Shown: positions 1 through 64,000 of the stretch, one piece after another
How the letters are laid out: every line of letters begins with the position of its first letter
How positions within the stretch are numbered: the stretch's first letter is position 1
NCBI GenBank assembly: GCA_047602425.1
Contig: JASGHG010000001.1
Location: forward strand, 4,768,001 to 4,832,000
Origin: Nibricoccus sp.
Lineage (GTDB): Bacteria > Verrucomicrobiota > Verrucomicrobiia > Opitutales > Opitutaceae
Length of the DNA stretch: 64,000 nucleotides
Direction of reading: 5' to 3'
Program-made: the position numbers and the translations under genes
The notes under the pieces: model-generated
The model's input: the letters and a program-made list of their open reading frames with translations, nothing else
Told to the model about the DNA's origin: nothing
The model's database searches: none

Positions 1-2
1 GC

Positions 3-719
3 AAAACGATTTCGGCGAACAACGTGGTACATGCTGTTGCCGACATTGAGGCCAACAGCGTTGTTGCCCTCTTTCAGCTGGTTCGTGACATCATAGGTAT
101 CGTAGAGCGCGGTGTCCTCGTAGTTCGTCCAGCCCGGCGTAAAAAGATCCTGGCCCACGCGCTCGCCGTTCAGCGTCATTTCGTATTGTCCGAGGCCGGT
201 GACATGCACAAGCGCGCGGCGGAGTTTCGGACCGACAAGAAAATCTTTCCGCAGCAAAACCGTCTCGGTCGCGGCAGGCGCGGCGATCCATATGCCTTTC
301 CAATCGGTTTTCTCAAGCAGGCCCATTGTCCAAGTTGCCGGCGTGCTCCAAGCGGTAGCTTTGCCAGCGCGGTCCCACGAGCGCACTTTCCAGAAAACTT
401 GTTGCGAAGAAGCCAGTGGTTTGCCGACGTAGCGGATGTGGGCCGTTTCAGCCGAGGCGACGCGACCGCTATCCCAAAGATCGCCTTGGTCCTTTGCCAG
501 CAGTTCGGCACTAGAGGCGACGATAATCTGGTATGCGGTCTGGCGTTGTCCACGCTCACCGCTTTCGACACGCCAGTATAAACGCGGCTGAGCGACGTCG
601 ACGCCGAGCGGATCGACGGTGTATTCGCATTTCGGAGACAGGACGCGCAGTTCCGCATGCGCCGCCACGGCGAACACCAATCCCAGCAAAAACGCGATCG
701 ATTGTTTCAAGCGAAGCAT
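3..719 (-). CDS. Alpha-L-rhamnosidase, GH78, N-terminal part (runs off the window)
   Basis: Not in the ORF track. Manual translation from ATG 719: MLRLKQSIAFLLGLVFAVAAHAELRVLSPKCEYTVDPLGVDVAQPRLYWRV...QTAYQIIVASS..LWDSGRV...GLGQYEMTLNGERVGQDLFTPGWTNY. Signal peptide plus the typical GH78 N-terminus. Confidence 0.9.
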   Translation of the reverse strand, partial: MLRLKQSIAFLLGLVFAVAAHAELRVLSPKCEYTVDPLGVDVAQPRLYWRVESGERGQRQTAYQIIVASSAELLAKDQGDLWDSGRVASAETAHIRYVGKPLASSQQVFWKVRSWDRAGKATAWSTPATWTMGLLEKTDWKGIWIAAPAATETVLLRKDFLVGPKLRRALVHVTGLGQYEMTLNGERVGQDLFTPGWTNYEDTALYDTYDVTNQLKEGNNAVGLNVGNSMYHVVRRNRF

Positions 720-736
720 ACGCGGAAATTGCGGAA

Positions 737-1828
737 TTAAAGTTTCGTCGGATCGAGCACCACGTGTTTGATGCGTTTGCGATCCCAGGTGTAAGTGATG
801 TGGATTTTACCGTCAGCAGCTTGAATCACGGCCGGGTAAGCGTAGCCGGAAGTGCATGGTTCGGTCTCGAGCGTGATAATACGTTTCCACGACAGGCCGT
901 CGCTGGAGATCGCGACGTCGAGCGGATAACGGTTGCCTTTCGCCTCGTCGATGCGGTGCGCGGAATGATTATAAACAAGCAACTGGCGGCCATCAGCCAA
1001 TGTGACGGCGTCTGTACCTGAATTCGGGTTTGGCAGTTCGGCGGCGGTGAGTGCGGTCCAAGTCTTGCCGCCGTCTTTTGACCAGGTTTGTGCGATTACG
1101 CCTTGCTTGGTGCGGCACACGGCCTGCAGACGCCCGTCCTTATGAAACAGCACGCTGGGCTGGATGGCATCGAACTTCGGTCCTCCCTTGGATACGGGGC
1201 CGATTTTCTCCCAGGTTTTACCCGCGTCGCGTGAGAGCTCGAAATGCACGAGCCAGCCGCCGTCAAATTCGCCCTTGTCCGTTTTTTTCTCCGGATTTCC
1301 CTCGGTGCTCGTGGGAGACAACCACGCGCCATCGGCCAACTCCACGGCCTTGTTTTTGATCGGACCGAGAATACCGTCCGGCAGGCGTGTGGGTTTGCTC
1401 CAGGTTTTACCACCATCGAGCGAAGTCATCATAAGGCCCCACCATTCGCGCGGATTCGGACCGACTTTGTAGAAAAGAACGAGCGGACCATTCTTCGGTT
1501 GGAACAAGACGGGGTTCCAGGTCGGCAAGCGTTTGCCGTCAGGTTGCACGCCATTCGCGACTTCCACGCCCTCGGTCCATTTGCCGTTTTCAAGCCGCGA
1601 AACGTAAATGCAGACATCGGGATTTCGTTCCTTGGTACCGCCGAACCACGCTGCCACCAAGTGGCTATCCGTAGTCTCAGCCATCGTCGAGGCATGACAT
1701 TCTGGATAAGGACCTTTTTCGTAGATAAACTCGGACGACAGAATGGCTGGGTGTTGAGAGGCCGTATCGGCCTTTGCCAGCAAAACGGCGAACAGCAGAA
1801 TAAATGAAATATGACGAAAAACGCTCAT
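737..1828 (-). CDS. Secreted sialidase-fold (GH33-like, BNR/Asp-box) hydrolase; candidate Kdo hydrolase
   Basis: Signal peptide; Asp-boxes SLDGGKTW, SRDAGKTW, SKDGGKTW, SSDGLSW; C-terminal YAYP motif. Confidence 0.85.
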   Translation of the reverse strand: MSVFRHISFILLFAVLLAKADTASQHPAILSSEFIYEKGPYPECHASTMAETTDSHLVAAWFGGTKERNPDVCIYVSRLENGKWTEGVEVANGVQPDGKRLPTWNPVLFQPKNGPLVLFYKVGPNPREWWGLMMTSLDGGKTWSKPTRLPDGILGPIKNKAVELADGAWLSPTSTEGNPEKKTDKGEFDGGWLVHFELSRDAGKTWEKIGPVSKGGPKFDAIQPSVLFHKDGRLQAVCRTKQGVIAQTWSKDGGKTWTALTAAELPNPNSGTDAVTLADGRQLLVYNHSAHRIDEAKGNRYPLDVAISSDGLSWKRIITLETEPCTSGYAYPAVIQAADGKIHITYTWDRKRIKHVVLDPTKL

Positions 1829-1834
1829 GGAAAA

Positions 1835-3119
1835 TTAGGTGTTGGATGCAGCTACAGAACGACGTGAATGCATAAAAGCAGCAGCTAAAAGAAGCAACGC
1901 ACCAACGATATAAATGGCACCACCAAACGCGATTGCTTCACTCATGTTGTCGACGGCCTTTTCATGACGGCCGTACTTCGTTGCGAGGCCCACAAAGAGC
2001 GGTCCTAGCGCACCGCCACCCCAGCCGATCGTATTCATGATTCCGGACCGCCGTGCCTCGAGCCCTCGGCTCGATTACGTCATAGAGCGAAGCAAAGATT
2101 CCCGAATCGTAAAACCCCTTGCAAACACCAAAGGCGGTCATCGACAGAATCAACGTCAACGTGCTGTTCGTGCTGCCCACCAGGAAAACAAAAATCGCGC
2201 CAAGAACTAAACCGCCCGCCTGCACCAACATGCGTCCTGAAGTAAAACGCTTCCCCATCTTATCCGCCAGCCACCCGGCAAAGGGCACGATCAAAGCACT
2301 GGCCAGATGCACATAAACCGTGCCCGTCAGCCCGGCCGTACCGATTGAGTAATGAAATTTGTCGACGAGAAATTTGGGCGTCCAGGTAAGAAAAATGACA
2401 GCGATAAAGTTCGCACAAAGAAAACCTCCCATGAGAAGCATCGCCGAAGGTGTGCGAAAAATGACTCCGAGCGTGCGCCCGATTGACATTTGTTCTTCCC
2501 GATAGATTCGGTAATCCAACGTCTGTGCGGAACGACCGGAACCTTGCCCACGCTCGGGTTCATGCACGAATTTCACCAAGATGCCTGCAAGTACGACGCC
2601 GATTGGACCGAACCAATAAAATGGAACACGCCAACCTGCCCGCTCAGCCAATTCCGCCGCCATCCAACTGCCAAGGATTGTGCCCGCGTAAACAGACGAC
2701 TGATGCCATGAGAGTGCGCGGGAACGCGTCTCTTTGTCATGATAATCGCTGAGAAGCGACATGGCCGATGGGAAATAAAACGTCTCCCCCAACCCGGTCA
2801 GCGCCCGAACAATAATCAACGAAATGAGTCCATTGCACCAACCCGTGGCCAGGGTGAAAAAACTCCAGGCAACACAAGCGATCACGATCAGCCATTTTCG
2901 TGAGAAACGATCCGCCGCGATGCCGGCAATCGGAGCGCCAGCGGCATAGACCCAGGCAAAGGCCGAACCGATCCAGCCCAACTGAACGTCGTCGAATTTA
3001 AATTCGCGTCCCAGCAACGAGAGCACCGAGCTGATGGCCTGGCGGTCTGCGTAATTGAAAAAGCAGACAAACCAGAGCATACCAACAATCGTCCATTTGT
3101 AGTTCTTGTTCATGAGCAT
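1835..3119 (-). pseudogene. MFS sugar-acid transporter split by a one-base frameshift near 2045 (pseudogene or assembly error)
   Basis: ORF 1962..3119 has MFS motifs (NYADRQ, GIAADRFSRK). Removing one base at cga ggc acg gcg gtc (c) gga atc atg aat joins it to ORF 1835..2038 (RGTAVGIMNTIGWGGG...) and restores the last two TM helices. Confidence 0.75.
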
Positions 3120-3139
3120 GCTCTGGTGGTTGCAATGGT

Positions 3140-4084
3140 TCAGGCGCGGGATTTTTTGCGAGCCTTGGGCGCTGCCCCTGGGGCCTCAAGCCCCCACTCG
3201 GCGAATTTTTTCCGCAGGTCGGCCACAACACCAGCGTAGATTTTCCGGGTGGCATCGGAGACGATCATCTTCGGCGTGCCGACCTCGAAGCCGCGAGCTT
3301 CGACGCCCGCGGTGCAATTGATGGTAAAGGTCAATCGATCGACAATCGCTCCGACTTCGCGCATGCGGGTTGCGGTCGGTTCCAGGCGGCCAGGCTGGCT
3401 CTTGCGATAGACATTAAACTGCTCAACCATCAGCTCTGGAACAATGTTAACCAGTCCACCGATGCAACCGGCAGCGCCGAGTTTAAACACCTCGGGCAAG
3501 CGCGTGTCTGCGCCGGAGAAAACCGAGAAGTTTTTTTCGCGACCGAGACGGATCAGCTCGGTGTGGTAGCCGAATTCACCGCCGCTCTGCTTGATCGCCG
3601 CCATCGGGTGGCGATCGGCGAATTTCGCAATCGTGTCGAGCCCGATGCGGTTGCAGGTGAGCTCAGGGAAATTGTAGAGCATGACCGGCAGTTGGGCGGC
3701 TTCAGCGGCATATTCGAAATGCGCCAGTTGATCGGCAGTGGAGCACGGAAAGAAATTTGGCGGCATGATTCCGACGCCCGGCAATTTCAAACGTCGGGCA
3801 AAACGTCCGAGCTCAGCCACCACGCGTGGATTGATGTCGCTAATGTTCGCGATGACCGGAAGCGGCGCGGCGAGTTCAGCCACGGTTTCCAGCACTTCCT
3901 TGCGTTGCTCCACGTTTAAGCGGGGAAACTCCCCGGTGCTGCCCAGCGCGAGAACGCCGTGAATGCCTTTGGAGCGCAGCCAGGTCAAATGCGTGGCGAG
4001 CGCGCGTTTCATGAGCTTGCCGTTTGCATCCGTCGGGATGGTAAGCGCAGCTAAAATTCCCTCAGTAGGAAATGCGTTTTTCAT
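3140..4084 (-). CDS. DapA/NanA-family (DHDPS-like) class I aldolase; candidate Kdo aldolase
   Basis: GSTGE, LYNFP and IKQS (Schiff-base Lys) motifs; neighbours are GH33 and MFS genes. Confidence 0.85.
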   Translation of the reverse strand: MKNAFPTEGILAALTIPTDANGKLMKRALATHLTWLRSKGIHGVLALGSTGEFPRLNVEQRKEVLETVAELAAPLPVIANISDINPRVVAELGRFARRLKLPGVGIMPPNFFPCSTADQLAHFEYAAEAAQLPVMLYNFPELTCNRIGLDTIAKFADRHPMAAIKQSGGEFGYHTELIRLGREKNFSVFSGADTRLPEVFKLGAAGCIGGLVNIVPELMVEQFNVYRKSQPGRLEPTATRMREVGAIVDRLTFTINCTAGVEARGFEVGTPKMIVSDATRKIYAGVVADLRKKFAEWGLEAPGAAPKARKKSRA

Positions 4085-4094
4085 GGTACAAAGT

Positions 4095-5090
4095 TTACTT
4101 GGTCACTCCCGCGCCGTTTACCGCAGGCGCTTGGTTCTGCAAAAGCCGCTCGATGACTTCCCGCGGCACGGCGATCACGGTACCATGGCGCGCGTCTTTT
4201 GGAAACGTCGTGCGCTCGCTCAGATCGTTCCAGTGCACCAGATCGCGCGAGATGACCACGCCGTATTTGTTTTCGCGGTGTTTGTCGAAATAGACGCGCC
4301 AGTCGTCACCGACTTTGATCGCTGACGGGCCTTCCGCCCAATAGTTGCCGGTGATGGCAGACGAGGCCTCCGAAAAAGGTCCCTCCGGCGTCTGCGCTTT
4401 GATCATCCGAATATTCTTTTCCACCTTGGGCCGGGCGCTCTCGTTTTTCACGAACATCAACCAATGGTCACCGTCCTTCGCCAATGAGGCATCGATCACG
4501 TTGAAGCCACCGTCGTATAACAAGCGGGTTGGCGTGAACGCTTCGAAATCCTTCGTCGTCGTGGCGTAAATGCGGTGGTTTCCTTCCGGGCCTTTGTTGG
4601 AATTCTCCGTTTCGCGAAAACGGCCGAGCACCGTACTCGACCAGAAAATCAAATAGTGCTGCTTGGCTTCATCCCAGACGATTTCTGGCGCCCAACAGTT
4701 TTGCGCCTGCGACTCATGCGCCATGACAGGGATCGCTTTCTGCGCGGACCAATGGATCAAATCCTTCGACGAAGCATAGCCGATGGTTTTGCCTTTCCAC
4801 GATGTCGTCCAAACCAGTCGAAAGATGCCATCCGGTCCACGATAGAGACAGGGATCGCGCATGAGCTTCGATTCGCCCACTTCAGGACGGAGATAGGGCT
4901 TGTCGTTGTTCAGGATTTCCCAGGAAAAACCATCCCTGCTCCAGGCCAGGTGCAGACCGTCACCAGCAGCGTGGTGGTAGAAGTACGTGAACAAGAAGCA
5001 GGTTTCAGGCAACTCCTGCGCCGAACCAGCGCGGGCAGGCAAAACCGCCAGCGCCAGGGTGATCAGAATTGTGGCTGGACGAAACAACAC
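4095..5090 (-). CDS. Secreted GH43-like glycoside hydrolase (arabinofuranosidase-like)
   Basis: GTG start at 5090, 4 nt after the upstream stop; signal peptide; DGLHLAWSRDG, LMRDP, CWAPE, VIDAS, WAEGP motifs. Confidence 0.85.
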   Translation of the reverse strand: MLFRPATILITLALAVLPARAGSAQELPETCFLFTYFYHHAAGDGLHLAWSRDGFSWEILNNDKPYLRPEVGESKLMRDPCLYRGPDGIFRLVWTTSWKGKTIGYASSKDLIHWSAQKAIPVMAHESQAQNCWAPEIVWDEAKQHYLIFWSSTVLGRFRETENSNKGPEGNHRIYATTTKDFEAFTPTRLLYDGGFNVIDASLAKDGDHWLMFVKNESARPKVEKNIRMIKAQTPEGPFSEASSAITGNYWAEGPSAIKVGDDWRVYFDKHRENKYGVVISRDLVHWNDLSERTTFPKDARHGTVIAVPREVIERLLQNQAPAVNGAGVTK

Positions 5091-5094
5091 GATC

Positions 5095-6768
5095 TCAGTT
5101 TCCTGGAGGCTTGTCGCTGATTTCGCCGGCCACACCGGAAACGCGGCGGATGCGCAGCGCGATATTCGGCTTGCCGGGCAGCGTCACGGAACGGCCCTTT
5201 TCTTCAATGAACGTGTACATGTCCTTCTTTTTCGCGACGAAGACACCTTCGACCGGCGTGATGGTCATGTCCCACGTGTCGATGACTTCAATCTTGAACT
5301 GATTGCCATCGGCAATGCCGTCGCGGTAAAGTTCGAACTTCCACGAGGTCGGTTTCTCGCGGCCGAAATACACCAGATAGTATTCACCGGGTTTTCCGCC
5401 CATGCCGACGGTCCACCACTTGTCGATCGGATCGATGCCGGTCGCCGGACTGTCTTCGAGGATCTTGCGCAGGAACGCGAGGCGTGGCGGGCATTCGCCT
5501 CGCAGCACACCGCCCTGCCCGATCCAGACGAAGGCGTTATCGCCCTTCGGGTCCTTGCCGCTGTATTCGACTTCACGAGCGGGATCGTCTGGCGTGATCA
5601 AATATTCGCTGTGGCCAACGTACGTGCCGGCCACGGTGCCAACCCAAAAACGATGCGTCAGTTCGCGGCCGTCGATCTGCGCCCAGCGCAAGCGGTGGTT
5701 TCCCTCATAAACGATTTCGTCGTATACGATCGGCTTCCGATAAACGTCGCGGTAGAGCAACGCGCGGCCAACTTCCTCGACGGCCGAACCATTCTGCATG
5801 CTCACATGCGTGACCCATGGCTTGTTGTGATCGTAAATCACCTTGCCATTGTGGATCGAGCGAAGGTGGTTGTACGGATCGGATGCCTGCACGACCTGGA
5901 AATTGCGATCCCAGTCGGCCTCGGTCTTGGTCCGAACGTAATCGTACTCGTTGGCCATCGACCACCAGATGTTCCGGTAAGCAGACAGGCGGGCCACAAT
6001 ATAGCGAACGTAGAAATCCTCCACGGCGGGCGGCATTGTATCCAGTTTCCAAATATGGTCGTCGTCGTAGGGATGGAAAAGGAGCAGGTCGCATTCGATG
6101 CCGAGCTCGCGGAGCTGGCTGATGCGCTTTTCAAGGTGTTGGAAAAACTCCGGGTTAAACCGGGTGTAGTCCGGATTGGTTGGTTCGCCCATGAACGGGA
6201 AACGGGTCGGCGGCATCGTTTTCATCCCGTGAGTTTGGGGAAACACGCACATGCGGATCTTGTTGAACGGCGATGCGGCGAGTGTCTTGAGGGTTTGCTC
6301 CTCGACTGCCGCGGGGCGATGAGTCCAAGTGTAGCAGGTTGTCCCTATCTGTTTGTACGGCGTGCCGTCGGCATAGGCGAAATGATAGGTATTGGCCACA
6401 CGAACAGGACCGCGATTGCCCTTGGTCGGGGCGGTCACAGTGAAATCGCCGCGCTGCTGGGTGAGCGGCCAGCGGTTGCTATGCGTGAAGTACGTCCAGT
6501 TGCCAGTCTCCTCGGGCATGAAACGGATGCGGTAAACGCCGTTGCCGTCGTAGAACCCCGGGACGTTGACCATGCGGTGGCCGTTGCTGAATTCGGCGGA
6601 AAGCGTGACGTCGACAAAAGGATTCCCGTCGGTCGGGCCCTTCAGTTCGATCTCAAAGACACCCCATTTCTCAACGGAAGTCGGGGCTGTGGCGCGGGCG
6701 AGGCACAGGTTGGCAACCAATGCCAGGCTCAAAAGCGAAGTACGAAGGATGCTGGTGAACAGGGTCAT
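5095..6768 (-). CDS. Secreted DUF5060-DUF4038-DUF5605 protein (apiosidase/GH140-like TIM-barrel hydrolase)
   Basis: Signal peptide; VEKWGVFE..GNPF..GFYDGNGVYRIRFMP N-domain; GTTCY, WWSMANEYD, SIHNG, YDEIVYEG motifs. Confidence 0.75.
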   Translation of the reverse strand: MTLFTSILRTSLLSLALVANLCLARATAPTSVEKWGVFEIELKGPTDGNPFVDVTLSAEFSNGHRMVNVPGFYDGNGVYRIRFMPEETGNWTYFTHSNRWPLTQQRGDFTVTAPTKGNRGPVRVANTYHFAYADGTPYKQIGTTCYTWTHRPAAVEEQTLKTLAASPFNKIRMCVFPQTHGMKTMPPTRFPFMGEPTNPDYTRFNPEFFQHLEKRISQLRELGIECDLLLFHPYDDDHIWKLDTMPPAVEDFYVRYIVARLSAYRNIWWSMANEYDYVRTKTEADWDRNFQVVQASDPYNHLRSIHNGKVIYDHNKPWVTHVSMQNGSAVEEVGRALLYRDVYRKPIVYDEIVYEGNHRLRWAQIDGRELTHRFWVGTVAGTYVGHSEYLITPDDPAREVEYSGKDPKGDNAFVWIGQGGVLRGECPPRLAFLRKILEDSPATGIDPIDKWWTVGMGGKPGEYYLVYFGREKPTSWKFELYRDGIADGNQFKIEVIDTWDMTITPVEGVFVAKKKDMYTFIEEKGRSVTLPGKPNIALRIRRVSGVAGEISDKPPGN

Positions 6769-6776
6769 GATGAAAT

Positions 6777-9700
6777 TCAAGGGATAGGCGTGATCCAAAA
6801 TGCGGCCGGGTGTTTATTGCCGGTGATTTCTATTTGACCGGCAGTCGTGCGTTCGGAGGCAACTGCACCGGTTTTCAAATCGATTTCGCGAATGGCGACC
6901 GAACCTTTAACCGAACGCAAATCGAGCTTAACCGAACCTTCGCCAAAGGTATAAATAAACGATTGGCTTTCATCGCCGGAAAGTTGGCGCCAGTTTTTTT
7001 GCCGCGTTTCAACGGGTTTCATTTTTGCCAATGCCGTGAGCAGCCGCGGATCGGTGGTACGAGGCAGTTTGGCGAACGAACCACCCGCTGCGACAAAAGC
7101 CCAGCCATCGGCTTCGTCCAATCCGCTGATAATCGCTTTTTCGGGGAAACGGATGCGATATTCCGCAACCATATCGGCGATTGTCGCAGGGTTTGGACGG
7201 CCTTTTTTCCAAAGTCGCTCATGCTGGCGAGGGGCAAGATCCGTCCCGCCCGAAGGGGCAAATTCGGCGCCTTTTTCGGTGCGGAACCAATATTTCAAAT
7301 CGATCACGTCGATCACCGAGGCACGGCGGGCATCGGCCAGGACTGCATCCTGAACGTCCTTGCAAGCGCTGAGTGCAATCAGGGGATGTTTGCCCGTTTC
7401 CTGCTCCCACTCGGCGACGACATCCAGCCAGAACTGCATGAAATGCAACGGCCCCGAATTCTCAGCGCTCAGGTGGTGGATAACGTTGGGTTCGTCCGAC
7501 AGGGCTTCGAGGCAGTGACGGATATAGCGCCGATGCAAGTCCCGACGGAGAGGGTTTGAAAGATCGTAAAACTCCGCCGCCATTTTGACGGTGTCGCCGT
7601 CGAAAGGCGGAGGTTCCGTGAAACCTGTCGGTTGCAGACAGTTCGTTGGACGCCAGGGGAAATCGACCCAGTGCGCGCCCGCCTCCAGAATGTTGTGCTG
7701 AAAATACATCGCGTTGATCAAAACCAAACCCTTGCGCCGACCGAGCGCGGCAAACTCGCGAAGTCGGCCGAAATACCAGGGATTGTATTTCGTCAGATCG
7801 TATTTGCTCAATCCGTCAAAGGCCCTCCCCTGCCCGCTGCGGGCAAAGGGTTGTTCAAAAAACGGAGGCCAGACATCCGCATCCGGTCTGCGGATACGCT
7901 CGTGATCCATGCGACGCCGTTCGTACCAAAGTCCGTAGTGTTGTCTCACCGCCACTTGCCCGGCGTTCAGTTTATCGTCGGGCGACCGGGCCGTGAGCAT
8001 ATTATCCGTCATCTCGTCGAGGTCGTCGGTGTATTCAGGTCCGATCAAGCCGGGGGCGAAACGGGTAATGCTCGGCTTGGTATCCTCGCGACCGCTTACA
8101 AGGTAGCCCCGCCACCACGCGACATCCGCTTGCCGACCGGTGAGCAGAGCGCCATTCGCGGTAAGCCAACCATTCCTCAGCGCCAACGGTTTGTCGTTTT
8201 TTGGTTTCTGCACGGCGGCTAGAAGCTCGTCCTCAATTGTTTTCCGAGTCGCAGCCTGAAGCGCATCGTCATTAAAAGTTGGATACGTGCGTGGCGCCAG
8301 CGCCGCGATCCCCTTCGCGCCCCGACGCTCCTCGAGTTGCGCGCGATACAAGCTATCGGGTTTAACAAACTCATTGACCATACTCCAACGCCCATCGCCA
8401 ACAAATTGACCCCAGACGCCGTCAGCCCAATTTTGCGCCGTGGGCGGTTTCCGGCAGACAACGACCGAAGCCGAACATTGCCAGAGCATCGAATTCGCTG
8501 CGGCCCAACCCACGCCCTGGTTCCACGTCTCGCGGTTATCCAGCGCGAGCGTGCCGCCATCGATCGACACATTGTCGAACAAACTGCCAGAGGCCCAACT
8601 TCCGACGGAACCGCTGGCGCCATGGGTGTCGATGGCAATGCATTCTAGAAACACGTTTGGACCGGCGGCCAGATTGCCGGTGCAGAAATCCGCGCGTCCT
8701 TCCTGACTGCGACAGCGCAAAAATAAAGTTTGCTGACCTGCCGTGGTGAATGTGTGGCGCCTGTATCCGCCGAGTTCCGACACGGGAGCGAGCGATTCGC
8801 AATCCTGCACGGTCACCCGGCTCGCTCCTGAGCCGAGATTGATGACCGAACCGGCAAAATGGAGGGCGGTGATATTCGCGGCCCAAGCATCGCGAACGTG
8901 GTCAAACGCAACCGCCTCCCATGCGTGCTGTTCGTCGAGCGGGTTGGCTGGATCAAACGTCGACTCGCAGCGCACATTTTCGACTCCGATCTTCGTGAGT
9001 CGTCCGGGCCAGGAAAACAAGCTGACAGTGCCGCCACCGTACTTCTCGTCGAGCGCGGTCGTAAGTGGGGCCTCGAGCGTGACCGCCCCGGCTTTTACCG
9101 AAACAATCGTTCGTTCCCAAACGATCGTCATCGCTTGGGGTTTCCAGGCGAATTGCTGGCGGCCGGGCGATATATGCATACCCAAGGCCTTGATCCATTC
9201 CGCCGTCGCCGGACGCGATATAAGGACCGTATCGCCACTCTTTAGATTCTGCTGATTTTTCACATGGATCTCAACCGAACCAACGGAAACTTTTTTATCG
9301 TCCACCGCGACTGACGGCCTGATAACAAGGTCGTTTTTCCCTCGCACCAAAATCAATGCTCGGCGATCCGTGCCCGTTGCGACAAGCACCGTGCCGTCGG
9401 CTCCCTGGCCTTCGCCCCGAAGCACGACGCCGCTGGCCTTGATGCGCAGCTGGCCTTCGATTTCGTAGCGGCCCTTCTTGAGCAAAACCGCGCCGCGGAA
9501 ACCAGTTTCATCGATTGGCAAACCTGCGAGGCGATCCAAAGCAGCTTGAATGCGCGCGGTATTGTCGCCCACTTCGGGCGCCAAAATGAACTTCACCGGC
9601 ACGATCGGCAACGCCACGCCGCCACCCGCATAGCCCGCGTGGGAAAAATCCGGCACCAGGGAGCCTTCGTCGTCGGCGCTGTATTTTAGTTTCCCGCTGT

Positions 9701-9818
9701 CTTTGTCGTGCGAAATGAGCGGAGGCAGCTGCTCCGCGTGTAACGAAACAATAGCTAGCGCCAGAGCGGCGAAAAGGAGTCTAAGGGGGAGTTTTTTGCG
9801 CGTAACCTTCATGAGCAC
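6777..9818 (-). CDS. Secreted pectin-lyase-like beta-helix plus DUF6298-like protein
   Basis: Signal peptide; VPDFSHAGYAGG, DNTARIQAALD, GAVLLKKGRY, SGVVLRGEG beta-helix start; C-terminal HYGLWYERRRMDHERIRR domain. Confidence 0.7.
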   Translation of the reverse strand: MLMKVTRKKLPLRLLFAALALAIVSLHAEQLPPLISHDKDSGKLKYSADDEGSLVPDFSHAGYAGGGVALPIVPVKFILAPEVGDNTARIQAALDRLAGLPIDETGFRGAVLLKKGRYEIEGQLRIKASGVVLRGEGQGADGTVLVATGTDRRALILVRGKNDLVIRPSVAVDDKKVSVGSVEIHVKNQQNLKSGDTVLISRPATAEWIKALGMHISPGRQQFAWKPQAMTIVWERTIVSVKAGAVTLEAPLTTALDEKYGGGTVSLFSWPGRLTKIGVENVRCESTFDPANPLDEQHAWEAVAFDHVRDAWAANITALHFAGSVINLGSGASRVTVQDCESLAPVSELGGYRRHTFTTAGQQTLFLRCRSQEGRADFCTGNLAAGPNVFLECIAIDTHGASGSVGSWASGSLFDNVSIDGGTLALDNRETWNQGVGWAAANSMLWQCSASVVVCRKPPTAQNWADGVWGQFVGDGRWSMVNEFVKPDSLYRAQLEERRGAKGIAALAPRTYPTFNDDALQAATRKTIEDELLAAVQKPKNDKPLALRNGWLTANGALLTGRQADVAWWRGYLVSGREDTKPSITRFAPGLIGPEYTDDLDEMTDNMLTARSPDDKLNAGQVAVRQHYGLWYERRRMDHERIRRPDADVWPPFFEQPFARSGQGRAFDGLSKYDLTKYNPWYFGRLREFAALGRRKGLVLINAMYFQHNILEAGAHWVDFPWRPTNCLQPTGFTEPPPFDGDTVKMAAEFYDLSNPLRRDLHRRYIRHCLEALSDEPNVIHHLSAENSGPLHFMQFWLDVVAEWEQETGKHPLIALSACKDVQDAVLADARRASVIDVIDLKYWFRTEKGAEFAPSGGTDLAPRQHERLWKKGRPNPATIADMVAEYRIRFPEKAIISGLDEADGWAFVAAGGSFAKLPRTTDPRLLTALAKMKPVETRQKNWRQLSGDESQSFIYTFGEGSVKLDLRSVKGSVAIREIDLKTGAVASERTTAGQIEITGNKHPAAFWITPIP

Positions 9819-11374
9819 TACGGCAGACGCACATTGATGGGGCCAAGTTGCTTGCGATGCGCGATCTTTTTGCCGTTTACGAAAATCGTCAGACCTTTTC
9901 CCTGTCCAAAGTGTTTTCCGTCACGATCCCAAACGATCGCCAGGTCCCGTCCGTGATACCGAACGCCATCGAGGCAAAACCAATTCCAAGTTCCGGCGGG
10001 CAGCAGTGGCTGAAGGTCAATCACATCGTCGGCGCGAGGGCGCAACCCGACAATCCCCGTGATGAGGAGATCGGCGTAGGTCGAGTGGTTGTAGTAGCGG
10101 CTGCGCGGGTCCGGGCCCTTGAGCCACTTGCCGTTTACTTCGTCGAGGTATTCGCCGATATAGGGCTTGCCATCGTACCGATGCGAACGTGTGTACGTGA
10201 TAAACGCGTCGAAATAATCTTTGTTGGTTACGGCATCCTGCTTGTAGTCGCGCAGTACGTTGGCGAGCGCGGTCAACGTTTGGGAGGTGGCGAAGGGCCA
10301 GACCGCGCCGTCCCACTCGCAGGTGCCAACACCGTGCGAACGAAACTGCGGATGACGACGTTCCGCCGTGGTGATGCCGAAGGGCGCGCGAAATCCCTTC
10401 TCGTCGGTGAACTGCGTCCACGCCGCCTCATATCCTTTGCCGGTTGCAGGCAGTTCGAAATACCACGGGATAAAACCAATTTGCTCACGCACGTCCGCCA
10501 GGACGCCGTCTTCACGTCGGACTTCGAAAAACTTTGCCTCGGGGTGCCAGAGTTTTTCCTGCGTGAGGCGGCGAAGGTCGGCGGCTTTGCGATCGAATTC
10601 GGCGGCCACGTCCGCCTTGCCGGCCACGCGTGCGATGGTGGCGAGCGCCCATGCGTTGCCATACATGTAGGAGTTTAGCGGTGGACGAAGGTTTTTGGTT
10701 TTGCGCCCGCCGCTGATGGATTCCTCCATCGCATCCCAAACGTCGTGCTGCCAGAAAAGACCGGACTCCGTCAGCTTTTCACTTTCCCACCGTCGATAAT
10801 CCGCGACGAGGTCGTCGAAAAGTCCGGTCAGCGTCGCGGTGTCCTGGGTGACAAGCCAGCGCTGCCAAACCGCATATTGGAGCCACTGGCTGTATTTATG
10901 AAGATGGCCCTGCGGCTTGCCGCCTTCAACGCCCCGCAGCCAGTACAGCAAGTAGTCATCGTGGAAGCTCTGGTCGCGCAACCACCGGCCTTCCATCAAA
11001 TGGTGGCCCAGCGCGCTGCTCACCGGTCGCGGCTTCGTGAGAAATTCCGTGAAAACATGGCGTCTGCTGGTTGGTTCGACTCGGAGATGTTTGCGCAACG
11101 CCCACCAACGATACCAGTAGATCTCTTCCACGTCCGCGTCTTCGCAGGTAAAGTACGGAACGCGCGTCTGCAACCAGGCCCATGCCTCGGCGTTCGGGAC
11201 GAGGTTGGCGACCGGCTCGTCCTCCATCGTATTGAATTTCTCGATATGGTGGGCGAACCCATCGGCCTTCAAAACAGCGTACGGCGACTTTGGTTCGGAA
11301 TCCGCACCGCGAGCGAAGAGGCCACAGAAAATCGGCAGGCAGGCGATCAAGACGGTGACGACGCGTCGGGGCAT
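9818..11374 (-). CDS. Secreted six-hairpin glycosidase, GH142-like (beta-L-arabinofuranosidase candidate)
   Basis: Likely ATG 11374 with signal peptide; FNTMEDE..PNAEAW..EEIYWYRWWALRKH, DAMEESISG, CEWDGAVWPFATSQT, YYNHSTY. By recollection resembles the C-terminal domain of B. thetaiotaomicron BT1020. Confidence 0.7.
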   Translation of the reverse strand: MPRRVVTVLIACLPIFCGLFARGADSEPKSPYAVLKADGFAHHIEKFNTMEDEPVANLVPNAEAWAWLQTRVPYFTCEDADVEEIYWYRWWALRKHLRVEPTSRRHVFTEFLTKPRPVSSALGHHLMEGRWLRDQSFHDDYLLYWLRGVEGGKPQGHLHKYSQWLQYAVWQRWLVTQDTATLTGLFDDLVADYRRWESEKLTESGLFWQHDVWDAMEESISGGRKTKNLRPPLNSYMYGNAWALATIARVAGKADVAAEFDRKAADLRRLTQEKLWHPEAKFFEVRREDGVLADVREQIGFIPWYFELPATGKGYEAAWTQFTDEKGFRAPFGITTAERRHPQFRSHGVGTCEWDGAVWPFATSQTLTALANVLRDYKQDAVTNKDYFDAFITYTRSHRYDGKPYIGEYLDEVNGKWLKGPDPRSRYYNHSTYADLLITGIVGLRPRADDVIDLQPLLPAGTWNWFCLDGVRYHGRDLAIVWDRDGKHFGQGKGLTIFVNGKKIAHRKQLGPINVRLP

Positions 11375-11758
11375 AGGGTTAAGAATTGCCCGACGTCCGA
11401 TCGGCGCAAGACGCGATAAGACGAAAAGAGGGCGAGCAAATGGTTGCGGTCCGGTGAAAGGGAATGCGGGACAGAATTCTTGCTGATGATTCAAAAAACA
11501 TCGCAGGCATATTCGGAGATATCTGGAAGCGAAATTTTGCTGTTTAAAAGTGAAGTCTAGATCATCCAAACAAAGGGGGGCCGATGCACCCACGCACCGA
11601 CCCCCTACCCCAAGCAGACCGACTTTCGCCGAACTGCTTTCTTACCATTTGTATGAAAAACACGCTTTTCAGACAGACGCCTGGCAGCAGAGCTTTACCA
11701 CATACAAAATGAAATTGTCTGGCTTCGAAACAAAGGGCACGAAGGGGACTGCCCACTG

Positions 11759-11917
11759 TTTCATATGAAATAAACTAAAAAGCGTTATGTTTCATGAAAT
11801 GTTTAAGTCAAGTTCATTTAGATTTCTGGCGATGCGATGAAAATCCGCGCAACAGGTCGCTTCAACTCCGCCTTGACAAGGGGCTGTCATCATGGAAATA
11901 AGACTATTTCATGAATT
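11759..11917. promoter_or_regulatory. Putative operator palindromes in the divergent promoter region
   Basis: TTTCATATGAAA 11759-11770, TTTCATGAAA 11790-11799 and TTTCATGAAT 11907-11916 in AT-rich intergenic DNA. Confidence 0.6.
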
Positions 11918-11983
11918 ACTTGATTTCATTGCAAATCACCGGCATCAGGGCGGCCGGAAACCCCTAGTCCAGCCAAAGGCCCC

Positions 11984-13102
11984 ATGAATTCTGCGCAGTC
12001 CGCCCCAAAGACGATGCCCAAAAAGAATAAAGTGACCATCACCGATGTCGCGAAAGCGGCCGGGGTCGCGGTCGGTACGGTTTCACGGGTGTTGAACAAT
12101 CACACTGATGTAAACGCGACGATTCGTGCGAAAGTATGGGAGGTGGCGCGACGGCTGAACTACTCGCGTATCCGCCAACGCAGTACACGCAAGGACGACA
12201 GCTCCGGTGAGCAGAAATCCGGGACGATCGCGGCGATTTTCTTCGGCATGGAAGACACGCTGGTGCAGCTCCCGGTCGTTAGCGCGGCGTTGCAAGGCAT
12301 CGAAGGCGCCCTCTCCTCGCAAGGCCGCAGCCTGATGCTCGCAAATATTCCGAAAGCCGATCGCGTGCCGCCGTTTCTCCTCGAAAACGATGTCACCGGA
12401 TTGATTCTCAAAGGACCAAACCAAGGCGAACTTCCTCCTCTTGAGCAGAGCGATTTATTGCAGCATATCTATCGGTTCCCCCACGTGTGGCTGATGGGCC
12501 GCTTGGGCAACGCCAAAGGCGATCACGCCAACTTCGATACCGAAACTGCGGGCAAGCTGGCCGCGGAACATTTTTTCCGCAACGGTCACACGCGTGTCGC
12601 GTTTCTGAATCCCAAGCCTGGCCAAACCCAATTCGAAAAATTGCGCAACGGATTCTACGCGGCGACCTCCCGCTTCGGCCAGACCATGACGTTTTTGGAG
12701 GCATCGCCTCGCGAAAGTTTTGAATGGCCGCTGCCGGCGATCACGAGTGCAGATACGGTCAGCCTGTTGGTGGATCGCTGGGCGGCGATGGACGCGGCGT
12801 CCCGCCCCACGGGCATTTTTGTGCCAGCCGACCGGACAGCCGTTCAGCTTTATACCGTTCTCCAAGGTCGCGGGCTGCAAATTGGCCGCGATGTCAGTGT
12901 CATTTCGTGCAATAACGAGCGCCCGCACCTGATGAATCTCCATCCATCGGTGACGACGATCGAAGTTCACGCGGAAGCCGTGGGCCGGCGCGCCGTCGAT
13001 CAATTGCTTTGGCGTATCCGCCATCCGGAGGACAGCAACTCCACCCAAGTACTCGTCGAGCCTACTTTGGTCGAGGGCGATTCAGTCGCCGATCTCACGT
13101 AA
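11984..13102 (+). CDS. LacI-family transcriptional regulator
   Basis: VTITDVAKAAGVAVGTVSRVLN HTH followed by a periplasmic-binding-type sensor domain. Start may be 12014. Confidence 0.93.
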   Translation: MNSAQSAPKTMPKKNKVTITDVAKAAGVAVGTVSRVLNNHTDVNATIRAKVWEVARRLNYSRIRQRSTRKDDSSGEQKSGTIAAIFFGMEDTLVQLPVVSAALQGIEGALSSQGRSLMLANIPKADRVPPFLLENDVTGLILKGPNQGELPPLEQSDLLQHIYRFPHVWLMGRLGNAKGDHANFDTETAGKLAAEHFFRNGHTRVAFLNPKPGQTQFEKLRNGFYAATSRFGQTMTFLEASPRESFEWPLPAITSADTVSLLVDRWAAMDAASRPTGIFVPADRTAVQLYTVLQGRGLQIGRDVSVISCNNERPHLMNLHPSVTTIEVHAEAVGRRAVDQLLWRIRHPEDSNSTQVLVEPTLVEGDSVADLT

Positions 13103-13148
13103 CGCACTGTTACTTCCGTTTTGCGGGGTCCGTCGGGCCTTGTCTGTT

Positions 13149-13260
13149 TTTCATGAAACAGGCTGCGCTAACATGCGATTTTTAGCGTTCTTGCGCGGTT
13201 TTACCGTGCCCCTCTTTCTTTCATTATGAAATAATATTATTGACCACTTGTTTCATGAAC
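13149..13260. promoter_or_regulatory. Putative operator palindromes upstream of the catabolic operon
   Basis: TTTCATGAAA 13149-13158, TTTCATTATGAAA 13219-13231 and TTTCATGAAC 13251-13260. Confidence 0.6.
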
Positions 13261-13314
13261 CTAGAGGTTTGGAGTCTGGTTTTTCGCCTCTTTGGCTATC
13301 CAGCTCACACCACT

Positions 13315-14481
13315 ATGCCCGCCGAATCGATGCGACCCATCACCTTGCTTCAGCCGCCGCGAATCGCGTTTGGCGCCGGTTGCGCGACGGGGTGTATAGA
13401 CGAGATTGCTGCACGGAGCCTGCGTAAGATTCTGTTGCTCACCACACCGCCGGTCGCGCCTCACGCCAAACCATTGGTGGAAGGACTCGCCGGGAAAAAC
13501 ATTCTCGTCACGACGCTGATCGATGTGCCGCCGGAACCCGGCGTGAAGGATTTCGAACGCATTCTCCTTGAAGCGCGCAAATTTTCCCCGGACGGAGTCA
13601 TCGGTTTTGGCGGTGGCAGCGTGTTGGATATCGCCAAGCTTGTCGCCGCGCTTCACGACTGCGCCGAACCGGTGCAGAACTTTTTTGGCATCGGCCTGCT
13701 GCCGCGTCGCAATACCTACCTGGCCTGCCTCCCGACGACGGCCGGAACCGGCAGTGAGGTTTCGCCAAATGCCATCCTCCTTGACGAAGCCGAGCAATTG
13801 AAGAAAGGCGTGATCAGCCCGTGGCTCGTGCCGGATTCTGCGTTTGTCGACCCGTTGTTCACGCTGTCTGTGCCACCTGCCGTGACCGCCGCGACCGGTA
13901 TCGATGCAATGGTGCATTGCATCGAAGCGTACGCCAACCGTTTCGCCCACCCAATTGTCGATGCCTACGCGCTGGAGGGCATTCGGCTCATCTCAGCTAA
14001 CCTTTTAACTGCGGTAAAAGACGGCCTCAACGTTTCGGCCCGCTCCGGCGTTGCCCTCGGGAGCCTCTATGGTGGCCTGTGCCTGGGGCCGGTCAACACC
14101 GCGGCTGTTCACGCCCTCGCCTATCCGCTGGGCAGCGAATTTCATATCGCTCACGGGCTCTCGAACGCCCTGCTGCTCGCTCCCGTCTTGCGTTTCAATT
14201 TACCGGCGGCGCCCGAACGTTATGTGGCGATCGCAGTCGCGCTCGGCGTGAAAAAGCAAAAAACCGATCTCGCGACCGCCGAGGCCGGCATTGCTCACAT
14301 CGAGAAACTCTGCGCCGACTGCGGCGTGCCGCGCGGCATTGCGGCTCTCAACATTCCCGAGTCTGCCCTTCCTCGCATGGCCGCTGCCGCTATGAAGGTC
14401 ACCCGTCTCCTCAAAAACAATCCGCGCGAACTCGTCCTCGCCGATGCCGAGGCCATCTACCGTCAGGCCTATCCAGCATGA
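13315..14481 (+). CDS. Iron-containing alcohol dehydrogenase
   Basis: GGGSVLDIAK, PTTAGTGSE, GIDAMVHCIEAY, VHALAY..HIAHG motifs. Start placed at ATG 13315. Confidence 0.92.
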   Translation: MPAESMRPITLLQPPRIAFGAGCATGCIDEIAARSLRKILLLTTPPVAPHAKPLVEGLAGKNILVTTLIDVPPEPGVKDFERILLEARKFSPDGVIGFGGGSVLDIAKLVAALHDCAEPVQNFFGIGLLPRRNTYLACLPTTAGTGSEVSPNAILLDEAEQLKKGVISPWLVPDSAFVDPLFTLSVPPAVTAATGIDAMVHCIEAYANRFAHPIVDAYALEGIRLISANLLTAVKDGLNVSARSGVALGSLYGGLCLGPVNTAAVHALAYPLGSEFHIAHGLSNALLLAPVLRFNLPAAPERYVAIAVALGVKKQKTDLATAEAGIAHIEKLCADCGVPRGIAALNIPESALPRMAAAAMKVTRLLKNNPRELVLADAEAIYRQAYPA

Positions 14482-15383
14482 TTCAACAAGGTAAACATAA
14501 CGGCGTCATCGTCCCGCTCGTCACGCCCTTCACCGCCCAAGGCGAAATCGACGAAGCTGCGACCGCCCGCATCATCAATCATTGCGCCGAAGCCGGCGTG
14601 CATGTCTTCGTGCTCGGCACAACCGGCGAAGCCGCATCAATCGCCACCGCCAAACGCGTTCGTTTGATCAATGCCTCCGTCACCGCCGCCGCGGGCCGAA
14701 TCAAAGTCTACGCCGGCATCGGAGACAACTGCCCGGAAAATTCCATTGCCGCGGCCAACGAATACCTGCGCCTCGGCGCCGACGCCGTCGTTGCGCATCT
14801 GCCCGCTTATTACGCGCTCAAGCCCGCTGAAATGCAGGCGTTCTTCGAACTGCTTTCCTCGCAGATCCGCGGAAGCCTGATGCTTTATAATATCCCCTCG
14901 ACGACGCACATGTCGCTCCCCCTCGACATCGCCGAGCATCTCAGCCATTTGCCCAACGTCATTGGATTTAAGGATTCTGAAAATGCACCTGGCCGCCCCG
15001 AGGAAACGGCTCGCCGACTCAGCGACCGGGCCAACTTTTCCATTTTCATGGGAGCCGCCGTGCTCTCGGCCAAGGCGCTGAAACTTGGTTTCGACGGCCT
15101 TGTTCCCAGCTCGGGCAATCTCGTGCCGCAACTCTGGCGCGAACTCTACGACCAGGCTCGCGCTGGCAATTGGGAAAAAGCCGAAGCTCTCCAATCGCGG
15201 CTCAATACCATCGCGCAAGTCTTTCAGCGTAACCGCAGCCTCGGCGAATCCCTCGCCGCGTTGAAAGCGATGATGGACACCCACGGTCTTTGCGGCCCAA
15301 CGGTGCTTCCGCCGTTGCGTACGCTCGACGCCGCCGCCCGCCAGAGCGTCACAGCCGAGTTGGCCGCCCTCAATCTCGCCTGA
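14478..15383 (+). CDS. DapA/NanA-family class I aldolase; candidate Dha aldolase
   Basis: ATGA overlap with the ADH stop; GTTGE, LYNIP, FKDS motifs. Confidence 0.88.
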   Translation: MIQQGKHNGVIVPLVTPFTAQGEIDEAATARIINHCAEAGVHVFVLGTTGEAASIATAKRVRLINASVTAAAGRIKVYAGIGDNCPENSIAAANEYLRLGADAVVAHLPAYYALKPAEMQAFFELLSSQIRGSLMLYNIPSTTHMSLPLDIAEHLSHLPNVIGFKDSENAPGRPEETARRLSDRANFSIFMGAAVLSAKALKLGFDGLVPSSGNLVPQLWRELYDQARAGNWEKAEALQSRLNTIAQVFQRNRSLGESLAALKAMMDTHGLCGPTVLPPLRTLDAAARQSVTAELAALNLA

Positions 15384-15392
15384 TTTTTCGCC

Positions 15393-16547
15393 ATGGCCGG
15401 ACCTTCCATCGCGGTTCTGGCGGACGATCTTACCGGCGCTGCCGAGATAGCCGCCATCGGCAAACGGCATGGACTTCCGTCCCGCATTTTTGCCAGCACC
15501 GCCCAAAGTCGTCCCTTTTCGGCCGGCCTGTCCGTGCACGATACCGACTCCCGCCTGTTAACCGCTGCCAAGGCGGCGGAACGCGTGACAGCGACAGCGG
15601 CCTCGCTTGGCGATGCGGATACGGCGTTTATTTTTAAGAAAACCGACTCCGTTCTCCGCGGCAACGTCGTGGCCGAAATTGTCGCGTTCGCCCGCGCCAC
15701 CGGCAAACGACGCATTTTACTCGTGCCCGCCAATCCATCGCTTGGTCGAACTATTTCGAAGGGACAATATTTCGTTCAAGAAGTGCCGATTGCTGAAACG
15801 AATTTTGCCCGCGATCCGCATCATCCTGCGAAATCCTCCAGCATCGTCGAATTGCTCGGCCCTTCGCCGGATTGGCCGGTGAGCGTCCTGGCTTCCGGAG
15901 CCCCGCTGCCTGAACAGGGAATCATCGTCGGTGAAACAACAACTTCGGCTGACGTCGCCCATTGGGCCGCCCACCTCGATCGCGACACGCTGGCGGCAGG
16001 TGGCGCGGACTTTTTCCAAGCGTGCCTCAAGCAGTTCGGTCTCGCACCGAAACCAACGAGCATACCTAAGTCTCCTGGACTTGTTTTGATTGTCACCGGG
16101 TCGCTTACGCCCGCCCGGGAAACGCTTCTGGCCCATGCTTCTTCTGTTGGCTGGCCGGTGCATACAATTGCTGGAGATTTCGCCGCCTTAAGGCGCACAT
16201 TCGAAATGAGCAGCATCATCCTAGTGCAGAGTCCGAAAACCGCAGTCAACGACCAGGCCTTGGGAGCGCGTCTTCGCGCAGATTTTGGCGAACTCGTTCG
16301 CAGACTGCGCTCTCAAGTTTCCCTTGGACAGGTCGTGGTCGAGGGCGGAGCCACCGCGGCGGCCATCAGCGAAGCCAATGGCTGGACAAGTTTCGACGTC
16401 GCGGGCGAATGGGCCCCCGGCGTCATTGCATTGCACCCGACGGCCGCTCCAGAAATTCTTTTTACCATCAAACCGGGCAGTTACACTTGGCCGGAAAATC
16501 TTTGGCGCCAACTCGACAGCTGCCGCGTTTCCTTCTCAAAATCTTAA
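15393..16547 (+). CDS. Four-carbon acid sugar kinase (DUF1537 family, DtnK/DenK-like)
   Basis: LADDLTGAAE, TDSR, FKKTDSVLRGN, EGGATA, KPGS motifs; followed by a PdxA homolog. Confidence 0.88.
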   Translation: MAGPSIAVLADDLTGAAEIAAIGKRHGLPSRIFASTAQSRPFSAGLSVHDTDSRLLTAAKAAERVTATAASLGDADTAFIFKKTDSVLRGNVVAEIVAFARATGKRRILLVPANPSLGRTISKGQYFVQEVPIAETNFARDPHHPAKSSSIVELLGPSPDWPVSVLASGAPLPEQGIIVGETTTSADVAHWAAHLDRDTLAAGGADFFQACLKQFGLAPKPTSIPKSPGLVLIVTGSLTPARETLLAHASSVGWPVHTIAGDFAALRRTFEMSSIILVQSPKTAVNDQALGARLRADFGELVRRLRSQVSLGQVVVEGGATAAAISEANGWTSFDVAGEWAPGVIALHPTAAPEILFTIKPGSYTWPENLWRQLDSCRVSFSKS

Positions 16548-16553
16548 TACGTC

Positions 16554-17573
16554 ATGGCCGCCTCCTCCGACGCACTCCCCCCCATTCTCGCGATCACCCT
16601 GGGCGATCCTGCAGGAACCGGACCAGAACTTATCTCCAAAGCCGTCACCCTGCCCGAGGTCCGCGCGATCTGTCGTCCGCTCGTGGTCGGCGATGCCGCC
16701 GTGCTCGCCGCGGCGCTACGTTACACGGGCGTCCTGCTCAAAATAAACGCCATTGCCGACGTCGGTGCCGGACAATTTGCGGCGGATTCCGTCGATGTCC
16801 TCGACCTCAAAAACGTGAATCTCGATCAGCTTCAAATCGGCAAAGTTTCGGCCATGGCCGGAAAAGCCGCGTATGAAGCGGTGAAAACCGCTGCCGAACT
16901 AGCTCTCGCCGGTAAAGTGGGCGCGATCGTCACCTCGGCGCTCAATAAAGCTGCAATGAATTTGGCGGGCTACCATTTCGACGGCCACACCGGCTTGCTC
17001 GCCGAGGTCTGCAAGTCTCCTGGAGCCACGATGATGCTCGCCGCCGACAAACTTCGCGTCAGTCACGTCTCGACGCATGTGCCTTTGCGCGTCGCGGTCG
17101 ACCGCGTTCGTCCTGAGCGCATCATGAAGGTTCTGCGCCTGACCAATGACGCGATTAAAAATCTTGGCGTCGCCAAACCCCGGATTGCCGTCGCCGGTCT
17201 CAATCCGCATGCGGGCGAAAACGGCCTTTTTGGCGATGAGGAACAAAAATATATCACTCCCGCCATCGAGGAAGCGCGTCGCGAAGGCATTGACGCTTCC
17301 GGGCCGTACGCCGGCGACACGATTTTCTTCCGCTGCGCCCAAGGCGAGTTCGATGCCGGCGTCGCCATGTACCACGACCAAGGCCACGTCGCCGCGAAAA
17401 TGCTCGGCATTTGGCGCGGCGTGAACGTTACGCTCGGCCTGCCGATCATTCGAACGTCCGTCGAGCACGGCACGGATTTCGCCAACGCGGGCACCGGTCG
17501 TGGCGATCCACGCAGTCTCATCGAAGCGATCAAACTCGCCGCCACCATGGCCCGAAACCGTATCAAGAACTAA
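16554..17573 (+). CDS. pdxA: PdxA-family dehydrogenase (PdxA2, D-threonate/D-erythronate 4-phosphate dehydrogenase-like)
   Basis: GDPAGTGPE, GHT, GLNPHAGE, MYHDQG, RTSVEHGT motifs. Confidence 0.9.
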   Translation: MAASSDALPPILAITLGDPAGTGPELISKAVTLPEVRAICRPLVVGDAAVLAAALRYTGVLLKINAIADVGAGQFAADSVDVLDLKNVNLDQLQIGKVSAMAGKAAYEAVKTAAELALAGKVGAIVTSALNKAAMNLAGYHFDGHTGLLAEVCKSPGATMMLAADKLRVSHVSTHVPLRVAVDRVRPERIMKVLRLTNDAIKNLGVAKPRIAVAGLNPHAGENGLFGDEEQKYITPAIEEARREGIDASGPYAGDTIFFRCAQGEFDAGVAMYHDQGHVAAKMLGIWRGVNVTLGLPIIRTSVEHGTDFANAGTGRGDPRSLIEAIKLAATMARNRIKN

Positions 17574-17615
17574 TTTCCACTTCGCTCTCCAGCCTCAGCT
17601 TTCTCCCCGCGCCCC

Positions 17616-19151
17616 ATGTCCCTCCACACACTCGACTACGTCGTACTTGCGGCCTATGCGCTGCTCATTGTCGGTCTGAGCATTGCCGTCTCCCGTCGTA
17701 ACGAAAGCACCTCCGACTACTTCATCGCCGGGCGTGGACTCCCCGGTTGGGTGGTCGCGTTCACGCTGATGGGCACCATCATCGGCACCGGAACTTTCGT
17801 CGGGCATCCCGGCAACTCTTATCAAAAAGGACTGATCCTGCTCGTGCCGCATTTGATGCTGCCGTTGGTTCTATTGTTTGTTTCGAAAGTCATCGTGCCC
17901 TTTTACCGGCGCGTCGTGCGCATGAGTGCTTACGAGTACATTGGCTTGCGTTTCGGGTTGGGCGGCCGGCTTTATACTTCGTTCGGGTTTTTGGCTGACC
18001 GTATTTTCGACATCGGCGTTACACTCCTCACCACCGCTTACGCGGTCAACGTGCTGACGGGCTGGGAAATTCGCAATGTCATCTTCGGCGTTACGTTGTT
18101 TACCGCCGTTTACACGACAATCGGCGGCATCAAAGCCGTTGTTTGGACTGATGTTGCGCAGGGTACGATTTTGATTCTTGGCGGATCGTTCGTTTTGCTG
18201 CGTTTGCTTTTCGCTCCCGAAGCGGGAGCGCCTTTCGCTGTCGTCGGTGAAGCGTGGCGCGCAGGCCGCATGACTCTCGGCAATTGGGACTTTTCCTGGA
18301 AAAGCCTGTTCGAAACGCAGACGACGGCGTGGCTTTTCATCCTCACCTACATGATCCAGTGGGCGCGCCGCTACGTCACCGATCAGCACCTCGTGCAACG
18401 TTACCTTATTGCCCGCACCGACGCCGAGGCGAGCCGCGCGGTTTTTGCCGGGGCGTTGATCTGCGTGCCGGTGTTTTTTGTCTTCATGTTCATCGGTTCA
18501 TGCTTCTATGGGTTTTTCTCCATAACCAAGGCGCAGGTGCCAGAAATCGGTGACCACATCATGCCCTTCTTCATGATGAATTATCTCCCCGCCGGACTGC
18601 TTGGCCTGGTGTTTGCCGCCATCCTCGCCGCCGCGATGTCGACTGTCAGTTCCGACCTGAATAGTGTGGCGACTGTCGCCACGAGTGATTTCTTCGCGAA
18701 TATGTTTCCCAAGAGCAACGATCGCACGCGCTTGGTCTGCGGACGTTGCATGGTGCTCGTGGGCGGAGCGCTGGCAGCTGGTTCGGCTATTTTGCTGATT
18801 CCCGACAAAGGTTCCGCGCCCGTGATGGAACGTGCTGTCACCATCGCCGCCATTCTCTCGGGCGGCACCCTGGGGCTTTTCTGCCTCGGTTTTCTCACCC
18901 GCCGCGCAACTCGGCAAGGTTGCTATGTTGGCATGGCCTGCTGCGTTTTGTTCACCGCTTGGGCAATTCTGACTGAGCCAAGAGCGCGCATCCTGAACCT
19001 TCCGTTAAACTTCGAGATGAATCCAATCCTCATCGGACTTTTCGGACACCTCGTTCTTTTCGTTACCGGCTACATTGCCAGCCGTCTTCTCGGAGGTTAC
19101 CGTCCAGAAAACGTTGAGCAACTCACCATCCGCCATCGCCCGGCGGCCTAA
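17616..19151 (+). CDS. Sodium:solute symporter (SSS) family transporter
   Basis: DYFIAGRGLP, GGIKAVVWTDVAQ, DQHLVQRYL, AILAAAMST motifs; many TM helices. Confidence 0.92.
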   Translation: MSLHTLDYVVLAAYALLIVGLSIAVSRRNESTSDYFIAGRGLPGWVVAFTLMGTIIGTGTFVGHPGNSYQKGLILLVPHLMLPLVLLFVSKVIVPFYRRVVRMSAYEYIGLRFGLGGRLYTSFGFLADRIFDIGVTLLTTAYAVNVLTGWEIRNVIFGVTLFTAVYTTIGGIKAVVWTDVAQGTILILGGSFVLLRLLFAPEAGAPFAVVGEAWRAGRMTLGNWDFSWKSLFETQTTAWLFILTYMIQWARRYVTDQHLVQRYLIARTDAEASRAVFAGALICVPVFFVFMFIGSCFYGFFSITKAQVPEIGDHIMPFFMMNYLPAGLLGLVFAAILAAAMSTVSSDLNSVATVATSDFFANMFPKSNDRTRLVCGRCMVLVGGALAAGSAILLIPDKGSAPVMERAVTIAAILSGGTLGLFCLGFLTRRATRQGCYVGMACCVLFTAWAILTEPRARILNLPLNFEMNPILIGLFGHLVLFVTGYIASRLLGGYRPENVEQLTIRHRPAA

Positions 19152-19165
19152 ATACTCCGTCCGTC

Positions 19166-20986
19166 ATGACCTTGCGCCAAAATCATTTTCTTCTATTTGC
19201 CGGTTTGGCCATCGCAGCCACAGCCCTCGCGGATACTTCGAAGCCGCCGCCACCGCTCGTATGTCGCGATTTGCCAGCCATCACCACCGCAGCCGACGGC
19301 GGTCTGCGCCCCGTGGTTGGCGTGCAAAATATCCAAGTCGTGCGCTCCAACCGTACCAGTTCTCCCCATGCCGACGGCCTGCTGCACAGCTATCTGCATC
19401 AACCGATGCTGGCGTATTGGAAAGGTAAATACTACCTCGAATACCTGAGTGGCCCGCGCAGTGAACACGAATTTCCCTGCGTAACCTCTCTCACCACATC
19501 GACCGACGGCTATCGGTGGGAAAAACCACGCGTCGTTTTTCCCGCGATCAAATTGCCCGACGGTCGCGAAACGGTCGCCCATCAACGCATGGGTTTCTAT
19601 GTCGCGCCCGAAGGACGCCTGCTCGTGCTCTCCTTTTACGGCATCCCGCCTGAACCCAACGACGGCACCGGAATCGGTCGCGCCGTGCGTGAGATTCTCG
19701 CCGATGGCTCCTTCGGGCCGATCTATTTCATACGCCTAAATGCCAAACAACATTTTCCTGAATTCAAGCCGCCTTATCCGCTTTACACCGCGTCGACCGA
19801 CGCCGGCTTTGTCGCGGCGTGCAATGCGCTGCTCGCCAACAAACTCATGACCGCCCAATGGTGGGAGGAAGACCAGCTCGACGAAAGCGGATTTTATACC
19901 ATCAAAGGCAAAGCGCTTTCGTACATTCATCGTCCTGACGGTTCTGTCCTCGGCGTCTGGAAAAATGCCCTCGTCGCCACCACGCACGATGCTGGCCAAA
20001 CCTGGACCGAGAAGCAATTTGCCACCAATCTTCCCAATAACGCGTCCAAATACTGGCTCCAAAAAACGGGCGATGACCGTTTCGCGCTTTTCCTAAACCC
20101 GACCAATCGCCAACGCCTGCCGCTCGCCGTCACGACCAGTGCGGATTGCGCAAACTTTACAGGTCTGCTGGCCATTCACGGCGAACTTCCCGATCAGCGT
20201 TTTCCCGGCAAATACAAAAACCTCGGCCCTCAATACGTTCGCGGCATCGTCGAGGGCAACGGCATTCCGCCCGATTCCGCCAAAGCCACTTGGGTGACCT
20301 ATAGCGTCAACAAGGAGGATATTTGGATCAGCCGTGTACCAACGCCCATCGTCGCCGCCGTTGATCAGCCGGTGCATGAGGATTTTGAAAAGACCGCCGC
20401 TGGCGCCCTTCCCGTCGACTGGAACATCTATAGCCCGCTTTGGGCTCCCGTTTCCGTGGTCGAAACAAATTCTCCCGCCAAACATGCCTTGGAACTCCGC
20501 GACGAAGACCCGTGCGACTACGCGCGCGCCGTTTGTGTTTTTCCCGAAACCCATGGCTTGAAGGCTTCCTTCAAAGTGCTTCCACGTCAGACAAACGCCC
20601 GCTTCGAAATCGAACTGGCCTCCGCTAACGGCGCGCGCCCGTTTTTGATCGCTCTCGGCGAAGATGGACACCTTTGGGCCAATCACGAAGGGGTATGGAA
20701 TGACAACGGCGCGTATACTGCCGGCCGATGGATCTCCTTTGAACTAGCAGCCAACGCCAAGACCGCCTCTGATCGCATCGCTCTTAAAATCGATGGCAAG
20801 CCTGCCAAACCAGGCGAAATCGGCCCGGCCGAGGCTGCCGCTACTGTTGAACGCCTGTCGTTCCGTACCGGCGCCTTCCGCTATCGCGGTGACGGCAAAG
20901 GCTACGATCTCCCTAACGCCGACATCAAAGTCCCAGCCGCATCCTTCCTGATCGACGACGTTCACCTCGAACCCGTCCGCGAATAG
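19166..20986 (+). CDS. Secreted GH143-like hydrolase (Dha, 3-deoxy-D-lyxo-heptulosarate, hydrolase candidate)
   Basis: Signal peptide; GVQNIQVVRSNR, YLHQPMLAYW, HQRMGFY, PNDGTGIGRAVREI..GPIYFIR, GPQYVRGI, YSVNKEDIW. By recollection resembles the N-terminal domain of BT1020. Confidence 0.72.
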   Translation: MTLRQNHFLLFAGLAIAATALADTSKPPPPLVCRDLPAITTAADGGLRPVVGVQNIQVVRSNRTSSPHADGLLHSYLHQPMLAYWKGKYYLEYLSGPRSEHEFPCVTSLTTSTDGYRWEKPRVVFPAIKLPDGRETVAHQRMGFYVAPEGRLLVLSFYGIPPEPNDGTGIGRAVREILADGSFGPIYFIRLNAKQHFPEFKPPYPLYTASTDAGFVAACNALLANKLMTAQWWEEDQLDESGFYTIKGKALSYIHRPDGSVLGVWKNALVATTHDAGQTWTEKQFATNLPNNASKYWLQKTGDDRFALFLNPTNRQRLPLAVTTSADCANFTGLLAIHGELPDQRFPGKYKNLGPQYVRGIVEGNGIPPDSAKATWVTYSVNKEDIWISRVPTPIVAAVDQPVHEDFEKTAAGALPVDWNIYSPLWAPVSVVETNSPAKHALELRDEDPCDYARAVCVFPETHGLKASFKVLPRQTNARFEIELASANGARPFLIALGEDGHLWANHEGVWNDNGAYTAGRWISFELAANAKTASDRIALKIDGKPAKPGEIGPAEAAATVERLSFRTGAFRYRGDGKGYDLPNADIKVPAASFLIDDVHLEPVRE

Positions 20987-20992
20987 TTTCCC

Positions 20993-23900
20993 GTGCGCCG
21001 CCTGACTCCAGCCCGCTGTTTTCTCCTGGCCCTGTTGGTGGTCTTCGCCCCGTTTCTCCGTGCTGCCGAACTTCGCACCGATCAACTCCTCACCGACAAC
21101 TGGCGCACCCTCCTTGCCCCCGCTGATGCCGTTGGCTTCGAAAAACCTGCGTTCGACGATCGCGATTGGAGCCCTGTCAGCGTGCCGCACAACCATGACA
21201 CCTACCATGGCTACCACCAACTCCGCCATGGTAACCTCCATGGCACGGCATGGTATCGCACCAGCTTCACCATCGCATCGTCTGAGCAGGGGCGCCGCAT
21301 TTTTCTTTTCTTCGAGGGCGTTGGTTCCTATGCGACGGTTTGGGTCAACGGCCAACAGGTTGGGAAACACGCCGGGGGCTTGACCACGTTCACGCTCGAC
21401 GTCACTGACGCGATCGCTTTCGGCCGCGAAAATATCCTCGCCGTCCGCGCCGATCATCCCGCTGGCATTCGCGATCTGCCCTGGCTCTGCGGCGGCTGCG
21501 AACGCACCTATGGCACCTCGGAAGGCCCGCAACCTCTCGGCATCATCCGCCCCGTGCATGTTGTCAGCACCGCTCCCGTGCGCATCGAACCGTTCGGTGT
21601 TCATGCTTGGATCGATGGGCCCCAGTCCGACTCCGTCGCCACGCGCATCGACACCGAGGCGAAAAACTACAATGCCCGCACTGCGCAGATCACACTCCGC
21701 ACGACACTACTTGACCGCGAGGGCAACTCGGTTGTCGAAACGTCCTCTGCGCACACGGCCAATCCAGGCGAAACAGCCAAAATCGCTCAGACGCTCCCCG
21801 CGGTTTCGAACCTTCATCTTTGGTCGCCCGCGTCGCCGTACCTTTATACGATTCGGTCCGAAATCCTCATCAACGGACAGCCCGTCGATCGCTTTGAGAC
21901 GCCCTTCGGTTTCCGTTGGATCGCCTGGCCCAAGTCCGCCAATTCCAATCGCCGACGCCTGCTGGTGAACGGCGAACCGTTTTTTATCAACGGTACCGCC
22001 GACTACGAACATCTCCTCGGCAATAATTTTGCGTTCACCGACACGCAAATCACTGCGCGCGTTCGGCAGATCGAGGCCGCTGGCTTCAACGCCTTTCGCG
22101 ACGCACATCACCCGCACAATCTCCGTTTTCAACAGTACTGGGATCACGACGGTCTGCTTTGGTGGACCCAGTTTGGCGACTCTACTTGGTTCGACAATGA
22201 CGCTTTCCGTACCAACTGCAAAACGCTGCTCACCGAATGGGTGAAGGAGCGCCGCAATAGTCCGTCGCTCATCCTCTGGGGACTGCAAAACGAAAGCCTC
22301 CTGCCCACTGCCTTCGCCGAGGAATGCTCCGCTCTTATTCGCAAGCTCGATCCCACCTCCTCGACCCAGCGGCTCATCACCACGTGCAATGGCGGCACCG
22401 GCACCGATTGGGACGTTCCGCAAAACTGGTCGGGCACGTACAGCGGCGATCCCGAAAAATACGACGAAGATCTGCGCACACAGTCCTTAATTGGTGAATA
22501 CGGTGCTTGGCGTAGCCTCGGCCTGCACACCGAGGGGGGCTTCGTCGAAAAATCTCCGCTCAGCGAGGACCGTTTTTGCGCTTTGATGGAAATGAAAATC
22601 GCACTCGCCGAGAAAGCCCGCGCCGACGCCTGCGGCCATTTCCAGTGGCCGTTCGTTAGCCATGCGAATCCCGGCCGCAACTTCGGGGAACTCGGCGAAC
22701 AGCTCTACGACGGCATCCGCCCACTCGATCGCGTAGGCCCGGTGAACAACAAGGGCCTTTTCACCATTTGGGGCGAGCCCACCGATGCATTCTATCTCTA
22801 CCGGGCCAACTTCGCTCCGAAGGAAACTCAGCCGATGGTCTATATCGTTTCCCATACCTGGCCGGACCGCTGGACGTCTCCCGGCAAAAAATCCGGTCTC
22901 ATCGTTTATTCCAACTGCGACGAAGTGGAGCTGTTTAATGGTTCTCGTTCACTTGGCCGCCGCACACGCGCGGGCATCGGCACGCATTTCCGCTGGGACG
23001 ACGTCGAAATCGACTGCAATCTCCTCCGTGCCGAGGCTCGCGTGGGCAGTGCAGTCGTTGCCAGCGACGCGGTCTGCCTAAAACATCTGCCACCCCCAAT
23101 CGATGAGAAAAAAGAGTCGAAAAAATACAGCTTGGTCCAGCCCGCCCTCGGATACCAATATCTTTACCGCATCAATTGCGGTGGTCCGGCTTTTCGCGAT
23201 CCTTACGAAAATCTCTGGCTGGCTGACCGAGATTTCAACCCGGGCGATTCCTGGGGCGCAGTCTCTTGGGCCACCGAATTCGCGAATCTGCCCGCCGCTT
23301 TTGCCAGCCAAGGCAAAACTTACAGCGTGGTGACAGGTACACGAGCCAGCACGCTCTTCCAAACTTTCCGCTACGGCCGCGAAAATCTTTCCTACCGCTT
23401 CGCCGTTCCCGATGGCGAATATCTCGTCGAACTGTTTTTCGTTGAGCCGTGGTACGGCATCGGAGACGGCCTGAACTGCACAGGCTGGCGGGTCTTCGAT
23501 GTCGCGATCAATGGCCAGGTCGTGCTGCGGGATTTTGATCTCTGGCGCGAGGTCGGCCATGGCCGCGCCGTCAAGAAAACTGCCACCGCCCGCAGCGATA
23601 AGGGCGTGCTGACCATTTCCTTTCCGCGGGTCTCGTCCGGACAGGCCGTGATTTCCGCCATCGCCATCTCCACCAAAATCCCGCAGCCCGAGCCGAACCC
23701 TCCGCCACCAGCAATTATGTTGCTCAAAAGTCCGCCGCAATCCTCCGTCGAGACCCATCTCGATACCGGCGACCGCCACTATAGCGATGTACCTGGAGGC
23801 TTCACTGAATTGCCTTACGAACTCTTCGATGCCGATTGGCTTCGCACGCCGGCTTCCGCGACGACAGCATTGGAATTCAAGCTGAGTTACGATGCCGACG

Positions 23901-24805
23901 TTTGGGTTGCCTTGGACGAACGTATTTTACCCCTGCCTGGCTGGCTCGCCGGTTGGGAGCGCACTTCGCTCTCCCTGCGCACCAACGCTGCCGTTGGCTC
24001 AAAATTCGTTCTTTACCGAAAAGCCTTCGCCAAAAGCAGCATTGTTTCGCTCGGTGAGATTTCATCTGGTGTGATGCGCTACACGGTTTTCATCACGCGT
24101 GTGCTACCGCCGGCGCCTCCACAATTTGTCACATTATCGGACAACGCCCCTAACTGGCAGGCCGTAGGAAACGTCAAACTGGGCGTCCGTAGCGAGCTGC
24201 TCGGGTTCAGCATTGTCCGTTTTCCAGACAATCTGACTGGTGGCGATTTTATCCTGCCTTCTGCAGCCGCCCCTTCACCTCCACTTCGCCTGAGCGCCGA
24301 CGATCACGTAGAAATCACAGGCGCCTTCAAACCCGGCACCAAAGTAGGCGGTGGATGGATCGATACCAAACGAACCGCCACCGCCAACGACGGCGCAACC
24401 TTTGCCTTGTGGCGTCAACGTCTCGCCGCCGGAGCTTCCGTCGAATTTGCCTCAACCAACGATACACCACTTTTCGCCTTCGTTCGCGCCGTTCGTCCAT
24501 CCGTTACGTATAAAGCGCAAAAAGTCGCTGATAACCGGACTGAATGGACCATTCAGGTCGGCGTCGGCGATCGTTACGGCTTGAACTTCAAGTACCGTAA
24601 TCTTTCGGCCGCCCGCATCACCGCCACGCTCGAAATCATGCAAGCCAACGGTGACCTCCTGCGGACCGATCCGATCGAATTCCCGCCCACTGCCGAGTGG
24701 GCTATCGTCCGCACCCGTACCGGTGCCAGCATCAACGCCGGCACCTACAAATTCCGCCTGCTCGCTCCGCCCCAACTGCAACTCGAAAATCTGGAGGTAG
24801 AATAA
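20993..24805 (+). CDS. Secreted GH2 with malectin (CBM57) and further C-terminal domains; beta-glucuronidase-like
   Basis: FFEGVGSYA, LPWLCGGC, AFRDAHHP, WGLQNE, IGEYGA motifs; malectin YRINCGG...LFQTFRYG...VELFFVEP...RVFDV. Confidence 0.88.
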   Translation: MRRLTPARCFLLALLVVFAPFLRAAELRTDQLLTDNWRTLLAPADAVGFEKPAFDDRDWSPVSVPHNHDTYHGYHQLRHGNLHGTAWYRTSFTIASSEQGRRIFLFFEGVGSYATVWVNGQQVGKHAGGLTTFTLDVTDAIAFGRENILAVRADHPAGIRDLPWLCGGCERTYGTSEGPQPLGIIRPVHVVSTAPVRIEPFGVHAWIDGPQSDSVATRIDTEAKNYNARTAQITLRTTLLDREGNSVVETSSAHTANPGETAKIAQTLPAVSNLHLWSPASPYLYTIRSEILINGQPVDRFETPFGFRWIAWPKSANSNRRRLLVNGEPFFINGTADYEHLLGNNFAFTDTQITARVRQIEAAGFNAFRDAHHPHNLRFQQYWDHDGLLWWTQFGDSTWFDNDAFRTNCKTLLTEWVKERRNSPSLILWGLQNESLLPTAFAEECSALIRKLDPTSSTQRLITTCNGGTGTDWDVPQNWSGTYSGDPEKYDEDLRTQSLIGEYGAWRSLGLHTEGGFVEKSPLSEDRFCALMEMKIALAEKARADACGHFQWPFVSHANPGRNFGELGEQLYDGIRPLDRVGPVNNKGLFTIWGEPTDAFYLYRANFAPKETQPMVYIVSHTWPDRWTSPGKKSGLIVYSNCDEVELFNGSRSLGRRTRAGIGTHFRWDDVEIDCNLLRAEARVGSAVVASDAVCLKHLPPPIDEKKESKKYSLVQPALGYQYLYRINCGGPAFRDPYENLWLADRDFNPGDSWGAVSWATEFANLPAAFASQGKTYSVVTGTRASTLFQTFRYGRENLSYRFAVPDGEYLVELFFVEPWYGIGDGLNCTGWRVFDVAINGQVVLRDFDLWREVGHGRAVKKTATARSDKGVLTISFPRVSSGQAVISAIAISTKIPQPEPNPPPPAIMLLKSPPQSSVETHLDTGDRHYSDVPGGFTELPYELFDADWLRTPASATTALEFKLSYDADVWVALDERILPLPGWLAGWERTSLSLRTNAAVGSKFVLYRKAFAKSSIVSLGEISSGVMRYTVFITRVLPPAPPQFVTLSDNAPNWQAVGNVKLGVRSELLGFSIVRFPDNLTGGDFILPSAAAPSPPLRLSADDHVEITGAFKPGTKVGGGWIDTKRTATANDGATFALWRQRLAAGASVEFASTNDTPLFAFVRAVRPSVTYKAQKVADNRTEWTIQVGVGDRYGLNFKYRNLSAARITATLEIMQANGDLLRTDPIEFPPTAEWAIVRTRTGASINAGTYKFRLLAPPQLQLENLEVE

Positions 24806-24806
24806 C

Positions 24807-27233
24807 ATGCTCCGCCGTCTCGCGATTCTCGTTTTTTCTCTCGCAACTCTTTGCAGCCTCCACGCCCAAAGCCTGCGCGACCGCCTGCTCTGGGACGACC
24901 GCTGGCGCTTCGCCCTCGGCGACATTCCCGAAGCAAAAGAACCGGCCTTCAACGATTCTGCCTGGCGCCAGCTCCATTTGCCACACGATTGGAGCATCGA
25001 GGGCCAAACCGATCCCAATGCTCCAACCGCCGGTGGCGGTGGATTTTTCCCGACGGGCATCGGCTGGTATCGGCGCAGTTTCATTGCCCCTACCATATGG
25101 ATCGGCAAGCGCGTCCAGCTCGAATTCGAAGGCGTTGCCGGTCAGGTCGAAATCTGGCTGAACGGCAAACCGGTCGCCGCCCACCCTAACTCTTTCACCT
25201 CCTTCTTCGCGGATCTCACACCGCACCTCAAACACGGTCGCGATAACTTTCTCGCCCTTCGCGTCGACAATTCCAAGCAGCCCAACACCCGTTACTACAC
25301 CGGTTCCGGTCTCTACCGGCATGTGTGGCTCAACGTCACCGGCGTCATCCATCAGGCTCCGTGGAGCGTTTTCGTTTCTACGACAGAACTCACCGCCGAA
25401 CGAGCGACAATCGCCATACGGGCCAATATCAAAAACTTCAGCGATGCCCCCGCCTCCGTTGCCCTCCAAACCCAGGTTTTCGGCCCCGACGACCGCCCTG
25501 TTGAAATCGTTTCGGAAACCGTTCCGCCCGCTCTCCAACTAATTGGCGGTGGCAACCAGTTTGTAACGTATAACGTTACAATCAAAAATCCGAAACCCTG
25601 GCACCCCGACACACCAGTGCTCTATCACGCCATCACTCGCGTTCTTGTCAGCGGACGGGTGGTCGATGAAGTTTCCACGCCTTTCGGAGTGCGCACACTC
25701 AAAGTTTCCGCCGCTCGCGGATTCGAACTCAACGGCCAGCCTGTCAAACTCCGCGGCGGCAACGTCCACTCCGACCAGGGTCCGCTCGGTGCCGCCGCCT
25801 TCGACCGGGCCGAGGAACGGAAGGTTCAGCTTCTGAAATCCGCCGGCTACAACGCCGCGCGCACCGCGCATAATCCGGTCGCCCCTGCATTTCTGGAGGC
25901 TTGCGACCGCCTTGGCCTGCTCGTGATCGAAGAAGCCTTCGACTGCTGGGAAAAGGGCAAGGTTGCCGAAGACTACAGCAAATTTTTCAAGGATTGGTGG
26001 CAACGAGACATTGATGCCATGGTCATGCGCGACCGTAATCATCCGTCTGTGGTGATGTGGAGCACGGGCAACGAACTTTACGAAAGAGGCAACGCCAACG
26101 GTCTTCGCATTGCCACCGAACTCGCCGCCCGTATTCGTTCTCTCGATACCACCCGCCCTCTCACCGCTGGCATCAACGGCCTCGGCAAAGGTGGTGACTG
26201 GACGAAGCTCGACCCGCTTTTCGCCACGCTCGATGCCGCCGGCTACAACTACGAGCTCACGCGCCACGCGGACGACCACACCCGGCTTCCGGCCCGCGTC
26301 ATCTATTCATCCGAATCATATCAAACCGATACGTTTCAAAACTGGTCTACCGTCTTGAGCCAGCCGTACATCGTCGGCGATTTCGTCTGGAGTGCGATTG
26401 ACTATCTGGGAGAGGCTGGCATCGGCCGCATCTATCCGCCCAGCCAGACCGCTGCCGCCCACTGGATCGGCAACCACTATCCGTGGCACGGCGGCGCTTG
26501 TGGCGATTTGGATATTACAGGAATTCGCCGACCTGAATCTTACTACCGTGAACTTGTCTGGGGCGTCGGCGTGACGAAACTCTACGCCGCCGTCGTTCCG
26601 CCAACGTCCGCCGACCGTCCATGGAACACCACGCTCTGGTCCGTTCCACCCGCCGAGGCGCACTGGAACTGGACTGGCTATGAAGGAAAACCTCTCCAGG
26701 TCGTGGTTTTTTCTCGCTACGATGCAGTTCGGCTTCTGCTGAACGGAAAAAACGTCGGTGAGAAAAACACCAGTGCCGCGACGCAATACAAGGCCACTTT
26801 CTCAGTCCCGTACGCGGAGGGTAAACTCGTCGCCGTTGCTTTTGCCCAAGGCAAAGAGGCGGCACGCTTCACGCTTCAAACCGCCGAAAACGACGTGCAA
26901 CTCCGCCTCACTGCCGACCGCAAAACTATGCGCGCCGACTCTGAAGACCTCATTTTCATCAACGTCGAGGTCGTCGACAAAAATGGCACCGTCCATTCTG
27001 GCGTAAACCAATCCGTCCACTACACCGTCAGCGGTCCTGCCACACTCGCGGCCATCGGCAGCGCCGATCTTGCGTCCACCGAACCGTACAATGCCAACCC
27101 TCGCCGCCTCCACGATGGCCGGAGCCTCATTGTTCTCCGTAGCACCGCCGAACCGGGAAAAATCACCTTTACTGCCACCGCACCCGGAATGAAACCCGCA
27201 TCAGTCACACTCGAATCAAAGTCCAGCTTGTGA
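24807..27233 (+). CDS. Secreted GH2 beta-galactosidase-like hydrolase
   Basis: LPHDWSIE, RYYTGSGLYRHV, RTAHNP, RDRNHPSVVMWSTGNE, DYLGEAG motifs. Confidence 0.92.
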   Translation: MLRRLAILVFSLATLCSLHAQSLRDRLLWDDRWRFALGDIPEAKEPAFNDSAWRQLHLPHDWSIEGQTDPNAPTAGGGGFFPTGIGWYRRSFIAPTIWIGKRVQLEFEGVAGQVEIWLNGKPVAAHPNSFTSFFADLTPHLKHGRDNFLALRVDNSKQPNTRYYTGSGLYRHVWLNVTGVIHQAPWSVFVSTTELTAERATIAIRANIKNFSDAPASVALQTQVFGPDDRPVEIVSETVPPALQLIGGGNQFVTYNVTIKNPKPWHPDTPVLYHAITRVLVSGRVVDEVSTPFGVRTLKVSAARGFELNGQPVKLRGGNVHSDQGPLGAAAFDRAEERKVQLLKSAGYNAARTAHNPVAPAFLEACDRLGLLVIEEAFDCWEKGKVAEDYSKFFKDWWQRDIDAMVMRDRNHPSVVMWSTGNELYERGNANGLRIATELAARIRSLDTTRPLTAGINGLGKGGDWTKLDPLFATLDAAGYNYELTRHADDHTRLPARVIYSSESYQTDTFQNWSTVLSQPYIVGDFVWSAIDYLGEAGIGRIYPPSQTAAAHWIGNHYPWHGGACGDLDITGIRRPESYYRELVWGVGVTKLYAAVVPPTSADRPWNTTLWSVPPAEAHWNWTGYEGKPLQVVVFSRYDAVRLLLNGKNVGEKNTSAATQYKATFSVPYAEGKLVAVAFAQGKEAARFTLQTAENDVQLRLTADRKTMRADSEDLIFINVEVVDKNGTVHSGVNQSVHYTVSGPATLAAIGSADLASTEPYNANPRRLHDGRSLIVLRSTAEPGKITFTATAPGMKPASVTLESKSSL

Positions 27234-28741
27234 AACTTCGTCTATTTCCATCACTCCTCTTCGCTCTTCTCACCACGCTTGCCCGTGCCGAAGTCGCCTG
27301 CCCGGTCATTTTTTCCGACCACATGGTTCTCCAACGCGAGAGCCCTGTCGCCATCTGGGGAACGGCCACGCCTGACGAGCAAGTCACCGTGGAGTTTGCC
27401 GGCCAGTCAAAAACCGCCAAGACCTCAACCGATGGAAAGTGGCGCATCGATCTCGACGCCATGCCTGCAAGCAAAGAGCCGCGCCTGCTCACCGTTCGCG
27501 GCAACAACACGCTGCGTTTCGTCGACGTGCTTGTGGGTGAGGTCTGGTTTTGCTCCGGCCAGTCAAACATGGAAAAGCAGCTCGGTCCGCGCAAGGGCCA
27601 GAAGCCGACCGACAACTACGAGGAAGCCACGCGCCAGGCCAATCACCCGCTGCTCCGTTTGTATCAAGTGCCGCACTACAGCAAACCGACCGACAAAATT
27701 CTCAGCCTTCGCTGGGTCGCCTGCACACCCGAAACCGTGACCGCCGCCGAATTTTCGGCCGCTGGCTACTATTTTGGCGCCGAGCTTCTGCGCAAACTCG
27801 ACGTTCCCGTCGGCCTGATCCACTCCAGCTACGGCGGTACGATGATCGAGGCATGGACGCCACGCGAAGCATTCGAGCGCACACCCGAACTCGCTCCACT
27901 CCTTGCCAAACCCTATCAAGCCTGGGTCAAAGGCGTCCAGGCCACCGAGCTTTTCAACAGCATGGTCGCTCCCTATGTTCCCTACACGCTGCGCGGTTTC
28001 CTCTGGTACCAAGGCGAGTCAAACCTCATGGCCGGCGACACTGACATCTACACGCTCAAGCTTCGCACGTTGATCGAAAGCTGGCGCGCGCTTTGGACCA
28101 AACCCGACGCGCCGTTCTATTACGTTTTGCTCGCGCCCTTCCGTTACTCGCCACGTGATAAAGATCCCGCACAGCTGACCGCCGAGGCCCTCCCGCTTTT
28201 TTGGGAAGCGCAAATCGCCACCGCCAAAATCGTTCCGCACACTGGCTTCGTCGTCACCACTGACATTGGCAATCCGAAGGACATTCATCCGACCAACAAG
28301 CGCGGCGTCGGCCTTCGACTCGCCACGCTCGCCCTTGCCGAAACCTACGGATCGCCCAACACCGCAGCCCAAAGCCCACGCTTCGCCTCGAAGGAAATTT
28401 CCGCCAACAAAATTATTCTGCGCTTCTCTCCTGCTTCCCCAGGCCTGAAATCCCGTGACGGTAAACCGCTCGACGGTTTCCTCATCGCCGGCAGCGATAA
28501 AAATTTCGTCCCCGCCAACGCAGTGATCGAAGGCGACACCGTCGTCGTCACTGCACCCGCCATCGCCAGCCCTGTCGCCGTCCGCTTCGCTTGGTCAGAA
28601 GCCGCCAATCCGAATCTCGTCAATTCCGTCGGCCTACCGGTCGCACCGTTCCGCACCGACGACTGGCCGGTCATCTACCGGCGCCCAGCGCCGTCGCCGG
28701 CCACCGAATCTTCTTCTACGCCCAAACCCGCTTCCCCCTGA
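27230..28741 (+). CDS. Sialate O-acetylesterase (SASA) family carbohydrate esterase
   Basis: FSDHMVLQR, GEVWFCSGQSNM, WYQGESN, DIHPTNK motifs; signal peptide. Confidence 0.9.
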   Translation: MKLRLFPSLLFALLTTLARAEVACPVIFSDHMVLQRESPVAIWGTATPDEQVTVEFAGQSKTAKTSTDGKWRIDLDAMPASKEPRLLTVRGNNTLRFVDVLVGEVWFCSGQSNMEKQLGPRKGQKPTDNYEEATRQANHPLLRLYQVPHYSKPTDKILSLRWVACTPETVTAAEFSAAGYYFGAELLRKLDVPVGLIHSSYGGTMIEAWTPREAFERTPELAPLLAKPYQAWVKGVQATELFNSMVAPYVPYTLRGFLWYQGESNLMAGDTDIYTLKLRTLIESWRALWTKPDAPFYYVLLAPFRYSPRDKDPAQLTAEALPLFWEAQIATAKIVPHTGFVVTTDIGNPKDIHPTNKRGVGLRLATLALAETYGSPNTAAQSPRFASKEISANKIILRFSPASPGLKSRDGKPLDGFLIAGSDKNFVPANAVIEGDTVVVTAPAIASPVAVRFAWSEAANPNLVNSVGLPVAPFRTDDWPVIYRRPAPSPATESSSTPKPASP

Positions 28742-28747
28742 ACTCCC

Positions 28748-29827
28748 ATGTGGAAATCCAACTGGTCCGAAACCCAACAACGCTTCAAGAAATGGTGGAA
28801 CCGTGACGGTCTGCTCGTCGGCATGTGGGGCGCGCCGGAGACCGCCGCCTGCATTCACGAACAAGTGGCCGCCCCCGTCGTTCCCGCAACCATCGACGAG
28901 CGCTATTGCGATCCCGCCTATCGCGCTGCGCAGAACCACTACCGCCTCTCGCGTTCGATTTTCCCGCTCGACGTTCTGCAGACCGCCAGCCCCGACCTCG
29001 GGCCCGGCACGCTGGCGATGTACTGCGGTTCCGAACCTGGTTTCGCCGAGGGCACCGTTTGGTTTAATCCCTGCATCGAACACGTTGAAAATCCTGAGGA
29101 GTTGCCTCCCATTCGCTTCAATCCGGAAAGCCATTGGTGGAAAACCACGGAAGCCATCCTGCGCCAATGTCAGGAAAAAGCGCGCGGCAAATACTTCGTT
29201 GGCTGTCCGGATTTGATCGAGAACATGGACATCCTTTCATCGCTGCGTGGTGCACAGACGCTGATGATGGACATGATCGAGCGTCCCGAGTGGATTGAGA
29301 AAAAAATCTGGGAGATCAATGCCGCCTACTTCGAGGCCTACCAGCGTATCTACGACATTATCAAACTTCCGGACGGCAGTTCCGTCTTCGATGCATTCTA
29401 CGTTTGGGGACCAGGCAAAACCGCCAAACTTCAGTGCGACGCCTCCGCCATGTTCTCGCCCGACATGTACAAGCGATTCGTGGTGCCCGCGCTCACCGCT
29501 CAATGCGAGTGGCTCGACAATACCATCTATCACCTCGACGGCACGCAGGCCGTCTGCCACCTCGATACCTTGCTCTCTATCGAACCGCTCGACGCGATCG
29601 AATGGACGCCTCAGGCCGGCATCGAACCAGGCGGCAACAAGCGTTGGTACGACATGTACAAACGCATTCTCGCCGCCGGAAAATCCGTGCAAGTCGTCAA
29701 TGTCGAACTCAGCGACATCAAGCCGCTTCTCGACACGATCGGCACCAAGGGCGTCTACATTCTTATCCAATTCAAAGACCAAAAAGAAGCGGACCTCGCG
29801 TTGAAAATCCTGGAGCCCTACTACTAA
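28748..29827 (+). CDS. URO-D/MtaA-CmuA superfamily putative corrinoid-dependent methyltransferase
   Basis: DILSSLRGAQTLMMDMIERPE, QCDASAMFSPDMYKRFVVPAL, IYHLDG motifs; no signal peptide. Confidence 0.7.
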   Translation: MWKSNWSETQQRFKKWWNRDGLLVGMWGAPETAACIHEQVAAPVVPATIDERYCDPAYRAAQNHYRLSRSIFPLDVLQTASPDLGPGTLAMYCGSEPGFAEGTVWFNPCIEHVENPEELPPIRFNPESHWWKTTEAILRQCQEKARGKYFVGCPDLIENMDILSSLRGAQTLMMDMIERPEWIEKKIWEINAAYFEAYQRIYDIIKLPDGSSVFDAFYVWGPGKTAKLQCDASAMFSPDMYKRFVVPALTAQCEWLDNTIYHLDGTQAVCHLDTLLSIEPLDAIEWTPQAGIEPGGNKRWYDMYKRILAAGKSVQVVNVELSDIKPLLDTIGTKGVYILIQFKDQKEADLALKILEPYY

Positions 29828-29836
29828 TTGCGCGGC

Positions 29837-30922
29837 ATGAAAAAACTTGGACTCGCCGTACTCGGCCTGGGTGAAGGCCGCAGCATCATTTCCGCCGGAA
29901 TCGAAAGCCCGCTCTGGGACGTCGTCTGGCTTTGCGATCTCGACGTCGCGCGCGGCCACGGCCGCATCGCTGAATTCCGCCTCGACCCCAAACGCTTCAC
30001 CACCTCCTACGAGCAGATTCTCGCCGATCCCGCCGTAGACGCCGTCGGCATCTACACGCCCGATCATCTGCACGCCACGCATGTCATTCAGGCGCTCGAC
30101 GCCGGGAAACACGTGATCTGCACCAAACCGTTTCTCAACGATCTCTCACAAGCCCGTGAGGTCTTCGCCGCGCAAAAACGCAGCGGCAAACAGGTGATGG
30201 TTGGCCAAAGCTCACGGCATTTCGCGCCCTTTGCCCGCCAGCGCGAACACTACCTCACCGGCGCTTTCGGCGAACTCATCACGATCGAAGCGCAGTATAA
30301 TGCCGATCACCGCTGGTTTCTGGAAAAACCCTGGGCAAAAAAACCTTCCTTCAAATGGCTCTTCGGCGGACTCAGCCATCCGGCCGACTTCATCCGTTGG
30401 TACCTGCCGGATGTTTCGGAAGTCATGGGCTACGCCGACCTCAGCCCGACCGGACGCGCTGGCGGACTCGTCAACCCCGACACCTTCCACTTCATTTTCA
30501 AATCCGCCACCAGCCGCATCGCCCGCGTGAGTGGCACTTACTCCAGTCCCACCGTCCCCGCCCAACGCGACAGCGGCATGAGTTGCATTCTCCGCTGCAC
30601 GCAGGGCGCCAGTCAGGCCGACTACCACGAACTTCGCTATTCCTGGAAAATCGGCGCACAGGCTGTAGTTGAAAATTTCGAAGGCGCCGAGGACTACTAC
30701 TTCCGCTTCGAAGGCCACAGCCACCACGCTGGCGAATATCAGAACTACATCGAGTACTTTGCCCGTTGCCTCGAACGTGGCGAGACGCCCAAACCCGACG
30801 TTCGCGAAGGCATCGTCACCATCGCCCTTCTACAAGCGATGGAAGAATCTACTACCGCCGGTCGCGCCGTGAAAGTTGCCGACATCCTCGCCCGCTATGA
30901 TTTAACCGAACTACTTGTCTGA
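29837..30922 (+). CDS. Gfo/Idh/MocA-family oxidoreductase
   Basis: AVLGLGEG Rossmann start, YTPDHLHATH, AGKHVICTKP. Confidence 0.88.
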   Translation: MKKLGLAVLGLGEGRSIISAGIESPLWDVVWLCDLDVARGHGRIAEFRLDPKRFTTSYEQILADPAVDAVGIYTPDHLHATHVIQALDAGKHVICTKPFLNDLSQAREVFAAQKRSGKQVMVGQSSRHFAPFARQREHYLTGAFGELITIEAQYNADHRWFLEKPWAKKPSFKWLFGGLSHPADFIRWYLPDVSEVMGYADLSPTGRAGGLVNPDTFHFIFKSATSRIARVSGTYSSPTVPAQRDSGMSCILRCTQGASQADYHELRYSWKIGAQAVVENFEGAEDYYFRFEGHSHHAGEYQNYIEYFARCLERGETPKPDVREGIVTIALLQAMEESTTAGRAVKVADILARYDLTELLV

Positions 30923-30948
30923 GGTAGGGACGGACCGCCGGGCCGTCC
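30923..30948. repeat. Single GTAG-type REP half element
   Basis: GGTAGGGACGGACCGCCGGGCCGTCC, identical to the left arm at 55245 and one mismatch from 61804. Confidence 0.8.
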
Positions 30949-30983
30949 ATAAAAAATTCCGCGCCCACTTCCCCGCCCCCAAA

Positions 30984-32330
30984 ATGACCAAAACCTCGCT
31001 CACCACCCGCTTCAGCTACGCCCTGCCCGACATCGGCGGGCAACTTCTCTTCGGGTGGATCATGGGCTACCTGCCCTACTTCTACGCCAATGTCTACGGC
31101 CTCACCGCCGCCGCCGCGGGCACGATTGTCTTTATTGCGCGCTTCGTCGACGCGATCGATGCGCCAGTTTGGGGCGTTATTTTCGACCGCACCCATAGCC
31201 GCTGGGGAAAATGCAGACCATGGTTCCTCTGGCTTTGTGGGCCTTTTGCGTTGTTCGGCTTCCTTTCCTTTTTCACCCCGGACCTTGGTTATGGCGCCAA
31301 GGTCGCCTATGCCGCGATCACCTACATTGCCTTCAATGTCATCTATACTGGCATCAACACGCCCGTCACCTCCATCCTCCCTGCGCTGACGACTTCGCCG
31401 CACGAACGTGTAACCCTAACGACATTTCGGATGTTCGGTTCGAAGTTGGGTTTCGCCATTGTGAATTTCACTGGCATCGACTTCGCCCGCAGGATCGGCA
31501 ACGGCAACGATCAGAAAGGATTCATGATCGTGCTATCCATCTTCGCTATCGTCTCGGTTGCCATGTTTCTCCTCGCGTTTCGCAACCTCAAGGAAGTGGT
31601 TAAAGTCGAAGAAAAACCCCAGCCCGTGGCGGGAGGCTTCAAAGCGCTGCGTGGAAACTGGCCCTGGCTGATCATCTTTGCGAGCAGCTTTCTTTTTTGG
31701 ATCGGCTTTATCGCACGCGTCACCGTCGCACCGTTTTTCTTCGAGGATGTCTTGCATCGCCCCGACCTAATCCGTCCCGCCAATCTCCTCGATTTCGCCT
31801 CGCTTGCAACCGCGCTCCTTTTGCCGTGGATCTGCCGCGCCATCTCCAAGCGCAACGCATGGTTGATCGGCCTCGTCGGCATGGTCGCCGGGCAGCTGAT
31901 CATCGCTGTCGGCGTGAGCCAGAATCTCTCTGTCTCGTGGATCATGGCCGGCTGGGCGGTCGGTTTCATTTTCAGTGGCATGGCGATGGCGATGCCCTTT
32001 TCCGTGCTCTCTGAAAGCGTGGACTTCGGCGAATGGAAAACCGGCATTCGCGCTGCTGGATTGCTTACGGCCATTGGTGCGTCGTTCTGCTTGAAGGCCG
32101 GCGCTGGGATCGGCGGGGCACTTCCCATGTGGATCATGGACGCGGCAGGCTGGGTTGCGAAACAACCGCTTTCGCCCACCACCACAAATGCGATGATCTT
32201 CTCTGCAGTCTGGCTGCCGGCCCTCTGCCTTGGTCTCGCCGCCGTGCCAGTCTTGTTCTATCAAAAATACGAACGCATGGAGCCGCGTATCCAAGCCAAG
32301 TTGACCGCACGTCGGCAAAACGCGTCCTAA
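30984..32330 (+). CDS. GPH-family (glycoside-pentoside-hexuronide) MFS transporter
   Basis: ARFVDAIDAPVWG..DRTHSRWGKCRPW, ERVTLTTFRM, DFGEWKTGIR motifs. ATG 30984. Confidence 0.9.
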   Translation: MTKTSLTTRFSYALPDIGGQLLFGWIMGYLPYFYANVYGLTAAAAGTIVFIARFVDAIDAPVWGVIFDRTHSRWGKCRPWFLWLCGPFALFGFLSFFTPDLGYGAKVAYAAITYIAFNVIYTGINTPVTSILPALTTSPHERVTLTTFRMFGSKLGFAIVNFTGIDFARRIGNGNDQKGFMIVLSIFAIVSVAMFLLAFRNLKEVVKVEEKPQPVAGGFKALRGNWPWLIIFASSFLFWIGFIARVTVAPFFFEDVLHRPDLIRPANLLDFASLATALLLPWICRAISKRNAWLIGLVGMVAGQLIIAVGVSQNLSVSWIMAGWAVGFIFSGMAMAMPFSVLSESVDFGEWKTGIRAAGLLTAIGASFCLKAGAGIGGALPMWIMDAAGWVAKQPLSPTTTNAMIFSAVWLPALCLGLAAVPVLFYQKYERMEPRIQAKLTARRQNAS

Positions 32331-32342
32331 TCTTTGCCCGTC

Positions 32343-34820
32343 ATGTTCATCGTCGAAAGTCATCGCGAATCCATCGTTTTTGCCAGCGGCGAACGTCGCT
32401 TGCGCATCGCGTTTGTCACGCCGGCCGTCGCCCGTATCACGCTCACTGAGGGCAAGCCTTTCTCCGAAGCGCCCAGCTATATCGTGCAACATCGCGCGCC
32501 CGCCGCGTGCTTTCGACTCTCCGAAGAACAAAATGCCTTCACACTTTCGACCTCCGCGCTTCAGCTATCGGTAAATAAAGCCACCGGTGCGATCACCTAC
32601 CGCGACTCCACTGGCAAAATTCTCCTCAACGAACCAGCCCGCGGAGGTAAATGGCTGACGCCAAAAGACGTTTTCAAAAACGTCTACGCCAAGAACGCCA
32701 AGGCCGCCACCGGCCAGAGCATCGACGGCGCGCGCGCCTCGGCCACTGACTGCGAACGCGTTTTTGATCGCAAGGCCTTCGAGGCGAAACTCGAATTCGT
32801 CTTCAGTGAGAACGAAGCGCTTTTCGGCCTCGGTTCGCATGAGGAAGGCTACGGAAACCTCCGCGGTAAATCCCGCGAGCTCTACCAGCAAAACATGAAA
32901 GCCGTCGTGCCTTACTTCGTCTCGACGAAAGGCTACGGCCTCCTGCTCGACTGCAGCTCATTGATGACATTTCACGACGATGCTTTCGGCTCTTACCTCT
33001 GGGCTGATGTCGTCGACGAACTGGATTTCTATTTCATCCACGGCGAAAACTTCGACGCCGTCACCCGCGGCTACTACGAACTCACCGGCAAACCGCCGAT
33101 GCTCCCGAAATGGGCCTTCGGCTACGTCCAGTCGAAGGAGCGCTATGTCAACGCCTGCGAAATGCTCGACGTAGTCCGCGAGTACCGCCGCCGCCAGATC
33201 CCACTCGATTGCATCGTGCTCGACTGGAAATCCTGGCCCAACGGCAACGGCTGGGGCCAGAAATCCTTCGATTCCGAACGCTTCCCTGCCCCCAAAGCTT
33301 TCATCGACGAACTTCATGCCCTCGGCGCCAAGCTCATGATCTCGATCTGGCCGATCATGACCGGCGATTGCCCAAACCAAGTCGAGTTGCGCGAGCGCGG
33401 CCTCATGCTCGGTAATCAGTCGACCTACGACGCTTTTTCCGACGAGGGACGGCGCATCTACTGGGAGCAGGCCAATCGCGGCCTCTTCGCCCACGGTATC
33501 GACGCGTGGTGGTGCGATTGCACCGAACCGTTCGAAGCTGACTGGACCGGCGCGGTAAAACCCGAAGTTCACGCGCGCCTCGCCATCAACACCGAACAAT
33601 CGCAAAGGTACATCGACGCCGGCCAGATCAACAGCTACTCGCTCCTCCACTCGCAAGGCATCTACGAAGGCCAGCGTCGAGCAACGAATACGAAACGCGT
33701 CATCAACCTCACCCGTTCCTCCTACGCCGGCCAGCACCGTTACGCGACTGTGACTTGGTCAGGCGACATCTGCGCGACGTGGGAAACACTGCGCCGATCC
33801 ATCCCGGAAGGTCTAAACTTTTGCGCGACCGGCGAGCCGTATTGGACGGTCGATATCGGCGGCTTCTTCATCAACAACGACCCGAAGCTCTGGTTTTGGC
33901 GCGGCGACTACCCCTCAGGCTGCCGCGGACTGACGCCGATGACCGCGCTCGAACCCGATCCAGCCGACACCGGCTGCAAGGACCTCGGCTTCTGGGAACT
34001 CTACGTGCGCTGGGTGCAGTACGCCGCATTCCTTCCAATGTTCCGTTCGCATGGCACCGACGCCGCGCGAGAGATCTGGCGCTTCGGCGAACCCGGCACG
34101 CCTTTCTACGACGCCATCGCGAAATACATCCGCCTTCGCTACCAATTCCTTCCCTACATTTACTCCGTCGCCGCCCAAATCACCCTCAGCAGTCGAGCAA
34201 TGCTACGTGCCGTCGCCCTCGACTTTCCCGACGACCCTCGCACTCACGATCTCACCGACCAATTCATGTTTGGCCCTGGGTTGATGGTTTGCCCCGTGAC
34301 CCAGTCGATGTACTACGGCCCGAATTCAACGCCCCTTCCATCCGACACCCCAAAAAACCGCACCGTCTACCTCCCCGCCGGACGTCAATGGTACGATTTC
34401 TGGACCAACAAAATCTACGAAGGCGGCCAGACGATCACCGTCGCCACCCCGCTCGATATCATCCCGCTCTTCATCCCCGCCGGTACTATTCTGCCACTTT
34501 CCGGCGAATCCATTCAGCACACCGGCGAAACAACGAGTACGCCTTATGAAATCCGAATCTACGCCGGAGCCGACGCCTCGTTCGACCTTTATGAAGATGC
34601 GGGCGACGGCTATGATTATGAAACCGGCGTCTATTCAATCATACACTTGTCATGGAATGAGTCGCGCGGCGAACTCACGGCATCGCCTCGTCATGGCACC
34701 TTTCCGCAAGCTGAGATCGGTCGTGAATACCGGATCGATTGCATTTCTCACGACGGGGTACGACGAGAAATATGCGTTTACGATGGCAGTGAACTAACCA
34801 ACCGTAGAACTCGCGACTAG
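32343..34820 (+). CDS. Cytoplasmic GH31 alpha-xylosidase-like glycosidase
   Basis: PKWAFGYVQSKERY, IPLDCIVLDW, WWCDCTEP (nucleophile), WSGDI (acid/base), FRSHG; no signal peptide. Confidence 0.9.
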   Translation: MFIVESHRESIVFASGERRLRIAFVTPAVARITLTEGKPFSEAPSYIVQHRAPAACFRLSEEQNAFTLSTSALQLSVNKATGAITYRDSTGKILLNEPARGGKWLTPKDVFKNVYAKNAKAATGQSIDGARASATDCERVFDRKAFEAKLEFVFSENEALFGLGSHEEGYGNLRGKSRELYQQNMKAVVPYFVSTKGYGLLLDCSSLMTFHDDAFGSYLWADVVDELDFYFIHGENFDAVTRGYYELTGKPPMLPKWAFGYVQSKERYVNACEMLDVVREYRRRQIPLDCIVLDWKSWPNGNGWGQKSFDSERFPAPKAFIDELHALGAKLMISIWPIMTGDCPNQVELRERGLMLGNQSTYDAFSDEGRRIYWEQANRGLFAHGIDAWWCDCTEPFEADWTGAVKPEVHARLAINTEQSQRYIDAGQINSYSLLHSQGIYEGQRRATNTKRVINLTRSSYAGQHRYATVTWSGDICATWETLRRSIPEGLNFCATGEPYWTVDIGGFFINNDPKLWFWRGDYPSGCRGLTPMTALEPDPADTGCKDLGFWELYVRWVQYAAFLPMFRSHGTDAAREIWRFGEPGTPFYDAIAKYIRLRYQFLPYIYSVAAQITLSSRAMLRAVALDFPDDPRTHDLTDQFMFGPGLMVCPVTQSMYYGPNSTPLPSDTPKNRTVYLPAGRQWYDFWTNKIYEGGQTITVATPLDIIPLFIPAGTILPLSGESIQHTGETTSTPYEIRIYAGADASFDLYEDAGDGYDYETGVYSIIHLSWNESRGELTASPRHGTFPQAEIGREYRIDCISHDGVRREICVYDGSELTNRRTRD

Positions 34821-34903
34821 CAGATAAATTCAAACTGGCTGTCACTTTGGTTCTTTATTAACGTCTAGGTTTTAGTAAACAAACCAGTCTTCAAATCCGT
34901 CCT

Positions 34904-37378
34904 ATGGGAGCCATGTCATTCAAACAGTTGTTCGCCGTCCTCACATCCGCTTGCGTCACGTTGTTATCATGCAAAGTTTCCGCGCAAACGGCCTTACCCA
35001 CCCCTGCGGTGGTTTCAACTGACGAAGCGCCTAAACGTTTCTTCAACTTCTTTGTTCCCTTTCGCACAAATCAGGTGGCACTCTCGCCCGACGGAAAATA
35101 CTTGGCCTACACTCTCCGAGAAAAAGATATACTATCGGTGGTTGTGGTTGACGTTGATAACCCCTCCAAGGCTACCGCAAAAGTAGCCGTCATTTCGAAT
35201 GAACAGGCCACGCCAATGTCGGGTATTAAAGACAAAGAAAGTCGGTCTGCGCAAATCCGTTGGATGGGCTGGACGACCGCCACGCGGCTCGTAGTAGAAA
35301 CTAACCGCGTTTTCCCCACAACGCTTGATGGCTCAAGTCCGACCGGCACTGACAGTAACGTGGTTGAATCCAGCAACCCGCTTTTCATCAATATCGTGGG
35401 AGAAATTCTTGCTTTTGACTACAATGGTCAAAACGCCCGTTCATTGCTCACGCCACGCGATATTCGCGAAGGCATACCATTTTCCTCGGGCAAGCAACGC
35501 TTATTGGCCCGCTCGCCCCATATCGTCGACTTTGCAGGAGATGACCCTGATTGCGTCATTGTACAGGCCGACGGTATTGTTCGGCCCAATAGTCTCCGCC
35601 ACGTCGAGCGCTTCAAACTCAACGTCAAGACTGGCAAGCTCAAAGAGCTCGACGATTATACTATTTCCTCTTTCCAAAATTATTTGTTCGACCGGGACGG
35701 CAAGCCACGCATTGCCATCCCCATCAGCGTTCGCGATCCGTTTCCTCATGTGATCACCTACGACAGTGGATCCACTTTCGGCAAATGGAAGCCCCTCGAT
35801 CAGCTCGCTACGCCGTCCGGTCGTGCCGCTTTTTCACTTTCTCCCAAAAACTATTTCGGCGAACGTTCGGTGCCACTTGGCTTCGACTACGACAGTAACC
35901 TTCTCTATTTCGCCTCAAATGTGGGACGCGACACATTTGGTATCTATGGACTGGATATGAAATCTGGCAAACTAAGCCATATGTCGGCTGAAAATCCTGC
36001 ATTCGATATGTACACTCCAGGTCCCGGCGTTTTCCCGGACTCGCTGGTATTTAGCTTGTTCGGACGCGAAGGCCCAAAAATGGCGGAAGAGACCTCCGAG
36101 ACTAATACACAGAACAATGCGATTGATGCATGGAATCAGGATATGGCCAGTGTTGCTGGAGCTGAAAACGACACAGCTATTGGCGGAAACGTTTCAAACG
36201 AAGCCTTGAATAGTCGGGCGGAAGTACAGGGACGTGCACCAAGCATCATTGGACGCATAGACGGTTATCCGCTCGTTTATGACCGATTCCAACGCAAGGC
36301 TGTCGGTCTGCGTATGGAGGGATGGGCCCGCACTACGCGATGGTTCACTCCTGACCTTCAGGCAGTTCAGGATGAGTTGGAGAGCGTTAAACGAGGATGT
36401 TCCATTCAAATTCTTTCGTGGGATTCAGCCCGCCAACGTTTTCTCGTCGATATCAATGGCGTGACCGATGCCGGCGCATTCTACATCTATGAGCCGGCGA
36501 AGAAGAAACTCTTGGAATTCGTTTCACGCGCCCCAGCGCATGGAAATCGCGATCCACATGATACCACTTTGTTTTCCTTCACAGCCCCTCAGGGCCACAA
36601 TATTTCAGGTATGCTCACCTTCCCGAGAACCGCACGCACAATGCCTGTGCCGATTATCGTTGTATGTGGCGAGCAACCGTGGGCTCGAGTCCATACCGAC
36701 TATTCGGCCGAGGTGTTGAGTTATGCCGACATGGGATTCGCTGTCGTCCAAGTCAACCCCCGTGGCACGTGGGGCTTCGGCCTAAAGCACCGCAACACCT
36801 TCAAGGACGGGTATGAGGATGCACAAATTGCCGATATTTCCGCGGCGATCGACCACCTTTCGCGGAGCTTTGCAGTTAACCGAAAACGCGTCGCCATCTC
36901 GGGGGTTGGCTTCGGCGGTTACGTTGCTCTCAGAGGCGTGCAATTGGAGCCGACTCGATATCGCTGTGCGATCGCGATCGAAACTATTCTCGATCTGCAA
37001 GGCTGGGTAAAGGAAGCTCGCTGGACCAATGGGGATTCCCGTCCACAGCTCATTCAAGAATTCCTTGGCGGTGCCGAGCGTCTAAAGAAATCTCCTCTGC
37101 TGACAAACGCCGAGACAATTTCCAACCCGATCTTGATGATGAACTATCGTGGTCCAGGCGGAACACTTGAACCGGCTGAATATATCGATGCCCGCGCTCT
37201 GGTCCGCAAAGTCAAATCGAAGGATGTGAATGCTGAAATTTACGATCTTTCCGATGATTTTATGGCAGGACTGCCCGAAGCGCGGAGTGAAGCCCACCGC
37301 AAAATCGAAGATTTTCTCAACGAGAATATCTATAACTACAAGGTAAAGGCCGGCGAATTGAAGATCCTAAAGGAATAA
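34904..37378 (+). CDS. Secreted S9 peptidase-like (beta-propeller plus alpha/beta hydrolase) protein with a degenerate active site
   Basis: LSPDGKYLAY, GFAVVQVNPRGTWGFG, RVAISGVGFGGY; the nucleophile elbow has no Ser. Confidence 0.75.
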   Translation: MGAMSFKQLFAVLTSACVTLLSCKVSAQTALPTPAVVSTDEAPKRFFNFFVPFRTNQVALSPDGKYLAYTLREKDILSVVVVDVDNPSKATAKVAVISNEQATPMSGIKDKESRSAQIRWMGWTTATRLVVETNRVFPTTLDGSSPTGTDSNVVESSNPLFINIVGEILAFDYNGQNARSLLTPRDIREGIPFSSGKQRLLARSPHIVDFAGDDPDCVIVQADGIVRPNSLRHVERFKLNVKTGKLKELDDYTISSFQNYLFDRDGKPRIAIPISVRDPFPHVITYDSGSTFGKWKPLDQLATPSGRAAFSLSPKNYFGERSVPLGFDYDSNLLYFASNVGRDTFGIYGLDMKSGKLSHMSAENPAFDMYTPGPGVFPDSLVFSLFGREGPKMAEETSETNTQNNAIDAWNQDMASVAGAENDTAIGGNVSNEALNSRAEVQGRAPSIIGRIDGYPLVYDRFQRKAVGLRMEGWARTTRWFTPDLQAVQDELESVKRGCSIQILSWDSARQRFLVDINGVTDAGAFYIYEPAKKKLLEFVSRAPAHGNRDPHDTTLFSFTAPQGHNISGMLTFPRTARTMPVPIIVVCGEQPWARVHTDYSAEVLSYADMGFAVVQVNPRGTWGFGLKHRNTFKDGYEDAQIADISAAIDHLSRSFAVNRKRVAISGVGFGGYVALRGVQLEPTRYRCAIAIETILDLQGWVKEARWTNGDSRPQLIQEFLGGAERLKKSPLLTNAETISNPILMMNYRGPGGTLEPAEYIDARALVRKVKSKDVNAEIYDLSDDFMAGLPEARSEAHRKIEDFLNENIYNYKVKAGELKILKE

Positions 37379-37387
37379 GTCTCTCAC

Positions 37388-37415
37388 GATCACGTTGCGC
37401 TAACGCAGCGTGATC
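37388..37415. terminator. Hairpin between convergent genes
   Basis: GATCACGTTGCG-CTAA-CGCAGCGTGATC, a 12-bp stem with one G-T pair. Confidence 0.5.
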
Positions 37416-38451
37416 ATACGCAGCAACCGCAGCGCATGAAGGCGTCGACCTTCCCGAGGATCGCCTGTTCGCTGCCGGGTACGCTGAGAACGTCGCATTC
37501 GCTGCCCAGAATAAAGGGATGTCCGACGGCGCGCATTTTTGCCAGCAACTCTCCAGCCATGCGTTCAACTTCGGCAATCGTAAGTTGTGCGGCATAGAAA
37601 CGTTTTGTCGGTAGATTGCCGTATAACACCGTGTCCTTCGGAATATAGGCGGCGTCCTCCCACAATTTCCGTGAACTCCCCAAGCTGATCATGGCTGCGC
37701 CCAAGCTGGCGAAGCGTTTGACCATGCCGTCGGTGAGTTCGCCACAATCGTGGAAAATCAAATCGACACCACGTTGCGCCAACCTCTGTGCGATGCGCCG
37801 CATCGGCGTCATGACGAACCGGTCGAAAACGGTAAAATCGAGCTCCAACTGTTTCGGTGAGAAATATACGACATTCGCGGCCGGTTCGCACACGATCACT
37901 GCCTTTGCCCCCGCTGCGATTTGTGCATCGAGATATTCGGCAATCACCATTTCGCCAGCATGTAATGCCGCTTCGACCAAAGCCACGTCGGGTTCCTCGG
38001 TTGCCGTCGCACCCGTTCCGGCGAGAAATACCGGCGTGATTGGATCTGCCAGTAGTTTCGTCATGAGCGAAAAAGGCCCGATCGACATGCCCATGGGAAC
38101 AAGTGTCGAAGTTTTTGCCACATGCGCGATAGCCTCGCATGAGGCCTTCATGCGGGGCGTCAACGCGACGGACTTCGGAAGGTCTGGAGGTTCGTTAAAA
38201 TGAAACTGACTGATTTCCGTCTTGGGAAGACCCATGGCCGACAAGAGGGCCTCTTTTTCCAGCGTGAGATCCATCAATGGAATGGCCAGTGGCGTCTTAA
38301 AACGCTCGGCCGTTTCTATCAAAATCGCCCCGAGTCGTTTCCCATCGTGAAGAATGGTCTCTGGTTCGGTATGCTGATGCAGCACGAGATGGGTGCCGAT
38401 CGGCATCCGCAAGCCGGAGGCCGCGAGGTCCAGATAGAATTTTCTCTCCAC
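37414..38451 (-). CDS. URO-D/MtaA-family methyltransferase (Zn-thiol type)
   Basis: GPFSL, VCEP, IFHDCG (H-x-C), YGNLP, ILGSECD; directly downstream of a corrinoid protein gene. Confidence 0.8.
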   Translation of the reverse strand: MERKFYLDLAASGLRMPIGTHLVLHQHTEPETILHDGKRLGAILIETAERFKTPLAIPLMDLTLEKEALLSAMGLPKTEISQFHFNEPPDLPKSVALTPRMKASCEAIAHVAKTSTLVPMGMSIGPFSLMTKLLADPITPVFLAGTGATATEEPDVALVEAALHAGEMVIAEYLDAQIAAGAKAVIVCEPAANVVYFSPKQLELDFTVFDRFVMTPMRRIAQRLAQRGVDLIFHDCGELTDGMVKRFASLGAAMISLGSSRKLWEDAAYIPKDTVLYGNLPTKRFYAAQLTIAEVERMAGELLAKMRAVGHPFILGSECDVLSVPGSEQAILGKVDAFMRCGCCV

Positions 38452-38460
38452 AATAACGCC

Positions 38461-39102
38461 TCAAGATTTTTCGCCGACCAGTTTCAACGCAATATCGACC
38501 GCGCTGGCCGCATCGAGGCTGTAGCCTTCTGCGCCGATTTCGTTGGCGTAATCCTGAGTGACAGGCGCTCCGCCGATCATCACTTTCACATTCAGGCCGG
38601 AAGCTCGCACAGCATCGATGGTTGTCTTCATGGCCGGCATGGTCGTTGTGAGCAGCGCCGAAAGTGCGATGAGCTGCGCACCATTCGTTTTCGCGGCATC
38701 GATGAATTTCGCCGGCATCACATTCGTGCCGAGGTCAACCACGTTGAAATTCGCGCCTTTGAGCATCATGGCAACGAGATTTTTGCCGATGTCATGTAGA
38801 TCGCCTTGCACGGTTCCTATCACCACCGTGTACTTCGGTTTGATGCCGGCTTGGGCAAGCAAGGGTTCGAGGATCGTCATGCATTCTTTCATCGCCCGCG
38901 CCGCGATGAGCATTTCAGGCACAAAGACCTCGTTGTTCTTAAATTTTTCGCCAATGGCGCTCATGCCGGGGACAAGGCCTTGTTCGACGATGTCGAGGGG
39001 CTTCTGCCCGGCTTGAAGGAGCTCTTGCGTGAGCTGCTTGGCTTCGTTGCGCTTGCCGGCTTGAACGGCGTCACTGAGGGGGTGGAAATTGCTCGTGGAC
39101 AT
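38461..39102 (-). CDS. Corrinoid (B12-binding) protein, MtaC/MtmC-like
   Basis: FVPEMLIAARAM cap domain; GTVQGDLHDIGKNLV (DxHxxG), SALLTTTM, GGAPV. Confidence 0.95.
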   Translation of the reverse strand: MSTSNFHPLSDAVQAGKRNEAKQLTQELLQAGQKPLDIVEQGLVPGMSAIGEKFKNNEVFVPEMLIAARAMKECMTILEPLLAQAGIKPKYTVVIGTVQGDLHDIGKNLVAMMLKGANFNVVDLGTNVMPAKFIDAAKTNGAQLIALSALLTTTMPAMKTTIDAVRASGLNVKVMIGGAPVTQDYANEIGAEGYSLDAASAVDIALKLVGEKS

Positions 39103-39182
39103 GGAAACCATCTTACCCAACTCATCCGCGGAATTCTTGTGCTTCCGGCGGATTCTTTTGTGCTCGTGTGCGGCAAAAACGA

Positions 39183-40790
39183 CTATGGCAACGACAAGTG
39201 ATCCAGGTAGCAGTTCTCGAAGCCGCCTTGTTCATTAAGCTCCAGAATGACGGCGTTGATGCGAAGCTTTTCCATCTGAACCAGGGCGTTTTTATCCAAT
39301 GCTGCCAATATCGCGCCGCCCAGCGATGTGTTGCCCACCACCTTGATCTGCTCCCGCGTAAAACCAGGCAAAAGGCCAATGGCAATGGCATGATCGACAT
39401 CGATGAACAAACCAAAACCGCCCGCCAGATACAGGCGACCGACGTCCTTCGCCGCTAATCCCGCAGCCTTCAGCAATGTTTCTATTCCGGCGCCGATCGC
39501 TGCCTTCGCTTGCAAGAGCGCCGCGACATCTGCTTCGTTGATGCACAAATCGCCGGCCAGTTTGAACGTCCGGCCACCCGGCGTGGCCGTGCATTTGTTT
39601 TTCGGCAACTGGCTCCATGTCGTGGCATCGAAACGTCCGTTGGCCAGCAGCAATCCCGATGCGCGTCCCTGCGCAAGAAAATCGACGTAGGCGGTACCGC
39701 ATAGTCCCGGCGCATCCTCGGCTTTTCCACCGCCGATCGTTTCAAAGTCAAAAACGAATTCTTCACCACGGCTAATCGTCACGTGCGAAATAGCGCCGGT
39801 TTGAGCTCGTGTGCCGGCGAGCAGGCCGGCGCCTTCAAATGCCGGTCCCGCAGCGGTCGCACAACCGAACAATCTGCCACCGGCATATAGAACTATTTCG
39901 CCATTTGTGCCGATGTCCACCAACAGGCTCGGTTTCTCATCGCAAAACATTCCCGTCGCATACACCCCCGCTGAAAGGTCCGCGCCGACATACGCGGAAA
40001 ATCCAGGCAGGAGCACCACGGGACAATCGCCTCTCAGTCCAAGCTCCGTGGTGTGAAGACTTCGGCTCGCGATAAATTTTGGCGTAAATGGAACCACACC
40101 CAATCCTTCCGGATCCTCGCCAGCCAGCAAATGGAGCATCGTTGTATTGCCCGCCACCATACAACCGGCGATTTGGTCGATGCTGCGGCTGGCTTCACGA
40201 CAAACTTCTGCAACCAAGGGCGCGATCGTTTCCAGCAGTACGGCTCTTTGCATCTGCTCGCGTGCTCCAGGTATTCCCGCCGCTACGATGCGCGTGATCA
40301 CATTGTCCCCGAAACGGATTTGCGCGTTAAAATCCCCTGCCCTGGCGAGCACTTCGCCGCGTAGCAGATCGACGAGCGCGACTGCGACGGTAGTGGTGCC
40401 CACGTCCACGGCCAGTGCAAGATTCCTGCCTTTTTCGAAAAGTTCCCAAGGTGGATCGAGCACCACTGGCATGTTGATCTCAAATGAATCGCCAACCTGT
40501 GGTTCAGCTTCCAATCGCGCATGATCCGGCACGCGCACCAGAAGGTCGTCGTTCGCTTCCAGTTTGATCTCACAGGACTTCACCGGCTGCAAAGTCTCTT
40601 CGCCCGTGATTCCGGACCGAACCAATTCAACCAGACAGCCATGACACCATCCTTGTTTGCCGCATCTCGTATTCAGTGGCATGCCGTGGGCCGCCAAAAC
40701 ATCCGATAGCACCGGACGGTCGGCGTCAGCCAGCGAGACCGTGCGCAGAACCACACTCTTCGCGTTTTGAATGGTTAGTTTAACCGGCAT
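39183..40790 (-). CDS. ASKHA/DUF4445 reductive activator of corrinoid enzymes (RACE) with an N-terminal 2Fe-2S domain
   Basis: CGKQGWCHGC...KSC; VDVGTTT, GNTTMLH, DIGTNGE, TAAGPAFEG, YLAGGFG. ATG 40790 overlaps the upstream stop. Confidence 0.92.
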   Translation of the reverse strand: MPVKLTIQNAKSVVLRTVSLADADRPVLSDVLAAHGMPLNTRCGKQGWCHGCLVELVRSGITGEETLQPVKSCEIKLEANDDLLVRVPDHARLEAEPQVGDSFEINMPVVLDPPWELFEKGRNLALAVDVGTTTVAVALVDLLRGEVLARAGDFNAQIRFGDNVITRIVAAGIPGAREQMQRAVLLETIAPLVAEVCREASRSIDQIAGCMVAGNTTMLHLLAGEDPEGLGVVPFTPKFIASRSLHTTELGLRGDCPVVLLPGFSAYVGADLSAGVYATGMFCDEKPSLLVDIGTNGEIVLYAGGRLFGCATAAGPAFEGAGLLAGTRAQTGAISHVTISRGEEFVFDFETIGGGKAEDAPGLCGTAYVDFLAQGRASGLLLANGRFDATTWSQLPKNKCTATPGGRTFKLAGDLCINEADVAALLQAKAAIGAGIETLLKAAGLAAKDVGRLYLAGGFGLFIDVDHAIAIGLLPGFTREQIKVVGNTSLGGAILAALDKNALVQMEKLRINAVILELNEQGGFENCYLDHLSLP

Positions 40791-41515
40791 CAGGTGGTTT
40801 TGCTTTTGAAAATCGATGCATCGACGGAATGCTGAAGACTGTCTCCCGGTTCGACTATCTGAAAACGCTTCGCGTCCCAACGCCCCCAAAGCAGATCCCG
40901 CATCAAAGCCGGGTCACCGGAGATTCGCTCAAATGACCAGCCGAGCCCGTCCGCACAACGTTGCGCATATTCCGCCTCGGCTTCGGCGCTGGAGGTCCCG
41001 AGTTCGAGGTAGATTGCGTGCCCGTGTTTGGCCCAAAGTTCACGTTCGGCTTCCACCAGATAATCGACGGTGTCGGCATCGTATTTTTTCGACAGTTCCT
41101 CACGCAATGCCGCGAGCCTTTCCTGTCCTGGTACGCGTCGCGCCCGGTTCCATCCCGGAGTATAAAAATATGAGTCGGGGGTTGCAGCTTGTATGTCCGC
41201 ATAGCGTTCTTTGCTGCCCATGAAAAGCGTCATGCAATCATGCGCGCGCGCGATGACGAGTTTGTGCCGGCCGGCTCGCAGCCCCGCTGTTCCCAGTCCA
41301 CAAAGCCCATAGACCAGCACGATTGCCTCAATATTGTCATGTTCATCCACTTTATCCACGGCCGATTGCAGGGTTTCGCGCATGGCCGCGGGTCTGTCAT
41401 GAAGCCCAATGTCAAAACGCTGGCGCAACTTGACGTGCAAAGCGTCCTTTGCGAGGAGCGCAATTTCATCCTCGAAGACCGAACAGTAGAGCAATCCGAT
41501 ATTAGGTGCATTCAT
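40790..41515 (-). CDS. DUF1638 family protein
   Basis: CSVFEDE, GLHDRP, YGLCG, RAHDCMTLFMGS, FYTPGW motifs. Confidence 0.85.
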   Translation of the reverse strand: MNAPNIGLLYCSVFEDEIALLAKDALHVKLRQRFDIGLHDRPAAMRETLQSAVDKVDEHDNIEAIVLVYGLCGLGTAGLRAGRHKLVIARAHDCMTLFMGSKERYADIQAATPDSYFYTPGWNRARRVPGQERLAALREELSKKYDADTVDYLVEAERELWAKHGHAIYLELGTSSAEAEAEYAQRCADGLGWSFERISGDPALMRDLLWGRWDAKRFQIVEPGDSLQHSVDASIFKSKTT

Positions 41516-42284
41516 TGGTTTTTATTCTTTCGGTCAATATCGGCGTTTTACTCACGCTTCCTGCCGACACGGCTTCCCGGTATTGTCGTGGCGTGGTCTT
41601 TTTTTGTTCGCGAAACACGTGCGTGAAATAGGCCTGGTCGCAAAATCCGCAGGCCGCCGCAATCTCCGCCAGCGATCGATCTGTAGCGCGCAACATACCG
41701 CAGGCCGCATCGACACGAATGGAGCGCAACAACTCCGTAAAAGACCGGCCTGTGCGCGCGCGCAGCAAGTGCGAGAAATGCCCGGCCGAAATGCCGGCGT
41801 GCTGTGCTACTTCTTCGCGCGTGAGCTCGCGTTCCAAATTGTCACGCATGAAGGATAATGCGCGGGCAATGCGTGGCGGCGAATCGGTTCGCTCCTGGCG
41901 TTCCAGAGCCGCAAAGATTCTCTCGAACGTTTCGCGCAACCAACTGGCCAGCTGTTCGTCGTCGTTGAGTTCGGCGAGTTCGGTCAGATGACGAAAATGC
42001 ATGCCGAGCACTTCGGCCTGTTCCACGCCCGCTTCAACCGTGGCCCGCGCCATCATGACAACAAGTTCGAGCAACAAGCCCTTGAGCAATTCCGTTCGCA
42101 CTTCACCGACGCTATAAATGTGCACCAGGATATGGTTGATGATCTTTCGCGCCGTTCGCCGGTCACCGCGCAACATCGCCGAAATCAACTCTGGTTCGCG
42201 ATATAGGTACAATTCCCTAATACCGTCATATGGGCGCTCGGGATCAACCGTCACTGCGGGATAGTCGTTGCTGTCAGGATTCAA
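41502..42284 (-). CDS. AraC-family transcriptional regulator (start uncertain: TTG 42284 or GTG 42254)
   Basis: C-terminal EEVAQHAGISAGHFSHLL...SLAEIAAACGFCDQAYFTHVF..TPRQYR. The track N-terminal extension overlaps the opposite-strand kinase gene. Confidence 0.85.
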   Translation of the reverse strand: MNPDSNDYPAVTVDPERPYDGIRELYLYREPELISAMLRGDRRTARKIINHILVHIYSVGEVRTELLKGLLLELVVMMARATVEAGVEQAEVLGMHFRHLTELAELNDDEQLASWLRETFERIFAALERQERTDSPPRIARALSFMRDNLERELTREEVAQHAGISAGHFSHLLRARTGRSFTELLRSIRVDAACGMLRATDRSLAEIAAACGFCDQAYFTHVFREQKKTTPRQYREAVSAGSVSKTPILTERIKTNECT

Positions 42285-42444
42285 GCTCGCACATTCAATA
42301 CAGATGGTGGTAACTCCACCAGAAAAATGGCGGTGACCAGTGACATTGCGACGCCCTTCCCGCCTCGGGACGGCAACCGTCCGACAAGGCTTAGATTTTT
42401 GCTGGCTTACCCCCCTTTGTCTGGGGTTAGTTGGAGGTGCTGGT

Positions 42445-45333
42445 GTGAATACCGTTCCCCTACATCGCCCCAAATCCGACCAGTTCGCCGCCCCGATTTC
42501 ACGCAGGCTGCTGATCGCATGGCTGGCGATTTTGTGTATCGGATTTCTGGTTACGACGTGGTCCTTCGGACAGTCGGCCGAGACTGGCGCCAAACCAGCC
42601 GTCATCCGCGTGGGCATTGAGGTCGGAAAAAGCCCGCTTTCGCACAGCGATGAAAAAGGCGAACCCGTCGGATTTCTGGTCGACCTGATGATGGCTATCG
42701 CCCAAGAGCGAAGTTTGCAAGTGCAGCTCGACTACCGGCCTTGGGGAGAATTGCTCAACGATTTCAAAACCGGCAAAGTCGATATCCTTTCCAACATGGT
42801 TTTCACGCCGGAACGGGCGGAGTTCGCAAATTTCTCCATCTCGCATCTTGGGCTGCCCGGCGCAGTTTTCATCCGCAAGGACGACAAATCGATCCTCGCC
42901 CCCAGCGATCTGATGCATAAGCGGATGGCCACGGCTCCGAAAGGGTTCTCGGAGGAGTACGCCATGAAACATGGCTACGGCAGTACGTATATTGCCTGCA
43001 CAACGCTTGATGAATGTTTGAAAAAATTAAATTCCGGCGAAGTGGACTTCGTCTTTGCGACACAAATTTTTGCCGAGAATATCGTCTCGAACAACAAATT
43101 GCGAAACGTGAGGCTGGCGCCGTTCAAGCTCAATGATCTTCAATATCAATACCATTGCGCCGTACCTAAAAATCGCAACGACCTGCTCTACGAGATCAAC
43201 GCCGGTATTATCGCGCTTCGAAACAACGGCACCTCCGACGATCTCTATGAGAAATGGTTCGGCCCGCTGGAACCGCGCAAACTGCGTTTGACGGATCTCA
43301 AGCCTTACCGCCTTCCTGCACTCGCATTTCTCCTGGCCATTGGTTTTGCTTATCTTCGACAATTGCGACTGGTTCGTCGCCTTCGCAACCAGGCGGAAGC
43401 CCTTAAGCGGAGCGAGGAACGGCTCACTCTCGTGCTCGAAGGAAGTCAGGACGCCTTCTGGGATTGGGACGTCATCGCCAATCGGGTGACCCGCAGCGAT
43501 CGCTGGGCAGTGATGCTGGGCACCGATGCGGGAAATACTCCGGCGCCCATCGATTCGATGGATGGTTTGATCCATCCCGACGATCTTGAACGCGTCAGAC
43601 AATCACGGGAACAACTCCTGAAAGTGGGTCACGAGCGCATTGAGTATCGCGTGCGTGGTCGAAACGATCAGTGGCTTTGGATCCACGATCGTGGAAAAGT
43701 TGTCGCTCTCAACCAACGCGGCCAGCCCATCCGCGTGACCGGCGCCGCTAGTGACATCACTACACGCAAACGCATCGAGGAAGCCCTCGGACGAAGCCAG
43801 GCCCTCCTCGAACAAAGCCAGCGCGCGGCCGATATTGGTGGTTGGGAATACGATGCGCTCAATGGTGTGCTTTATTGGACGCTGCAAGCTTTCCGCATCC
43901 ACGATTTGGATCCCGATGCTGGTTCCCCAACCTTGGATCAGTTGTTCTCGTTTTATCGGCCTCAGAACCAGACGATTTTTCGCAATGCGTTCCAGTCCGC
44001 CCTCGAAGACGGTGTGGCCTTCGATATCGAACTCGAACTTGTCACGGCCAACCAACGACCGATCTGGGTCCGCACCATTGGACGCGCCGAGAAAGATGCC
44101 TTTCGGGTGGTTCGGGTTTACGGCTCGTTTCAGGATGTGACATATCGCAAGAAGGCGGAAGACGAACGACAGAAGATTCAATCCAAGATGCTGGAGGCTC
44201 AAAAGCTGGAAAGCCTCGGCGTGCTCGCAGGCGGTATTGCCCACGATTTCAACAATCTCCTCACGGTGATCATGGGTAATGCGTCAATTGCCCGCGAGGA
44301 TCCCAAGAGTGTGGTCGATGCGCTCAACCAGATTGAAACCGCCTCCCAGCGCGCCGCCGATCTGTGCAAACAAATGCTTGCGTATGCGGGACGAAGCCGA
44401 ACCAGCATGGCTTGCACAAATTTCAATCAGATTGTCAGCGACACCGTGCATCTGCTGCGTCTTTCCATCAGCAAAAATGCAACGCTCGATTTCATTCTCG
44501 ATCCTCAGCCGTTGCCCGTCGAAGTCGACGTGTCGCAAATCCGCCAGGTCATCATGAACCTCGTGATCAACGGTTCAGATGCGCTCGGCGAGGGCACCGG
44601 TCACATCCGCGTCATGACGTCCCGAGTTCAAGTCAGCGCCGCCCAACTGCGCGAGGCGCGTCACGGCCAGGATCTGCCGCCGGGCGAATATATCGCGCTC
44701 GAAGTGCAGGATGAAGGTTGCGGGATGAGTGACGATACGCTCAAGCGCATTTTCGACCCATTCTTTACCACCAAATTTACCGGTCGCGGACTCGGACTGG
44801 CCGCGGTGCTCGGTATCGTCCGTGCGCACAAAGGCGCGTTTTTTGTGGAGAGCAAGCTGGGCCAGGGTTCCACCTTCCGGATGCTCCTGCCGCCAACGGC
44901 AAAACCGCTCCCGGAAAAACCTGCCGACACCGAAAAGACCAACCTTCCGCCATCGTTAAACTCGGGACTTTTTCTGGTCGTCGACGACGAGCCTGAGGTC
45001 CGCAAGCTCGCGGCGACCGTCCTTGAGCGGCAGGGACATCGCGTGGCCCTCGCATCCGACGGTTATGAAGCCCTCGCGCTCACCTTGGCGCGTGGAGACA
45101 AATACACCGGCATTCTCCTCGACCTCACGATGCCCGGGCTCGACGGACCAACCACCCTCCGCGAGTTGCGCCTCATGCAGCTCAACACGCCTGTTCTCGT
45201 TATGAGCGGTTATAGCGAGTACGACGTTCGCCAGCGTTTTCCGGAAGATCCGTTGATCAGCTTCCTGCCAAAACCGTTTACCGCAACCGATCTCCAACTG
45301 CGGTTACAAGAATTGCTCGACCGGGTGAACTAA
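42445..45333 (+). CDS. Hybrid sensor histidine kinase: periplasmic SBP_bac_3 sensor, TM, two PAS, HisKA, HATPase, receiver
   Basis: GGAGG upstream of GTG 42445; LAGGIAHDFNNLL, QVIMNLVING, DPFFTTKFTGRGLGL, LVVDDE, LLDLTMP, KPF. Confidence 0.93.
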   Translation: MNTVPLHRPKSDQFAAPISRRLLIAWLAILCIGFLVTTWSFGQSAETGAKPAVIRVGIEVGKSPLSHSDEKGEPVGFLVDLMMAIAQERSLQVQLDYRPWGELLNDFKTGKVDILSNMVFTPERAEFANFSISHLGLPGAVFIRKDDKSILAPSDLMHKRMATAPKGFSEEYAMKHGYGSTYIACTTLDECLKKLNSGEVDFVFATQIFAENIVSNNKLRNVRLAPFKLNDLQYQYHCAVPKNRNDLLYEINAGIIALRNNGTSDDLYEKWFGPLEPRKLRLTDLKPYRLPALAFLLAIGFAYLRQLRLVRRLRNQAEALKRSEERLTLVLEGSQDAFWDWDVIANRVTRSDRWAVMLGTDAGNTPAPIDSMDGLIHPDDLERVRQSREQLLKVGHERIEYRVRGRNDQWLWIHDRGKVVALNQRGQPIRVTGAASDITTRKRIEEALGRSQALLEQSQRAADIGGWEYDALNGVLYWTLQAFRIHDLDPDAGSPTLDQLFSFYRPQNQTIFRNAFQSALEDGVAFDIELELVTANQRPIWVRTIGRAEKDAFRVVRVYGSFQDVTYRKKAEDERQKIQSKMLEAQKLESLGVLAGGIAHDFNNLLTVIMGNASIAREDPKSVVDALNQIETASQRAADLCKQMLAYAGRSRTSMACTNFNQIVSDTVHLLRLSISKNATLDFILDPQPLPVEVDVSQIRQVIMNLVINGSDALGEGTGHIRVMTSRVQVSAAQLREARHGQDLPPGEYIALEVQDEGCGMSDDTLKRIFDPFFTTKFTGRGLGLAAVLGIVRAHKGAFFVESKLGQGSTFRMLLPPTAKPLPEKPADTEKTNLPPSLNSGLFLVVDDEPEVRKLAATVLERQGHRVALASDGYEALALTLARGDKYTGILLDLTMPGLDGPTTLRELRLMQLNTPVLVMSGYSEYDVRQRFPEDPLISFLPKPFTATDLQLRLQELLDRVN

Positions 45334-45355
45334 TCTAAAACCACCCACTATCTGC

Positions 45356-46342
45356 CTACTTCTTCTTGGAGACACGTCGTTTCGCTGGCGCCGGCTCAGA
45401 AGCGGGAGTGGTCGCCTTCTTCAAGGCGGTCAGGAGCGTTTTAAAATCCTTTGGCAACGGCGCACGCAGATCCAAGACCTTCCCGGTGATGGGATGCGTA
45501 ACCACGAGGTGTTCGGCATGCAGCATGACGCGCTCAGGCTGCTTCGGCAGGCGCGGATCTGCCTTCCACCCGTAGACGTCGTCGCCGAGCAAAATGTGTC
45601 CCAGCGCTTTCATATGGACACGAATTTGATGGGTGCGACCCGTGTGAATGACGCACCGCATGAGGGTCGCGAGTTTTCCGAATTTTTCCACGACTTCCCA
45701 ATCGGTGTGTGCGTCGCGGTCACCCTCCTCCACAACGGCCATTTTATGACGGTGGCTGGGGTTTCGGCCAATCGCCTTTCGCACACTGCCGCTGAGCAGC
45801 GCCGGCGCGCCGGCGACAAGTGCGAGATATTCCTTTTGCAGCGAACGCTCGGCAAATTGCTCGGAAAGTCCCCGGTGCGCGGCGTCGGTTTTGGCAACCA
45901 GCATCACGCCAGAGGTCTCGCGGTCCAGTCGATGCACAATTCCCGGCCGTTCAACGCCTCCAATTCCGCTCAGCTCGCCTTCGCAATGCGAAAGCAACGC
46001 GTGCACCAGGGTGTCTTCACCGGTGCCTGCGCCGGGATGAACGATCATGCCGGCGGGTTTGTCGATAGCGAGCAGGTGCTTATCTTCGAAGAGGACAGTG
46101 AGCGGGATATCGACGGCTTTTAGTTCGGACGGCTTTGTCTCCGGGAGAGAAAACCCAATGACATCGCCAGCCGAAACGGAATGATCGCGCTTGATCGATT
46201 TGCCCGCGACGAGAACAAGTCCGGCGTCAAACGACCGCTGCAAAGCCACGCGGCTGTGCTCGGGAAAAGCCCGCGCGAGCACTTTGTCGGCGCGGGCGCG
46301 GCGAAATCCAAGCGGAACCGTATACTGGGTGAGGTCGGACAT
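45356..46342 (-). CDS. rluD: RluA-family 23S rRNA pseudouridine synthase
   Basis: S4-like N-terminus, KPAGMIVHP, RPGIVHRLDRETSG, TGRTHQIRVH. Confidence 0.88.
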   Translation of the reverse strand: MSDLTQYTVPLGFRRARADKVLARAFPEHSRVALQRSFDAGLVLVAGKSIKRDHSVSAGDVIGFSLPETKPSELKAVDIPLTVLFEDKHLLAIDKPAGMIVHPGAGTGEDTLVHALLSHCEGELSGIGGVERPGIVHRLDRETSGVMLVAKTDAAHRGLSEQFAERSLQKEYLALVAGAPALLSGSVRKAIGRNPSHRHKMAVVEEGDRDAHTDWEVVEKFGKLATLMRCVIHTGRTHQIRVHMKALGHILLGDDVYGWKADPRLPKQPERVMLHAEHLVVTHPITGKVLDLRAPLPKDFKTLLTALKKATTPASEPAPAKRRVSKKK

Positions 46343-46363
46343 GACGCGGTTGGGGAATTGCGC

Positions 46364-48010
46364 TTACTTTGCCGGCGCGGGTTTCTGCTGCTGCCTCAGG
46401 ATAGTGGCGGCCAGTGCGTCGTTCAGGCCATGTTCCGAACCAGCCCCTTGCACCAGAATCTCCGGTGTGATGCGGATATTGCCTTCCTGCACGAGACGCA
46501 GGCTTTCCAGCAGCGTGACGCCTTCCTTGCCGATTGCCGCCGCGAGCAAGTCGTAGCTTTGCTTGCGCGCTTCCGCGGTGATGCGGATGCGCTCCGCTTC
46601 GCCTTTGGCGGTTTCGATTTGGGCCTTGGCGCGTTCGCCGGCCGTTTTTACGGCAAACTCCGCTTCGACCAGTTGCTTCTGTTGATCGGCTTCTTCGCGC
46701 GAACGAATGAATTGCTGGCGGGCCACTTCCGCCTGTTGCTGTTGCTGGTACGTCGCACGCTGGTTACTGGCAACTTCCTTGTCGGTCTGCGTGAGCAAAA
46801 GCTTTTGTCCAGCTTCCGTGGCATCGAGCCCGATCGCACCGATAAACGCGCCGAGGAACGTCAGCTTGTAGGGCGAAAATTCACTCTCGACCAGTTTGCT
46901 GGTCATCGCCTCCACGCGACTGCGGCTTGCAACGTATTCGAGTGCTCCGAGTGTTTCGGCCACGTTGCGCAGCGCGGCGCGAGCTGTCGGCAACACGAGG
47001 CGGGCTTCCAGGATTTCAAGTTCTTCGTCCTCCTGTTCGTCCTTCATCACACGATCGGGATCACCGAGCAGTGCGACCAGATAAGGCGCGTTTGCCGCGG
47101 CGACCGAGAGGGATAGCCGCACGTCGACCGGGAAAGTGAAACCATCTTTCGATCGCACACTGATCGAATAGTCGGCGCCGGTGTGATTTTGGCCACGTTT
47201 GTTGACGGTGCTGACTTGGTTCGTGCGATCCACACGCTGATAAGTGTAAACGCGCTGCGTGGTTTTAACTTTGATGACTTGAAACGCATCGGGATGGAGA
47301 TTGTACGCACCTGGCAGCAACGGTGTGCGCCAGATGCCGCGATGGCCCTGGGGAACGATGTCCACACCATTTACCGTGATTTTTTCGGTGCCGGTATAAA
47401 CATCACCAGCATTGGCTTTGACCACAGCGACTTCACCAGCCGCGACAAGCGTCACGGGCCGCATCTCGATCTTAAAGAGGCGTGGGTTGATGCGGTAGTT
47501 ACCGGGCGTGAGGATGGTCAATTGCGGGCCACGATAACCAGCTCCATCCGCCAAAAACTTCGTGGCGTCGAGCATGTCGTCGCCAGATTTCCAGGCTGGA
47601 GCAAAAACCGAACCGCCAGGAAGAACCTTTCCGTCCAGCGCCGTGACGACGCCGATCTGTCCATTGGGAATCAGGACCGTGCCGACCTTCTCGACTTCAT
47701 ACGACCAGGGCCAGTAACCAAAATGCCAGCCCGGTCCGAGGACTCGTGCTTGGGGGCCCTTTTCGCCGTTGACGGCGACGATGTGCCCGGCGGGAAGATC
47801 CGAACCGAGCGTCTTGATGACCACGCCGGTCTGGTCGGAAGAAACATTAACGGCCGAGGCCAGCGTGAAAATGCCGGCGCCCGCGAGCACCAGCGCCACT
47901 GCGATTGTCGCGGCGGATGCGCGCGTGACGGCGGATTGCGAAGACATGCGCACCACCAGGGCGACAAGCCCGGCCAAGATCAGTAACGAACCAAGGAAGA
48001 GAGAGAACAT
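46364..48010 (-). CDS. SPFH/Band 7 (flotillin-like) membrane protein
   Basis: Two N-terminal TMs, repeated LxPG-Y/W units, VRSKDGFTFPVD, C-terminal AE-rich coiled coil. Confidence 0.8.
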   Translation of the reverse strand: MFSLFLGSLLILAGLVALVVRMSSQSAVTRASAATIAVALVLAGAGIFTLASAVNVSSDQTGVVIKTLGSDLPAGHIVAVNGEKGPQARVLGPGWHFGYWPWSYEVEKVGTVLIPNGQIGVVTALDGKVLPGGSVFAPAWKSGDDMLDATKFLADGAGYRGPQLTILTPGNYRINPRLFKIEMRPVTLVAAGEVAVVKANAGDVYTGTEKITVNGVDIVPQGHRGIWRTPLLPGAYNLHPDAFQVIKVKTTQRVYTYQRVDRTNQVSTVNKRGQNHTGADYSISVRSKDGFTFPVDVRLSLSVAAANAPYLVALLGDPDRVMKDEQEDEELEILEARLVLPTARAALRNVAETLGALEYVASRSRVEAMTSKLVESEFSPYKLTFLGAFIGAIGLDATEAGQKLLLTQTDKEVASNQRATYQQQQQAEVARQQFIRSREEADQQKQLVEAEFAVKTAGERAKAQIETAKGEAERIRITAEARKQSYDLLAAAIGKEGVTLLESLRLVQEGNIRITPEILVQGAGSEHGLNDALAATILRQQQKPAPAK

Positions 48011-48201
48011 GGTTGGAGTTGGTTGGAACGAAAACAGCCGCAGCCTAGGGATGACCGCCTTCGGCGCGACAGAAATATGCGCAGATGGAAAGATTGTCTC
48101 GTTTTCCACGCCGGCTCCTTCCCTTCCCCCTTTTCACAACGCAACCAATGGATGGCTCTGCCCCGGGCCCTGGTCGGCTGAGCGCCGCCTGCATGCAGTT
48201 C

Positions 48202-49197
48202 CTACAAGGCCGTAATTCGGTCGATTTCGGCTATCGCCGTGGTGCGCATCGGTCCCGGTACGTCGGCCACGGCCCAGCCGTTCTTAGCGATTTTAGCCAG
48301 TTCGGTCTTGGTGAAATCCGATTCCTTCGCCAGCGCCAGATACTCCGCGGGAATCGTATTCGCAAAGGTCAGCGGGTCGTCCGTGCTCACGGTGCAATTG
48401 ACTCCGGCCTGCATCAACCGCCGCAATGGATGCTCGCGCAGCGATGGGTAGACCCCGAGCTTGATATTGCTGATTGGGCACACGTCGAAGGTCACCCCTT
48501 TGTCCCGCGCCAAGGCCAGCACGGCGGGATCCTCGATGGCGCGAACGCCGTGTTGCACACGGTTGCTGCCGAGCATTTCGATGGCCTCACGCACTCGCGC
48601 TGGTCCGTCAAATTCGCCCGCGTGAACTTTGGTGATTTTACCCGCACCGCGCAGACGGTCCCAAACCTTGGCTGTCCAGGGCTCCGTCGGCGTTTGCTCG
48701 AAACCGTGAAGATCGACGCCCGCGAGTTCGTCCCAGTTGTGCAGGTCGTCGATCATGGCCTGGGTTGAGTCATGGTAATCGGTGCGCAGCATGCCGGCAA
48801 AGATTCGCACTTCCAAACCCTTGGGCACGGCGCTGCGGATGGCGGCGATGATTTCGCGCGGCGGCACGCCGATGAAGCCGCTCACTGGCAGATGGAAACT
48901 GGTTTCGACATAGCGGACATTTTGCGTGACGTGACGCGCGAAGATCGCCTTGGCCGCTTTGTAGTAACGGTCTGCAGAGGTAAACCATGGCAACGCGTGA
49001 CCGAGCAAAATCTCATCGAACGCCGGAAAACTGGCATAGCGAAAATTCGGCGTTCGAAACGGCGGATGTGTCGGAAAACGCCCCGGCTGCCACGCGCGCA
49101 ACAATTCGTACGGCAGCGCGCCCTCGATGTGCAGGTGCGTTTCCGTCTTCGGCAAAGCTTGAATGAAAGCTTTTAGCTTCTGGTCACCGTTCGACAT
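48202..49197 (-). CDS. Adenosine/adenine deaminase family protein
   Basis: [32 protein letters not shown] motifs. Confidence 0.9.
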
Positions 49198-49227
49198 GGT
49201 TTCCCCCGCCTTTCGCCCCATGACGCC

Positions 49228-50349
49228 CTAACCCACCCCGAGCAAATACTCAGGATTCAGTTTGTGCAGGGCTTTCGGAACAAAGAGGCCGTCCTTGCGA
49301 ACAAGTTTGTCGTCAAACCAGATTTCGCCGCCACCGTATTCGGGGCGTTGGATGCAAACCATGTCCCAATGAACCTGCGATTTGTTGCCGTTGCCCACGC
49401 CTTCGTAAGCCTGGCCGGGCGTGAAATGAAAGGAGCCCGCGATCTTTTCGTCGAAAAGAATGTCGCGCATCGGATCGAGGATGTGCGGATTGAAACCCAG
49501 CGCAAATTCGCCGATGTAACGCGCGCCGGCATCGCTATCGAGGATTTCGTTTAGGCGCTTGGTGTTGGTTGAGGTCGCTTCGATCACCCGGCCTTGCTTG
49601 AACGCGAGGCGGATGTTGTCGAACGACTGGCCGAGATAAACCGTCGGCGCGTTGTACTGCACGTGGCCTTCCACGCTGTCCTTTACCGGGCAGGAAAACA
49701 CTTCGCCGTCGGGAATGTTGCGCAAACCGCCGCAGGGTTGCGCGCCGATACCCTTGATCGAAAAACGCAGGTCGGTACCCGGGCCTTTGATGTGCACTCG
49801 ATCAGTCGCCTTCATCAGATCGGCGAGCGCCTTCATGCCGGGAACCATGCGGCTGTAATCGAGCGTGCAGACTTTGAAATAAAAGTCCTCGAACCTCTCC
49901 GTGCTCAGGCCGGCCTGCTGCGCCATCGAGGGCGTGGGCCAGCGGAGGACAACCCATTTGGTTTTGCTCACGCGGTGATCGAGCACCGGCTTCATCAGGC
50001 GGCTGACGAGTTGCACCCGTTCGGGCGGCACGTCGGAGGCTTCGAAAATGTTGTCCGAGCCGCGCAGGGCGATGTACGCATCCATTTTTTGCATACGTTC
50101 CAACTCGACGGCAGCGTGCGGCGCGTATTGTTCCTCGGTGGCGCCCAGCGTCAGCTCGCGCGTGATGCGTGCGCGGTGAAGGTTCACGATGGGATGCGCG
50201 CCACGTTTGCGCGCCGCACGGATCAGGGCGACGACCATCGCATCGGGCACATCGAAAGCGTCGATCAGGACGCGTTCGCCTTTCTTAAGCGCGGTGGAGA
50301 ATGACGTCAGGCCTTCCGCGAGTTCGTTGAAACGAGGGTCGATGATCAT
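49228..50349 (-). CDS. Aminopeptidase, M29 family
   Basis: [37 protein letters not shown] motifs. Confidence 0.92.
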
Positions 50350-50358
50350 GGGTTGTGA

Positions 50359-51582
50359 TTAATTCGGTTTCTGATCGGTTTCCGCAAGCGGGAAAGGCGT
50401 GTGACTGCCCAGCTCCGGGAAGCAGATTTTACCCACCGCCTCATCGAAGTCGGCCGCGCCGCGGATGATATCGATTTCCAACCGCAAATAATACAGCGGC
50501 ACCGGACACGGCAGATGATCGGGCAAACGCACTGCGTCTTTTTCCGTCGTCACAATATAATCTACGCGTTGCTCAAGCGCTTCGCTGAAAATGCCGACCA
50601 AGTCCTCGTAGTTAAAGCGGTAGTGATCGAGGAAACGCTTCGTGTAACTGATCGTGGCGCCGAGATCTTTCAAAAACTTCTCGAAGCTCTCCGGCGTGGC
50701 GATGCCGCTGAAGGCGCCCACACGTTTGCCCTTGAGATGCGTGAGCGGCTGGCGCTCGTCGCTGTCGAACCGCTGCAAATACTGCGGCCGGTGCGCGCAC
50801 TCGATGATATCCACGCCGGGATTGTGCTCCTTGATCAGGTCCTCGAGCTCGGTGTCGCGCTGTCCATTGGACTTCGTCAAGAAAACGTAGCTGGCGCGCT
50901 TCAGATGCTTGATCGGTTCGCGGAGCACGCCGCGCGGAAGAAGAAAGCCGTTGCCAAACGGATTCGTTTTGTCGACGAGCAAAAGGTTCAGCCGGCCTTT
51001 GAGCGGCAGATATTGGAAACCATCGTCCAGCACCAAGGTGTCGCAGCCGAACTTCTTGATCGCATACGCGCCGGCCTTCACGCGGTTCTTGTCCACTAGT
51101 ACGATCACGCCGGGAAGGTTGCGCGCCAGCATGTACGGTTCGTCGCCGGCCTGCTCGGAGTTGAGCAAAACCTTTTCGCCATCGCTCACGATGCGCGGCG
51201 GCGGCTCGCTCGCGTGCGTGAGCCAGTTGAGCCATTTCTTCCAGATCGGCGGCGCCTTGCTCTTGTAACCGCGGCTGAGGATCGCGACTTTGCGTCCACG
51301 GTCGCGCAGCGCACGTGCAAATTTCTCCACCACCGGCGTCTTTCCCGTGCCGCCGACCGTGAGGTTTCCCACCACCACGACCAGACACCCCAGCGGTTGA
51401 TCGTGAAAAATCCGGTTGCGATAGAGCCACAGGCGCGCCTGGGCGATCCCGCTGAAAAGGTGTGACAACGACTGCAAAAACGCCGCGTAAATCGTCGCGC
51501 CCGTGCCCTCGGCCCGCCCGAAAATCACGTCGATCGTATACTGCTCGAACGTGTTGAATTTCTTCTGAAGCCAGGAAGACAT
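50359..51582 (-). CDS. lpxK: Tetraacyldisaccharide 4'-kinase
   Basis: [41 protein letters not shown] motifs. Confidence 0.95.
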
Positions 51583-51658
51583 GCGGGGGATTTGAAAGAT
51601 TGACGATGTCGGTGTAGGACGGTGTTCTATCAGGTTCTATCACGCCGATTACCACGCC

Positions 51659-52024
51659 ATGCAACTCAATCTACTCAAGTCGAAGATCCACCGCGCCGAG
51701 GTGACCGACCAAAGCCTCAACTACGAGGGCAGCCTCGCCATCGATATCGAGTTCATGGAAGCGGTCGGCCTGCGCACTTACGAACGCATCTTGATCAGCA
51801 ACATGGCCAACGGCGAGCGCTTCGAAACCTACGCCATCGCCGCTCCCGCCGGCTCCAAAACCATTTCCCTCAACGGCGCCACCGCTCTCCTCGGCAAAAA
51901 AGGCGACCTTCTCACGATCATGAACTTCGCCGTCGTGGACGAAAAGGAAGCCGCCAAATGGGAACCTCGCGTCCTTGTCCTCGGCGACGCCAATCGCAAG
52001 ATCATCAAGGTCTCGAAAAAGTAA
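51659..52024 (+). CDS. panD: Aspartate 1-decarboxylase
   Basis: KSKIHRA, YEGS self-cleavage site, [12 protein letters not shown]. Confidence 0.95.
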
Positions 52025-52234
52025 GTGCCCACCGCCGGTCGGAGCATCCGAAACCGCGGTTAAACCACTTATTTTCGCTGAGATTCACTGATAGAACGCC
52101 ACTTAAGCCAGAGAGGAAATGCATCCACCGAGTGAACGCCGTGGAGCACCCTCATGCACGGCGACTCCCTTATTGGTGCCTATAAGTGATAATAAGTGGT
52201 TATCTCTTCCCCGCAATTTAGGATCATACCCGCC

Positions 52235-53311
52235 GTGAGCTACAAGCTCTTCATCCCGGGCCCCGTTGCCGTCTCGGAAAAAACTTACCGGGCCATGGCG
52301 CAACCGCTGATCCCGCACCGCAGCTCTGAATTCGTCGCACTCTACCGAAACATCCAGTCCGGCCTGCAAGCGCTCTTCGCCACCAGCGACCCCATTTACC
52401 TCAGCACCAGCAGTTCGTGGGCTGTAATGGAAGCGTCGATACGCAACGTCACGAAAAAGAAAGTGCTCGCCTGCATGAACGGCGCTTTCTCTGACAAATG
52501 GTTCGACGTCGCCCAGCGCAACGGCCTCGCCGCCGGCTCCCTCCACTTCGACTGGGGCCAGCCAGTCGATCCCGACGCGCTTCGCCGCGAACTCGCCACC
52601 GGCCAGTACGACGCCGTCACGCTCATCCACAACGAAACCTCCACCGGCACCATGAGCGACCTCCCTGCGCTCGCCGCCGTGCTCCGCGATTTCCCCGAAG
52701 TCATCTCCATCGTCGACGTCGTCAGTTCCTTCAGCGCGCTCCCGCTGCCGAAGGACGCCCTTGGCCTCGACATCATGATCGCCGGCTCGCAAAAAGCCCT
52801 CGCTCTCCCACCCGGCCTCGCGCTCTGCTCCGTTTCGAAACGCGCCCTCGACCGCGCTGCGACCATCGCGAACCGCGGCTACTATTTCGACTTCCTCGAA
52901 TTCCAGCGCAACCATGAGCAGGGCATGACCCCCACCACCCCAACCATCGCCCATATCTACGCGCTCCAATCGAAACTCGAAGACATCGCCGCCGAAGGTT
53001 TGGAAAACCGCTACACCCGTCACACCCGCCTCAACCAAACCGTCCGCGCCTGGGGCCGCGCCCGAGGCTTCAAACTTCTCCCTGAAGAACAGTTCGGCTC
53101 CATCACGCTCAACTGCTTCGTCAACGACCACGCCCTCGACCTCCCCGCGCTCAACCAACTCCTAAAGACAAAGCACGCCCTCGCAATCGACACCGGCTAC
53201 GGCAAATTGAAGGGAAAAACCTTCCGCCTCTCCAACATGGGCGACGAAACCGACGCCACCATCGCAGAACTGCTCAACGCACTGGACGAGGTTTTTAACG
53301 GATTCCTCTGA
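52235..53311 (+). CDS. Class V PLP-dependent aminotransferase (alanine/serine-glyoxylate type)
   Basis: LFIPGP, HNETSTG, VDVVSS, GSQKAL..PPG motifs; GTG start at 52235. Confidence 0.9.
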   Translation: MSYKLFIPGPVAVSEKTYRAMAQPLIPHRSSEFVALYRNIQSGLQALFATSDPIYLSTSSSWAVMEASIRNVTKKKVLACMNGAFSDKWFDVAQRNGLAAGSLHFDWGQPVDPDALRRELATGQYDAVTLIHNETSTGTMSDLPALAAVLRDFPEVISIVDVVSSFSALPLPKDALGLDIMIAGSQKALALPPGLALCSVSKRALDRAATIANRGYYFDFLEFQRNHEQGMTPTTPTIAHIYALQSKLEDIAAEGLENRYTRHTRLNQTVRAWGRARGFKLLPEEQFGSITLNCFVNDHALDLPALNQLLKTKHALAIDTGYGKLKGKTFRLSNMGDETDATIAELLNALDEVFNGFL

Positions 53312-53400
53312 ATCCTTTTTCGCGCTTTTGCGTGAAATGCCTTATACCATTTACTCCCTGTGGGGCCAAATGCCCCGAAGCTCGCTTAGGCTTGGTGAGT

Positions 53401-53461
53401 TGTAGGAGCGGGTTTATCCCGCGATGGTTCGGAAAAATCGCGGCGTAAAGCCGCTCCTACA
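53401..53461. repeat. GTAG-type REP doublet (inverted pair)
   Basis: TGTAGGAGCGGGTTTATCCCGCGAT ... ATCGCGGCGTAAAGCCGCTCCTACA. Confidence 0.8.
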
Positions 53462-53520
53462 ATTTCGGCATGCCTCGGGGCTTGCCCCGAGGATCTTTAC
53501 TACTGGGTCTGCATCAAAAA

Positions 53521-53575
53521 GGTAGGGGTAATGCTCCGTCATTGCCCGAGGACAATGCGGAGCATTGTCCCTACC
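53521..53575. repeat. GTAG-type REP doublet, different family
   Basis: GGTAGGGGTAATGCTCCGTCATTGCCC..GGACAATGCGGAGCATTGTCCCTACC. Confidence 0.75.
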
Positions 53576-53934
53576 GGCACTACCGTGCCAAAGTGTCAAA
53601 TCAAGAGGTAAATGGTATTAATCATACACGCGAAAAAGTTGGAAAACCAAACCACCAGCTATGAGGCCGCAGCATCCCCGCCCATAGGACAAATCATAAA
53701 AAACTTTAGCGCGTTTTTCCCCGCAAACCATCTAGTAGCAGTGCTCCACGTGGTAACCGAAATTTGAATACCCGCAACTTCGGACGCATTGGCCCGTCGA
53801 TTTTCCGTTTCAGCCGCCCTGCAAGCATGGATTTTGCTCAAAGGAATCGTATGCCCATCGGCTTCTCACGCATCTTCACCCACACACAGAAATGGCTGTC
53901 ACCCTCACTTAGGGCGAACACGGACAGTTTGCCC

Positions 53935-54990
53935 ATGGAGGAAACAGTCTCGAATAATCCTCTGTCCGATCAAAACGCCCTGCACCTCGACCGCATCGCG
54001 CGTGCCTCGATCCAGCTTGCCTCGCTCGGACCGCAGCTCGCCTCCCTCGCCGGAGAACTCGAAAAGAAAGCGCAGGAACAGGCACGTCGCGCCGCATCCG
54101 CAGCCGACACCATGCTGGCCCTCACCGCGGATTTGCAGAAAGCAGTTGAAGAATTGAAGGCCGCCTCCACGCAGGTCGGAGGGTCGCTTGGCACGGTTGA
54201 ACAAATCGCGTTGCACACCCGGATTCTTTCGCTCAACGCCAGCATCGAGGCCGCGCGTGCCGGCGTGCACGGAAGAGGCTTCGCCGTGGTTGTCGACGAA
54301 GTGCAAAAACTCGCCGACCGCACGGGGAAAACGACCAAGGACATTGAGCAGCGCGTAAGCGAGATGCAGGCAAGCATCGTGCGCGTGGCCGACGTCACTG
54401 CTGCGACAAAATCGATTCCCGCGAGCGCACGCACCATAGGCGCCGTAAATGGAGAAGTGCAGGGCATCGCCTCGCTTGCCGCCGGTCAGCTCGATGGCGC
54501 CCGGTCCCTGCACAGCACAAGCAACGACATCAACAGCCTGGCCGAACTACTGCTTATCGCTGTCGGTAACTTTCGTTTTCAGGCCCATCATGAAGCCGAG
54601 GCGTTCGTCGCGGAACTTCTGCCCGAACTTCTGGTTTCCGATGGAAGTCGCGAAGACCTGGAAACAAAAATCGCCCACTGGCTCACATCCAACCCGTGCT
54701 TCGAACTCGCCTATATCACCGATGGCGAGGGACGCCAGATCGTCGACAACCTCGTGCGCACCGAACACCAGATCGCGCGCGACCGCACTGCCCGCGGCCG
54801 CAATTGGTCCGATCGCCCTTGGTTCATAGAAGCGCGTTCGTGCGACGGCATTGTTTCAACCGATATCTACCGCTCGACAGCCAACAACAGCTTTTGCTTC
54901 ACCGTTTCCACCGCTGTCCGCGATATCGCCGGGGAAGTCCTCTATGTTTTCGGCTCCGATGTGAATTTCCAATGCCTCGTTTCACGGTAG
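53935..54990 (+). CDS. Soluble methyl-accepting chemotaxis protein with a C-terminal Cache/PDC-like domain
   Basis: [33 protein letters not shown] signalling hairpin; no TM; C-terminal [24 protein letters not shown]. Confidence 0.88.
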
Positions 54991-55021
54991 TCGCAGTCAG
55001 CAACGGTTCGTGCGAGCGCAT

Positions 55022-55231
55022 CCGCAATTCGCCCTCACGTTCGCACAGCTCCCACACCCCTTCCCGCAGCTCACGCTGACATCGTCGCAACAGGCTCAAA
55101 CAGCTTCGCGCCTCACCACGACGCCGAAACAACTCATCCCTACCGCCAGACAACTCATCCGAACAACCTCGCACCTCACCCGAACAGAAAAACAGCTCGC
55201 TCGAACAAGAAAACAACTCGTTCGGGCATAA
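55022..55231. repeat. Degenerate 21-nt tandem repeat, about 10 units
   Basis: Units such as aaacaactcatccctaccgcc, agacaactcatccgaacaacc, aaacagctcgctcgaacaaga, aaacaactcgttcgggcataa. Confidence 0.7.
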
Positions 55232-55244
55232 AACAACTGACTGA

Positions 55245-55330
55245 GGTAGGGACGGACCGCCGGGCCGTCCGGTTATGCGCGAGCAACTCGTTAGCAACGT
55301 TGACGGACGACCTGGCAGGTCGTCCCTACC
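55245..55330. repeat. 86-bp REPIN (GTAG REP doublet)
   Basis: GGTAGGGACG...CGTCCCTACC; near-identical copy at 61804-61889. Confidence 0.85.
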
Positions 55331-55366
55331 TTGTGCCTGCGCCCCGCGGACTCCGCCAATGCGCCC

Positions 55367-55395
55367 AACGCCCTCCCTCACCGGAGGGCGTTTTT
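55367..55395 (+). terminator. Rho-independent terminator-like hairpin
   Basis: AACGCCCTCC-CTCACC-GGAGGGCGTT followed by TTT. Confidence 0.6.
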
Positions 55396-55411
55396 GTTCC
55401 GACAAACAACT

Positions 55412-55500
55412 GGTGGATCGCGACGTCCCCGGCGCGATGATCGACGTCGCCGGCTATTCATCGCCGTCCCAACCAGCGTGCCGGGACCTCGCGCTCCACC
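55412..55500. repeat. GTGG-type REP-like inverted pair
   Basis: GGTGGATCGCGACGTCCCCGGCGCG ... CGTGCCGGGACCTCGCGCTCCACC. Confidence 0.6.
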
Positions 55501-55648
55501 AACAATCATATTTCAGTGGGCCTTCTGCCCTCAACCACCCCGACTACAAAACTCGCTCCTTTCCCAAATACCCCTTGAGTCTGCCGTCCAAATTCCTAGA
55601 ACTAGCCGCAACCACCACGGAGGACCTCCAGCCACCTCAAACAGCAAA

Positions 55649-56158
55649 ATGAATCCTGAAGCCAAAGCTATACTGGACAAGGTCGCTTCGACGTCCGATT
55701 TCGGCTACGTTGATTTCACCGACATCAATACTACGAATGAGCTGGGCGAGAATGCTCTTCACTGCGTGATCGTCTGGGATGATTTGGCCGCCGCCCGCGT
55801 CTTGATCGAAAATGGGATTAATCTGAACCAGCGGGGTGAAGATGGTCGAACGCCTCTTGTGCAGGCTATTGACTTTGGAAATTTGGAGATGATTGAGCTT
55901 CTTCTGAAATCTGGAGCCGATTCATCGATTCGGCCAGATGGCGAACCGCCTTTCACATATGCGAAGCTGATGGGGCGAGAAGATATTTGTCAGCTTATCT
56001 CGAAGTATCCTTCCCAGACTAAAGATGAATCTACGACGAGAAAGATTCGTCACATGCAAAGACTGACAGAGTCCATGGAGAAGCTTGAGCAGCAGATTGC
56101 GAGAGAGTGTGGACCAAAAACAGAGGCGAATACAGTCGCTACAGCACAACGCCTATGA
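55649..56158 (+). CDS. Ankyrin-repeat protein (cassette 1)
   Basis: GENALHC, GRTPLVQA..GNLEMIELLLKSGAD, GEPPFTYA; ATG 55649; visibly lower GC than the flanking genes. Confidence 0.85.
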   Translation: MNPEAKAILDKVASTSDFGYVDFTDINTTNELGENALHCVIVWDDLAAARVLIENGINLNQRGEDGRTPLVQAIDFGNLEMIELLLKSGADSSIRPDGEPPFTYAKLMGREDICQLISKYPSQTKDESTTRKIRHMQRLTESMEKLEQQIARECGPKTEANTVATAQRL

Positions 56159-56217
56159 TCACATCCGTCCTTTTAATCTCGGCTCACCAGTACGGCGTGG
56201 CTCACTTAACGTTAGCC
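56125..56217 (+). mobile_element. attC-like integron recombination site 1 (degenerate inverse core)
   Basis: GGCGAAT...CAGCACAACGCC ... GGCGTGGCTCAC..AAC-GTTAGCC; the next ATG follows 6 nt later. Confidence 0.6.
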
Positions 56218-56223
56218 AAATTT

Positions 56224-56766
56224 ATGCGCTATATAACCTTCATCATGGTTTTGATGATTTGCTGCTCCTGCTCGTCGATACCAAATGCACATGTCACGAC
56301 TCGTCCGGCGCGAATATTGCTCACAAAGCCTTTGCGAATCTACTTCGACCCTGGCCCCGTGATGTCAGAGGCGGTGTTCGACCTGCCCGCTGGGATATAC
56401 GATTTCGCGCTAGAGAACGCAGGTTGGGTCTATTATGTCAATGAACGTGATCCGATAAAGAAGAGTTCAGCGAAGTACAAGAGGGACCCCTTGCTTCGGT
56501 TTGGCGGTATTCGAATGAAAAAGAGCGTTGGTGCTTGGAGCAGCTTCATGCTTGTTACAGCGGAAGACCTATCTGATGCACGGGCTCCAGGACTTGCACT
56601 ATTAACTGAAGATAAAATTGGAGGAAAGTACGTCTGGTTTGGTGCAAGGATTGGTCGTACAGATGAAAATGGTAAGCTGGTTTCTATAGATGTGCACACT
56701 GAATGGGGCTCTCCAGAGGATTTGTCCGGTATTATTTTGGAAGGTAGCGTTCCCTTCAAAAAATAG
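56224..56766 (+). CDS. Hypothetical lipoprotein-like protein (cassette 2)
   Basis: MRYITFIMVLMICCSCSS lipobox-like leader; flanked by attC-like sites. Confidence 0.7.
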   Translation: MRYITFIMVLMICCSCSSIPNAHVTTRPARILLTKPLRIYFDPGPVMSEAVFDLPAGIYDFALENAGWVYYVNERDPIKKSSAKYKRDPLLRFGGIRMKKSVGAWSSFMLVTAEDLSDARAPGLALLTEDKIGGKYVWFGARIGRTDENGKLVSIDVHTEWGSPEDLSGIILEGSVPFKK

Positions 56767-56769
56767 CCT

Positions 56770-56866
56770 GGCGAACCAGGCGCATACTGCCAACGGCTAC
56801 ATCCGTCACGATTACTGCTGCGCAGGACTCGCACCGGCTGTAGCCGCGGCAGATATAACGTTCGGC
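56770..56866 (+). mobile_element. attC-like site 2
   Basis: GGCGAAC just after the stop; arms CTGCCAACGGCTACA / TGTAGCCGCGGCAG pair with one extra base; ends AAC-GTTCGGC. Confidence 0.72.
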
Positions 56867-56877
56867 AAAAGAAATAT

Positions 56878-57246
56878 ATGAAGTGCTATATCCTTATGTG
56901 CTTATTTGCAGCTTTCCTCATGCCGGTGAAAGCCGACATGCCGTCTCTCGAAAAACGGGTTGCGGCGCTGGAGCAAGAAGTCGCCAACCTGAAGGAAGAA
57001 AATCGGAAGCTTAAAGAGTCAGCGGTGAATTTCCTGTCGGCGGAACTCGCGAAGAAAGAAACTGAGCATGCGAGATTTGTTTATCGCACGCAGATACTGC
57101 CGATGGTGAAGAGTCTTGTCGCTGACTTTGGATCAACGCCGCCAGTGTTCCCAAAAGAAGAAGAAATCGTGACTTTGGCTGATGCCTATCGCCCATACGC
57201 AGAATTGATGACTTCGCTTGCGAAAACCATAGGTAGCGACAAATGA
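56878..57246 (+). CDS. Small secreted coiled-coil hypothetical protein (cassette 3)
   Basis: Signal peptide ending VKA-D; LEKRVAALEQEVANLKEEN coiled coil. Confidence 0.7.
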   Translation: MKCYILMCLFAAFLMPVKADMPSLEKRVAALEQEVANLKEENRKLKESAVNFLSAELAKKETEHARFVYRTQILPMVKSLVADFGSTPPVFPKEEEIVTLADAYRPYAELMTSLAKTIGSDK

Positions 57247-57253
57247 AAACGGA

Positions 57254-57279
57254 GCCCAACCAAAGCCAGAGGCCAACGG
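57254..57279 (+). mobile_element. Left arm only of a third attC-like site
   Basis: GCCCAAC-CAAAGCCAGAGGCCAACGG parallels the left arms of sites 1 and 2; no matching right arm is visible. Confidence 0.5.
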
Positions 57280-57299
57280 TGCAAACGAAATGATCATGT

Positions 57300-57463
57300 G
57301 ATGGGCAAGATTTAGCGAGAGGAGCGCAGCGTTGATGAAGGCAGAGAAGGTAGCGGGAGTCGTTGTAGGGGATATGGTCGTGCCAGCATTTCCAGAGGAT
57401 GCGGATCCATTTGAAGGCGAGGGTGCGCAGGATACGCCTGATGGCCCTTGCCCGCTCGTTCCC
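57300..57463 (-). pseudogene. IS110-family transposase C-terminal remnant (frameshifted)
   Basis: Manual translation: AGKGHQA / ILRTLAFKWIRILWKCWHDHIPYNDSRYL, matching the typical IS110 C-terminal helix. Confidence 0.7.
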
Positions 57464-58747
57464 TCAGTGAAACCCCAGCCAATACAACACACGCGGCAGC
57501 ACGTGGAGATTTCCGATGATTAGCCACGCCCAAGGGCTCCGGCTGGAGGTTTCGGAGCGGACGAGCAAAAGATTAAACGCCACGTGCAGCGGCAGCAGGT
57601 GGCGGGTTACGGTGTAGAAGGCCTCCCACGTCGCCCAACCGAGGCACAGGCCGAGCGTGCCGGCCAGCAGGCCCCAGCGCCAGAGGGCGTCGTTCCAGCG
57701 CGGTTTTGTTAGAAGGAAAATCATCTGCGTCACCACCGAGACGATCAACACGCTGCATTGAATGGCGGGATGCAGGATCAAATCCGAAACACTTGCCACC
57801 GGCTGAGCCGACAGGTGCGCGGCGATTTCCTTCAGGCGCGTGAACAGGCCCGACAACGGCAGTCCGAGATTACCGCCGTCCACCCCCGCGCCGCCTCCGC
57901 CGAAACGCAGGTGCAACGAAACCATCCATACCGCCAAGGGTGTCACACAGATCGCGCCGTCGAGGATCCAACGCAGGCCGTTCTTTTTCCAATCGCGCAA
58001 GTCCCCCACCCGGCCCGGCCAGGCGAGCAGTGTCGTTTCGCGGCCAAGCGCGGCGAGGCTCAGCATGATGGCGCCACCGAAACCGGCGAGGCTCAGCGAG
58101 GCGAACGCCAGCAAGAACGCCGGCAGGTCAGTCACCGCGCGGCTCGCCGATTCAACGGCACCCGGACCGAGCACAATGGCAAGAAAAGCGCCGACTCTCT
58201 TTGCCTCGTAGGGCTCGACCTTGGTCGACGCCCTTTCACCGTTGCTCACGGCAAGGCACGGACCAAGGTCCGGCCCTACAACATCGGCCGGAACCGGTCG
58301 CAGTATCCGCCACGTCACGACACCGAGCGCGAGCCAGGCGACGAGGTTGATCAGCGGGTAAACCCACAGCGCAAGCCACGCCTGTCCGCCGGCGCTGAAG
58401 AGCCACGTTGCGAGCGGCAGCAAAATCCGACGCGGGCGCACGGATTGGTTGTCCATCGCGGCGGGCGTTTCCGGTTTAAGCAACAGCGGGTCGGTGCCGA
58501 GCTGCACGTAGAATTGGGCGTCAAAGCCGTAGCCTTGGTGCACATGATGCGGTTGGGCTCGAATGGCCGGCACCGCCGTCGCTTCGAACTCGCTGCCAAA
58601 TCGGATCAGCGGCGTCAGGTCTCCGTATTTCGCGAGGCAGCGGATGTAGCCCGAAAGAATCACCGCGAGAGCCAAACCAGCCGCGATCCACCAAACCCGG
58701 TTGCGCGTTTGACGGCGTTGCGTCGCGTTCGTCGCGGTCGGGGGCAT
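57464..58747 (-). CDS. Polytopic membrane protein, GT-C-like (AZOBR_p60025-type cell-surface glycopolymer protein)
   Basis: GYGFDAQFYVQLGTDPLL, RPRRILLP, LGRET motifs; many TMs; ATG 58747. Confidence 0.6.
   Translation of the reverse strand: MPPTATNATQRRQTRNRVWWIAAGLALAVILSGYIRCLAKYGDLTPLIRFGSEFEATAVPAIRAQPHHVHQGYGFDAQFYVQLGTDPLLLKPETPAAMDNQSVRPRRILLPLATWLFSAGGQAWLALWVYPLINLVAWLALGVVTWRILRPVPADVVGPDLGPCLAVSNGERASTKVEPYEAKRVGAFLAIVLGPGAVESASRAVTDLPAFLLAFASLSLAGFGGAIMLSLAALGRETTLLAWPGRVGDLRDWKKNGLRWILDGAICVTPLAVWMVSLHLRFGGGGAGVDGGNLGLPLSGLFTRLKEIAAHLSAQPVASVSDLILHPAIQCSVLIVSVVTQMIFLLTKPRWNDALWRWGLLAGTLGLCLGWATWEAFYTVTRHLLPLHVAFNLLLVRSETSSRSPWAWLIIGNLHVLPRVLYWLGFH
58208..58279. repeat. 72-bp GTAG REP doublet inserted in-frame inside the membrane protein gene
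   Basis: GTAGGGCTCGACCTTGGTCGACGCC ... GGCACGGACCAAGGTCCGGCCCTAC. Confidence 0.75.
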
Positions 58748-58951
58748 GGGAGCTGCGCTTTCGGAAATTGGCACTTGGCTGATCAAACGAACCGAAAAAA
58801 TTTTAACAACTGCAATCAAAGCGGGTGAAAAGTGCATTTTCCCGAGGTAAATTGGCCCTGTGGCGGCGCGAAAAATACGCTCCACTTTTTTGACACAGCG
58901 AAAACTCGTGCTTGAAATTGTCCGCGCGCCTCCCTAACCGCTCCCGTCCTC

Positions 58952-61789
58952 ATGAAGTCCCTTGTCATCGCCGAGAAACCCTCCGTCGCAGCCGATCTAG
59001 CACGGGCCCTCGGCAAAATACCAAAGAAAGGCGACCACTTTGAAAACGACGAGTACGTGATCTCGTCGGCCGTCGGTCATTTGGTGGAGCTCCTCATGCC
59101 GGAGGATATCGACAAGAAGAAATACGGTTTCTGGCGTCTTGAGACGCTCCCGATCATTCCGGAAAAATTTGAACTCAAACCCATCGAGGCTTCCAAGGAG
59201 CGCTTCACCGCGTTGAAAAAACTCCTCGCCCGAAAAGACATCGACCAGGTCATCAACGCCTGTGACGCCGGGCGCGAGGGTGAACTCATTTTCGCCTATC
59301 TATATCAGCTGACGAAATCGAAGCTCCCGGTGAAACGCGCCTGGATGCAGACGATGACCACCGGCGGTATTCAAGAGGCGTTCAAGAATCTCCGCGATGG
59401 TTCGCAGATGGCTGGCCTCGCCGATGCTGCGCGTTGCCGCAGCGAGAGCGACTGGCTCATCGGCATCAACGGCACGCGTGCGATCACCAAGCGCATGTTC
59501 GGCTCCCGCGCCGGCAACGTCGCCAGCGTCGGTCGCGTGCAAACCCCCACGCTCGCCATCGTCTTCGCCCGCGAGTTGGAAATTCGTAATTTCAAGCCCC
59601 GCGGTTACTGGCGCATCACCGCCAACTTCGAAGTCGCGAAAGGCCGCTACGAAGGCGTTTATCAGCGCGCCAATTTCAAGAAGGCCGAGAACGACGATCA
59701 GGACCGCATCGATCGCATTTGGGACAAATCCGTCGCCGACGCCGTCATGGCCGCCTGTCAGGGCCAACCACCCGCCGTCGTCACCGAAGAAAAGAAGGCC
59801 ACGACACAGGCTTCGCCTCGCCTCTACGACCTGACCACGCTGCAACGCGAGGCCAACAATCGTTTCGGCCTGCCCGCCCGCCGTACGCTTCAGATCGCGC
59901 AAGCGCTCTACGAGCGGCACAAGATGATCACTTATCCGCGTACCGATTCCCGCGCGTTGCCCGAGGACTACATTCCCACGGTGAAACAAACCATGGGGCA
60001 GCTCCAAGGCGATCTCGCCGAGCACGCGCAAAAGGCTCTGGCAGAAGGTTGGGTAAAGCCGAACAAACGCATTTTCAACAACGCCCAGATCTCCGACCAC
60101 TTCGCCATCATCCCGACGGGCACCGAGTACAAAAATCTCGATGAGATGGAAGCGAAGGTCTTCGACATGATCGCGCGCCGTTTCATCGCCGCGTTTTATC
60201 CGGCAGCCGAATTCGACGTCACGACGCGCATCAGCACCGTCGCAGGCGAACACCAGTTCAAGACCGAAGGCAAAGTCCTCACGTTTGCCGGCTGGCTCGC
60301 GGTTTACGGCAAGAGCGTTGCCGCCGCGCAGGAAACCGGCGCACCGATGCCAACCGAAGGCGCGGACAACAATAAAGTATTGCCGCCGCTTTCCTCCGCC
60401 GACGGACAACCCGCGAAGGCAAAAACCGTTTCCGCCGAACTCCACAGCGAGACGACCAAGCCACCCCCGCGCTACACGGAAGCCACGCTGCTCTCCGCGA
60501 TGGAAGGCGCCGGCAAACTCGTCGACGACGAAGAACTCGCCGAAGCGATGAAGGAACGCGGTCTCGGTACGCCCGCCACTCGCGCCGACACGATCGACGG
60601 CCTGATCAATCAGAAATACATGGAGCGCTTGCAACGCGAACTCGCTCCTACCACCAAGGCCGAATCGCTGCTGGAATTTCTCACCGCCATCAAGGCCGAG
60701 GAGTTGACCAAGCCCGACATGACCGGCCAGTGGGAGTACAAGCTCCGCCAGATGGAACACGGCAAGTTCGACCGCCCGTCGTTCATGGCGCACATTATCG
60801 AAGTCACCAAGGGCATCGTCGATCGCACAAAGAATTTCGAGGAAGACCTGTCGACGGCGCGCGTGACCGACATCCCGTCGCCAACCGACGGCAAACCGAT
60901 GCTTGAAACGCTCCGCGCCTACAAATCGCAGGATGGCGTGCTCGCGGTCTACAAGGTCATGACCGGTCGCAAACTCGACGAAGCCGAGATCCGCCAGCTC
61001 GTCACCAGCGGCGAAGTTGGACCTTTGGACGGGTTCGTTTCGCCGCGCACCGGCAACCGTTTTCCGGCCAAGCTCCGCATCATCGTCGATCCGAAGGATG
61101 AGGCGAAGAAGAAGGTCGAAATGGATTTCGGAAACAAGTTCGACATCAACGAACTCGTGCCCTTCTGGACCGACGAGAAAACCGGCGCCGAGCTCTGCGA
61201 AGCCCCGACCAGCTACGTCCTGCGCGAGCGTGAAGGCGACACATGGAAACAGGCTTTCAGCGTTGGCCGTTCGATGTGCCAGAAACCGATCACGCGCGAA
61301 CACGCCATCCAACTCGTCACCGTCGGCAAGACCGATCTCATTCAAGCTTTCATCTCGAAAAAAGGCCGGCCCTTCGACGCATTTCTTCTCCGCGCTGGCG
61401 CGAAAATCACGTGGGAATTCCCACCTCGCGCCCCGAAAGTCGGCAAGGACGGCAAAGTCAAAGAGCGCAAAGCCAAAGCGCCGCTCGACATCACGAAGGC
61501 CACGAAACTCGGTGTCAGCAAAGCTCACGACGCCGATCTTTATGAGACCGCCGACAGCTACGTCGTCGCGAAGCCGAGCGGCGCCGACAACGCGTTGCGC
61601 ACAGTCTTTGAACTCAAAAAGACGCTCTGTCAAAAGGAACTCCCGGCGGACGAAATCGTTCGCATGCTCGAAGATGGAAAGACCAATTTGATCGAAGGCT
61701 TCGTTTCGAAACGCGGCGCAAACTTCAGCGCCTACCTCACCCTTTCGAAGGACAAAAAGAAGGCCGAGTTCGAGTTTCCGCCGCGTTAA
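58952..61789 (+). CDS. topB: DNA topoisomerase III with C-terminal repeats
   Basis: IAEKPS, NACDAGREGE, GRVQTPT, ITYPRTD (catalytic Tyr), GLGTPATR; three (G/A)F(V/I)S...F.A.L C-terminal repeats. Confidence 0.92.
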   Translation: MKSLVIAEKPSVAADLARALGKIPKKGDHFENDEYVISSAVGHLVELLMPEDIDKKKYGFWRLETLPIIPEKFELKPIEASKERFTALKKLLARKDIDQVINACDAGREGELIFAYLYQLTKSKLPVKRAWMQTMTTGGIQEAFKNLRDGSQMAGLADAARCRSESDWLIGINGTRAITKRMFGSRAGNVASVGRVQTPTLAIVFARELEIRNFKPRGYWRITANFEVAKGRYEGVYQRANFKKAENDDQDRIDRIWDKSVADAVMAACQGQPPAVVTEEKKATTQASPRLYDLTTLQREANNRFGLPARRTLQIAQALYERHKMITYPRTDSRALPEDYIPTVKQTMGQLQGDLAEHAQKALAEGWVKPNKRIFNNAQISDHFAIIPTGTEYKNLDEMEAKVFDMIARRFIAAFYPAAEFDVTTRISTVAGEHQFKTEGKVLTFAGWLAVYGKSVAAAQETGAPMPTEGADNNKVLPPLSSADGQPAKAKTVSAELHSETTKPPPRYTEATLLSAMEGAGKLVDDEELAEAMKERGLGTPATRADTIDGLINQKYMERLQRELAPTTKAESLLEFLTAIKAEELTKPDMTGQWEYKLRQMEHGKFDRPSFMAHIIEVTKGIVDRTKNFEEDLSTARVTDIPSPTDGKPMLETLRAYKSQDGVLAVYKVMTGRKLDEAEIRQLVTSGEVGPLDGFVSPRTGNRFPAKLRIIVDPKDEAKKKVEMDFGNKFDINELVPFWTDEKTGAELCEAPTSYVLREREGDTWKQAFSVGRSMCQKPITREHAIQLVTVGKTDLIQAFISKKGRPFDAFLLRAGAKITWEFPPRAPKVGKDGKVKERKAKAPLDITKATKLGVSKAHDADLYETADSYVVAKPSGADNALRTVFELKKTLCQKELPADEIVRMLEDGKTNLIEGFVSKRGANFSAYLTLSKDKKKAEFEFPPR

Positions 61790-61803
61790 GCCTGTATTCA
61801 AAA

Positions 61804-61889
61804 GGTAGGGACGGCCCGCCGGGCCGTCCGGTTTTGCGCGAGCAACTCCTTAGCAACGTTGGCGGACGACCCGGCGGGTCGTCCCTACC
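61804..61889. repeat. 86-bp REPIN, copy of 55245-55330
   Basis: Same length and arms with a handful of substitutions. Confidence 0.85.
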
Positions 61890-61974
61890 CGTTGATTTCT
61901 CTTCCCACACGCTCGCGGCCTTTCGTCACAGATCGTTCGCAACTTTTCACCGGCCGACTACGTCTTGATCCGTT

Positions 61975-62982
61975 GTGAATCAACGCCTCAAAACCACCCT
62001 GCTCGTCTTTTTCGCGCTCACCACCCTCGGTACCGGCATTTTTGCCTGGCAACAAAACCGTCAGCTCCATGCGTCGAAGGCCGCGGCGACCGACTCCGAC
62101 GACTCGCTTCTCCGCAAGAAACTCGCCGACGCCGAGCATCGCGCCCATGCGTTGCAAAACGAACTCGACGCATTAAAGGCCAAACAACCGGCCGAGGTCG
62201 CCTCTGACGAACCACCCACCCCGCCCAATGAAGCCGAAGGTTTCGGCCCGCGCGGCGGACGTTTCCGCGGCGGTCCAGACAGTTTTCGCGAGATCTTCAA
62301 CGACCCCAAGGTCATGGCGCTCATGAACGCCCGCGAAAAATCCATGCTCGATCAACGCTACGCTGCGTTGTTCAAGAGCCTCATCCAAAGCGGCAAGCTC
62401 ACACCCGAGCAGGTCGAAGCGTTTAAAAACCTCATGGTCGAACGTCAGAATACGATGCGCGATATTCGCCAGTCTGCCCGCGAACAGGGGATCACTGATC
62501 GCTCACAGGTTGAGGCCCTCATGAAAAGCACCCAAGCCGAACTCGATGCCCAGTTGCAGAACACCATCGGTTCAGCCGCCTACGCCGAGTTTCAGGCCTA
62601 TGAAAAGACGGCCCCTCAGCGCAATTTCGTTAGTCAGCTCGCCCAGAGCCTTAGCTACGGCAACGCTCCCCTCAACGACGCGCAGTCTCAACAGCTCGTC
62701 GACATCCTTGCGAAGACCTCCGAAAGCAATGGCAATCGTCGTCAAGGCGGGTTCGGGGGCTTTGGGGGCGGCGGCAACATCACCGTTACCGATGCGGCCT
62801 TGACCGCGGCCGCGACCGTGCTCAATCCCACACAGCTCGCCGCGCTCGCCGAGGTTCAACGTCAGCAAAAAGCGCAGGAAGAGCTTCGCCAGCAGTTGCG
62901 GGCCGCGCGCCAGACAAACACCGGCGCCGCGCCATCAACGCCCGCCCCGAGTGGCACAAGCACGGTTAAGGTGGCCAAGTAG
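61975..62982 (+). CDS. Hypothetical membrane-anchored helical periplasmic protein
   Basis: N-terminal TM, coiled coil, LTPEQ / LNDAQ / LNPTQ helical repeats, Gly-rich linkers. Confidence 0.75.
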   Translation: MNQRLKTTLLVFFALTTLGTGIFAWQQNRQLHASKAAATDSDDSLLRKKLADAEHRAHALQNELDALKAKQPAEVASDEPPTPPNEAEGFGPRGGRFRGGPDSFREIFNDPKVMALMNAREKSMLDQRYAALFKSLIQSGKLTPEQVEAFKNLMVERQNTMRDIRQSAREQGITDRSQVEALMKSTQAELDAQLQNTIGSAAYAEFQAYEKTAPQRNFVSQLAQSLSYGNAPLNDAQSQQLVDILAKTSESNGNRRQGGFGGFGGGGNITVTDAALTAAATVLNPTQLAALAEVQRQQKAQEELRQQLRAARQTNTGAAPSTPAPSGTSTVKVAK

Positions 62983-63103
62983 CCCAACTGCTGGCTTTGC
63001 GCAGATTTTGCCATTCTATCGTACGAGTGGAAAAATACCCTTGTCGCTCGGGGGAAAGGCTAACTAGCGTCGGCCCTCGGCATACTTCTTACCTTAAACG
63101 TTT

Positions 63104-64000
63104 ATGATCGTTACAACTGCGCAACTCTTCAAACACGCCTACGGCAAATACGCCATCGGCGCTTACAACATTAACAACGCCGAACAGGCCATGGGCCTTT
63201 TCCGCGGCGCCATCGACTCGAAGGCCCCCTTCATCATCCAGATCTCGAAAGGTGCGCGCAAGTACACCGACAAGAAAATGCTTGAGGCCATCATCCGCGC
63301 TGCCGACAGCATTTTTCCGGAAGCCATTTTCGCCGTCCATCTGGACCACGGTGACGAAGAAACCTGCTACGATTGCATCAACTCCGGTTTCTACAGCTCC
63401 GTCATGATCGACGCCTCGCACGATCCGTACGAAAAGAACGTCGAGATCACCAAGCGCGTCGTCGACGCCGCCCACAAAAAGGGTATCTCCGTCGAAGCCG
63501 AACTCGGCATGCTCGGCGGCGTTGAGGAAGACGTGAAGGTCGAGGACGGCCACGCCACCCTCACCAACCCGGCCGAAGCCGAAGACTTCGTCAAGAAGAC
63601 GGGCTGCGACTCCCTCGCCTGTGCCATCGGCACCAGCCACGGCGCCTTCAAGTTCAAGGGCAAACAGTCCCTCCACTTCGACGTACTCGAAAAGATCAAG
63701 GCTCGCATGAACGGCTTCCCGCTCGTCATGCACGGTTCGTCCTCCGTTCCGCAGGATGAAGTTGCCCGCATCAACGCCGCTGGCGGCAAGATCGCCGGCT
63801 CCATGGGCGTCGACGTCAACGAATACCTGCCCGCCGCCAAGCTCGGCGTCACCAAGATCAACATCGATACCGACGGCCGCCTCGTCTGGACCCGCGTTCA
63901 CCGCGAGTTCTTCCGCGACAAGCCCTCCGAGTTCGACTTCCGTCCGCCGGGCAAGATTTACATGGAAGAATACGCGAAGTTCATCGCCAGCCGCAACAAG
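63104..64000 (+). CDS. fba: Class II fructose-bisphosphate aldolase (runs off the window)
   Basis: Not in the ORF track. Manual translation: MIVTTAQLFKHAYGKYAIGAYNINN..VHLDHG..SVMIDASH..VEAELG..AIGTSHGAFKF..LVMHGSS..KINIDTDGR. Confidence 0.93.
   Translation, partial: MIVTTAQLFKHAYGKYAIGAYNINNAEQAMGLFRGAIDSKAPFIIQISKGARKYTDKKMLEAIIRAADSIFPEAIFAVHLDHGDEETCYDCINSGFYSSVMIDASHDPYEKNVEITKRVVDAAHKKGISVEAELGMLGGVEEDVKVEDGHATLTNPAEAEDFVKKTGCDSLACAIGTSHGAFKFKGKQSLHFDVLEKIKARMNGFPLVMHGSSSVPQDEVARINAAGGKIAGSMGVDVNEYLPAAKLGVTKINIDTDGRLVWTRVHREFFRDKPSEFDFRPPGKIYMEEYAKFIASRNK

Follow-up and report, generated by a model that had tools for sequence, protein, structure and literature searches.

The window, a stretch of 64,000 nucleotides of Nibricoccus sp. 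DNA, carries an operon that we consider likely to encode a route from Dha (a rare sugar acid of plants, 3-deoxy-D-lyxo-heptulosarate) to pyruvate and D-threuronate, and onward through D-threonate and 4-phospho-D-threonate to DHAP and CO2. RG-II, a complex pectin, is part of the walls of every vascular plant and of the diet, and hydrolases acting on it are known; in the literature searched, no account of the fate of the released Dha was found. Neither Dha catabolism nor a threuronate reductase is described among the literature matches listed, in part of which "Dha" is confounded with docosahexaenoic acid, and as far as our searches reach (Ndeh 2017 and Zhang 2016 lie outside their scope) the Dha aldolase and D-threuronate reductase steps are unprecedented. 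A sequence-only reading had proposed this pathway. Its GH143 identity, gene-set co-occurrence and stereochemistry held up, while the substrates of the six proteins are assigned from gene neighbourhoods and chemistry, which make the Dha route the most likely one.

All six ORFs of the tightly packed, co-oriented set were recovered in place on the + strand, and Pfam agreed with the family proposed for each. They encode an Fe-dependent alcohol dehydrogenase, the proposed D-threuronate (D-tartrate semialdehyde) reductase (13315..14481; Fe-ADH and ADH_Fe_C); a class I pyruvate aldolase of the DapA/NanA family but of a distinct clade, the proposed Dha aldolase (14478..15383; DHDPS); a DUF1537 acid-sugar kinase, the putative D-threonate kinase (15393..16547; SBD_N and NBD_C); a PdxA2-like, decarboxylating 4-phospho-tetronate dehydrogenase (16554..17573; PdxA, with matches to PdxA2 structures); a sodium:solute symporter (SSS), the candidate Dha importer (17616..19151; SSF, TIGR00813 207/184); and a homologue of GH143 Dha hydrolases with a signal-peptide-like N-terminal stretch (19166..20986; Beta-prop_BT_1020). 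The successive gaps are -4, 9, 6, 42 and 14 bp, the stop of the Fe-ADH gene overlapping the start of the aldolase gene by 4 bp. We placed the Fe-ADH start at ATG 13315; the TTG at 13240 chosen by the ORF finder is an unlikely start, given that the alignment to a relative begins at residue 1, at 83% identity. The operon exceeds these six genes, as tight packing (gaps of -8 to 6 bp) runs on to 34820 through two GH2s, an esterase, a 359-aa ORF with no match in the Pfam search, a Gfo/Idh/MocA oxidoreductase, a GPH transporter and a GH31.

Upstream by 212 bp lies a LacI-family gene (11984..13102, + strand; LacI and Peripla_BP_3), and a GH142 beta-L-arabinofuranosidase homologue, the other half of BT1020, is divergent from the set (9818..11593, - strand; 5MQR residues 615-1097, E 2.6e-164). 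Palindromic sites of the form TTTCAT(AT)GAA occur at 11759, 11790 and 11907 (11759..11916) between the GH142 and LacI genes, and at 13149, 13219 and 13251 (13149..13260) directly upstream of the Fe-ADH gene. The spacing of about 31 bp between sites 11759 and 11790 is kept in all four relatives examined, and the closest relative likewise has two such sites upstream of Fe-ADH. With one mismatch allowed, the motif is not enriched across the window (10 matches, 7.4 expected); position and conservation suggest that the sites may act as operators. The LacI regulator, homologues of which lie within 15 of 80 aldolase-anchored loci, probably controls the unit.

According to our proposal, exported GH142 and GH143 would free Dha from RG-II, and the SSS symporter would bring it into the cell. 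There the class I aldolase, by a Schiff base on Lys165, would split Dha into pyruvate and D-threuronate, whose aldehyde the Fe-ADH would reduce to D-threonate at the expense of NAD(P)H. Phosphorylation by the DUF1537 kinase would then give 4-phospho-D-threonate, which PdxA2 would oxidise and decarboxylate to DHAP and CO2. Fischer bookkeeping supports the stereochemistry claimed earlier: a D-lyxo (or D-xylo) acid leads to D-threuronate and D-threonate.

The GH143 assignment was borne out. The protein matches residues 39-607 of 5MQR (E 1.3e-116), that is, the N-terminal propeller of BT1020 and the beta-sandwich that follows it, as well as PF24067 (E 1e-82) and PF22585, and its N-terminus is hydrophobic. 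Excerpts of PMC13501991 and PMC6811678 describe the BT1020 N-terminus as the GH143 Dha hydrolase, and those of the latter give its nucleophile as a Tyr-Glu pair and the role of GH142 as removal of the Araf that caps Dha. Candidates for the pair are Y357, E234, E235 and E384, which do not vary across 13 homologues and are common to BT1020. The locus also holds GH142, a GH140-like apiosidase, GH43, a BT0996-like GH2 and a BT1013-like sialidase. From homology and this RG-II context, the protein would hydrolyse the Dha linkage of RG-II chain D. In the GH143 tree it branches apart from the BT1020-type fusions, with 37-42% identity.

The aldolase belongs to a clade of 100 sequences (tree support 0.908) in which GTTGE 47-51, Y111, Y137 and K165 are conserved. 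It has the TIM barrel, Schiff-base Lys, GxTGE motif and two Tyr of the DHDPS/NanA class I pyruvate aldolase superfamily, and its AlphaFold model (pLDDT 94) superposes on NanA/DHDPS folds with a TM of about 0.9 at no more than 31% identity. Several known functions were rejected. It is not DapA (HTPA synthase), as it scores 152 on TIGR00674 against a cut-off of 206 and has Thr142 at the position of the DapA Arg that binds aspartate semialdehyde. Nor is it NanA, KDG aldolase or KdgD, all of whose equivalog scores fall short (103/281, 95/390 and 93/278). The best solved match, PDB 4XKY (a B. thetaiotaomicron 'DHDPS'), was not taken as an orthologue because its 31% identity is the level of the broader 200-255-bit group.

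The Fe-ADH has GGGS at 99 and the metal site D197/H201/H266/H280 of its family, and lies under all NCBIfam cut-offs (for example, 194/500 for 4-hydroxybutyrate dehydrogenase). The kinase has two domains and carries the ADDxTG, KKxDS and EGGxT motifs. It clusters with PdxA2 as DtnK does and may work like DtnK, but is not filed as a member: it scores 127.5 on the DtnK model NF047819 (N-domain only; cut-off 450; six orthologues 101-123). Its score on OtnK is 67/350. The profile comparison returned no DenK model, and the kinase sequence does not separate D-threonate from D-erythronate. The PdxA protein is nearer to the PdxA2 structures 2HI1 (296 bits) and 6E85 (269 bits, annotated 'D-threonate 4-phosphate dehydrogenase') than to PdxA1 chains (183-198 bits). 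It has the PdxA fold and His metal ligands, and scores 319 on the PdxA2 profile NF002891 (cut-off 583). The transporter best matches 5NV9 (E 1e-49), presumably the sialic-acid transporter SiaT; relatives replace it by other SSS types of 36-38%, 53-60% or 74-77% identity.

The claim that aldolase, Fe-ADH, DUF1537 and PdxA2 co-occur with GH143 stood in one direction: the module mostly implies GH143, but GH143 is often found without the module. We searched 301 Verrucomicrobiota genomes, at least 90% complete and including this one (G000), with a threshold for the aldolase clade of above 330 bits (next score 253). The clade is present in 12 of the 301 genomes, each with GH143 within 5 kb, and GH143 in 16; none of the 285 GH143-negative genomes has the clade, and in five genera with mixed presence the two agree genome for genome. 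Eleven of the 12 positives come from one family and 4 are among the profile seeds, and Fisher tests of the co-occurrence overstate it because kin are not independent. Among 80 aldolase-anchored loci, 61 contain Fe-ADH, 63 DUF1537, 58 PdxA2 (56 with both of the latter) and 51 all three. GH143 is present in 45 of them, and in 38 of the 49 that span at least 15 kb. Records from Bacteroidota, Chloroflexota, KSB1 and Acidobacteriota place aldolase and GH143 in one locus, and in Planctomycetota the two occur in the same genomes; in the cross-phylum loci the gene order is altered and the GH143s come from several branches of the family tree. Of 300 Bacteroidota genomes, 10 have GH143, whereas among the four that hold the clade three do.

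GH143 without the module was seen in 7 of the 10 Bacteroidota holders, in 12 of 13 holders in the family of G061 and in 3 of 13 among close relatives, and none of 12 long metagenome loci with distant GH143s carries two module genes. Conversely, the module was found with no detected GH143 in G067, G068, G069 and G254. Other sialidase-like genes adjoin it in L104 and L234, and in L069, L104 and L234, where the module lacks GH143, its BNR and unknown neighbours do not match the GH143 profile.

These exceptions bear on a rival explanation that we regard as unlikely, namely that the substrate of the aldolase is some other 2-keto-3-deoxy acid freed by sialidase-fold enzymes (an epimer or a derivative of Dha, or else a 3-deoxy-heptulosonate) and that the kinase and PdxA2 act on D-erythronate or both tetronates. 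It gains from the BNR proteins and sulfatases that adjoin the GH143-less modules of L104 and L234, from the expansion of GH143 in some genomes (6-11 matches) and from the distance of the kinase from characterised DtnK. However, the only GH143 of this genome shares an RG-II locus with GH142. Cleavage of a heptulosonate would yield an aldose that has to be oxidised, whereas Fe-ADHs typically reduce aldehydes, and by Fischer bookkeeping a D-arabino (or D-ribo) heptulosarate would yield L-erythronate, which to our knowledge is not on the known PdxA2 route.

It is improbable that the kinase and PdxA2 work in the metabolism of apiose, aceric acid or free tetronates, with aldolase and ADH separate and clustered only through growth on RG-II. 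The GH140-like apiosidase of the locus, the membership of the apiose-pathway kinase OiaK in DUF1537, and the transketolase-type apiose genes beside the module in L101 and L230 would agree with such a role. But none of seven module kinases matches the OiaK profile NF042436 (for the window kinase, at E<=1e-5), whereas all four RuBisCO-like-linked kinases score 365-426 on it; in G132 and G320 both types are present, in different places. Moreover, the genome has its own apiose-type isomerase/transketolase/kinase/ABC operon elsewhere, and the 4-bp overlap of Fe-ADH and aldolase and the joint presence of the four enzymes in 51 of 80 loci speak against separate roles.

We give still less credence to a Dha-cleaving aldolase whose neighbouring Fe-ADH is a lactaldehyde reductase for RG-II rhamnose and fucose, D-threuronate reaching the kinase by another enzyme. 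Rha and Fuc are RG-II constituents, lactaldehyde reductase is among the top Fe-ADH models, and next to the modules of L085, L101 and L105 no Fe-ADH was seen. Against this, the score of 221.5 on TIGR02638 is far under the cut-off of 523 and near those of 4-hydroxybutyrate and sulfoacetaldehyde reductase models, so FucO was rejected; the Fe-ADH is inherited together with the aldolase (in 61 of 80 loci), and the annotated neighbours include no rhamnose or fucose aldolase or kinase genes. That PdxA and DUF1537 function in making vitamin B6 or in salvaging 4-hydroxythreonine, and the DapA-like gene in making lysine, is scarcely credible: the PdxA passes TIGR00557 (351/290), and excerpts of PMC10971088 and PMC9997740 report, respectively, phosphorylation of 4-hydroxythreonine by a DUF1537 kinase and a PdxA reaction within reach of PdxA2, but the aldolase misses the dapA cut-off, a canonical DapA (355/206) and a second PdxA homologue (G000:C1:1434552-1435433) lie elsewhere in the genome, and the patchy, GH143-tied presence is at odds with housekeeping. 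The lysine, B6 and apiose readings are weakened by these separate genes, and we rejected them.

Besides the Dha route through D-threonate, some loci suggest a different lower half. Against the D-threonate route, none of Fe-ADH, DUF1537 and PdxA2 is present in 14 of the 80 aldolase loci, and GH143 was found in only 4 of the 10 such genomes searched. An Acidobacteriota locus (L066/G660) packs into 10 kb the aldolase, GH143, a homologue of Bll6730 (2DW7, E 2.5e-152) and an aldehyde dehydrogenase whose best model is succinate-semialdehyde dehydrogenase; no Fe-ADH orthologue was found there. Bll6730 is presumably a D-tartrate dehydratase, and D-tartrate is oxidised D-threuronate; the pair thus fits as an alternative lower half for a D-threo C4 intermediate. 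Excerpts of PMC4570537 and PMC5368075 name the D-tartrate dehydratase family, with no PDB entry for Bll6730. Among 150 other genomes of the phylum, the aldolase was found in none, GH143 in one and a Bll6730 homologue in two. A similar pair stands beside GH143 in L032. We think it possible, though short of an even chance, that Dha catabolism is a branched pathway, as yet undescribed, in at least six phyla, in which D-threuronate formed by a single aldolase clade is either reduced towards a DtnK/PdxA2-type pair or oxidised to D-tartrate, with dehydration of the latter giving oxaloacetate. The reductive branch would be that of most genomes and the oxidative one that of G660, perhaps also G029; the oxidative branch is rare, as a Bll6730 homologue was found in one of the ten aldolase-only genomes. 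In G664 and G665 the aldolase is accompanied by 6 and 11 GH143 matches, respectively, and searches for DUF1537, an Fe-ADH orthologue and a Bll6730 homologue found none. If the branched pathway is real, both D-threonate and D-tartrate arise naturally from Dha, and these GH143-rich genomes may hide a third branch.

The operon names two candidate new activities, a Dha aldolase and a D-threuronate reductase, along with a transporter that may carry Dha, and it offers a plausible origin of D-threonate in nature. The aldolase could also serve a coupled assay for Dha. The patchy spread of the module predicts Dha users as distinct from RG-II degraders that release Dha for cross-feeding; cross-feeding on apiose and Kdo has been reported in Flavobacterium strains (bioRxiv 10.64898/2026.03.13.711244).

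Compared with known systems, the operon combines familiar parts in a different way. Modules for sialic acid and Kdo consist of a sialidase, an SSS transporter and a NanA-type lyase, and a sialidase-fold hydrolase, an SSS and a class I pyruvate aldolase are all found here too; however, the aldolase falls in a separate clade and would yield not an aldose but a C4 acid-aldehyde that has to be reduced. The Fe-ADH resembles 4-hydroxybutyrate dehydrogenase, sulfoacetaldehyde reductase and FucO in fold, metal ligands and the proposed reduction of a short polar aldehyde, but misses their cut-offs and would act on a dihydroxy acid semialdehyde. The oxidative apiose pathway OiaK/OiaX (NF042436, NF042437) also uses a DUF1537 kinase in RG-II degraders; here the partner is PdxA-like instead of the RuBisCO-like protein of OiaK or the aldolase-type decarboxylase of OtnK (NF043035). 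In excerpts of PMC10971088 and PMC9997740 citing Zhang et al. 2016 (PNAS 113:E4161), DtnK is the D-threonate kinase and PdxA2 the catabolic paralogue. As in DtnK/DenK and PdxA2 tetronate catabolism, a DUF1537 kinase adjoins a PdxA2-like dehydrogenase and a transporter, and the last two proposed steps are the same; the window kinase is shorter and divergent, aldolase, Fe-ADH and GH143 are added upstream, and the tetronate would be made inside the cell rather than imported. Finally, BT1020, which unites GH143 and GH142 in the RG-II system of Bacteroides thetaiotaomicron, has both its halves represented here alongside homologues of further RG-II enzymes, but as two divergent genes, and the GH143 is co-oriented with cytoplasmic catabolic genes. 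The excerpts of PMC13501991 and PMC6811678 that cite Ndeh et al. 2017 on BT1020 cover the release of Dha and not its fate.

The six open reading frames that the sequence-only reading had placed at 13315..20986 are real and lie at these positions on the + strand, with intergenic spacings of -4, 9, 6, 42 and 14 bp. Pfam assigns their products, in order, to Fe-ADH, DHDPS, SBD_N plus NBD_C (DUF1537), PdxA, SSF and Beta-prop_BT_1020. The last gene, proposed to be a GH143, is one: besides the Pfam assignment, its sole PDB match is 5MQR (residues 39-607, E 1.3e-116). As described in passages of PMC13501991 and PMC6811678, the N-terminus of BT1020 is a GH143 Dha hydrolase, and its C-terminus is a GH142 arabinofuranosidase that acts before GH143. 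The GH142 half corresponds to a divergent gene at 9818-11593 (E 2.6e-164). The locus also encodes a GH140-like apiosidase, a DUF6298 protein and a GH43, together with a GH2 that fits the BT0996-type model and a BNR sialidase that shares 53% identity with the C-terminal domain of one GH78-BNR fusion protein (BT1013 architecture). The two BT1020 halves, apiosidase, GH43, GH2 and sialidase together identify it as an RG-II locus. In a crude hydropathy scan the N-terminus of GH143 is hydrophobic, as in the other hydrolases, and those of the four enzymes are weaker.

The long RG-II unit of the window also contains a 359-aa ORF at 28748-29827 (+) without Pfam or NCBIfam match. Near it, at 37414-42617 (-), lies a set comprising a URO-D-like methyltransferase, a corrinoid protein, a RACo activator and DUF1638, for which O-demethylation of methylated RG-II sugars is a possible role, offered as a guess. 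In two other loci (L084 and L088) the aldolase, too, has flanking corrinoid genes. A 328-aa ORF is also listed at 45356-46342, where translation on the + strand runs into a stop.

In the proposed route the aldolase would split Dha into pyruvate and D-threuronate, and the Fe-ADH would convert the latter to D-threonate. The stereochemistry of the retro-aldol step, when worked through for D-lyxo-Dha, holds. By the same bookkeeping D-threuronate gives D-threonate on reduction and D-tartrate on oxidation, while D-arabino or D-ribo isomers lead to L-erythronate instead. The strongest rival is that a related ulosonic acid is the substrate, or that D-erythronate is preferred. The nearest model for the kinase is DtnK (127.5 against a cut-off of 450), and family model scores gave no OiaK match for it or six orthologues. 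The OiaK model gives 365-426 for four RuBisCO-like-linked kinases of RG-II degraders, in which a RuBisCO-like OiaX, an OiaK-like kinase and an Asp/Glu-racemase-family gene form a recurrent set (L242, L244, L246, L250). The PdxA of the unit scores 296 and 269 bits with PdxA2 structures versus 183-198 with PdxA1 chains. The Fe-ADH has the GGGS motif and D197/H201/H266/H280, and reaches no family model cut-off. The best match of the SSS transporter is 5NV9 (SiaT).

The aldolase retains GTTGE, Y111, Y137 and K165, and is modelled as a DHDPS/NanA barrel (pLDDT 94, TM about 0.9; identity at most 31% among the matches listed). It scores below the cut-offs of the dapA, NanA, KDG-aldolase and KdgD family models, and carries Thr at what we take to be the position of DapA's substrate Arg. 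Among 141 distinct DapA-like sequences from the loci collected, a 23-sequence profile left a gap between 351 and 255 bits. The 100 sequences above it form one clade (support 0.908; tree of 140 sequences, one weak sequence dropped), with T142, E168, R173, P210-S211 and Q250 as clade-specific conserved residues.

Co-occurrence of the module (aldolase, Fe-ADH, DUF1537 kinase and PdxA2) with GH143 had also been predicted, and this stood mostly in the direction from module to GH143. Among 301 Verrucomicrobiota genomes, 16 have GH143 and 12 the aldolase clade; GH143 lies within 5 kb of the aldolase in 12/12 holders, 11 of which are from one family and four represented among the profile seeds. None of the 285 GH143-negative genomes has the clade, and where presence is mixed within a genus, as it is in five genera, the two agree genome by genome. 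GH143 is present in 13 of 60 relatives: all four enzyme genes adjoin it in eight of the 13, two carry the ADH-aldolase-PdxA genes at another place as a frame-split copy, and in three no aldolase was matched. In one genome that is 72% complete, the aldolase lies on a contig of 1.9 kb and GH143 has no match. In the loci of the best 80 of 582 aldolase relatives (species collection), we found ADH in 61, kinase in 63, PdxA2 in 58, all three of these lower genes in 51, none in 14 and GH143 in 45; for the 24 titled outside Verrucomicrobiota, all three occur in eight and GH143 in five. Seven of ten genomes checked hold GH143, among them that of L084, whose GH143 is already visible in the locus. Of the clade holders among 300 Bacteroidota genomes, 3/4 have GH143, versus 10/300 genomes overall. 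At least two module genes occur in 9/9 long metagenome loci with close GH143s and in 0/12 with distant ones. Gene order and SSS type vary between loci, and in a 178-sequence tree the module adjoins GH143s from several branches, the BT1020-type included; it is therefore tied to the product of the GH143 family and not to one inherited block.

The reverse implication, from GH143 to module, is weak: the clade is missing in 7/10 Bacteroidota GH143 holders (300 genomes) and in 12/13 of the family of G061. Such holders could be degraders that strip off Dha without consuming it. In bioRxiv 10.64898/2026.03.13.711244, Flavobacterium strains are reported to release apiose and Kdo. The module was found without detected GH143 in four genomes (G067, G068, G069, G254); two such modules adjoin other sialidase-like genes. 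GH143 was found in 4 of 10 searched genomes whose aldolase loci carry no lower gene; genomes without lower genes or without GH143 are mostly MAGs, and the searches capped the number of candidates scored in each genome. Three genomes (G660, G664, G665; loci L322-L342) have 6-11 GH143 matches each, often in tandem. In G664 and G665 genome searches found aldolase, SSS and many GH143s and no lower half, which suggests either a third branch or glycans rich in Dha that are not RG-II.

The Acidobacteriota record G660 (nine GH143 matches) has no Fe-ADH orthologue in a genome search (best 32-37%). At L066 1348-10909 (G660:C13:73809-83361), its aldolase and GH143 share a stretch of under 10 kb with an aldehyde dehydrogenase (highest-scoring model: succinate-semialdehyde dehydrogenase, 503 vs 646), a close Bll6730 homologue of the enolase type (2DW7, E 2.5e-152), another enolase, a 2-hydroxyacid dehydrogenase and IclR. 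Among 150 other Acidobacteriota genomes, none has the aldolase, one GH143 and two a Bll6730 homologue. If Bll6730 is D-tartrate dehydratase, as we take it to be, this set is a candidate oxidative branch through D-tartrate to oxaloacetate; as a second line of evidence, a different lower half would then converge on one and the same D-threo C4 intermediate. L032 has a comparable dehydrogenase-dehydratase pair near a GH143; the case comes from these two genomes.

That the module serves apiose is opposed by a separate apiose-type operon in the same genome (C1:4877919-4887064; L400 5920-15065), with a fucose-isomerase-like gene, split transketolase, FGGY kinase and ABC transporter with DUF2291; the isomerase/transketolase/kinase pathway is reportedly described in Carter 2018. 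Moreover, G132 and G320 have both kinase types at separate places. For Kdo, a second DapA-like aldolase, unrelated to the first, and an MFS transporter adjoin the BT1013-like BNR sialidase at 737-4084 (-), a candidate module for Kdo release, import and cleavage; a GH78 there runs off the window start. Kdo cleavage yields arabinose, which leaves the tetronate kinase without explanation. This second aldolase type was seen in only three other loci (L379, L391, L029), and since it follows a GH143 in L029 it may act also or instead on Dha. A broader DapA-like group (200-255 bits), found with SSS in Bacteroidota (L237, L238, L360, L361, L364) and in some loci with a BT1013-like sialidase, is a candidate second Kdo aldolase type. 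A lactaldehyde reductase role for the Fe-ADH, and B6 or lysine roles for the unit's genes, are improbable; the genome has a true DapA elsewhere (355 vs cut-off 206) and a second PdxA homologue.

A LacI gene precedes the unit, with three copies of the palindrome TTTCAT(AT)GAA on either side of it; the first two sites are kept in 4/4 relatives examined. Elsewhere in the genome, the interval that separates a GH141 gene from a TonB-dependent receptor contains three further copies of the operator-like palindrome (L401 7488-8203; G000:C1:3531762-3532114); genome-wide, TTTCATGAAA is present 21 times. Judged from these sites, an RG-II regulon is likely.

Among the papers listed in our literature search, mostly outside subscription journals, none deals with the catabolism of Dha, with an aldolase for it or with a threuronate reductase. 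We consider the Dha pathway, a real, conserved and well-supported candidate assembled from familiar protein families, rather probable; two of its proposed activities, Dha aldolase and threuronate reductase, appear to be undescribed. Other Fe-ADHs reduce succinate semialdehyde to 4-hydroxybutyrate, to which D-threuronate reduction would be a parallel reaction. The first part of the route would work like GH143 joined to a sialic-acid-type import and cleavage module, and the last two steps like DtnK/PdxA2, their known counterpart in passages of PMC10971088 and PMC9997740.

What the first reader, a model, noticed from the sequence alone, without database searches (positions are those of the whole stretch)
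28748..42284. Corrinoid (B12)-dependent methyltransferase system attached to a glycan locus: candidate O-demethylase for methylated sugars
Seen: a URO-D-fold methyltransferase-like gene (28748) lies inside the CAZyme operon, 6 bp after the esterase. About 8 kb on, a convergent operon encodes AraC, DUF1638, a RACE activator, a corrinoid protein and a second URO-D/MtaA enzyme with an H-x-C...C zinc motif. Established: substrate methyltransferase + corrinoid protein + second methyltransferase + RACE is the layout of anaerobic O- and N-demethylases; RG-II carries 2-O-methyl-xylose and 2-O-methyl-fucose; the sugar O-demethylation I know of is P450-based. Inference: an oxygen-independent sugar methyl-ether cleavage system in which 28748 strips the methyl group and 37414 passes it to a thiol-type acceptor. 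No folate-type MT2 is visible in the window.
Basis: partly seen in the sequence, partly recalled or inferred. Interest (0 to 1): 0.88.

Follow-up and report, generated by a model that had tools for sequence, protein, structure and literature searches.

The report
B12-dependent demethylase for pectin's methylxylose
An uncharacterised methyl-transfer-fold enzyme sits in a pectin-breakdown operon next to a vitamin-B12 carrier system, and it likely strips the methyl group, without oxygen, from the methylated xylose of rhamnogalacturonan II, the one sugar link that a model gut bacterium was reported unable to cut.

Summary
28748 has no Pfam hit but folds like MtaA/URO-D, with H-x-D in place of H-x-C. 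37414-42284 encode an H-x-C...C methyltransferase, the genome's only stand-alone corrinoid protein, RACE, DUF1638 and AraC. The two blocks belong together: 28748 homologues are fused to corrinoid proteins and share operons with 37414 orthologues. The substrate can be narrowed. Close homologues sit beside alpha-xylosidase-type GH31 genes (12 of 16 loci, several GH31 clades). Gut Bacteroidaceae carry a cassette GH141 > GH31 > 28748-corrinoid fusion > symporter. It matches B. thetaiotaomicron BT0338-43 by gene order, and a 2011 table shows those genes strongly induced, most likely on RG-II. Best reading: anaerobic demethylation of 2-O-methyl-xylose (MeXyl-a1,3-Fuc) so that GH31 can cleave it. The acceptor is unresolved: 37414, homocysteine, folate and MtaB partners alternate between genomes. 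Against: wild-type B. thetaiotaomicron still secretes MeXyl-Fuc, three of seven Opitutales genomes with close orthologues lack RG-II markers, and no activity has been measured. My literature searches found no report of this reaction. This scan noted similar modules before on other DNA (for example e1-5126975). New variant of corrinoid O-demethylases; interest 0.78.

The parts
28748..29827 (+). MtaA/URO-D-fold protein, candidate sugar methyl ether:corrinoid methyltransferase (MT1); H262-x-D264 at the position of the MtaA H-x-C motif, no distal Cys
   Evidence: fold; motif; fusions to corrinoid protein, Hcy-MT, pterin MT
29837..30922 (+). Gfo/Idh/MocA oxidoreductase, recurrent partner (6 of 79 loci); role unclear
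30984..32330 (+). GPH-family glycoside:cation symporter, likely imports the methylated disaccharide
   Evidence: (TIGR00792 above cut-off)
32334..34820 (+). GH31 without an evident signal peptide, closest solved relatives are alpha-xylosidases (BoGH31A, E 3.5e-144); both catalytic Asp motifs kept
37414..38451 (-). Second URO-D/MtaA-fold methyltransferase with H234-x-C236...C319; candidate acceptor enzyme (or second MT1)
38461..39120 (-). Stand-alone corrinoid protein (DxHxxG, SxL, GG motifs), the only one in the genome besides MetH
39183..40790 (-). RACE reductive activator with N-terminal Cys cluster motif; start overlaps the DUF1638 stop
40790..41515 (-). DUF1638 protein, RACE partner
41502..42284 (-). 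AraC-family regulator, travels with the corrinoid operon
27230..28741 (+). SASA-family carbohydrate esterase directly upstream
19166..24805 (+). RG-II marker enzymes in the same operon: BT1020-like GH143 domain and BT0996-like GH2
   Evidence: PF24067; NF049877, 1229 bits
5095..6798 (-). Apiosidase-like (GH140) gene, RG-II context
   Evidence: PF13204
34904..37378 (+). S9-family exported protein between the two blocks; probably an unrelated insertion
   Evidence: 43% to its counterpart in L032 while flanking genes keep 64-92%; lower GC

Best explanation
28748 is likely a B12-dependent sugar O-demethylase that moves the methyl group of 2-O-methyl-xylose from RG-II onto the corrinoid protein 38461, which RACE is predicted to keep in the reactive Co(I) state. 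Shown: the folds, motifs, gene order, fusions and co-occurrence. Inferred steps: (1) GH141 (elsewhere in this genome, inside the cassette in Bacteroidales) releases the disaccharide 2-O-Me-Xyl-a1,3-Fuc. (2) The GPH symporter imports it. (3) 28748 binds the ether oxygen at a His/Asp/Glu(Gln) metal site and Co(I) takes the methyl group. (4) The ordinary alpha-xylosidase GH31, whose 2-OH-binding pocket looks unchanged, then splits xylose from fucose. (5) The methyl group leaves the corrinoid through 37414 to a sulfur acceptor (homocysteine or sulfide) or through a homocysteine methyltransferase to give methionine. Step 5 is the least certain. If the sink is methionine, flux would be small, which would explain why B. 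thetaiotaomicron still excretes the disaccharide.
For: Fold: MtaA best hit. Fusions of the 28748 family to a corrinoid protein (P0144), to Hcy-MT plus corrinoid protein (P0149; most of the 120 listed hits) and to pterin MT plus corrinoid protein (P0183). The partner varies and the 28748 domain stays, which places it on the donor side. The two window blocks form one gene cluster in L046, L076, L082 and G011. RACE is in 7 of 8 genomes with a 28748 homologue at E<1e-40 against 5 of the other 33. GH31 lies in 12 of 16 loci with at least 65% identity, against about 2% expected per 20 kb in this genome, and belongs to at least three GH31 groups only 25-33% alike. In 301 Bacteroidaceae genomes the same 13 carry the MT1 and the GH31, adjacent. 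All 13 carry the unlinked RG-II marker PF24067 against 0 of 20 MT1-negative genomes. In 15 Bacteroidales orthologue loci: GH31 13, GH141 11, corrinoid protein 10, fucose isomerase 5. The gut cassette matches the labels of BT0338-43, which are up 34- to 361-fold in two columns of PMC3243724 Table S1, read as RG-I/HG and RG-II. The MeXyl-Fuc link is the one RG-II bond B. thetaiotaomicron was reported not to cleave (PMC7939467).
Against: No enzyme activity is known. Wild-type B. thetaiotaomicron secretes both MeXyl-Fuc and MeFuc on RG-II (PMC7939467; bioRxiv 10.64898/2026.03.13.711244), so the cassette does not clear them in those cultures. In Opitutales the match to RG-II is partial: G021, G022 and G030 have close orthologues without strong GH143 or GH141 hits, and six genomes with strong GH143 hits (G007, G013, G018, G019, G020, G023) have no close orthologue. 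At 50-64% identity only 5 of 39 loci have a GH31, so the family has other substrates. 37414 orthologues occur without 28748 in G002 and G005. The Bacteroidaceae positives are kin and not independent, and the 80 gut loci collapse to 6-9 lineages. That 5F7C is BT0339 is recalled, and the table columns are inferred from a PDF layout.
Confidence: 0.6

Rival explanations
1. The system is a sugar O-demethylase, but the donor or the division of labour differs: 28748 acts on free 2-O-methyl-xylose after cleavage (by GH31 or by a redox route through the oxidoreductase), or on another methylated sugar, and 37414 is a second donor-side enzyme (for example for 2-O-methyl-fucose), with the methyl group leaving through the split MetH or the stand-alone homocysteine methyltransferase.
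For: In Prevotella-type loci the H-x-C enzyme is co-transcribed with fucose isomerase and coexists with a fused Hcy-MT. The genome has a split MetH and a second stand-alone PF02574 gene. The oxidoreductase's best solved relative is the glycoside 3-oxidase DgpA, though only over the N-terminal domain. 37414 occurs without 28748 in G002 and G005.
Against: H-x-C...C is the thiol-activating motif of MtaA/MetE (established knowledge). Loci exist with Hcy-MT but no H-x-C enzyme in the fetched stretch (L109, L114) and the reverse (L132-134, window), as expected of interchangeable sinks. No GH139-like gene was found in this genome with one query.
Confidence: 0.22
2. The corrinoid system takes methyl groups from a non-sugar by-product of plant-wall breakdown, such as methanol from pectin esters or aryl methyl ethers such as ferulate, and sits in glycan loci only for co-regulation.
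For: An MtaB methanol methyltransferase fills 37414's slot in the DUF1638-RACE-corrinoid operons of G022 and G024. An esterase lies directly upstream. Known URO-D-fold MT1 enzymes act on aryl ethers (PMC10418091, PMC8630106 passages).
Against: This genome has no MtaB. The tight pairing with an alpha-xylosidase-type GH31, a sugar symporter and GH141 would be unexplained. No aromatic-catabolism genes turned up among the recurrent neighbours annotated.
Confidence: 0.1
3. 28748 is not a methyltransferase but another URO-D-fold enzyme (decarboxylase, hydrolase) of sugar catabolism, or it methylates rather than demethylates.
For: Sequence identity to MtaA is only about 11% and URO-D scores as well structurally. 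Most loci hold no corrinoid gene within 10 kb (10 of 79 do).
Against: Independent fusions to corrinoid proteins and methyl-acceptor domains, co-occurrence with RACE and a catabolic context with an importer.
Confidence: 0.08

Closest known systems
Corrinoid-dependent aryl O-demethylases (OdmB/VdmB of Acetobacterium dehalogenans, MtvB of Moorella thermoacetica, MtoB of Methermicoccus shengliensis)
   Same: URO-D-superfamily MT1, corrinoid protein, ATP-dependent activator, adjacent transporter and regulator (PMC10418091 and PMC8630106, passages seen).
   Different: Predicted donor is an alkyl ether on a sugar, not an aryl ether; no folate/H4MPT-type MT2 in the locus; host is a glycan degrader without FTHFS by one query; 28748 is too divergent to hit PF01208.
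MtaA/MtbA/MtsA soluble CoM methyltransferases and the Mlp proteins of type 1 mlp clusters (Kountz and Balskus)
   Same: 37414 has the same fold and the H-x-C...C zinc motif.
   Different: NCBIfam scores are 19-41 bits against cut-offs of 235-600; one such enzyme, not two or three; glycan context; acceptor unknown.
Cobalamin-dependent methionine synthase MetH
   Same: Prevotella-type homologues fuse Hcy-MT and B12-binding domains, and Bacteroidales cassettes add a stand-alone MetH reactivation domain.
   Different: The 28748 domain stands where the methyl-folate domain would supply the methyl group.
Cytochrome P450 sugar demethylases of marine bacteria
   Same: Same purpose: removing a methyl ether that blocks sugar catabolism (PMC6292453, passages seen).
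   Different: Oxygen-dependent oxidation, unrelated proteins; substrate 6-O-methyl-galactose (recalled).
B. thetaiotaomicron BT0338-BT0343
   Same: Same gene set and order as the gut cassette L161 (GH141, GH31, MT1-corrinoid fusion, SSF, reactivation domain, H-x-C enzyme); 28748 is 41% identical to the L161 fusion.
   Different: Labelled only as methylamine-type 'Mta' proteins (PMC8941943); SAM-type reactivation domain instead of RACE, SSF instead of GPH, a different GH31 clade (24% identity).

Membership tests
Corrinoid-dependent O-demethylase (Odm/Vdm/Mtv/Mto type) | URO-D-fold donor-side methyltransferase | tested here: met
   Fold; fusions with corrinoid and acceptor domains
Corrinoid-dependent O-demethylase (Odm/Vdm/Mtv/Mto type) | Cognate corrinoid protein with DxHxxG motif | tested here: met
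   38461; single copy
Corrinoid-dependent O-demethylase (Odm/Vdm/Mtv/Mto type) | ATP-dependent reductive activator | tested here: met
   PF14574 + PF17651
Corrinoid-dependent O-demethylase (Odm/Vdm/Mtv/Mto type) | Dedicated MT2 to tetrahydrofolate or H4MPT | tested here: not met
   Only two PF00809 hits in the genome, one in MetH, neither a stand-alone MT2 near the locus; a pterin fusion exists in homologue P0183
Corrinoid-dependent O-demethylase (Odm/Vdm/Mtv/Mto type) | Aryl methyl ether as donor, shown methyl transfer to Co(I) | not testable with these tools
   Context points to sugars instead
MtaA/MtbA CoM methyltransferases (37414) | H-x-C...C zinc motif | tested here: met
   H234, C236, C319 invariant in 41 of 41
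MtaA/MtbA CoM methyltransferases (37414) | Score above the family cut-offs | tested here: not met
   19-41 bits against 235-600
MtaA/MtbA CoM methyltransferases (37414) | Coenzyme M as acceptor | not tested
   CoM biosynthesis genes were not searched
Type 1 mlp gene cluster | At least two MtaA-like proteins, corrinoid protein and Ram/RACE, all co-directional | tested here: not met
   One H-x-C...C enzyme in the operon; 28748 is on the other strand and lacks both Cys (criteria)
Uroporphyrinogen decarboxylase HemE | TIGR01464/PF01208 score at family level | tested here: not met
   37414 scores 39.6 against 303, 28748 has no hit; the genome has a separate 382-bit URO-D at 4427861
GH31 alpha-xylosidase (32334) | Closest solved relatives are alpha-xylosidases and catalytic Asp motifs are kept | tested here: met
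   5jou, 7kmp, 2xvg at E<1e-129; WWCDCTEP and TVDIGGF align with the BoGH31A motifs
GH31 alpha-xylosidase (32334) | Hydrolysis of an alpha-xyloside | not testable with these tools
   Needs an assay

The most novel reading that the evidence does not exclude
A widespread family of B12-dependent enzymes cleaves methyl ethers on sugars without oxygen. The branch seen here, together with GH31, finishes RG-II by opening 2-O-Me-Xyl-a1,3-Fuc, and in gut Prevotella-type bacteria a single MT1-HcyMT-corrinoid protein acts as a methionine synthase fed by dietary pectin methyl groups. PhyH-family dioxygenases beside the same gene would be the aerobic counterpart.
Probability: 0.45. Interest if true: 0.9.

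Novelty: new variant of a known kind. Interest (0 to 1): 0.78.

Why it matters
Methylated sugars are described as resistant to gut bacteria, and the sugar demethylases I found described are oxygen-dependent P450s (PMC6292453). One RG-II bond, 2-O-Me-Xyl-a1,3-Fuc, has no assigned enzyme in the model degrader (PMC7939467). This locus names a specific enzyme pair and substrate. Its counterpart, BT0338-43, lies in a genetically tractable gut bacterium, and the disaccharide can be purified from existing strains. The result would link dietary pectin, vitamin B12 and one-carbon or methionine metabolism in gut and soil bacteria, give a function to a large unannotated family (2066 cluster representatives at E<=0.001), and offer a non-oxidative catalyst for removing sugar methyl ethers.

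Tried and rejected
Sequence searches of 28748 against Pfam, NCBIfam and PDB found nothing meaningful; only the model placed it. 37414 had no PDB sequence hit. Promoter and terminator scans gave chance-level counts, and Rfam found no riboswitch in the window. Literature searches with no paper holding all terms: corrinoid + O-demethylase + methylated sugar (13); 2-O-methyl + rhamnogalacturonan + corrinoid + methyltransferase (28); corrinoid + polysaccharide utilization + demethyla + methylated (107); corrinoid + Opitut + methyltransferase + pectin (113); 5F7C + Bacteroides + GH31 (87). Searches listed papers, none of which by title or abstract start describes this reaction. One search was swamped by unrelated hits. 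The library lacks most subscription papers, Ndeh 2017 was not held, and the supplements of the 2026 bioRxiv preprint are closed and may hold mutant data on BT0338-43. The B. thetaiotaomicron genome itself could not be read; none of the 80 gut loci carried more than 2 of 5 marker motifs of 5F7C. The tree is midpoint-rooted FastTree without supports shown and has one misplaced row (L045); I use it only to note that the two GH31-linked groups are not neighbours. L070 dropped out of the 80-locus count because ORF picking missed its MT1. No complex prediction was run. Rejected: HemE duplicates, type 1 mlp cluster, methylamine system, and the S9 gene as part of the system.
Full report
Observation. 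The window lies in a complete 5.16-Mb genome; close homologues are named Nibricoccus and Opitutaceae. On the + strand: BT1020-like GH143 domain, BT0996-like GH2, GH2, SASA esterase, then 6 bases on the 359-aa gene 28748, a Gfo/Idh/MocA oxidoreductase, a GPH symporter, a GH31 and an S9-family gene. Convergent on the - strand: AraC, DUF1638, RACE, corrinoid protein and URO-D-fold 37414. The RACE, DUF1638 and stand-alone corrinoid genes are single-copy in the genome. RG-II markers surround the locus: apiosidase-like and GH143 genes in the window, GH138-like, GH95, GH106 and GH78 genes upstream, and a GH141 elsewhere.

What 28748 is. It hits no Pfam or NCBIfam model and no PDB sequence. An AlphaFold2 model (pLDDT 92) matches MtaA of M. 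mazei best by Foldseek (E 6e-9), and MtaA and URO-D about equally by VIA-align (Z about 21). A profile alignment puts its YHLDG on the FHDCG of 37414. H262, D264 and D231 are invariant in 62 of 62 diverse homologues, and position 285 is mostly Glu or Gln; the distal Cys has no counterpart. I infer an oxygen-rich metal site suited to activating an ether oxygen rather than a thiol. Homologues are fused to a corrinoid protein (P0144), to homocysteine methyltransferase plus corrinoid protein (P0149, and most of the 120 hits listed), or to a pterin-binding methyltransferase plus corrinoid protein (P0183). The acceptor-side partner changes while this domain stays, which places it on the donor side (inference).

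The two blocks are one system. In L046 the order is DUF1638, RACE, AraC, Hcy-MT, corrinoid protein, 37414 orthologue, 28748 orthologue, GPH symporter, GH31. L076, L082 and G011 also put the corrinoid protein and the 37414 orthologue next to the 28748 orthologue. Among 41 related genomes RACE is found in 7 of 8 with a 28748 homologue at E<1e-40 (missing only in a 72% complete genome) and in 5 of the other 33.

Substrate. Of 80 loci fetched from GTDB genomes, 79 were scored. GH31 is the commonest neighbour: 22 of 79 overall, 12 of 16 at 65% identity or more, 5 of 39 at 50-64% and 5 of 24 below 50%. About 2% is expected per 20 kb from this genome's five GH31 genes. These GH31 genes fall into at least three groups only 25-33% alike. 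The window's is closest to solved alpha-xylosidases, with the catalytic motifs and the Arg of the -1 pocket kept (role of the Arg recalled). The Bacteroidales one is closest to PDB 5F7C and YicI. In 301 Bacteroidaceae genomes the same 13 hold the methyltransferase and that GH31, side by side. All 13 also carry the unlinked RG-II enzyme domain PF24067, against 0 of 20 negatives tested, out of 288; these are kin. In 15 Bacteroidales orthologue loci GH31 occurs 13 times, GH141 11, a corrinoid protein 10, an H-x-C enzyme 9, Hcy-MT 5 and fucose isomerase 5. Eighty gut metagenome loci fetched by the GH31 show the cassette GH141 > GH31 > MT1-corrinoid fusion > SSF, facing a MetH reactivation domain and an H-x-C enzyme: MT1 78, GH141 75, corrinoid 74, SSF 73, reactivation domain 60, H-x-C 59 of 80. 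They collapse to 6-9 lineages. In RG-II the alpha-xylosyl residue is 2-O-Me-Xyl-a1,3-Fuc, the disaccharide left after the alpha-fucosidase BT1002 and other enzymes act (PMC7939467, passages; BT1002 as GH141 recalled).

Link to a model organism. The GH31 of L161 scores 1676 bits against 5F7C, which I recall as BT0339. The six L161 genes match in order the labels of BT0338-43: hypothetical, GH31, 'trimethylamine corrinoid protein 2', Na+/glucose cotransporter, hypothetical, 'mtbA'. 28748 is 41% identical to the L161 fusion, 38461 47%, 37414 26% to the H-x-C enzyme. In PMC3243724 Table S1 (parts 1-2 of 3 read) these six genes are up 34- to 361-fold in two columns. By comparison with BT0348-50 and BT0824 on the same layout I read the second as RG-II and the first as RG-I or HG; the PDF merges columns, so this is inferred. 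PMC8941943 (passages) lists BT0340/42/43 only as methylamine-type 'Mta' proteins. PMC10434189 (one passage) labels BT0339 alpha-xylosidase.

Against. Wild-type B. thetaiotaomicron secretes MeXyl-Fuc and MeFuc on RG-II (passages only, preprint supplements closed). Either the cassette works slowly, limited by B12 or by the methyl sink, or the substrate differs. In Opitutales three of seven genomes with close orthologues (G021, G022, G030) lack strong GH143 and GH141 hits, and six strong GH143 carriers lack a close orthologue. More distant family members sit with sulfatases, GH130, GH52, GH4, GH65 and others, so the substrate call applies to the GH31-linked branches only.

Acceptor. 37414 keeps H234, C236 and C319 in 41 of 41 homologues and folds like MtaA/URO-D, but scores far below MtaA/MtbA cut-offs. 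The motif suits a thiol or sulfide. Its orthologues occur in 6 of 41 relatives, two without 28748. Elsewhere Hcy-MT, a pterin MT or MtaB fill the slot. This genome has no stand-alone pterin MT2, and no FTHFS or MtaB by single queries. It has a split MetH, a second Hcy-MT, an O-acetylhomoserine sulfhydrylase and xylose isomerase. Homocysteine or sulfide are the likeliest acceptors (inference).

Mechanism. Shown: folds, motifs, order, fusions, co-occurrence. Inferred: import of MeXyl-Fuc, methyl transfer by 28748 to Co(I)-38461 kept active by RACE, cleavage by GH31, and disposal of the methyl group through 37414 or Hcy-MT. I put about 0.8 on a methylated sugar as donor and 0.6 on this full account.

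Comparison and novelty. It works like the aryl O-demethylases (PMC8630106 passages; PMC10418091 first of six parts and passages) but lacks their folate-type MT2 in the locus and is predicted to cut an alkyl ether. It is not a type 1 mlp cluster and not HemE. The sugar demethylation described in PMC6292453 (passages) is P450-based. PMC12282258, PMC13501991 and PMC8121099 (passages) showed no account of how RG-II methyl sugars are demethylated. Searches returned no paper, and 27, 44, 62 and 68 none on this reaction; subscription papers are mostly outside the library. Seven earlier notes of this scan propose B12-dependent sugar demethylation for other genomes. They are unchecked and not counted as evidence; a search for the GH141/GH31/methyl-xylose reading found none. 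Verdict: new variant of a known kind, interest 0.78.

Noticed in passing
G000:C1:4755324-4758131 (L016:6853-10821), about 10 kb upstream of the window: Two more divergent URO-D-fold genes flank an RhaT-type symporter between GH95 and GH106 in the same RG-II region; candidates for further donor enzymes, for example for 2-O-methyl-fucose, sharing the single corrinoid protein.
   Followed up: partly
G000:C1:1616106-1616909 (L017:10106-11209): An isolated URO-D-fold gene, 35% identical to URO-D genes of corrinoid clusters in G011 and G012; lacks the H-x-C motif.
   Followed up: partly
L035, L036, L037, L040, L046, L048, L063, L073, L076, L086, L090, L098, L111: A PhyH-family Fe(II)/2-oxoglutarate dioxygenase lies near the 28748 homologue in 13 of 79 loci; best solved relative is the sugar-acting oxygenase EvdO2, E 1.4e-10. 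Possible oxygen-dependent demethylase for the same sugar. No orthologue found in this genome.
   Followed up: partly
P0149, P0285-P0403; L112:7815-10820: Prevotella-type triple fusion of the 28748 domain, homocysteine methyltransferase and B12-binding domains: looks like a methionine synthase fed by a sugar methyl group.
   Followed up: partly
L146:6756-8138 (G022), L149:10390-11772 (G024): MtaB methanol methyltransferase sits in DUF1638-RACE-corrinoid operons of two Opitutaceae in place of the 37414 type; could use pectin methanol or release methyl groups as methanol.
   Followed up: no
window 11984-17573: LacI, iron alcohol dehydrogenase, DHDPS-type aldolase, four-carbon acid sugar kinase and PdxA2: likely catabolism of apiose or other rare RG-II sugars (pathway recalled). 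A RuBisCO-like gene lies next to the related cluster in L141.
   Followed up: no
L142:12338-18447 (G002): In a same-genus genome (88% complete) the corrinoid operon directly abuts the iron alcohol dehydrogenase gene, as if the 20 kb between them had been lost or moved.
   Followed up: no
G000:C1:3303819-3310623 and 3925706-3926560: MetH is split into a homocysteine-binding gene and a pterin/B12/reactivation gene, and a second stand-alone homocysteine methyltransferase exists; either could accept methyl groups from 38461.
   Followed up: partly
window 34904-37378: Exported S9-family gene with lower GC, much more diverged from its counterpart in L032 (43%) than the flanking genes.
   Followed up: no

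Follow-up and report, generated by a model that had tools for sequence, protein, structure and literature searches.

A candidate module for the intracellular last steps in degrading side chain A of RG-II in Nibricoccus sp.

Four adjacent genes of Nibricoccus sp. encode, in order, a UroD/MtaA-fold protein (MTa), a Gfo/Idh/MocA NAD-binding protein (Gfo), a GPH glycoside:cation symporter and a GH31 enzyme. We hypothesise that they form the intracellular end of the breakdown of RG-II side chain A, by two routes, and give this reading a probability of about one half. The genes lie in a stretch of 64,000 nucleotides, referred to here as the window. The observations concern which genes are present, how their products fold and which residues are conserved; from these we infer every substrate and the order of the steps.

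In the proposed pathway, a GH141 would free 2-O-Me-Xyl-alpha-1,3-Fuc, which the GPH symporter would presumably import. On route 1, MTa would transfer the O-methyl group to a Co(I) corrinoid protein kept active by RACo, a second methyltransferase (MTb) would hand the methyl on to a thiol acceptor, and GH31, with what looks like an ordinary O2 pocket, would then hydrolyse Xyl-alpha-1,3-Fuc. Xylose would enter metabolism via xylose isomerase, and fucose probably by an oxidative route, because FucI was not found in the genome. On route 2, which dispenses with demethylation, Gfo would oxidise C3 of the methyl-xyloside and elimination of the C2-H would free the fucose, a chemistry that requires no O2-H. 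Of the two, route 2 would be the core that is conserved, with route 1 added on to it and recovering the xylose and the methyl group as well.

The linkage and the locus

According to a March 2026 preprint, Bacteroides thetaiotaomicron cuts 20 of the 21 RG-II linkages and secretes 2-O-Me-Xyl-alpha-1,3-Fuc, and other gut microbes have no confirmed pathway for this disaccharide (bioRxiv 10.64898/2026.03.13.711244). An earlier reading of this DNA from its letters alone (the sequence-only reading) had stated that B. thetaiotaomicron leaves this disaccharide uncut, as the same text holds. The literature listings searched, outside subscription journals and bioRxiv supplements, described no enzyme that cleaves or demethylates it. 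It is freed by the GH141 BT1002, and the catalytic residues of GH141 enzymes of this kind are given as D523/D564 (PMC10154630).

A GH141 elsewhere in the genome, which the sequence-only reading had thought worth looking for, exists as a single BT1002-type copy (G000 C1:3529535-3531487; full-length similarity, E 6e-201). Its D550 and D591 align with both catalytic Asp residues of BT1002, with a constant numbering offset of 5, and as judged from this alignment it would release 2-O-Me-Xyl-alpha-1,3-Fuc.

The window has an RG-II setting. It holds an apiosidase-like (GH140-type) gene (5095..6798, minus strand; Pfam Apiosidase, DUF5060 and DUF5605) and a gene whose product is homologous to BT1020 in its N-terminal half (19166..20986, plus strand), which matches residues 39-607 of 5MQR at E 1e-116 as well as Pfam Beta-prop_BT_1020. 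The latter serves as the control gene, which we take to be GH143. Genes for GH78, GH2, GH106 and GH95 lie just upstream. Compared with the B. thetaiotaomicron RG-II degradome (GH141 BT1002, BT1020, BT1012), this genome has an orthologue of BT1002, a homologue of BT1020 limited to its N-terminal half, and the apiosidase-like gene; the disaccharide is secreted there, whereas here the module is placed to consume it. Upstream of the module there is also a RhaT-mutarotase-MT block, which would better fit free methyl-fucose.

Genes for a secreted GH2-malectin protein, a GH2 and a SASA-type esterase (20993..28741, plus strand) lead into the module, which consists of MTa (28748..29827, 359 aa), Gfo (29837..30922), the GPH symporter (30984..32330 from its ATG start) and GH31 (32343..34820 from its ATG start, 825 aa), all on the plus strand. 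The gaps from the end of the esterase through to GH31 are 6, 9, 61 and 12 bases, consistent with a single operon comprising the four genes and the preceding secreted GH2-GH2-esterase genes. The sequence-only reading had placed GH31 after the GPH, the Gfo and a putative methyltransferase, and the open reading frames are as it described. The symporter scores 331 bits against TIGR00792 (cut-off 231), and its orthologue adjoins GH31 in 20 of 80 GH31 loci, MTa in 28 of 80 MTa loci and Gfo in 14 of 20 Gfo loci.

Gfo as a candidate for the methylated bond

Across the 151 genomes of the family matrix, a BT1002-type GH141 occurs in 29 and Gfo in 29, with 28 common to both, so that Gfo is present in 28/29 GH141 genomes. 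The 37 genomes with the control gene comprise 27 with GH141 and Gfo, one with GH141 only, none with Gfo only and nine with neither. Since all nine GH143-positive, GH141-negative genomes lack Gfo, the idea that it is a general RG-II marker was rejected. The sequence-only reading had treated Gfo as a bystander; these counts make it instead a gene that tracks GH141. An obligatory partnership with MTa was also rejected, as 7 of the 10 MTa genomes among 50 searched have no close Gfo. In the 20 Gfo loci fetched, the Gfo-GPH pair mostly stands without GH31 or MTa nearby, and no partner family is common to them beyond transporters and secreted CAZymes. A TIM-barrel-like gene, so labelled by eye and with no Pfam match, lies near Gfo in some of the loci.

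Gfo belongs to a distinct family, in which K97, H181 and H296-H297 are invariant in 41/41 members. H181 aligns with the His of the DgpA1 DxxxH motif, and H296-H297 belong to an HHAGE loop that is kept down to 32% identity. This loop occupies a position comparable to that of the C-terminal loop His of the NAD+-dependent glycosidases of GH188 and GH109 (His321 of ArSqgA, His404 of AmGH109A), an assignment made by position only. Gfo resembles these enzymes in its fold and in the comparable positions of the Lys and the His at C3 and, putatively, of the C-terminal loop His, and GH188 stands in for missing GH31 sulfoquinovosidases (PMC10755693), much as the distribution of Gfo fills in where GH31 is missing. 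It differs from them in that no member matches the Pfam domain Glyco_hydro_109_C (0/41 at E<=1), which is carried only by lower-ranked Atlas clusters, and in that Gly177 stands where ArSqgA has the C4-binding Glu189. None of the 60 PDB matches listed for Gfo is an SqgA structure. Long matches, checked for informative fusions, had only unrelated partners and are probably chimeras; sequence-cluster look-ups gave no useful names. Its residues and distribution newly put Gfo forward as an enzyme that may itself cut the methylated bond.

It could instead be that route 1 holds and that Gfo is no glycosidase, acting as a dehydrogenase for a product of the disaccharide (L-fucose or 2-O-methyl-xylose) or as a 3-dehydrogenase that requires a separate lyase, and that the Gfo-only genomes cut the bond with some other enzyme. 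The best matches of Gfo are indeed dehydrogenases, namely DgpA (the best PDB profile match, E 9e-25), GFOR, and inositol and levoglucosan dehydrogenases; the missing FucI and the TIM-barrel-like neighbour point the same way. We nevertheless regard this as unlikely, given that the Gfo-GPH pair is on its own in the majority of the 20 loci, that Gfo is absent from the GH29-type loci that release fucose, that the HHAGE loop is retained even in distant members, and that neither a BT2158-type system nor an orthologue of the TIM-barrel-like gene was found in the genome.

GH31 and its coupling to candidate demethylases

Signal peptides were judged by hydropathy (9-residue KD) and by the length of homologues. 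The nine other CAZyme-like open reading frames checked in the window have a leader in which a basic residue comes before aliphatic residues and an Ala-type cleavage site, with best KD values of 2.4-3.5. GH31 has no leader and begins directly in beta-strands. The 120 homologues closest to it have lengths of 794-844 aa and cover 95-100% of it; a KD of at least 2.2 is reached in 9 of the 120, located in the shared RLRIxF strand and not in a leader. Hydropathy and homologue lengths thus agree with the sequence-only reading that this enzyme, unlike the other CAZymes (the nine checked), lacks a signal peptide.

The top matches of GH31 are BoGH31A, XacXyl31 and CjXyl31A, which share with it the TIM barrel, the Asp pair, the O2, O3 and O4 contacts and the C6-barrier Trp (TM 0.82-0.84). 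In BoGH31A, O2 is contacted by Asp553, Arg613 and Asp630, O3 by His709 and O4 by Asp441 (PMC4967831). The equivalents here (D392, R458, D475, H570 and D294) are invariant in 84/84 aligned homologues, as is W295, which aligns with the C6-barrier W453 of XacXyl31 at a numbering offset of 21. In the catalytic motifs of BoGH31A, the nucleophile and acid/base Asp have D392 and D475 as their counterparts. The retention of these residues supports an alpha-xylosidase-type enzyme, the class that the sequence-only reading had proposed.

The enzyme differs from its matches in having no leader and no PA14 domain, in a structural identity of only 27-29%, and in its neighbours, which are fucose/RG-II and methyltransferase genes and not xyloglucan genes. 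PA14 binds xyloglucan and provides the +2 aromatic platform; the alignments skip about 150 residues at this point and the model has no such domain. A main role on xyloglucan or isoprimeverose was rejected because PA14 is absent and a separate YicI-type xylosidase is encoded elsewhere in the genome. Alpha-1,3-xylosidases of corn xylan, BACOVA_03422 and Herbinix alpha-Xylp_1211, are also GH31 enzymes, and the latter takes Xyl off Xyl-alpha-1,3-Araf (PMC4491172, PMC7176698). Some relatives within the clade occur in matching loci. The likeness is one of described activity, and the aglycone here would be L-fucose.

MTa adjoins GH31 in 14 of 80 GH31 loci, from three phyla. It lies directly before GH31 in Chloroflexota and before GPH-GH31 in Verrucomicrobiota and Planctomycetota. 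The GH31s concerned fall into two separate clades (FastTree, 79 rows, with the frameshifted loci L015 and L043 left out). The coupling of methyltransferase, GPH and GH31 seen by the sequence-only reading therefore recurs across phyla. Of 80 metagenome MTa loci, 13 carry the GH31 lineage of this genome and 18 a MeXyl31-like lineage (5ZN6, E 2e-204), an unrelated ordinary xylosidase in the slot of GH31 beside MTa; the two never occur together. Where MTa is at least 65% identical and at least 3 kb follow downstream, 27 of 32 loci carry one of the two lineages.

Among the 28 genomes of the family that have both GH141 and Gfo, coupled GH31 occurs in 7/7 that have MTa or a PhyH-like gene and in 2/21 that have no candidate demethylase (one an orphan, one a broken gene); related genomes are not independent, so that Fisher p values overstate this association. 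The remaining 19/28 lack a coupled GH31 of either lineage as well as any candidate demethylase, a count that covers neither other GH31s, such as YicI, nor other demethylases. The coupled GH31 is thus dispensable. No PhyH orthologue was found in the Nibricoccus genome by tblastn; the PF05721 search matched no control.

No GH31 locus has both MTa and GH29 (none of the 14 with MTa; GH29 is found in 18), and an ABC binding-protein family is common to both types of locus at 51-61% identity. AGP carries unmethylated alpha-Xyl-1,3-alpha-Fuc (PMC3965541), and the split fits methylated RG-II on the one side and this unmethylated disaccharide on the other. By comparison of the loci, the GH31 relatives without MTa probably act on AGP Xyl-Fuc.

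The sequence-only reading had allowed hydrolysis before or after demethylation. Of these two orders, demethylation followed by hydrolysis is to be preferred, given that the residues contacting O2 are canonical and that, among GH141 genomes, GH31 and a candidate demethylase tend to occur together, and the suggestion that GH31 cuts the methylated linkage itself probably fails. That suggestion would make GH31 a 2-O-methyl-alpha-xylosidase, with MTa or PhyH demethylating free 2-O-methyl-xylose afterwards. Some observations favour it: in five Acidobacteriota, GPH and this GH31 lineage immediately adjoin a GH141 (42-44% identity to that of this genome), and these MAGs, whose completeness is unstated, yielded no orthologue of MTa, Gfo or PhyH; close to the active site the clade has invariant residues of its own (C391, C393 and N455); and of the 50 GH31-bearing genomes searched (for 50 of the 80 loci), just 10 gave an MTa orthologue, the other 40 having the lineage without it. 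We consider it distinctly unlikely, since the O2-contacting residues are canonical throughout the 84 homologues, an ordinary MeXyl31-like xylosidase can take the place of GH31 beside MTa, coupled GH31 is, among the 28 family genomes counted above, largely confined to those with a candidate demethylase, and unmethylated AGP Xyl-Fuc accounts for the loci without a methyltransferase. On the same residues and counts, GH31 probably cuts after demethylation.

Finally, it is very unlikely that GH31 serves another alpha-xyloside (AGP Xyl-Fuc, Xyl-alpha-1,3-Araf of corn xylan, or isoprimeverose) and MTa another methyl ether (2-O-Me-fucose or a methyl-uronate), their adjacency reflecting a common plant-wall habitat: Bacillota relatives do lie beside GH8, GH43, GH95 and a trio of AKR, lactonase and ZnADH genes, as corn glucuronoarabinoxylan would lead one to expect (PMC4491172, PMC7176698), and three more UroD-fold genes are present in the locus, but MTa precedes GH31 or GPH-GH31 in two clades, GH141 is divergently adjacent in loci L016 and L018 and several metagenome loci, the YicI-type enzyme is available for isoprimeverose, and the RhaT-mutarotase-MT block suits free methyl-fucose better.

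The candidate corrinoid system and the possible meaning of the module

MTa has no Pfam, NCBIfam or PDB sequence match. Its AlphaFold model (pLDDT 93) has as its best Foldseek match MtaA of M. mazei (4AY7, E 6e-9), followed by UroD enzymes, with 11-12% identity to MtaA in the structural alignment, and H262-x-D264 is invariant. The model suggests that MTa may be the MT1 methyltransferase of a corrinoid O-demethylase acting on the 2-O-methyl xyloside.

Genes that could complete such a system lie on the minus strand, the corrinoid protein and activase being 2.6-7 kb downstream of GH31. MTb (37414..38451, Pfam URO-D), a candidate thiol-type MT2, has weak MtaA/MtbA NCBIfam matches and an H234-x-C236...C319 motif, which we take to be zinc-type from its role in MtaA; it is contiguous with MTa in loci L027 and L204. 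It is followed, in coordinate order, by a corrinoid protein with B12-binding domains (38461..39120; MtgC/MtbC-type NCBIfam matches at E 1e-49 to 1e-56, below cut-offs) and by the reductive activase RACo (39183..40790; RACo_C_ter and Raco_middle; AcsV at E 1e-94, below cut-off). A DUF1638 protein (40790..41515), a recurrent partner of corrinoid genes, accompanies MTa in L027, L204 and L207, and an AraC-type regulator of uncertain true start (41502..42617) heads the operon. CobQ is encoded in the genome.

In the genome, Pterin_bind matched only ORFs that we label DHPS-sized and MetH-like, with no separate methyl-corrinoid:tetrahydrofolate MT2, and FTHFS was not found. A classical folate acceptor was rejected on these grounds, and for the same reason MTb is proposed to pass the methyl to a thiol.

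The UroD-fold methyltransferase, corrinoid protein and activase resemble the corrinoid O-demethylases of the OdmB/VdmB type (UroD superfamily). MTa differs from these in its lack of a Pfam match and its 12% identity to MtaA, and its donor would be an aliphatic sugar methyl ether, for which no corrinoid demethylation was described in the literature searched. Type 1 mlp clusters need an MtaA-like protein with more than 25% identity to SCMTs (PMC10418091); MTa is well below this with respect to MtaA, and MTb has only its weak NCBIfam matches.

Taken jointly, it is a tentative reading that Gfo founds a new NAD+-dependent GH family (a 2-O-methyl-alpha-xylosidase), that MTa demethylates a sugar ether and that the PhyH-like protein is its oxygen-using counterpart in other bacteria. 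If so, the last linkage of RG-II would be cut by Gfo through oxidation at C3 followed by elimination, and two parallel routes would lead to complete RG-II breakdown. The module names three soluble candidate enzymes for a disaccharide that B. thetaiotaomicron already secretes pure. If the proposal is true, the RG-II degradome would be completed and a reagent for RG-II sequencing gained; there may be a new glycosidase family, and B12-dependent demethylation could be extended from aryl to sugar ethers, which would bear on how one-carbon units flow out of plant litter where soils and sediments are anoxic.

The four-gene run and its substrate

The window holds an RG-II-type locus: besides two GH2 genes and one for an esterase, it has an apiosidase-like gene and a gene whose product is homologous to the N-terminal half of BT1020 (match to 5MQR, E 1e-116); GH78, GH2, GH106 and GH95 genes lie directly upstream on the same contig. 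It also holds a tight run of four genes, encoding in order MTa (28748-29827), a candidate O-demethylase; Gfo (29837-30922), a Gfo/Idh/MocA protein; the symporter GPH (30984-32330); and GH31 (32343-34820). One peptidase gene follows, and then an opposite-strand corrinoid operon (AraC regulator, DUF1638, RACo activase, corrinoid protein and MTb, a second UroD-fold methyltransferase). The sequence-only reading had the four-gene run right and omitted this operon. As it stated, GH31 appears to be without a signal peptide, judged by hydropathy and homologue length: the leader of nine other checked CAZyme-like ORFs is missing from it, and its length matches that of its 120 closest homologues.

Of the 21 linkages in RG-II, B. 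thetaiotaomicron leaves a single one uncut, the one that the sequence-only reading had named, and it secretes 2-O-Me-Xyl-alpha-1,3-Fuc, for which no pathway has been confirmed in other gut microbes according to a preprint (bioRxiv 10.64898/2026.03.13.711244). The disaccharide is released by BT1002, a GH141 with catalytic D523 and D564 (PMC10154630). A search of the genome for GH141, as had been proposed, found one copy, an orthologue of BT1002 over its full length (E 6e-201) in which both Asp align; it lies 1.27 Mb away from the four-gene module. We consider it probable (roughly 80%) that the module handles the disaccharide released by GH141. At the level of titles, a literature search found no paper on an enzyme that cleaves or demethylates this disaccharide.

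Two other features of the window are worth adding. The secreted S9 peptidase-like protein at 34904-37378 has homologues (34-44%) at 7 of the 20 Gfo loci compared in relatives, which hints at a function in RG-II use, for instance as an esterase. A block at 13240-19151 (Fe-ADH, DHDPS-like aldolase, DtnK-like kinase, PdxA2, SSS transporter), parts of which also stand beside RG-II genes in loci L029 and L229, possibly serves catabolism of an RG-II acid sugar.

GH31 and the fate of the methyl group

The closest solved relatives of GH31 are BoGH31A, XacXyl31 and CjXyl31A. BoGH31A contacts O2 of the sugar through Asp553, Arg613 and Asp630, O3 through His709 and O4 through Asp441 (PMC4967831), and the equivalents in GH31 (D392, R458, D475, H570 and D294) are invariant in 84/84 aligned sequences. 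W295 is the counterpart of the Trp by which XacXyl31 excludes C6 sugars (PMC8245568). C391, C393 and N455 are clade-specific. The PA14 domain, which serves xyloglucan oligosaccharides in GH31 relatives, is absent from GH31 in the structure-relative alignments and the model, and isoprimeverose could be handled by a YicI-type xylosidase encoded at another place in the genome. The conserved contacts and the C6-barrier Trp uphold the alpha-xylosidase type proposed earlier; by sequence, its O2 site is predicted to be an ordinary one. It is rather probable that GH31 acts after demethylation.

MTa matched no family in profile searches; its model is closest in fold to MtaA, with UroD enzymes next, and the UroD superfamily includes O-demethylases (PMC10418091). 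Neither a separate folate MT2 nor FTHFS was found in the genome. It does encode CobQ and xylose isomerase, and a search for FucI gave no match. The H-x-C...C motif of MTb, which has a zinc role in MtaA, makes a thiol acceptor the likelier methyl sink.

On the same contig, 9-13 kb upstream of the window (about 4754850-4758820; L082:6851-10822), genes for a RhaM-like mutarotase and a RhaT-type monosaccharide transporter lie between two more UroD-fold methyltransferases; this block is a candidate for import and demethylation of free 2-O-methyl-L-fucose. The genome also has a gene for DUF4450, a domain linked to GH139 (C1:1254816), and a stretch in which transketolase-like halves and a kinase come after a fucose-isomerase-like gene (L213:9920-14880; labels by eye), resembling the apiose isomerase route.

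Neighbourhoods of MTa and GH31

If demethylation comes first, two unrelated ordinary xylosidases would be expected in the same slot. In the reverse test, 80 metagenome loci of MTa, the window's GH31 lineage occurs in 13 and a MeXyl31-like lineage (match to 5ZN6 at E 2e-204; some 30% identity with the window's GH31) in 18, never together; 27 of the 32 loci with MTa at least 65% and at least 3 kb downstream hold one or the other. This exchange favours the demethylation-first order that had been suggested; against it, the Acidobacteriota allow direct cleavage by GH31. Five of their genomes (MAGs) have GPH-GH31-GH141, with GH141 at 42-44% to the genome's copy, and MTa, Gfo and PhyH were not found in them (50/80 loci searched). 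GH31 there may cut the methylated bond directly, or the substrate may be unmethylated alpha-Xyl-1,3-alpha-Fuc, which Arabidopsis AGP carries (PMC3965541) and which would explain GH31 loci without a methyltransferase.

Among 80 loci of GH31 homologues, the neighbours are GPH (20), GH141-like (18), GH29 (18), GH95 (15), MTa (14) and FucU (7), and 57 loci carry one or more of the five other than GPH. The order MTa before GH31 is seen in a Verrucomicrobiota/Planctomycetota clade and, separately, in one of Chloroflexota, and L027 has Gfo, DUF1638, RACo, corrinoid protein, MTb, MTa, GPH and GH31 in a single run. MTa and GH29 are mutually exclusive across these 80 loci, and one ABC binding-protein family (51-61% identity) is common to MTa, GH29 and Paenibacillus GH141-like loci. 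Corn xylan, rather than AGP, would suit some of the Bacillota loci, which have GH8, GH43 and GH95 (PMC4491172, PMC7176698).

GH31 relatives at 42-45% occur in L211 and L212:1345-13277; that in L212 has a leader peptide and lies in a GH43-GH95-GH29-GH31-GH127 run, which fits AGP Xyl-Fuc-Ara side chains. Paenibacillus loci L064, L066 and L069 (GH8, GH43s, the window's GH31 lineage, GH95 and an AKR-lactonase-ZnADH trio) fit use of corn glucuronoarabinoxylan and L-galactose.

A PhyH-like dioxygenase, a candidate oxygen-dependent sugar O-demethylase, is found in 17 of the metagenome MTa loci. It lies in or beside the MTa slot before a GH31 in L029:5763-14454, L205:5350-13260, L232 and L233; in L029, whose genome is without MTa, it directly precedes GPH-GH31-GH141-like and is accompanied by AraC and a TIM-barrel-like gene, the latter also present in L232 and L233. 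In L124 and L134, MTa clusters with RACo, DUF1638, RhaM, a corrinoid protein and several further UroD-fold methyltransferases, which would make these loci a shared hub for several methyl sugars.

Gfo as a candidate second route

In NAD+-dependent glycosidases, oxidation at C3 is followed by elimination of the aglycone, and deuterium is taken up at C2; one of these families, GH188, takes the place of GH31 where the latter is missing (PMC10755693). Since the C2 proton is removed, and not that of O2, such chemistry should suit a 2-O-methyl glycoside. ArSqgA uses Lys107, His193 and His321 (PMC10755693); Gfo keeps K97, H181 and H296-H297 in 41/41 sequences, the His correspondence being positional only, and its HHAGE loop persists in homologues down to 32% identity. 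The best PDB match is DgpA; Pfam does not place Gfo in GH109.

A family matrix of 151 genomes was compiled with cut-offs of at least 62% (GH31), 60% (MTa), 60% (Gfo) and 72% (PhyH), and weaker matches were dropped, which affected 2 genomes each for GH31 and MTa, 1 each for Gfo and the MeXyl31-like query, and 13 for PhyH. It contains the GH31 orthologue in 8, the MeXyl31-like lineage in 4, MTa in 9, and GH141 and Gfo in 29 each, 28 of them shared. Of 37 genomes with the GH143-like control gene (the BT1020 homologue), 27 have GH141 and Gfo, 1 GH141 only, 0 Gfo only and 9 neither, so Gfo follows the disaccharide-releasing enzyme; as a general RG-II marker it is ruled out by these 9, which have the control gene without GH141 and also lack Gfo.

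Of the 29 Gfo loci, 20 were compared: Gfo adjoins GPH in 14 of these, GH141 in 3 and a MeXyl31-like GH31 in 2, but in none of them MTa or the GH31 of the window. Within the 28 genomes with GH141 and Gfo, a coupled GH31 is present in 7/7 with MTa or PhyH vs 2/21 without (kinship inflates p values), and 19 have neither coupled GH31 nor MTa/PhyH, though these may still hold YicI-type enzymes or unknown demethylases. Two genomes, G519 and G542, keep Gfo and GH141 without MTa; their GH31 is orphaned beside urease-accessory-like genes (L015, L004), and that of G519 is broken.

That Gfo cleaves the methylated bond directly is a tentative proposal, somewhat under even odds. The scheme as a whole, in which the disaccharide would be opened either by MTa and then GH31 or by Gfo acting on the methylated bond, we regard as evenly balanced.
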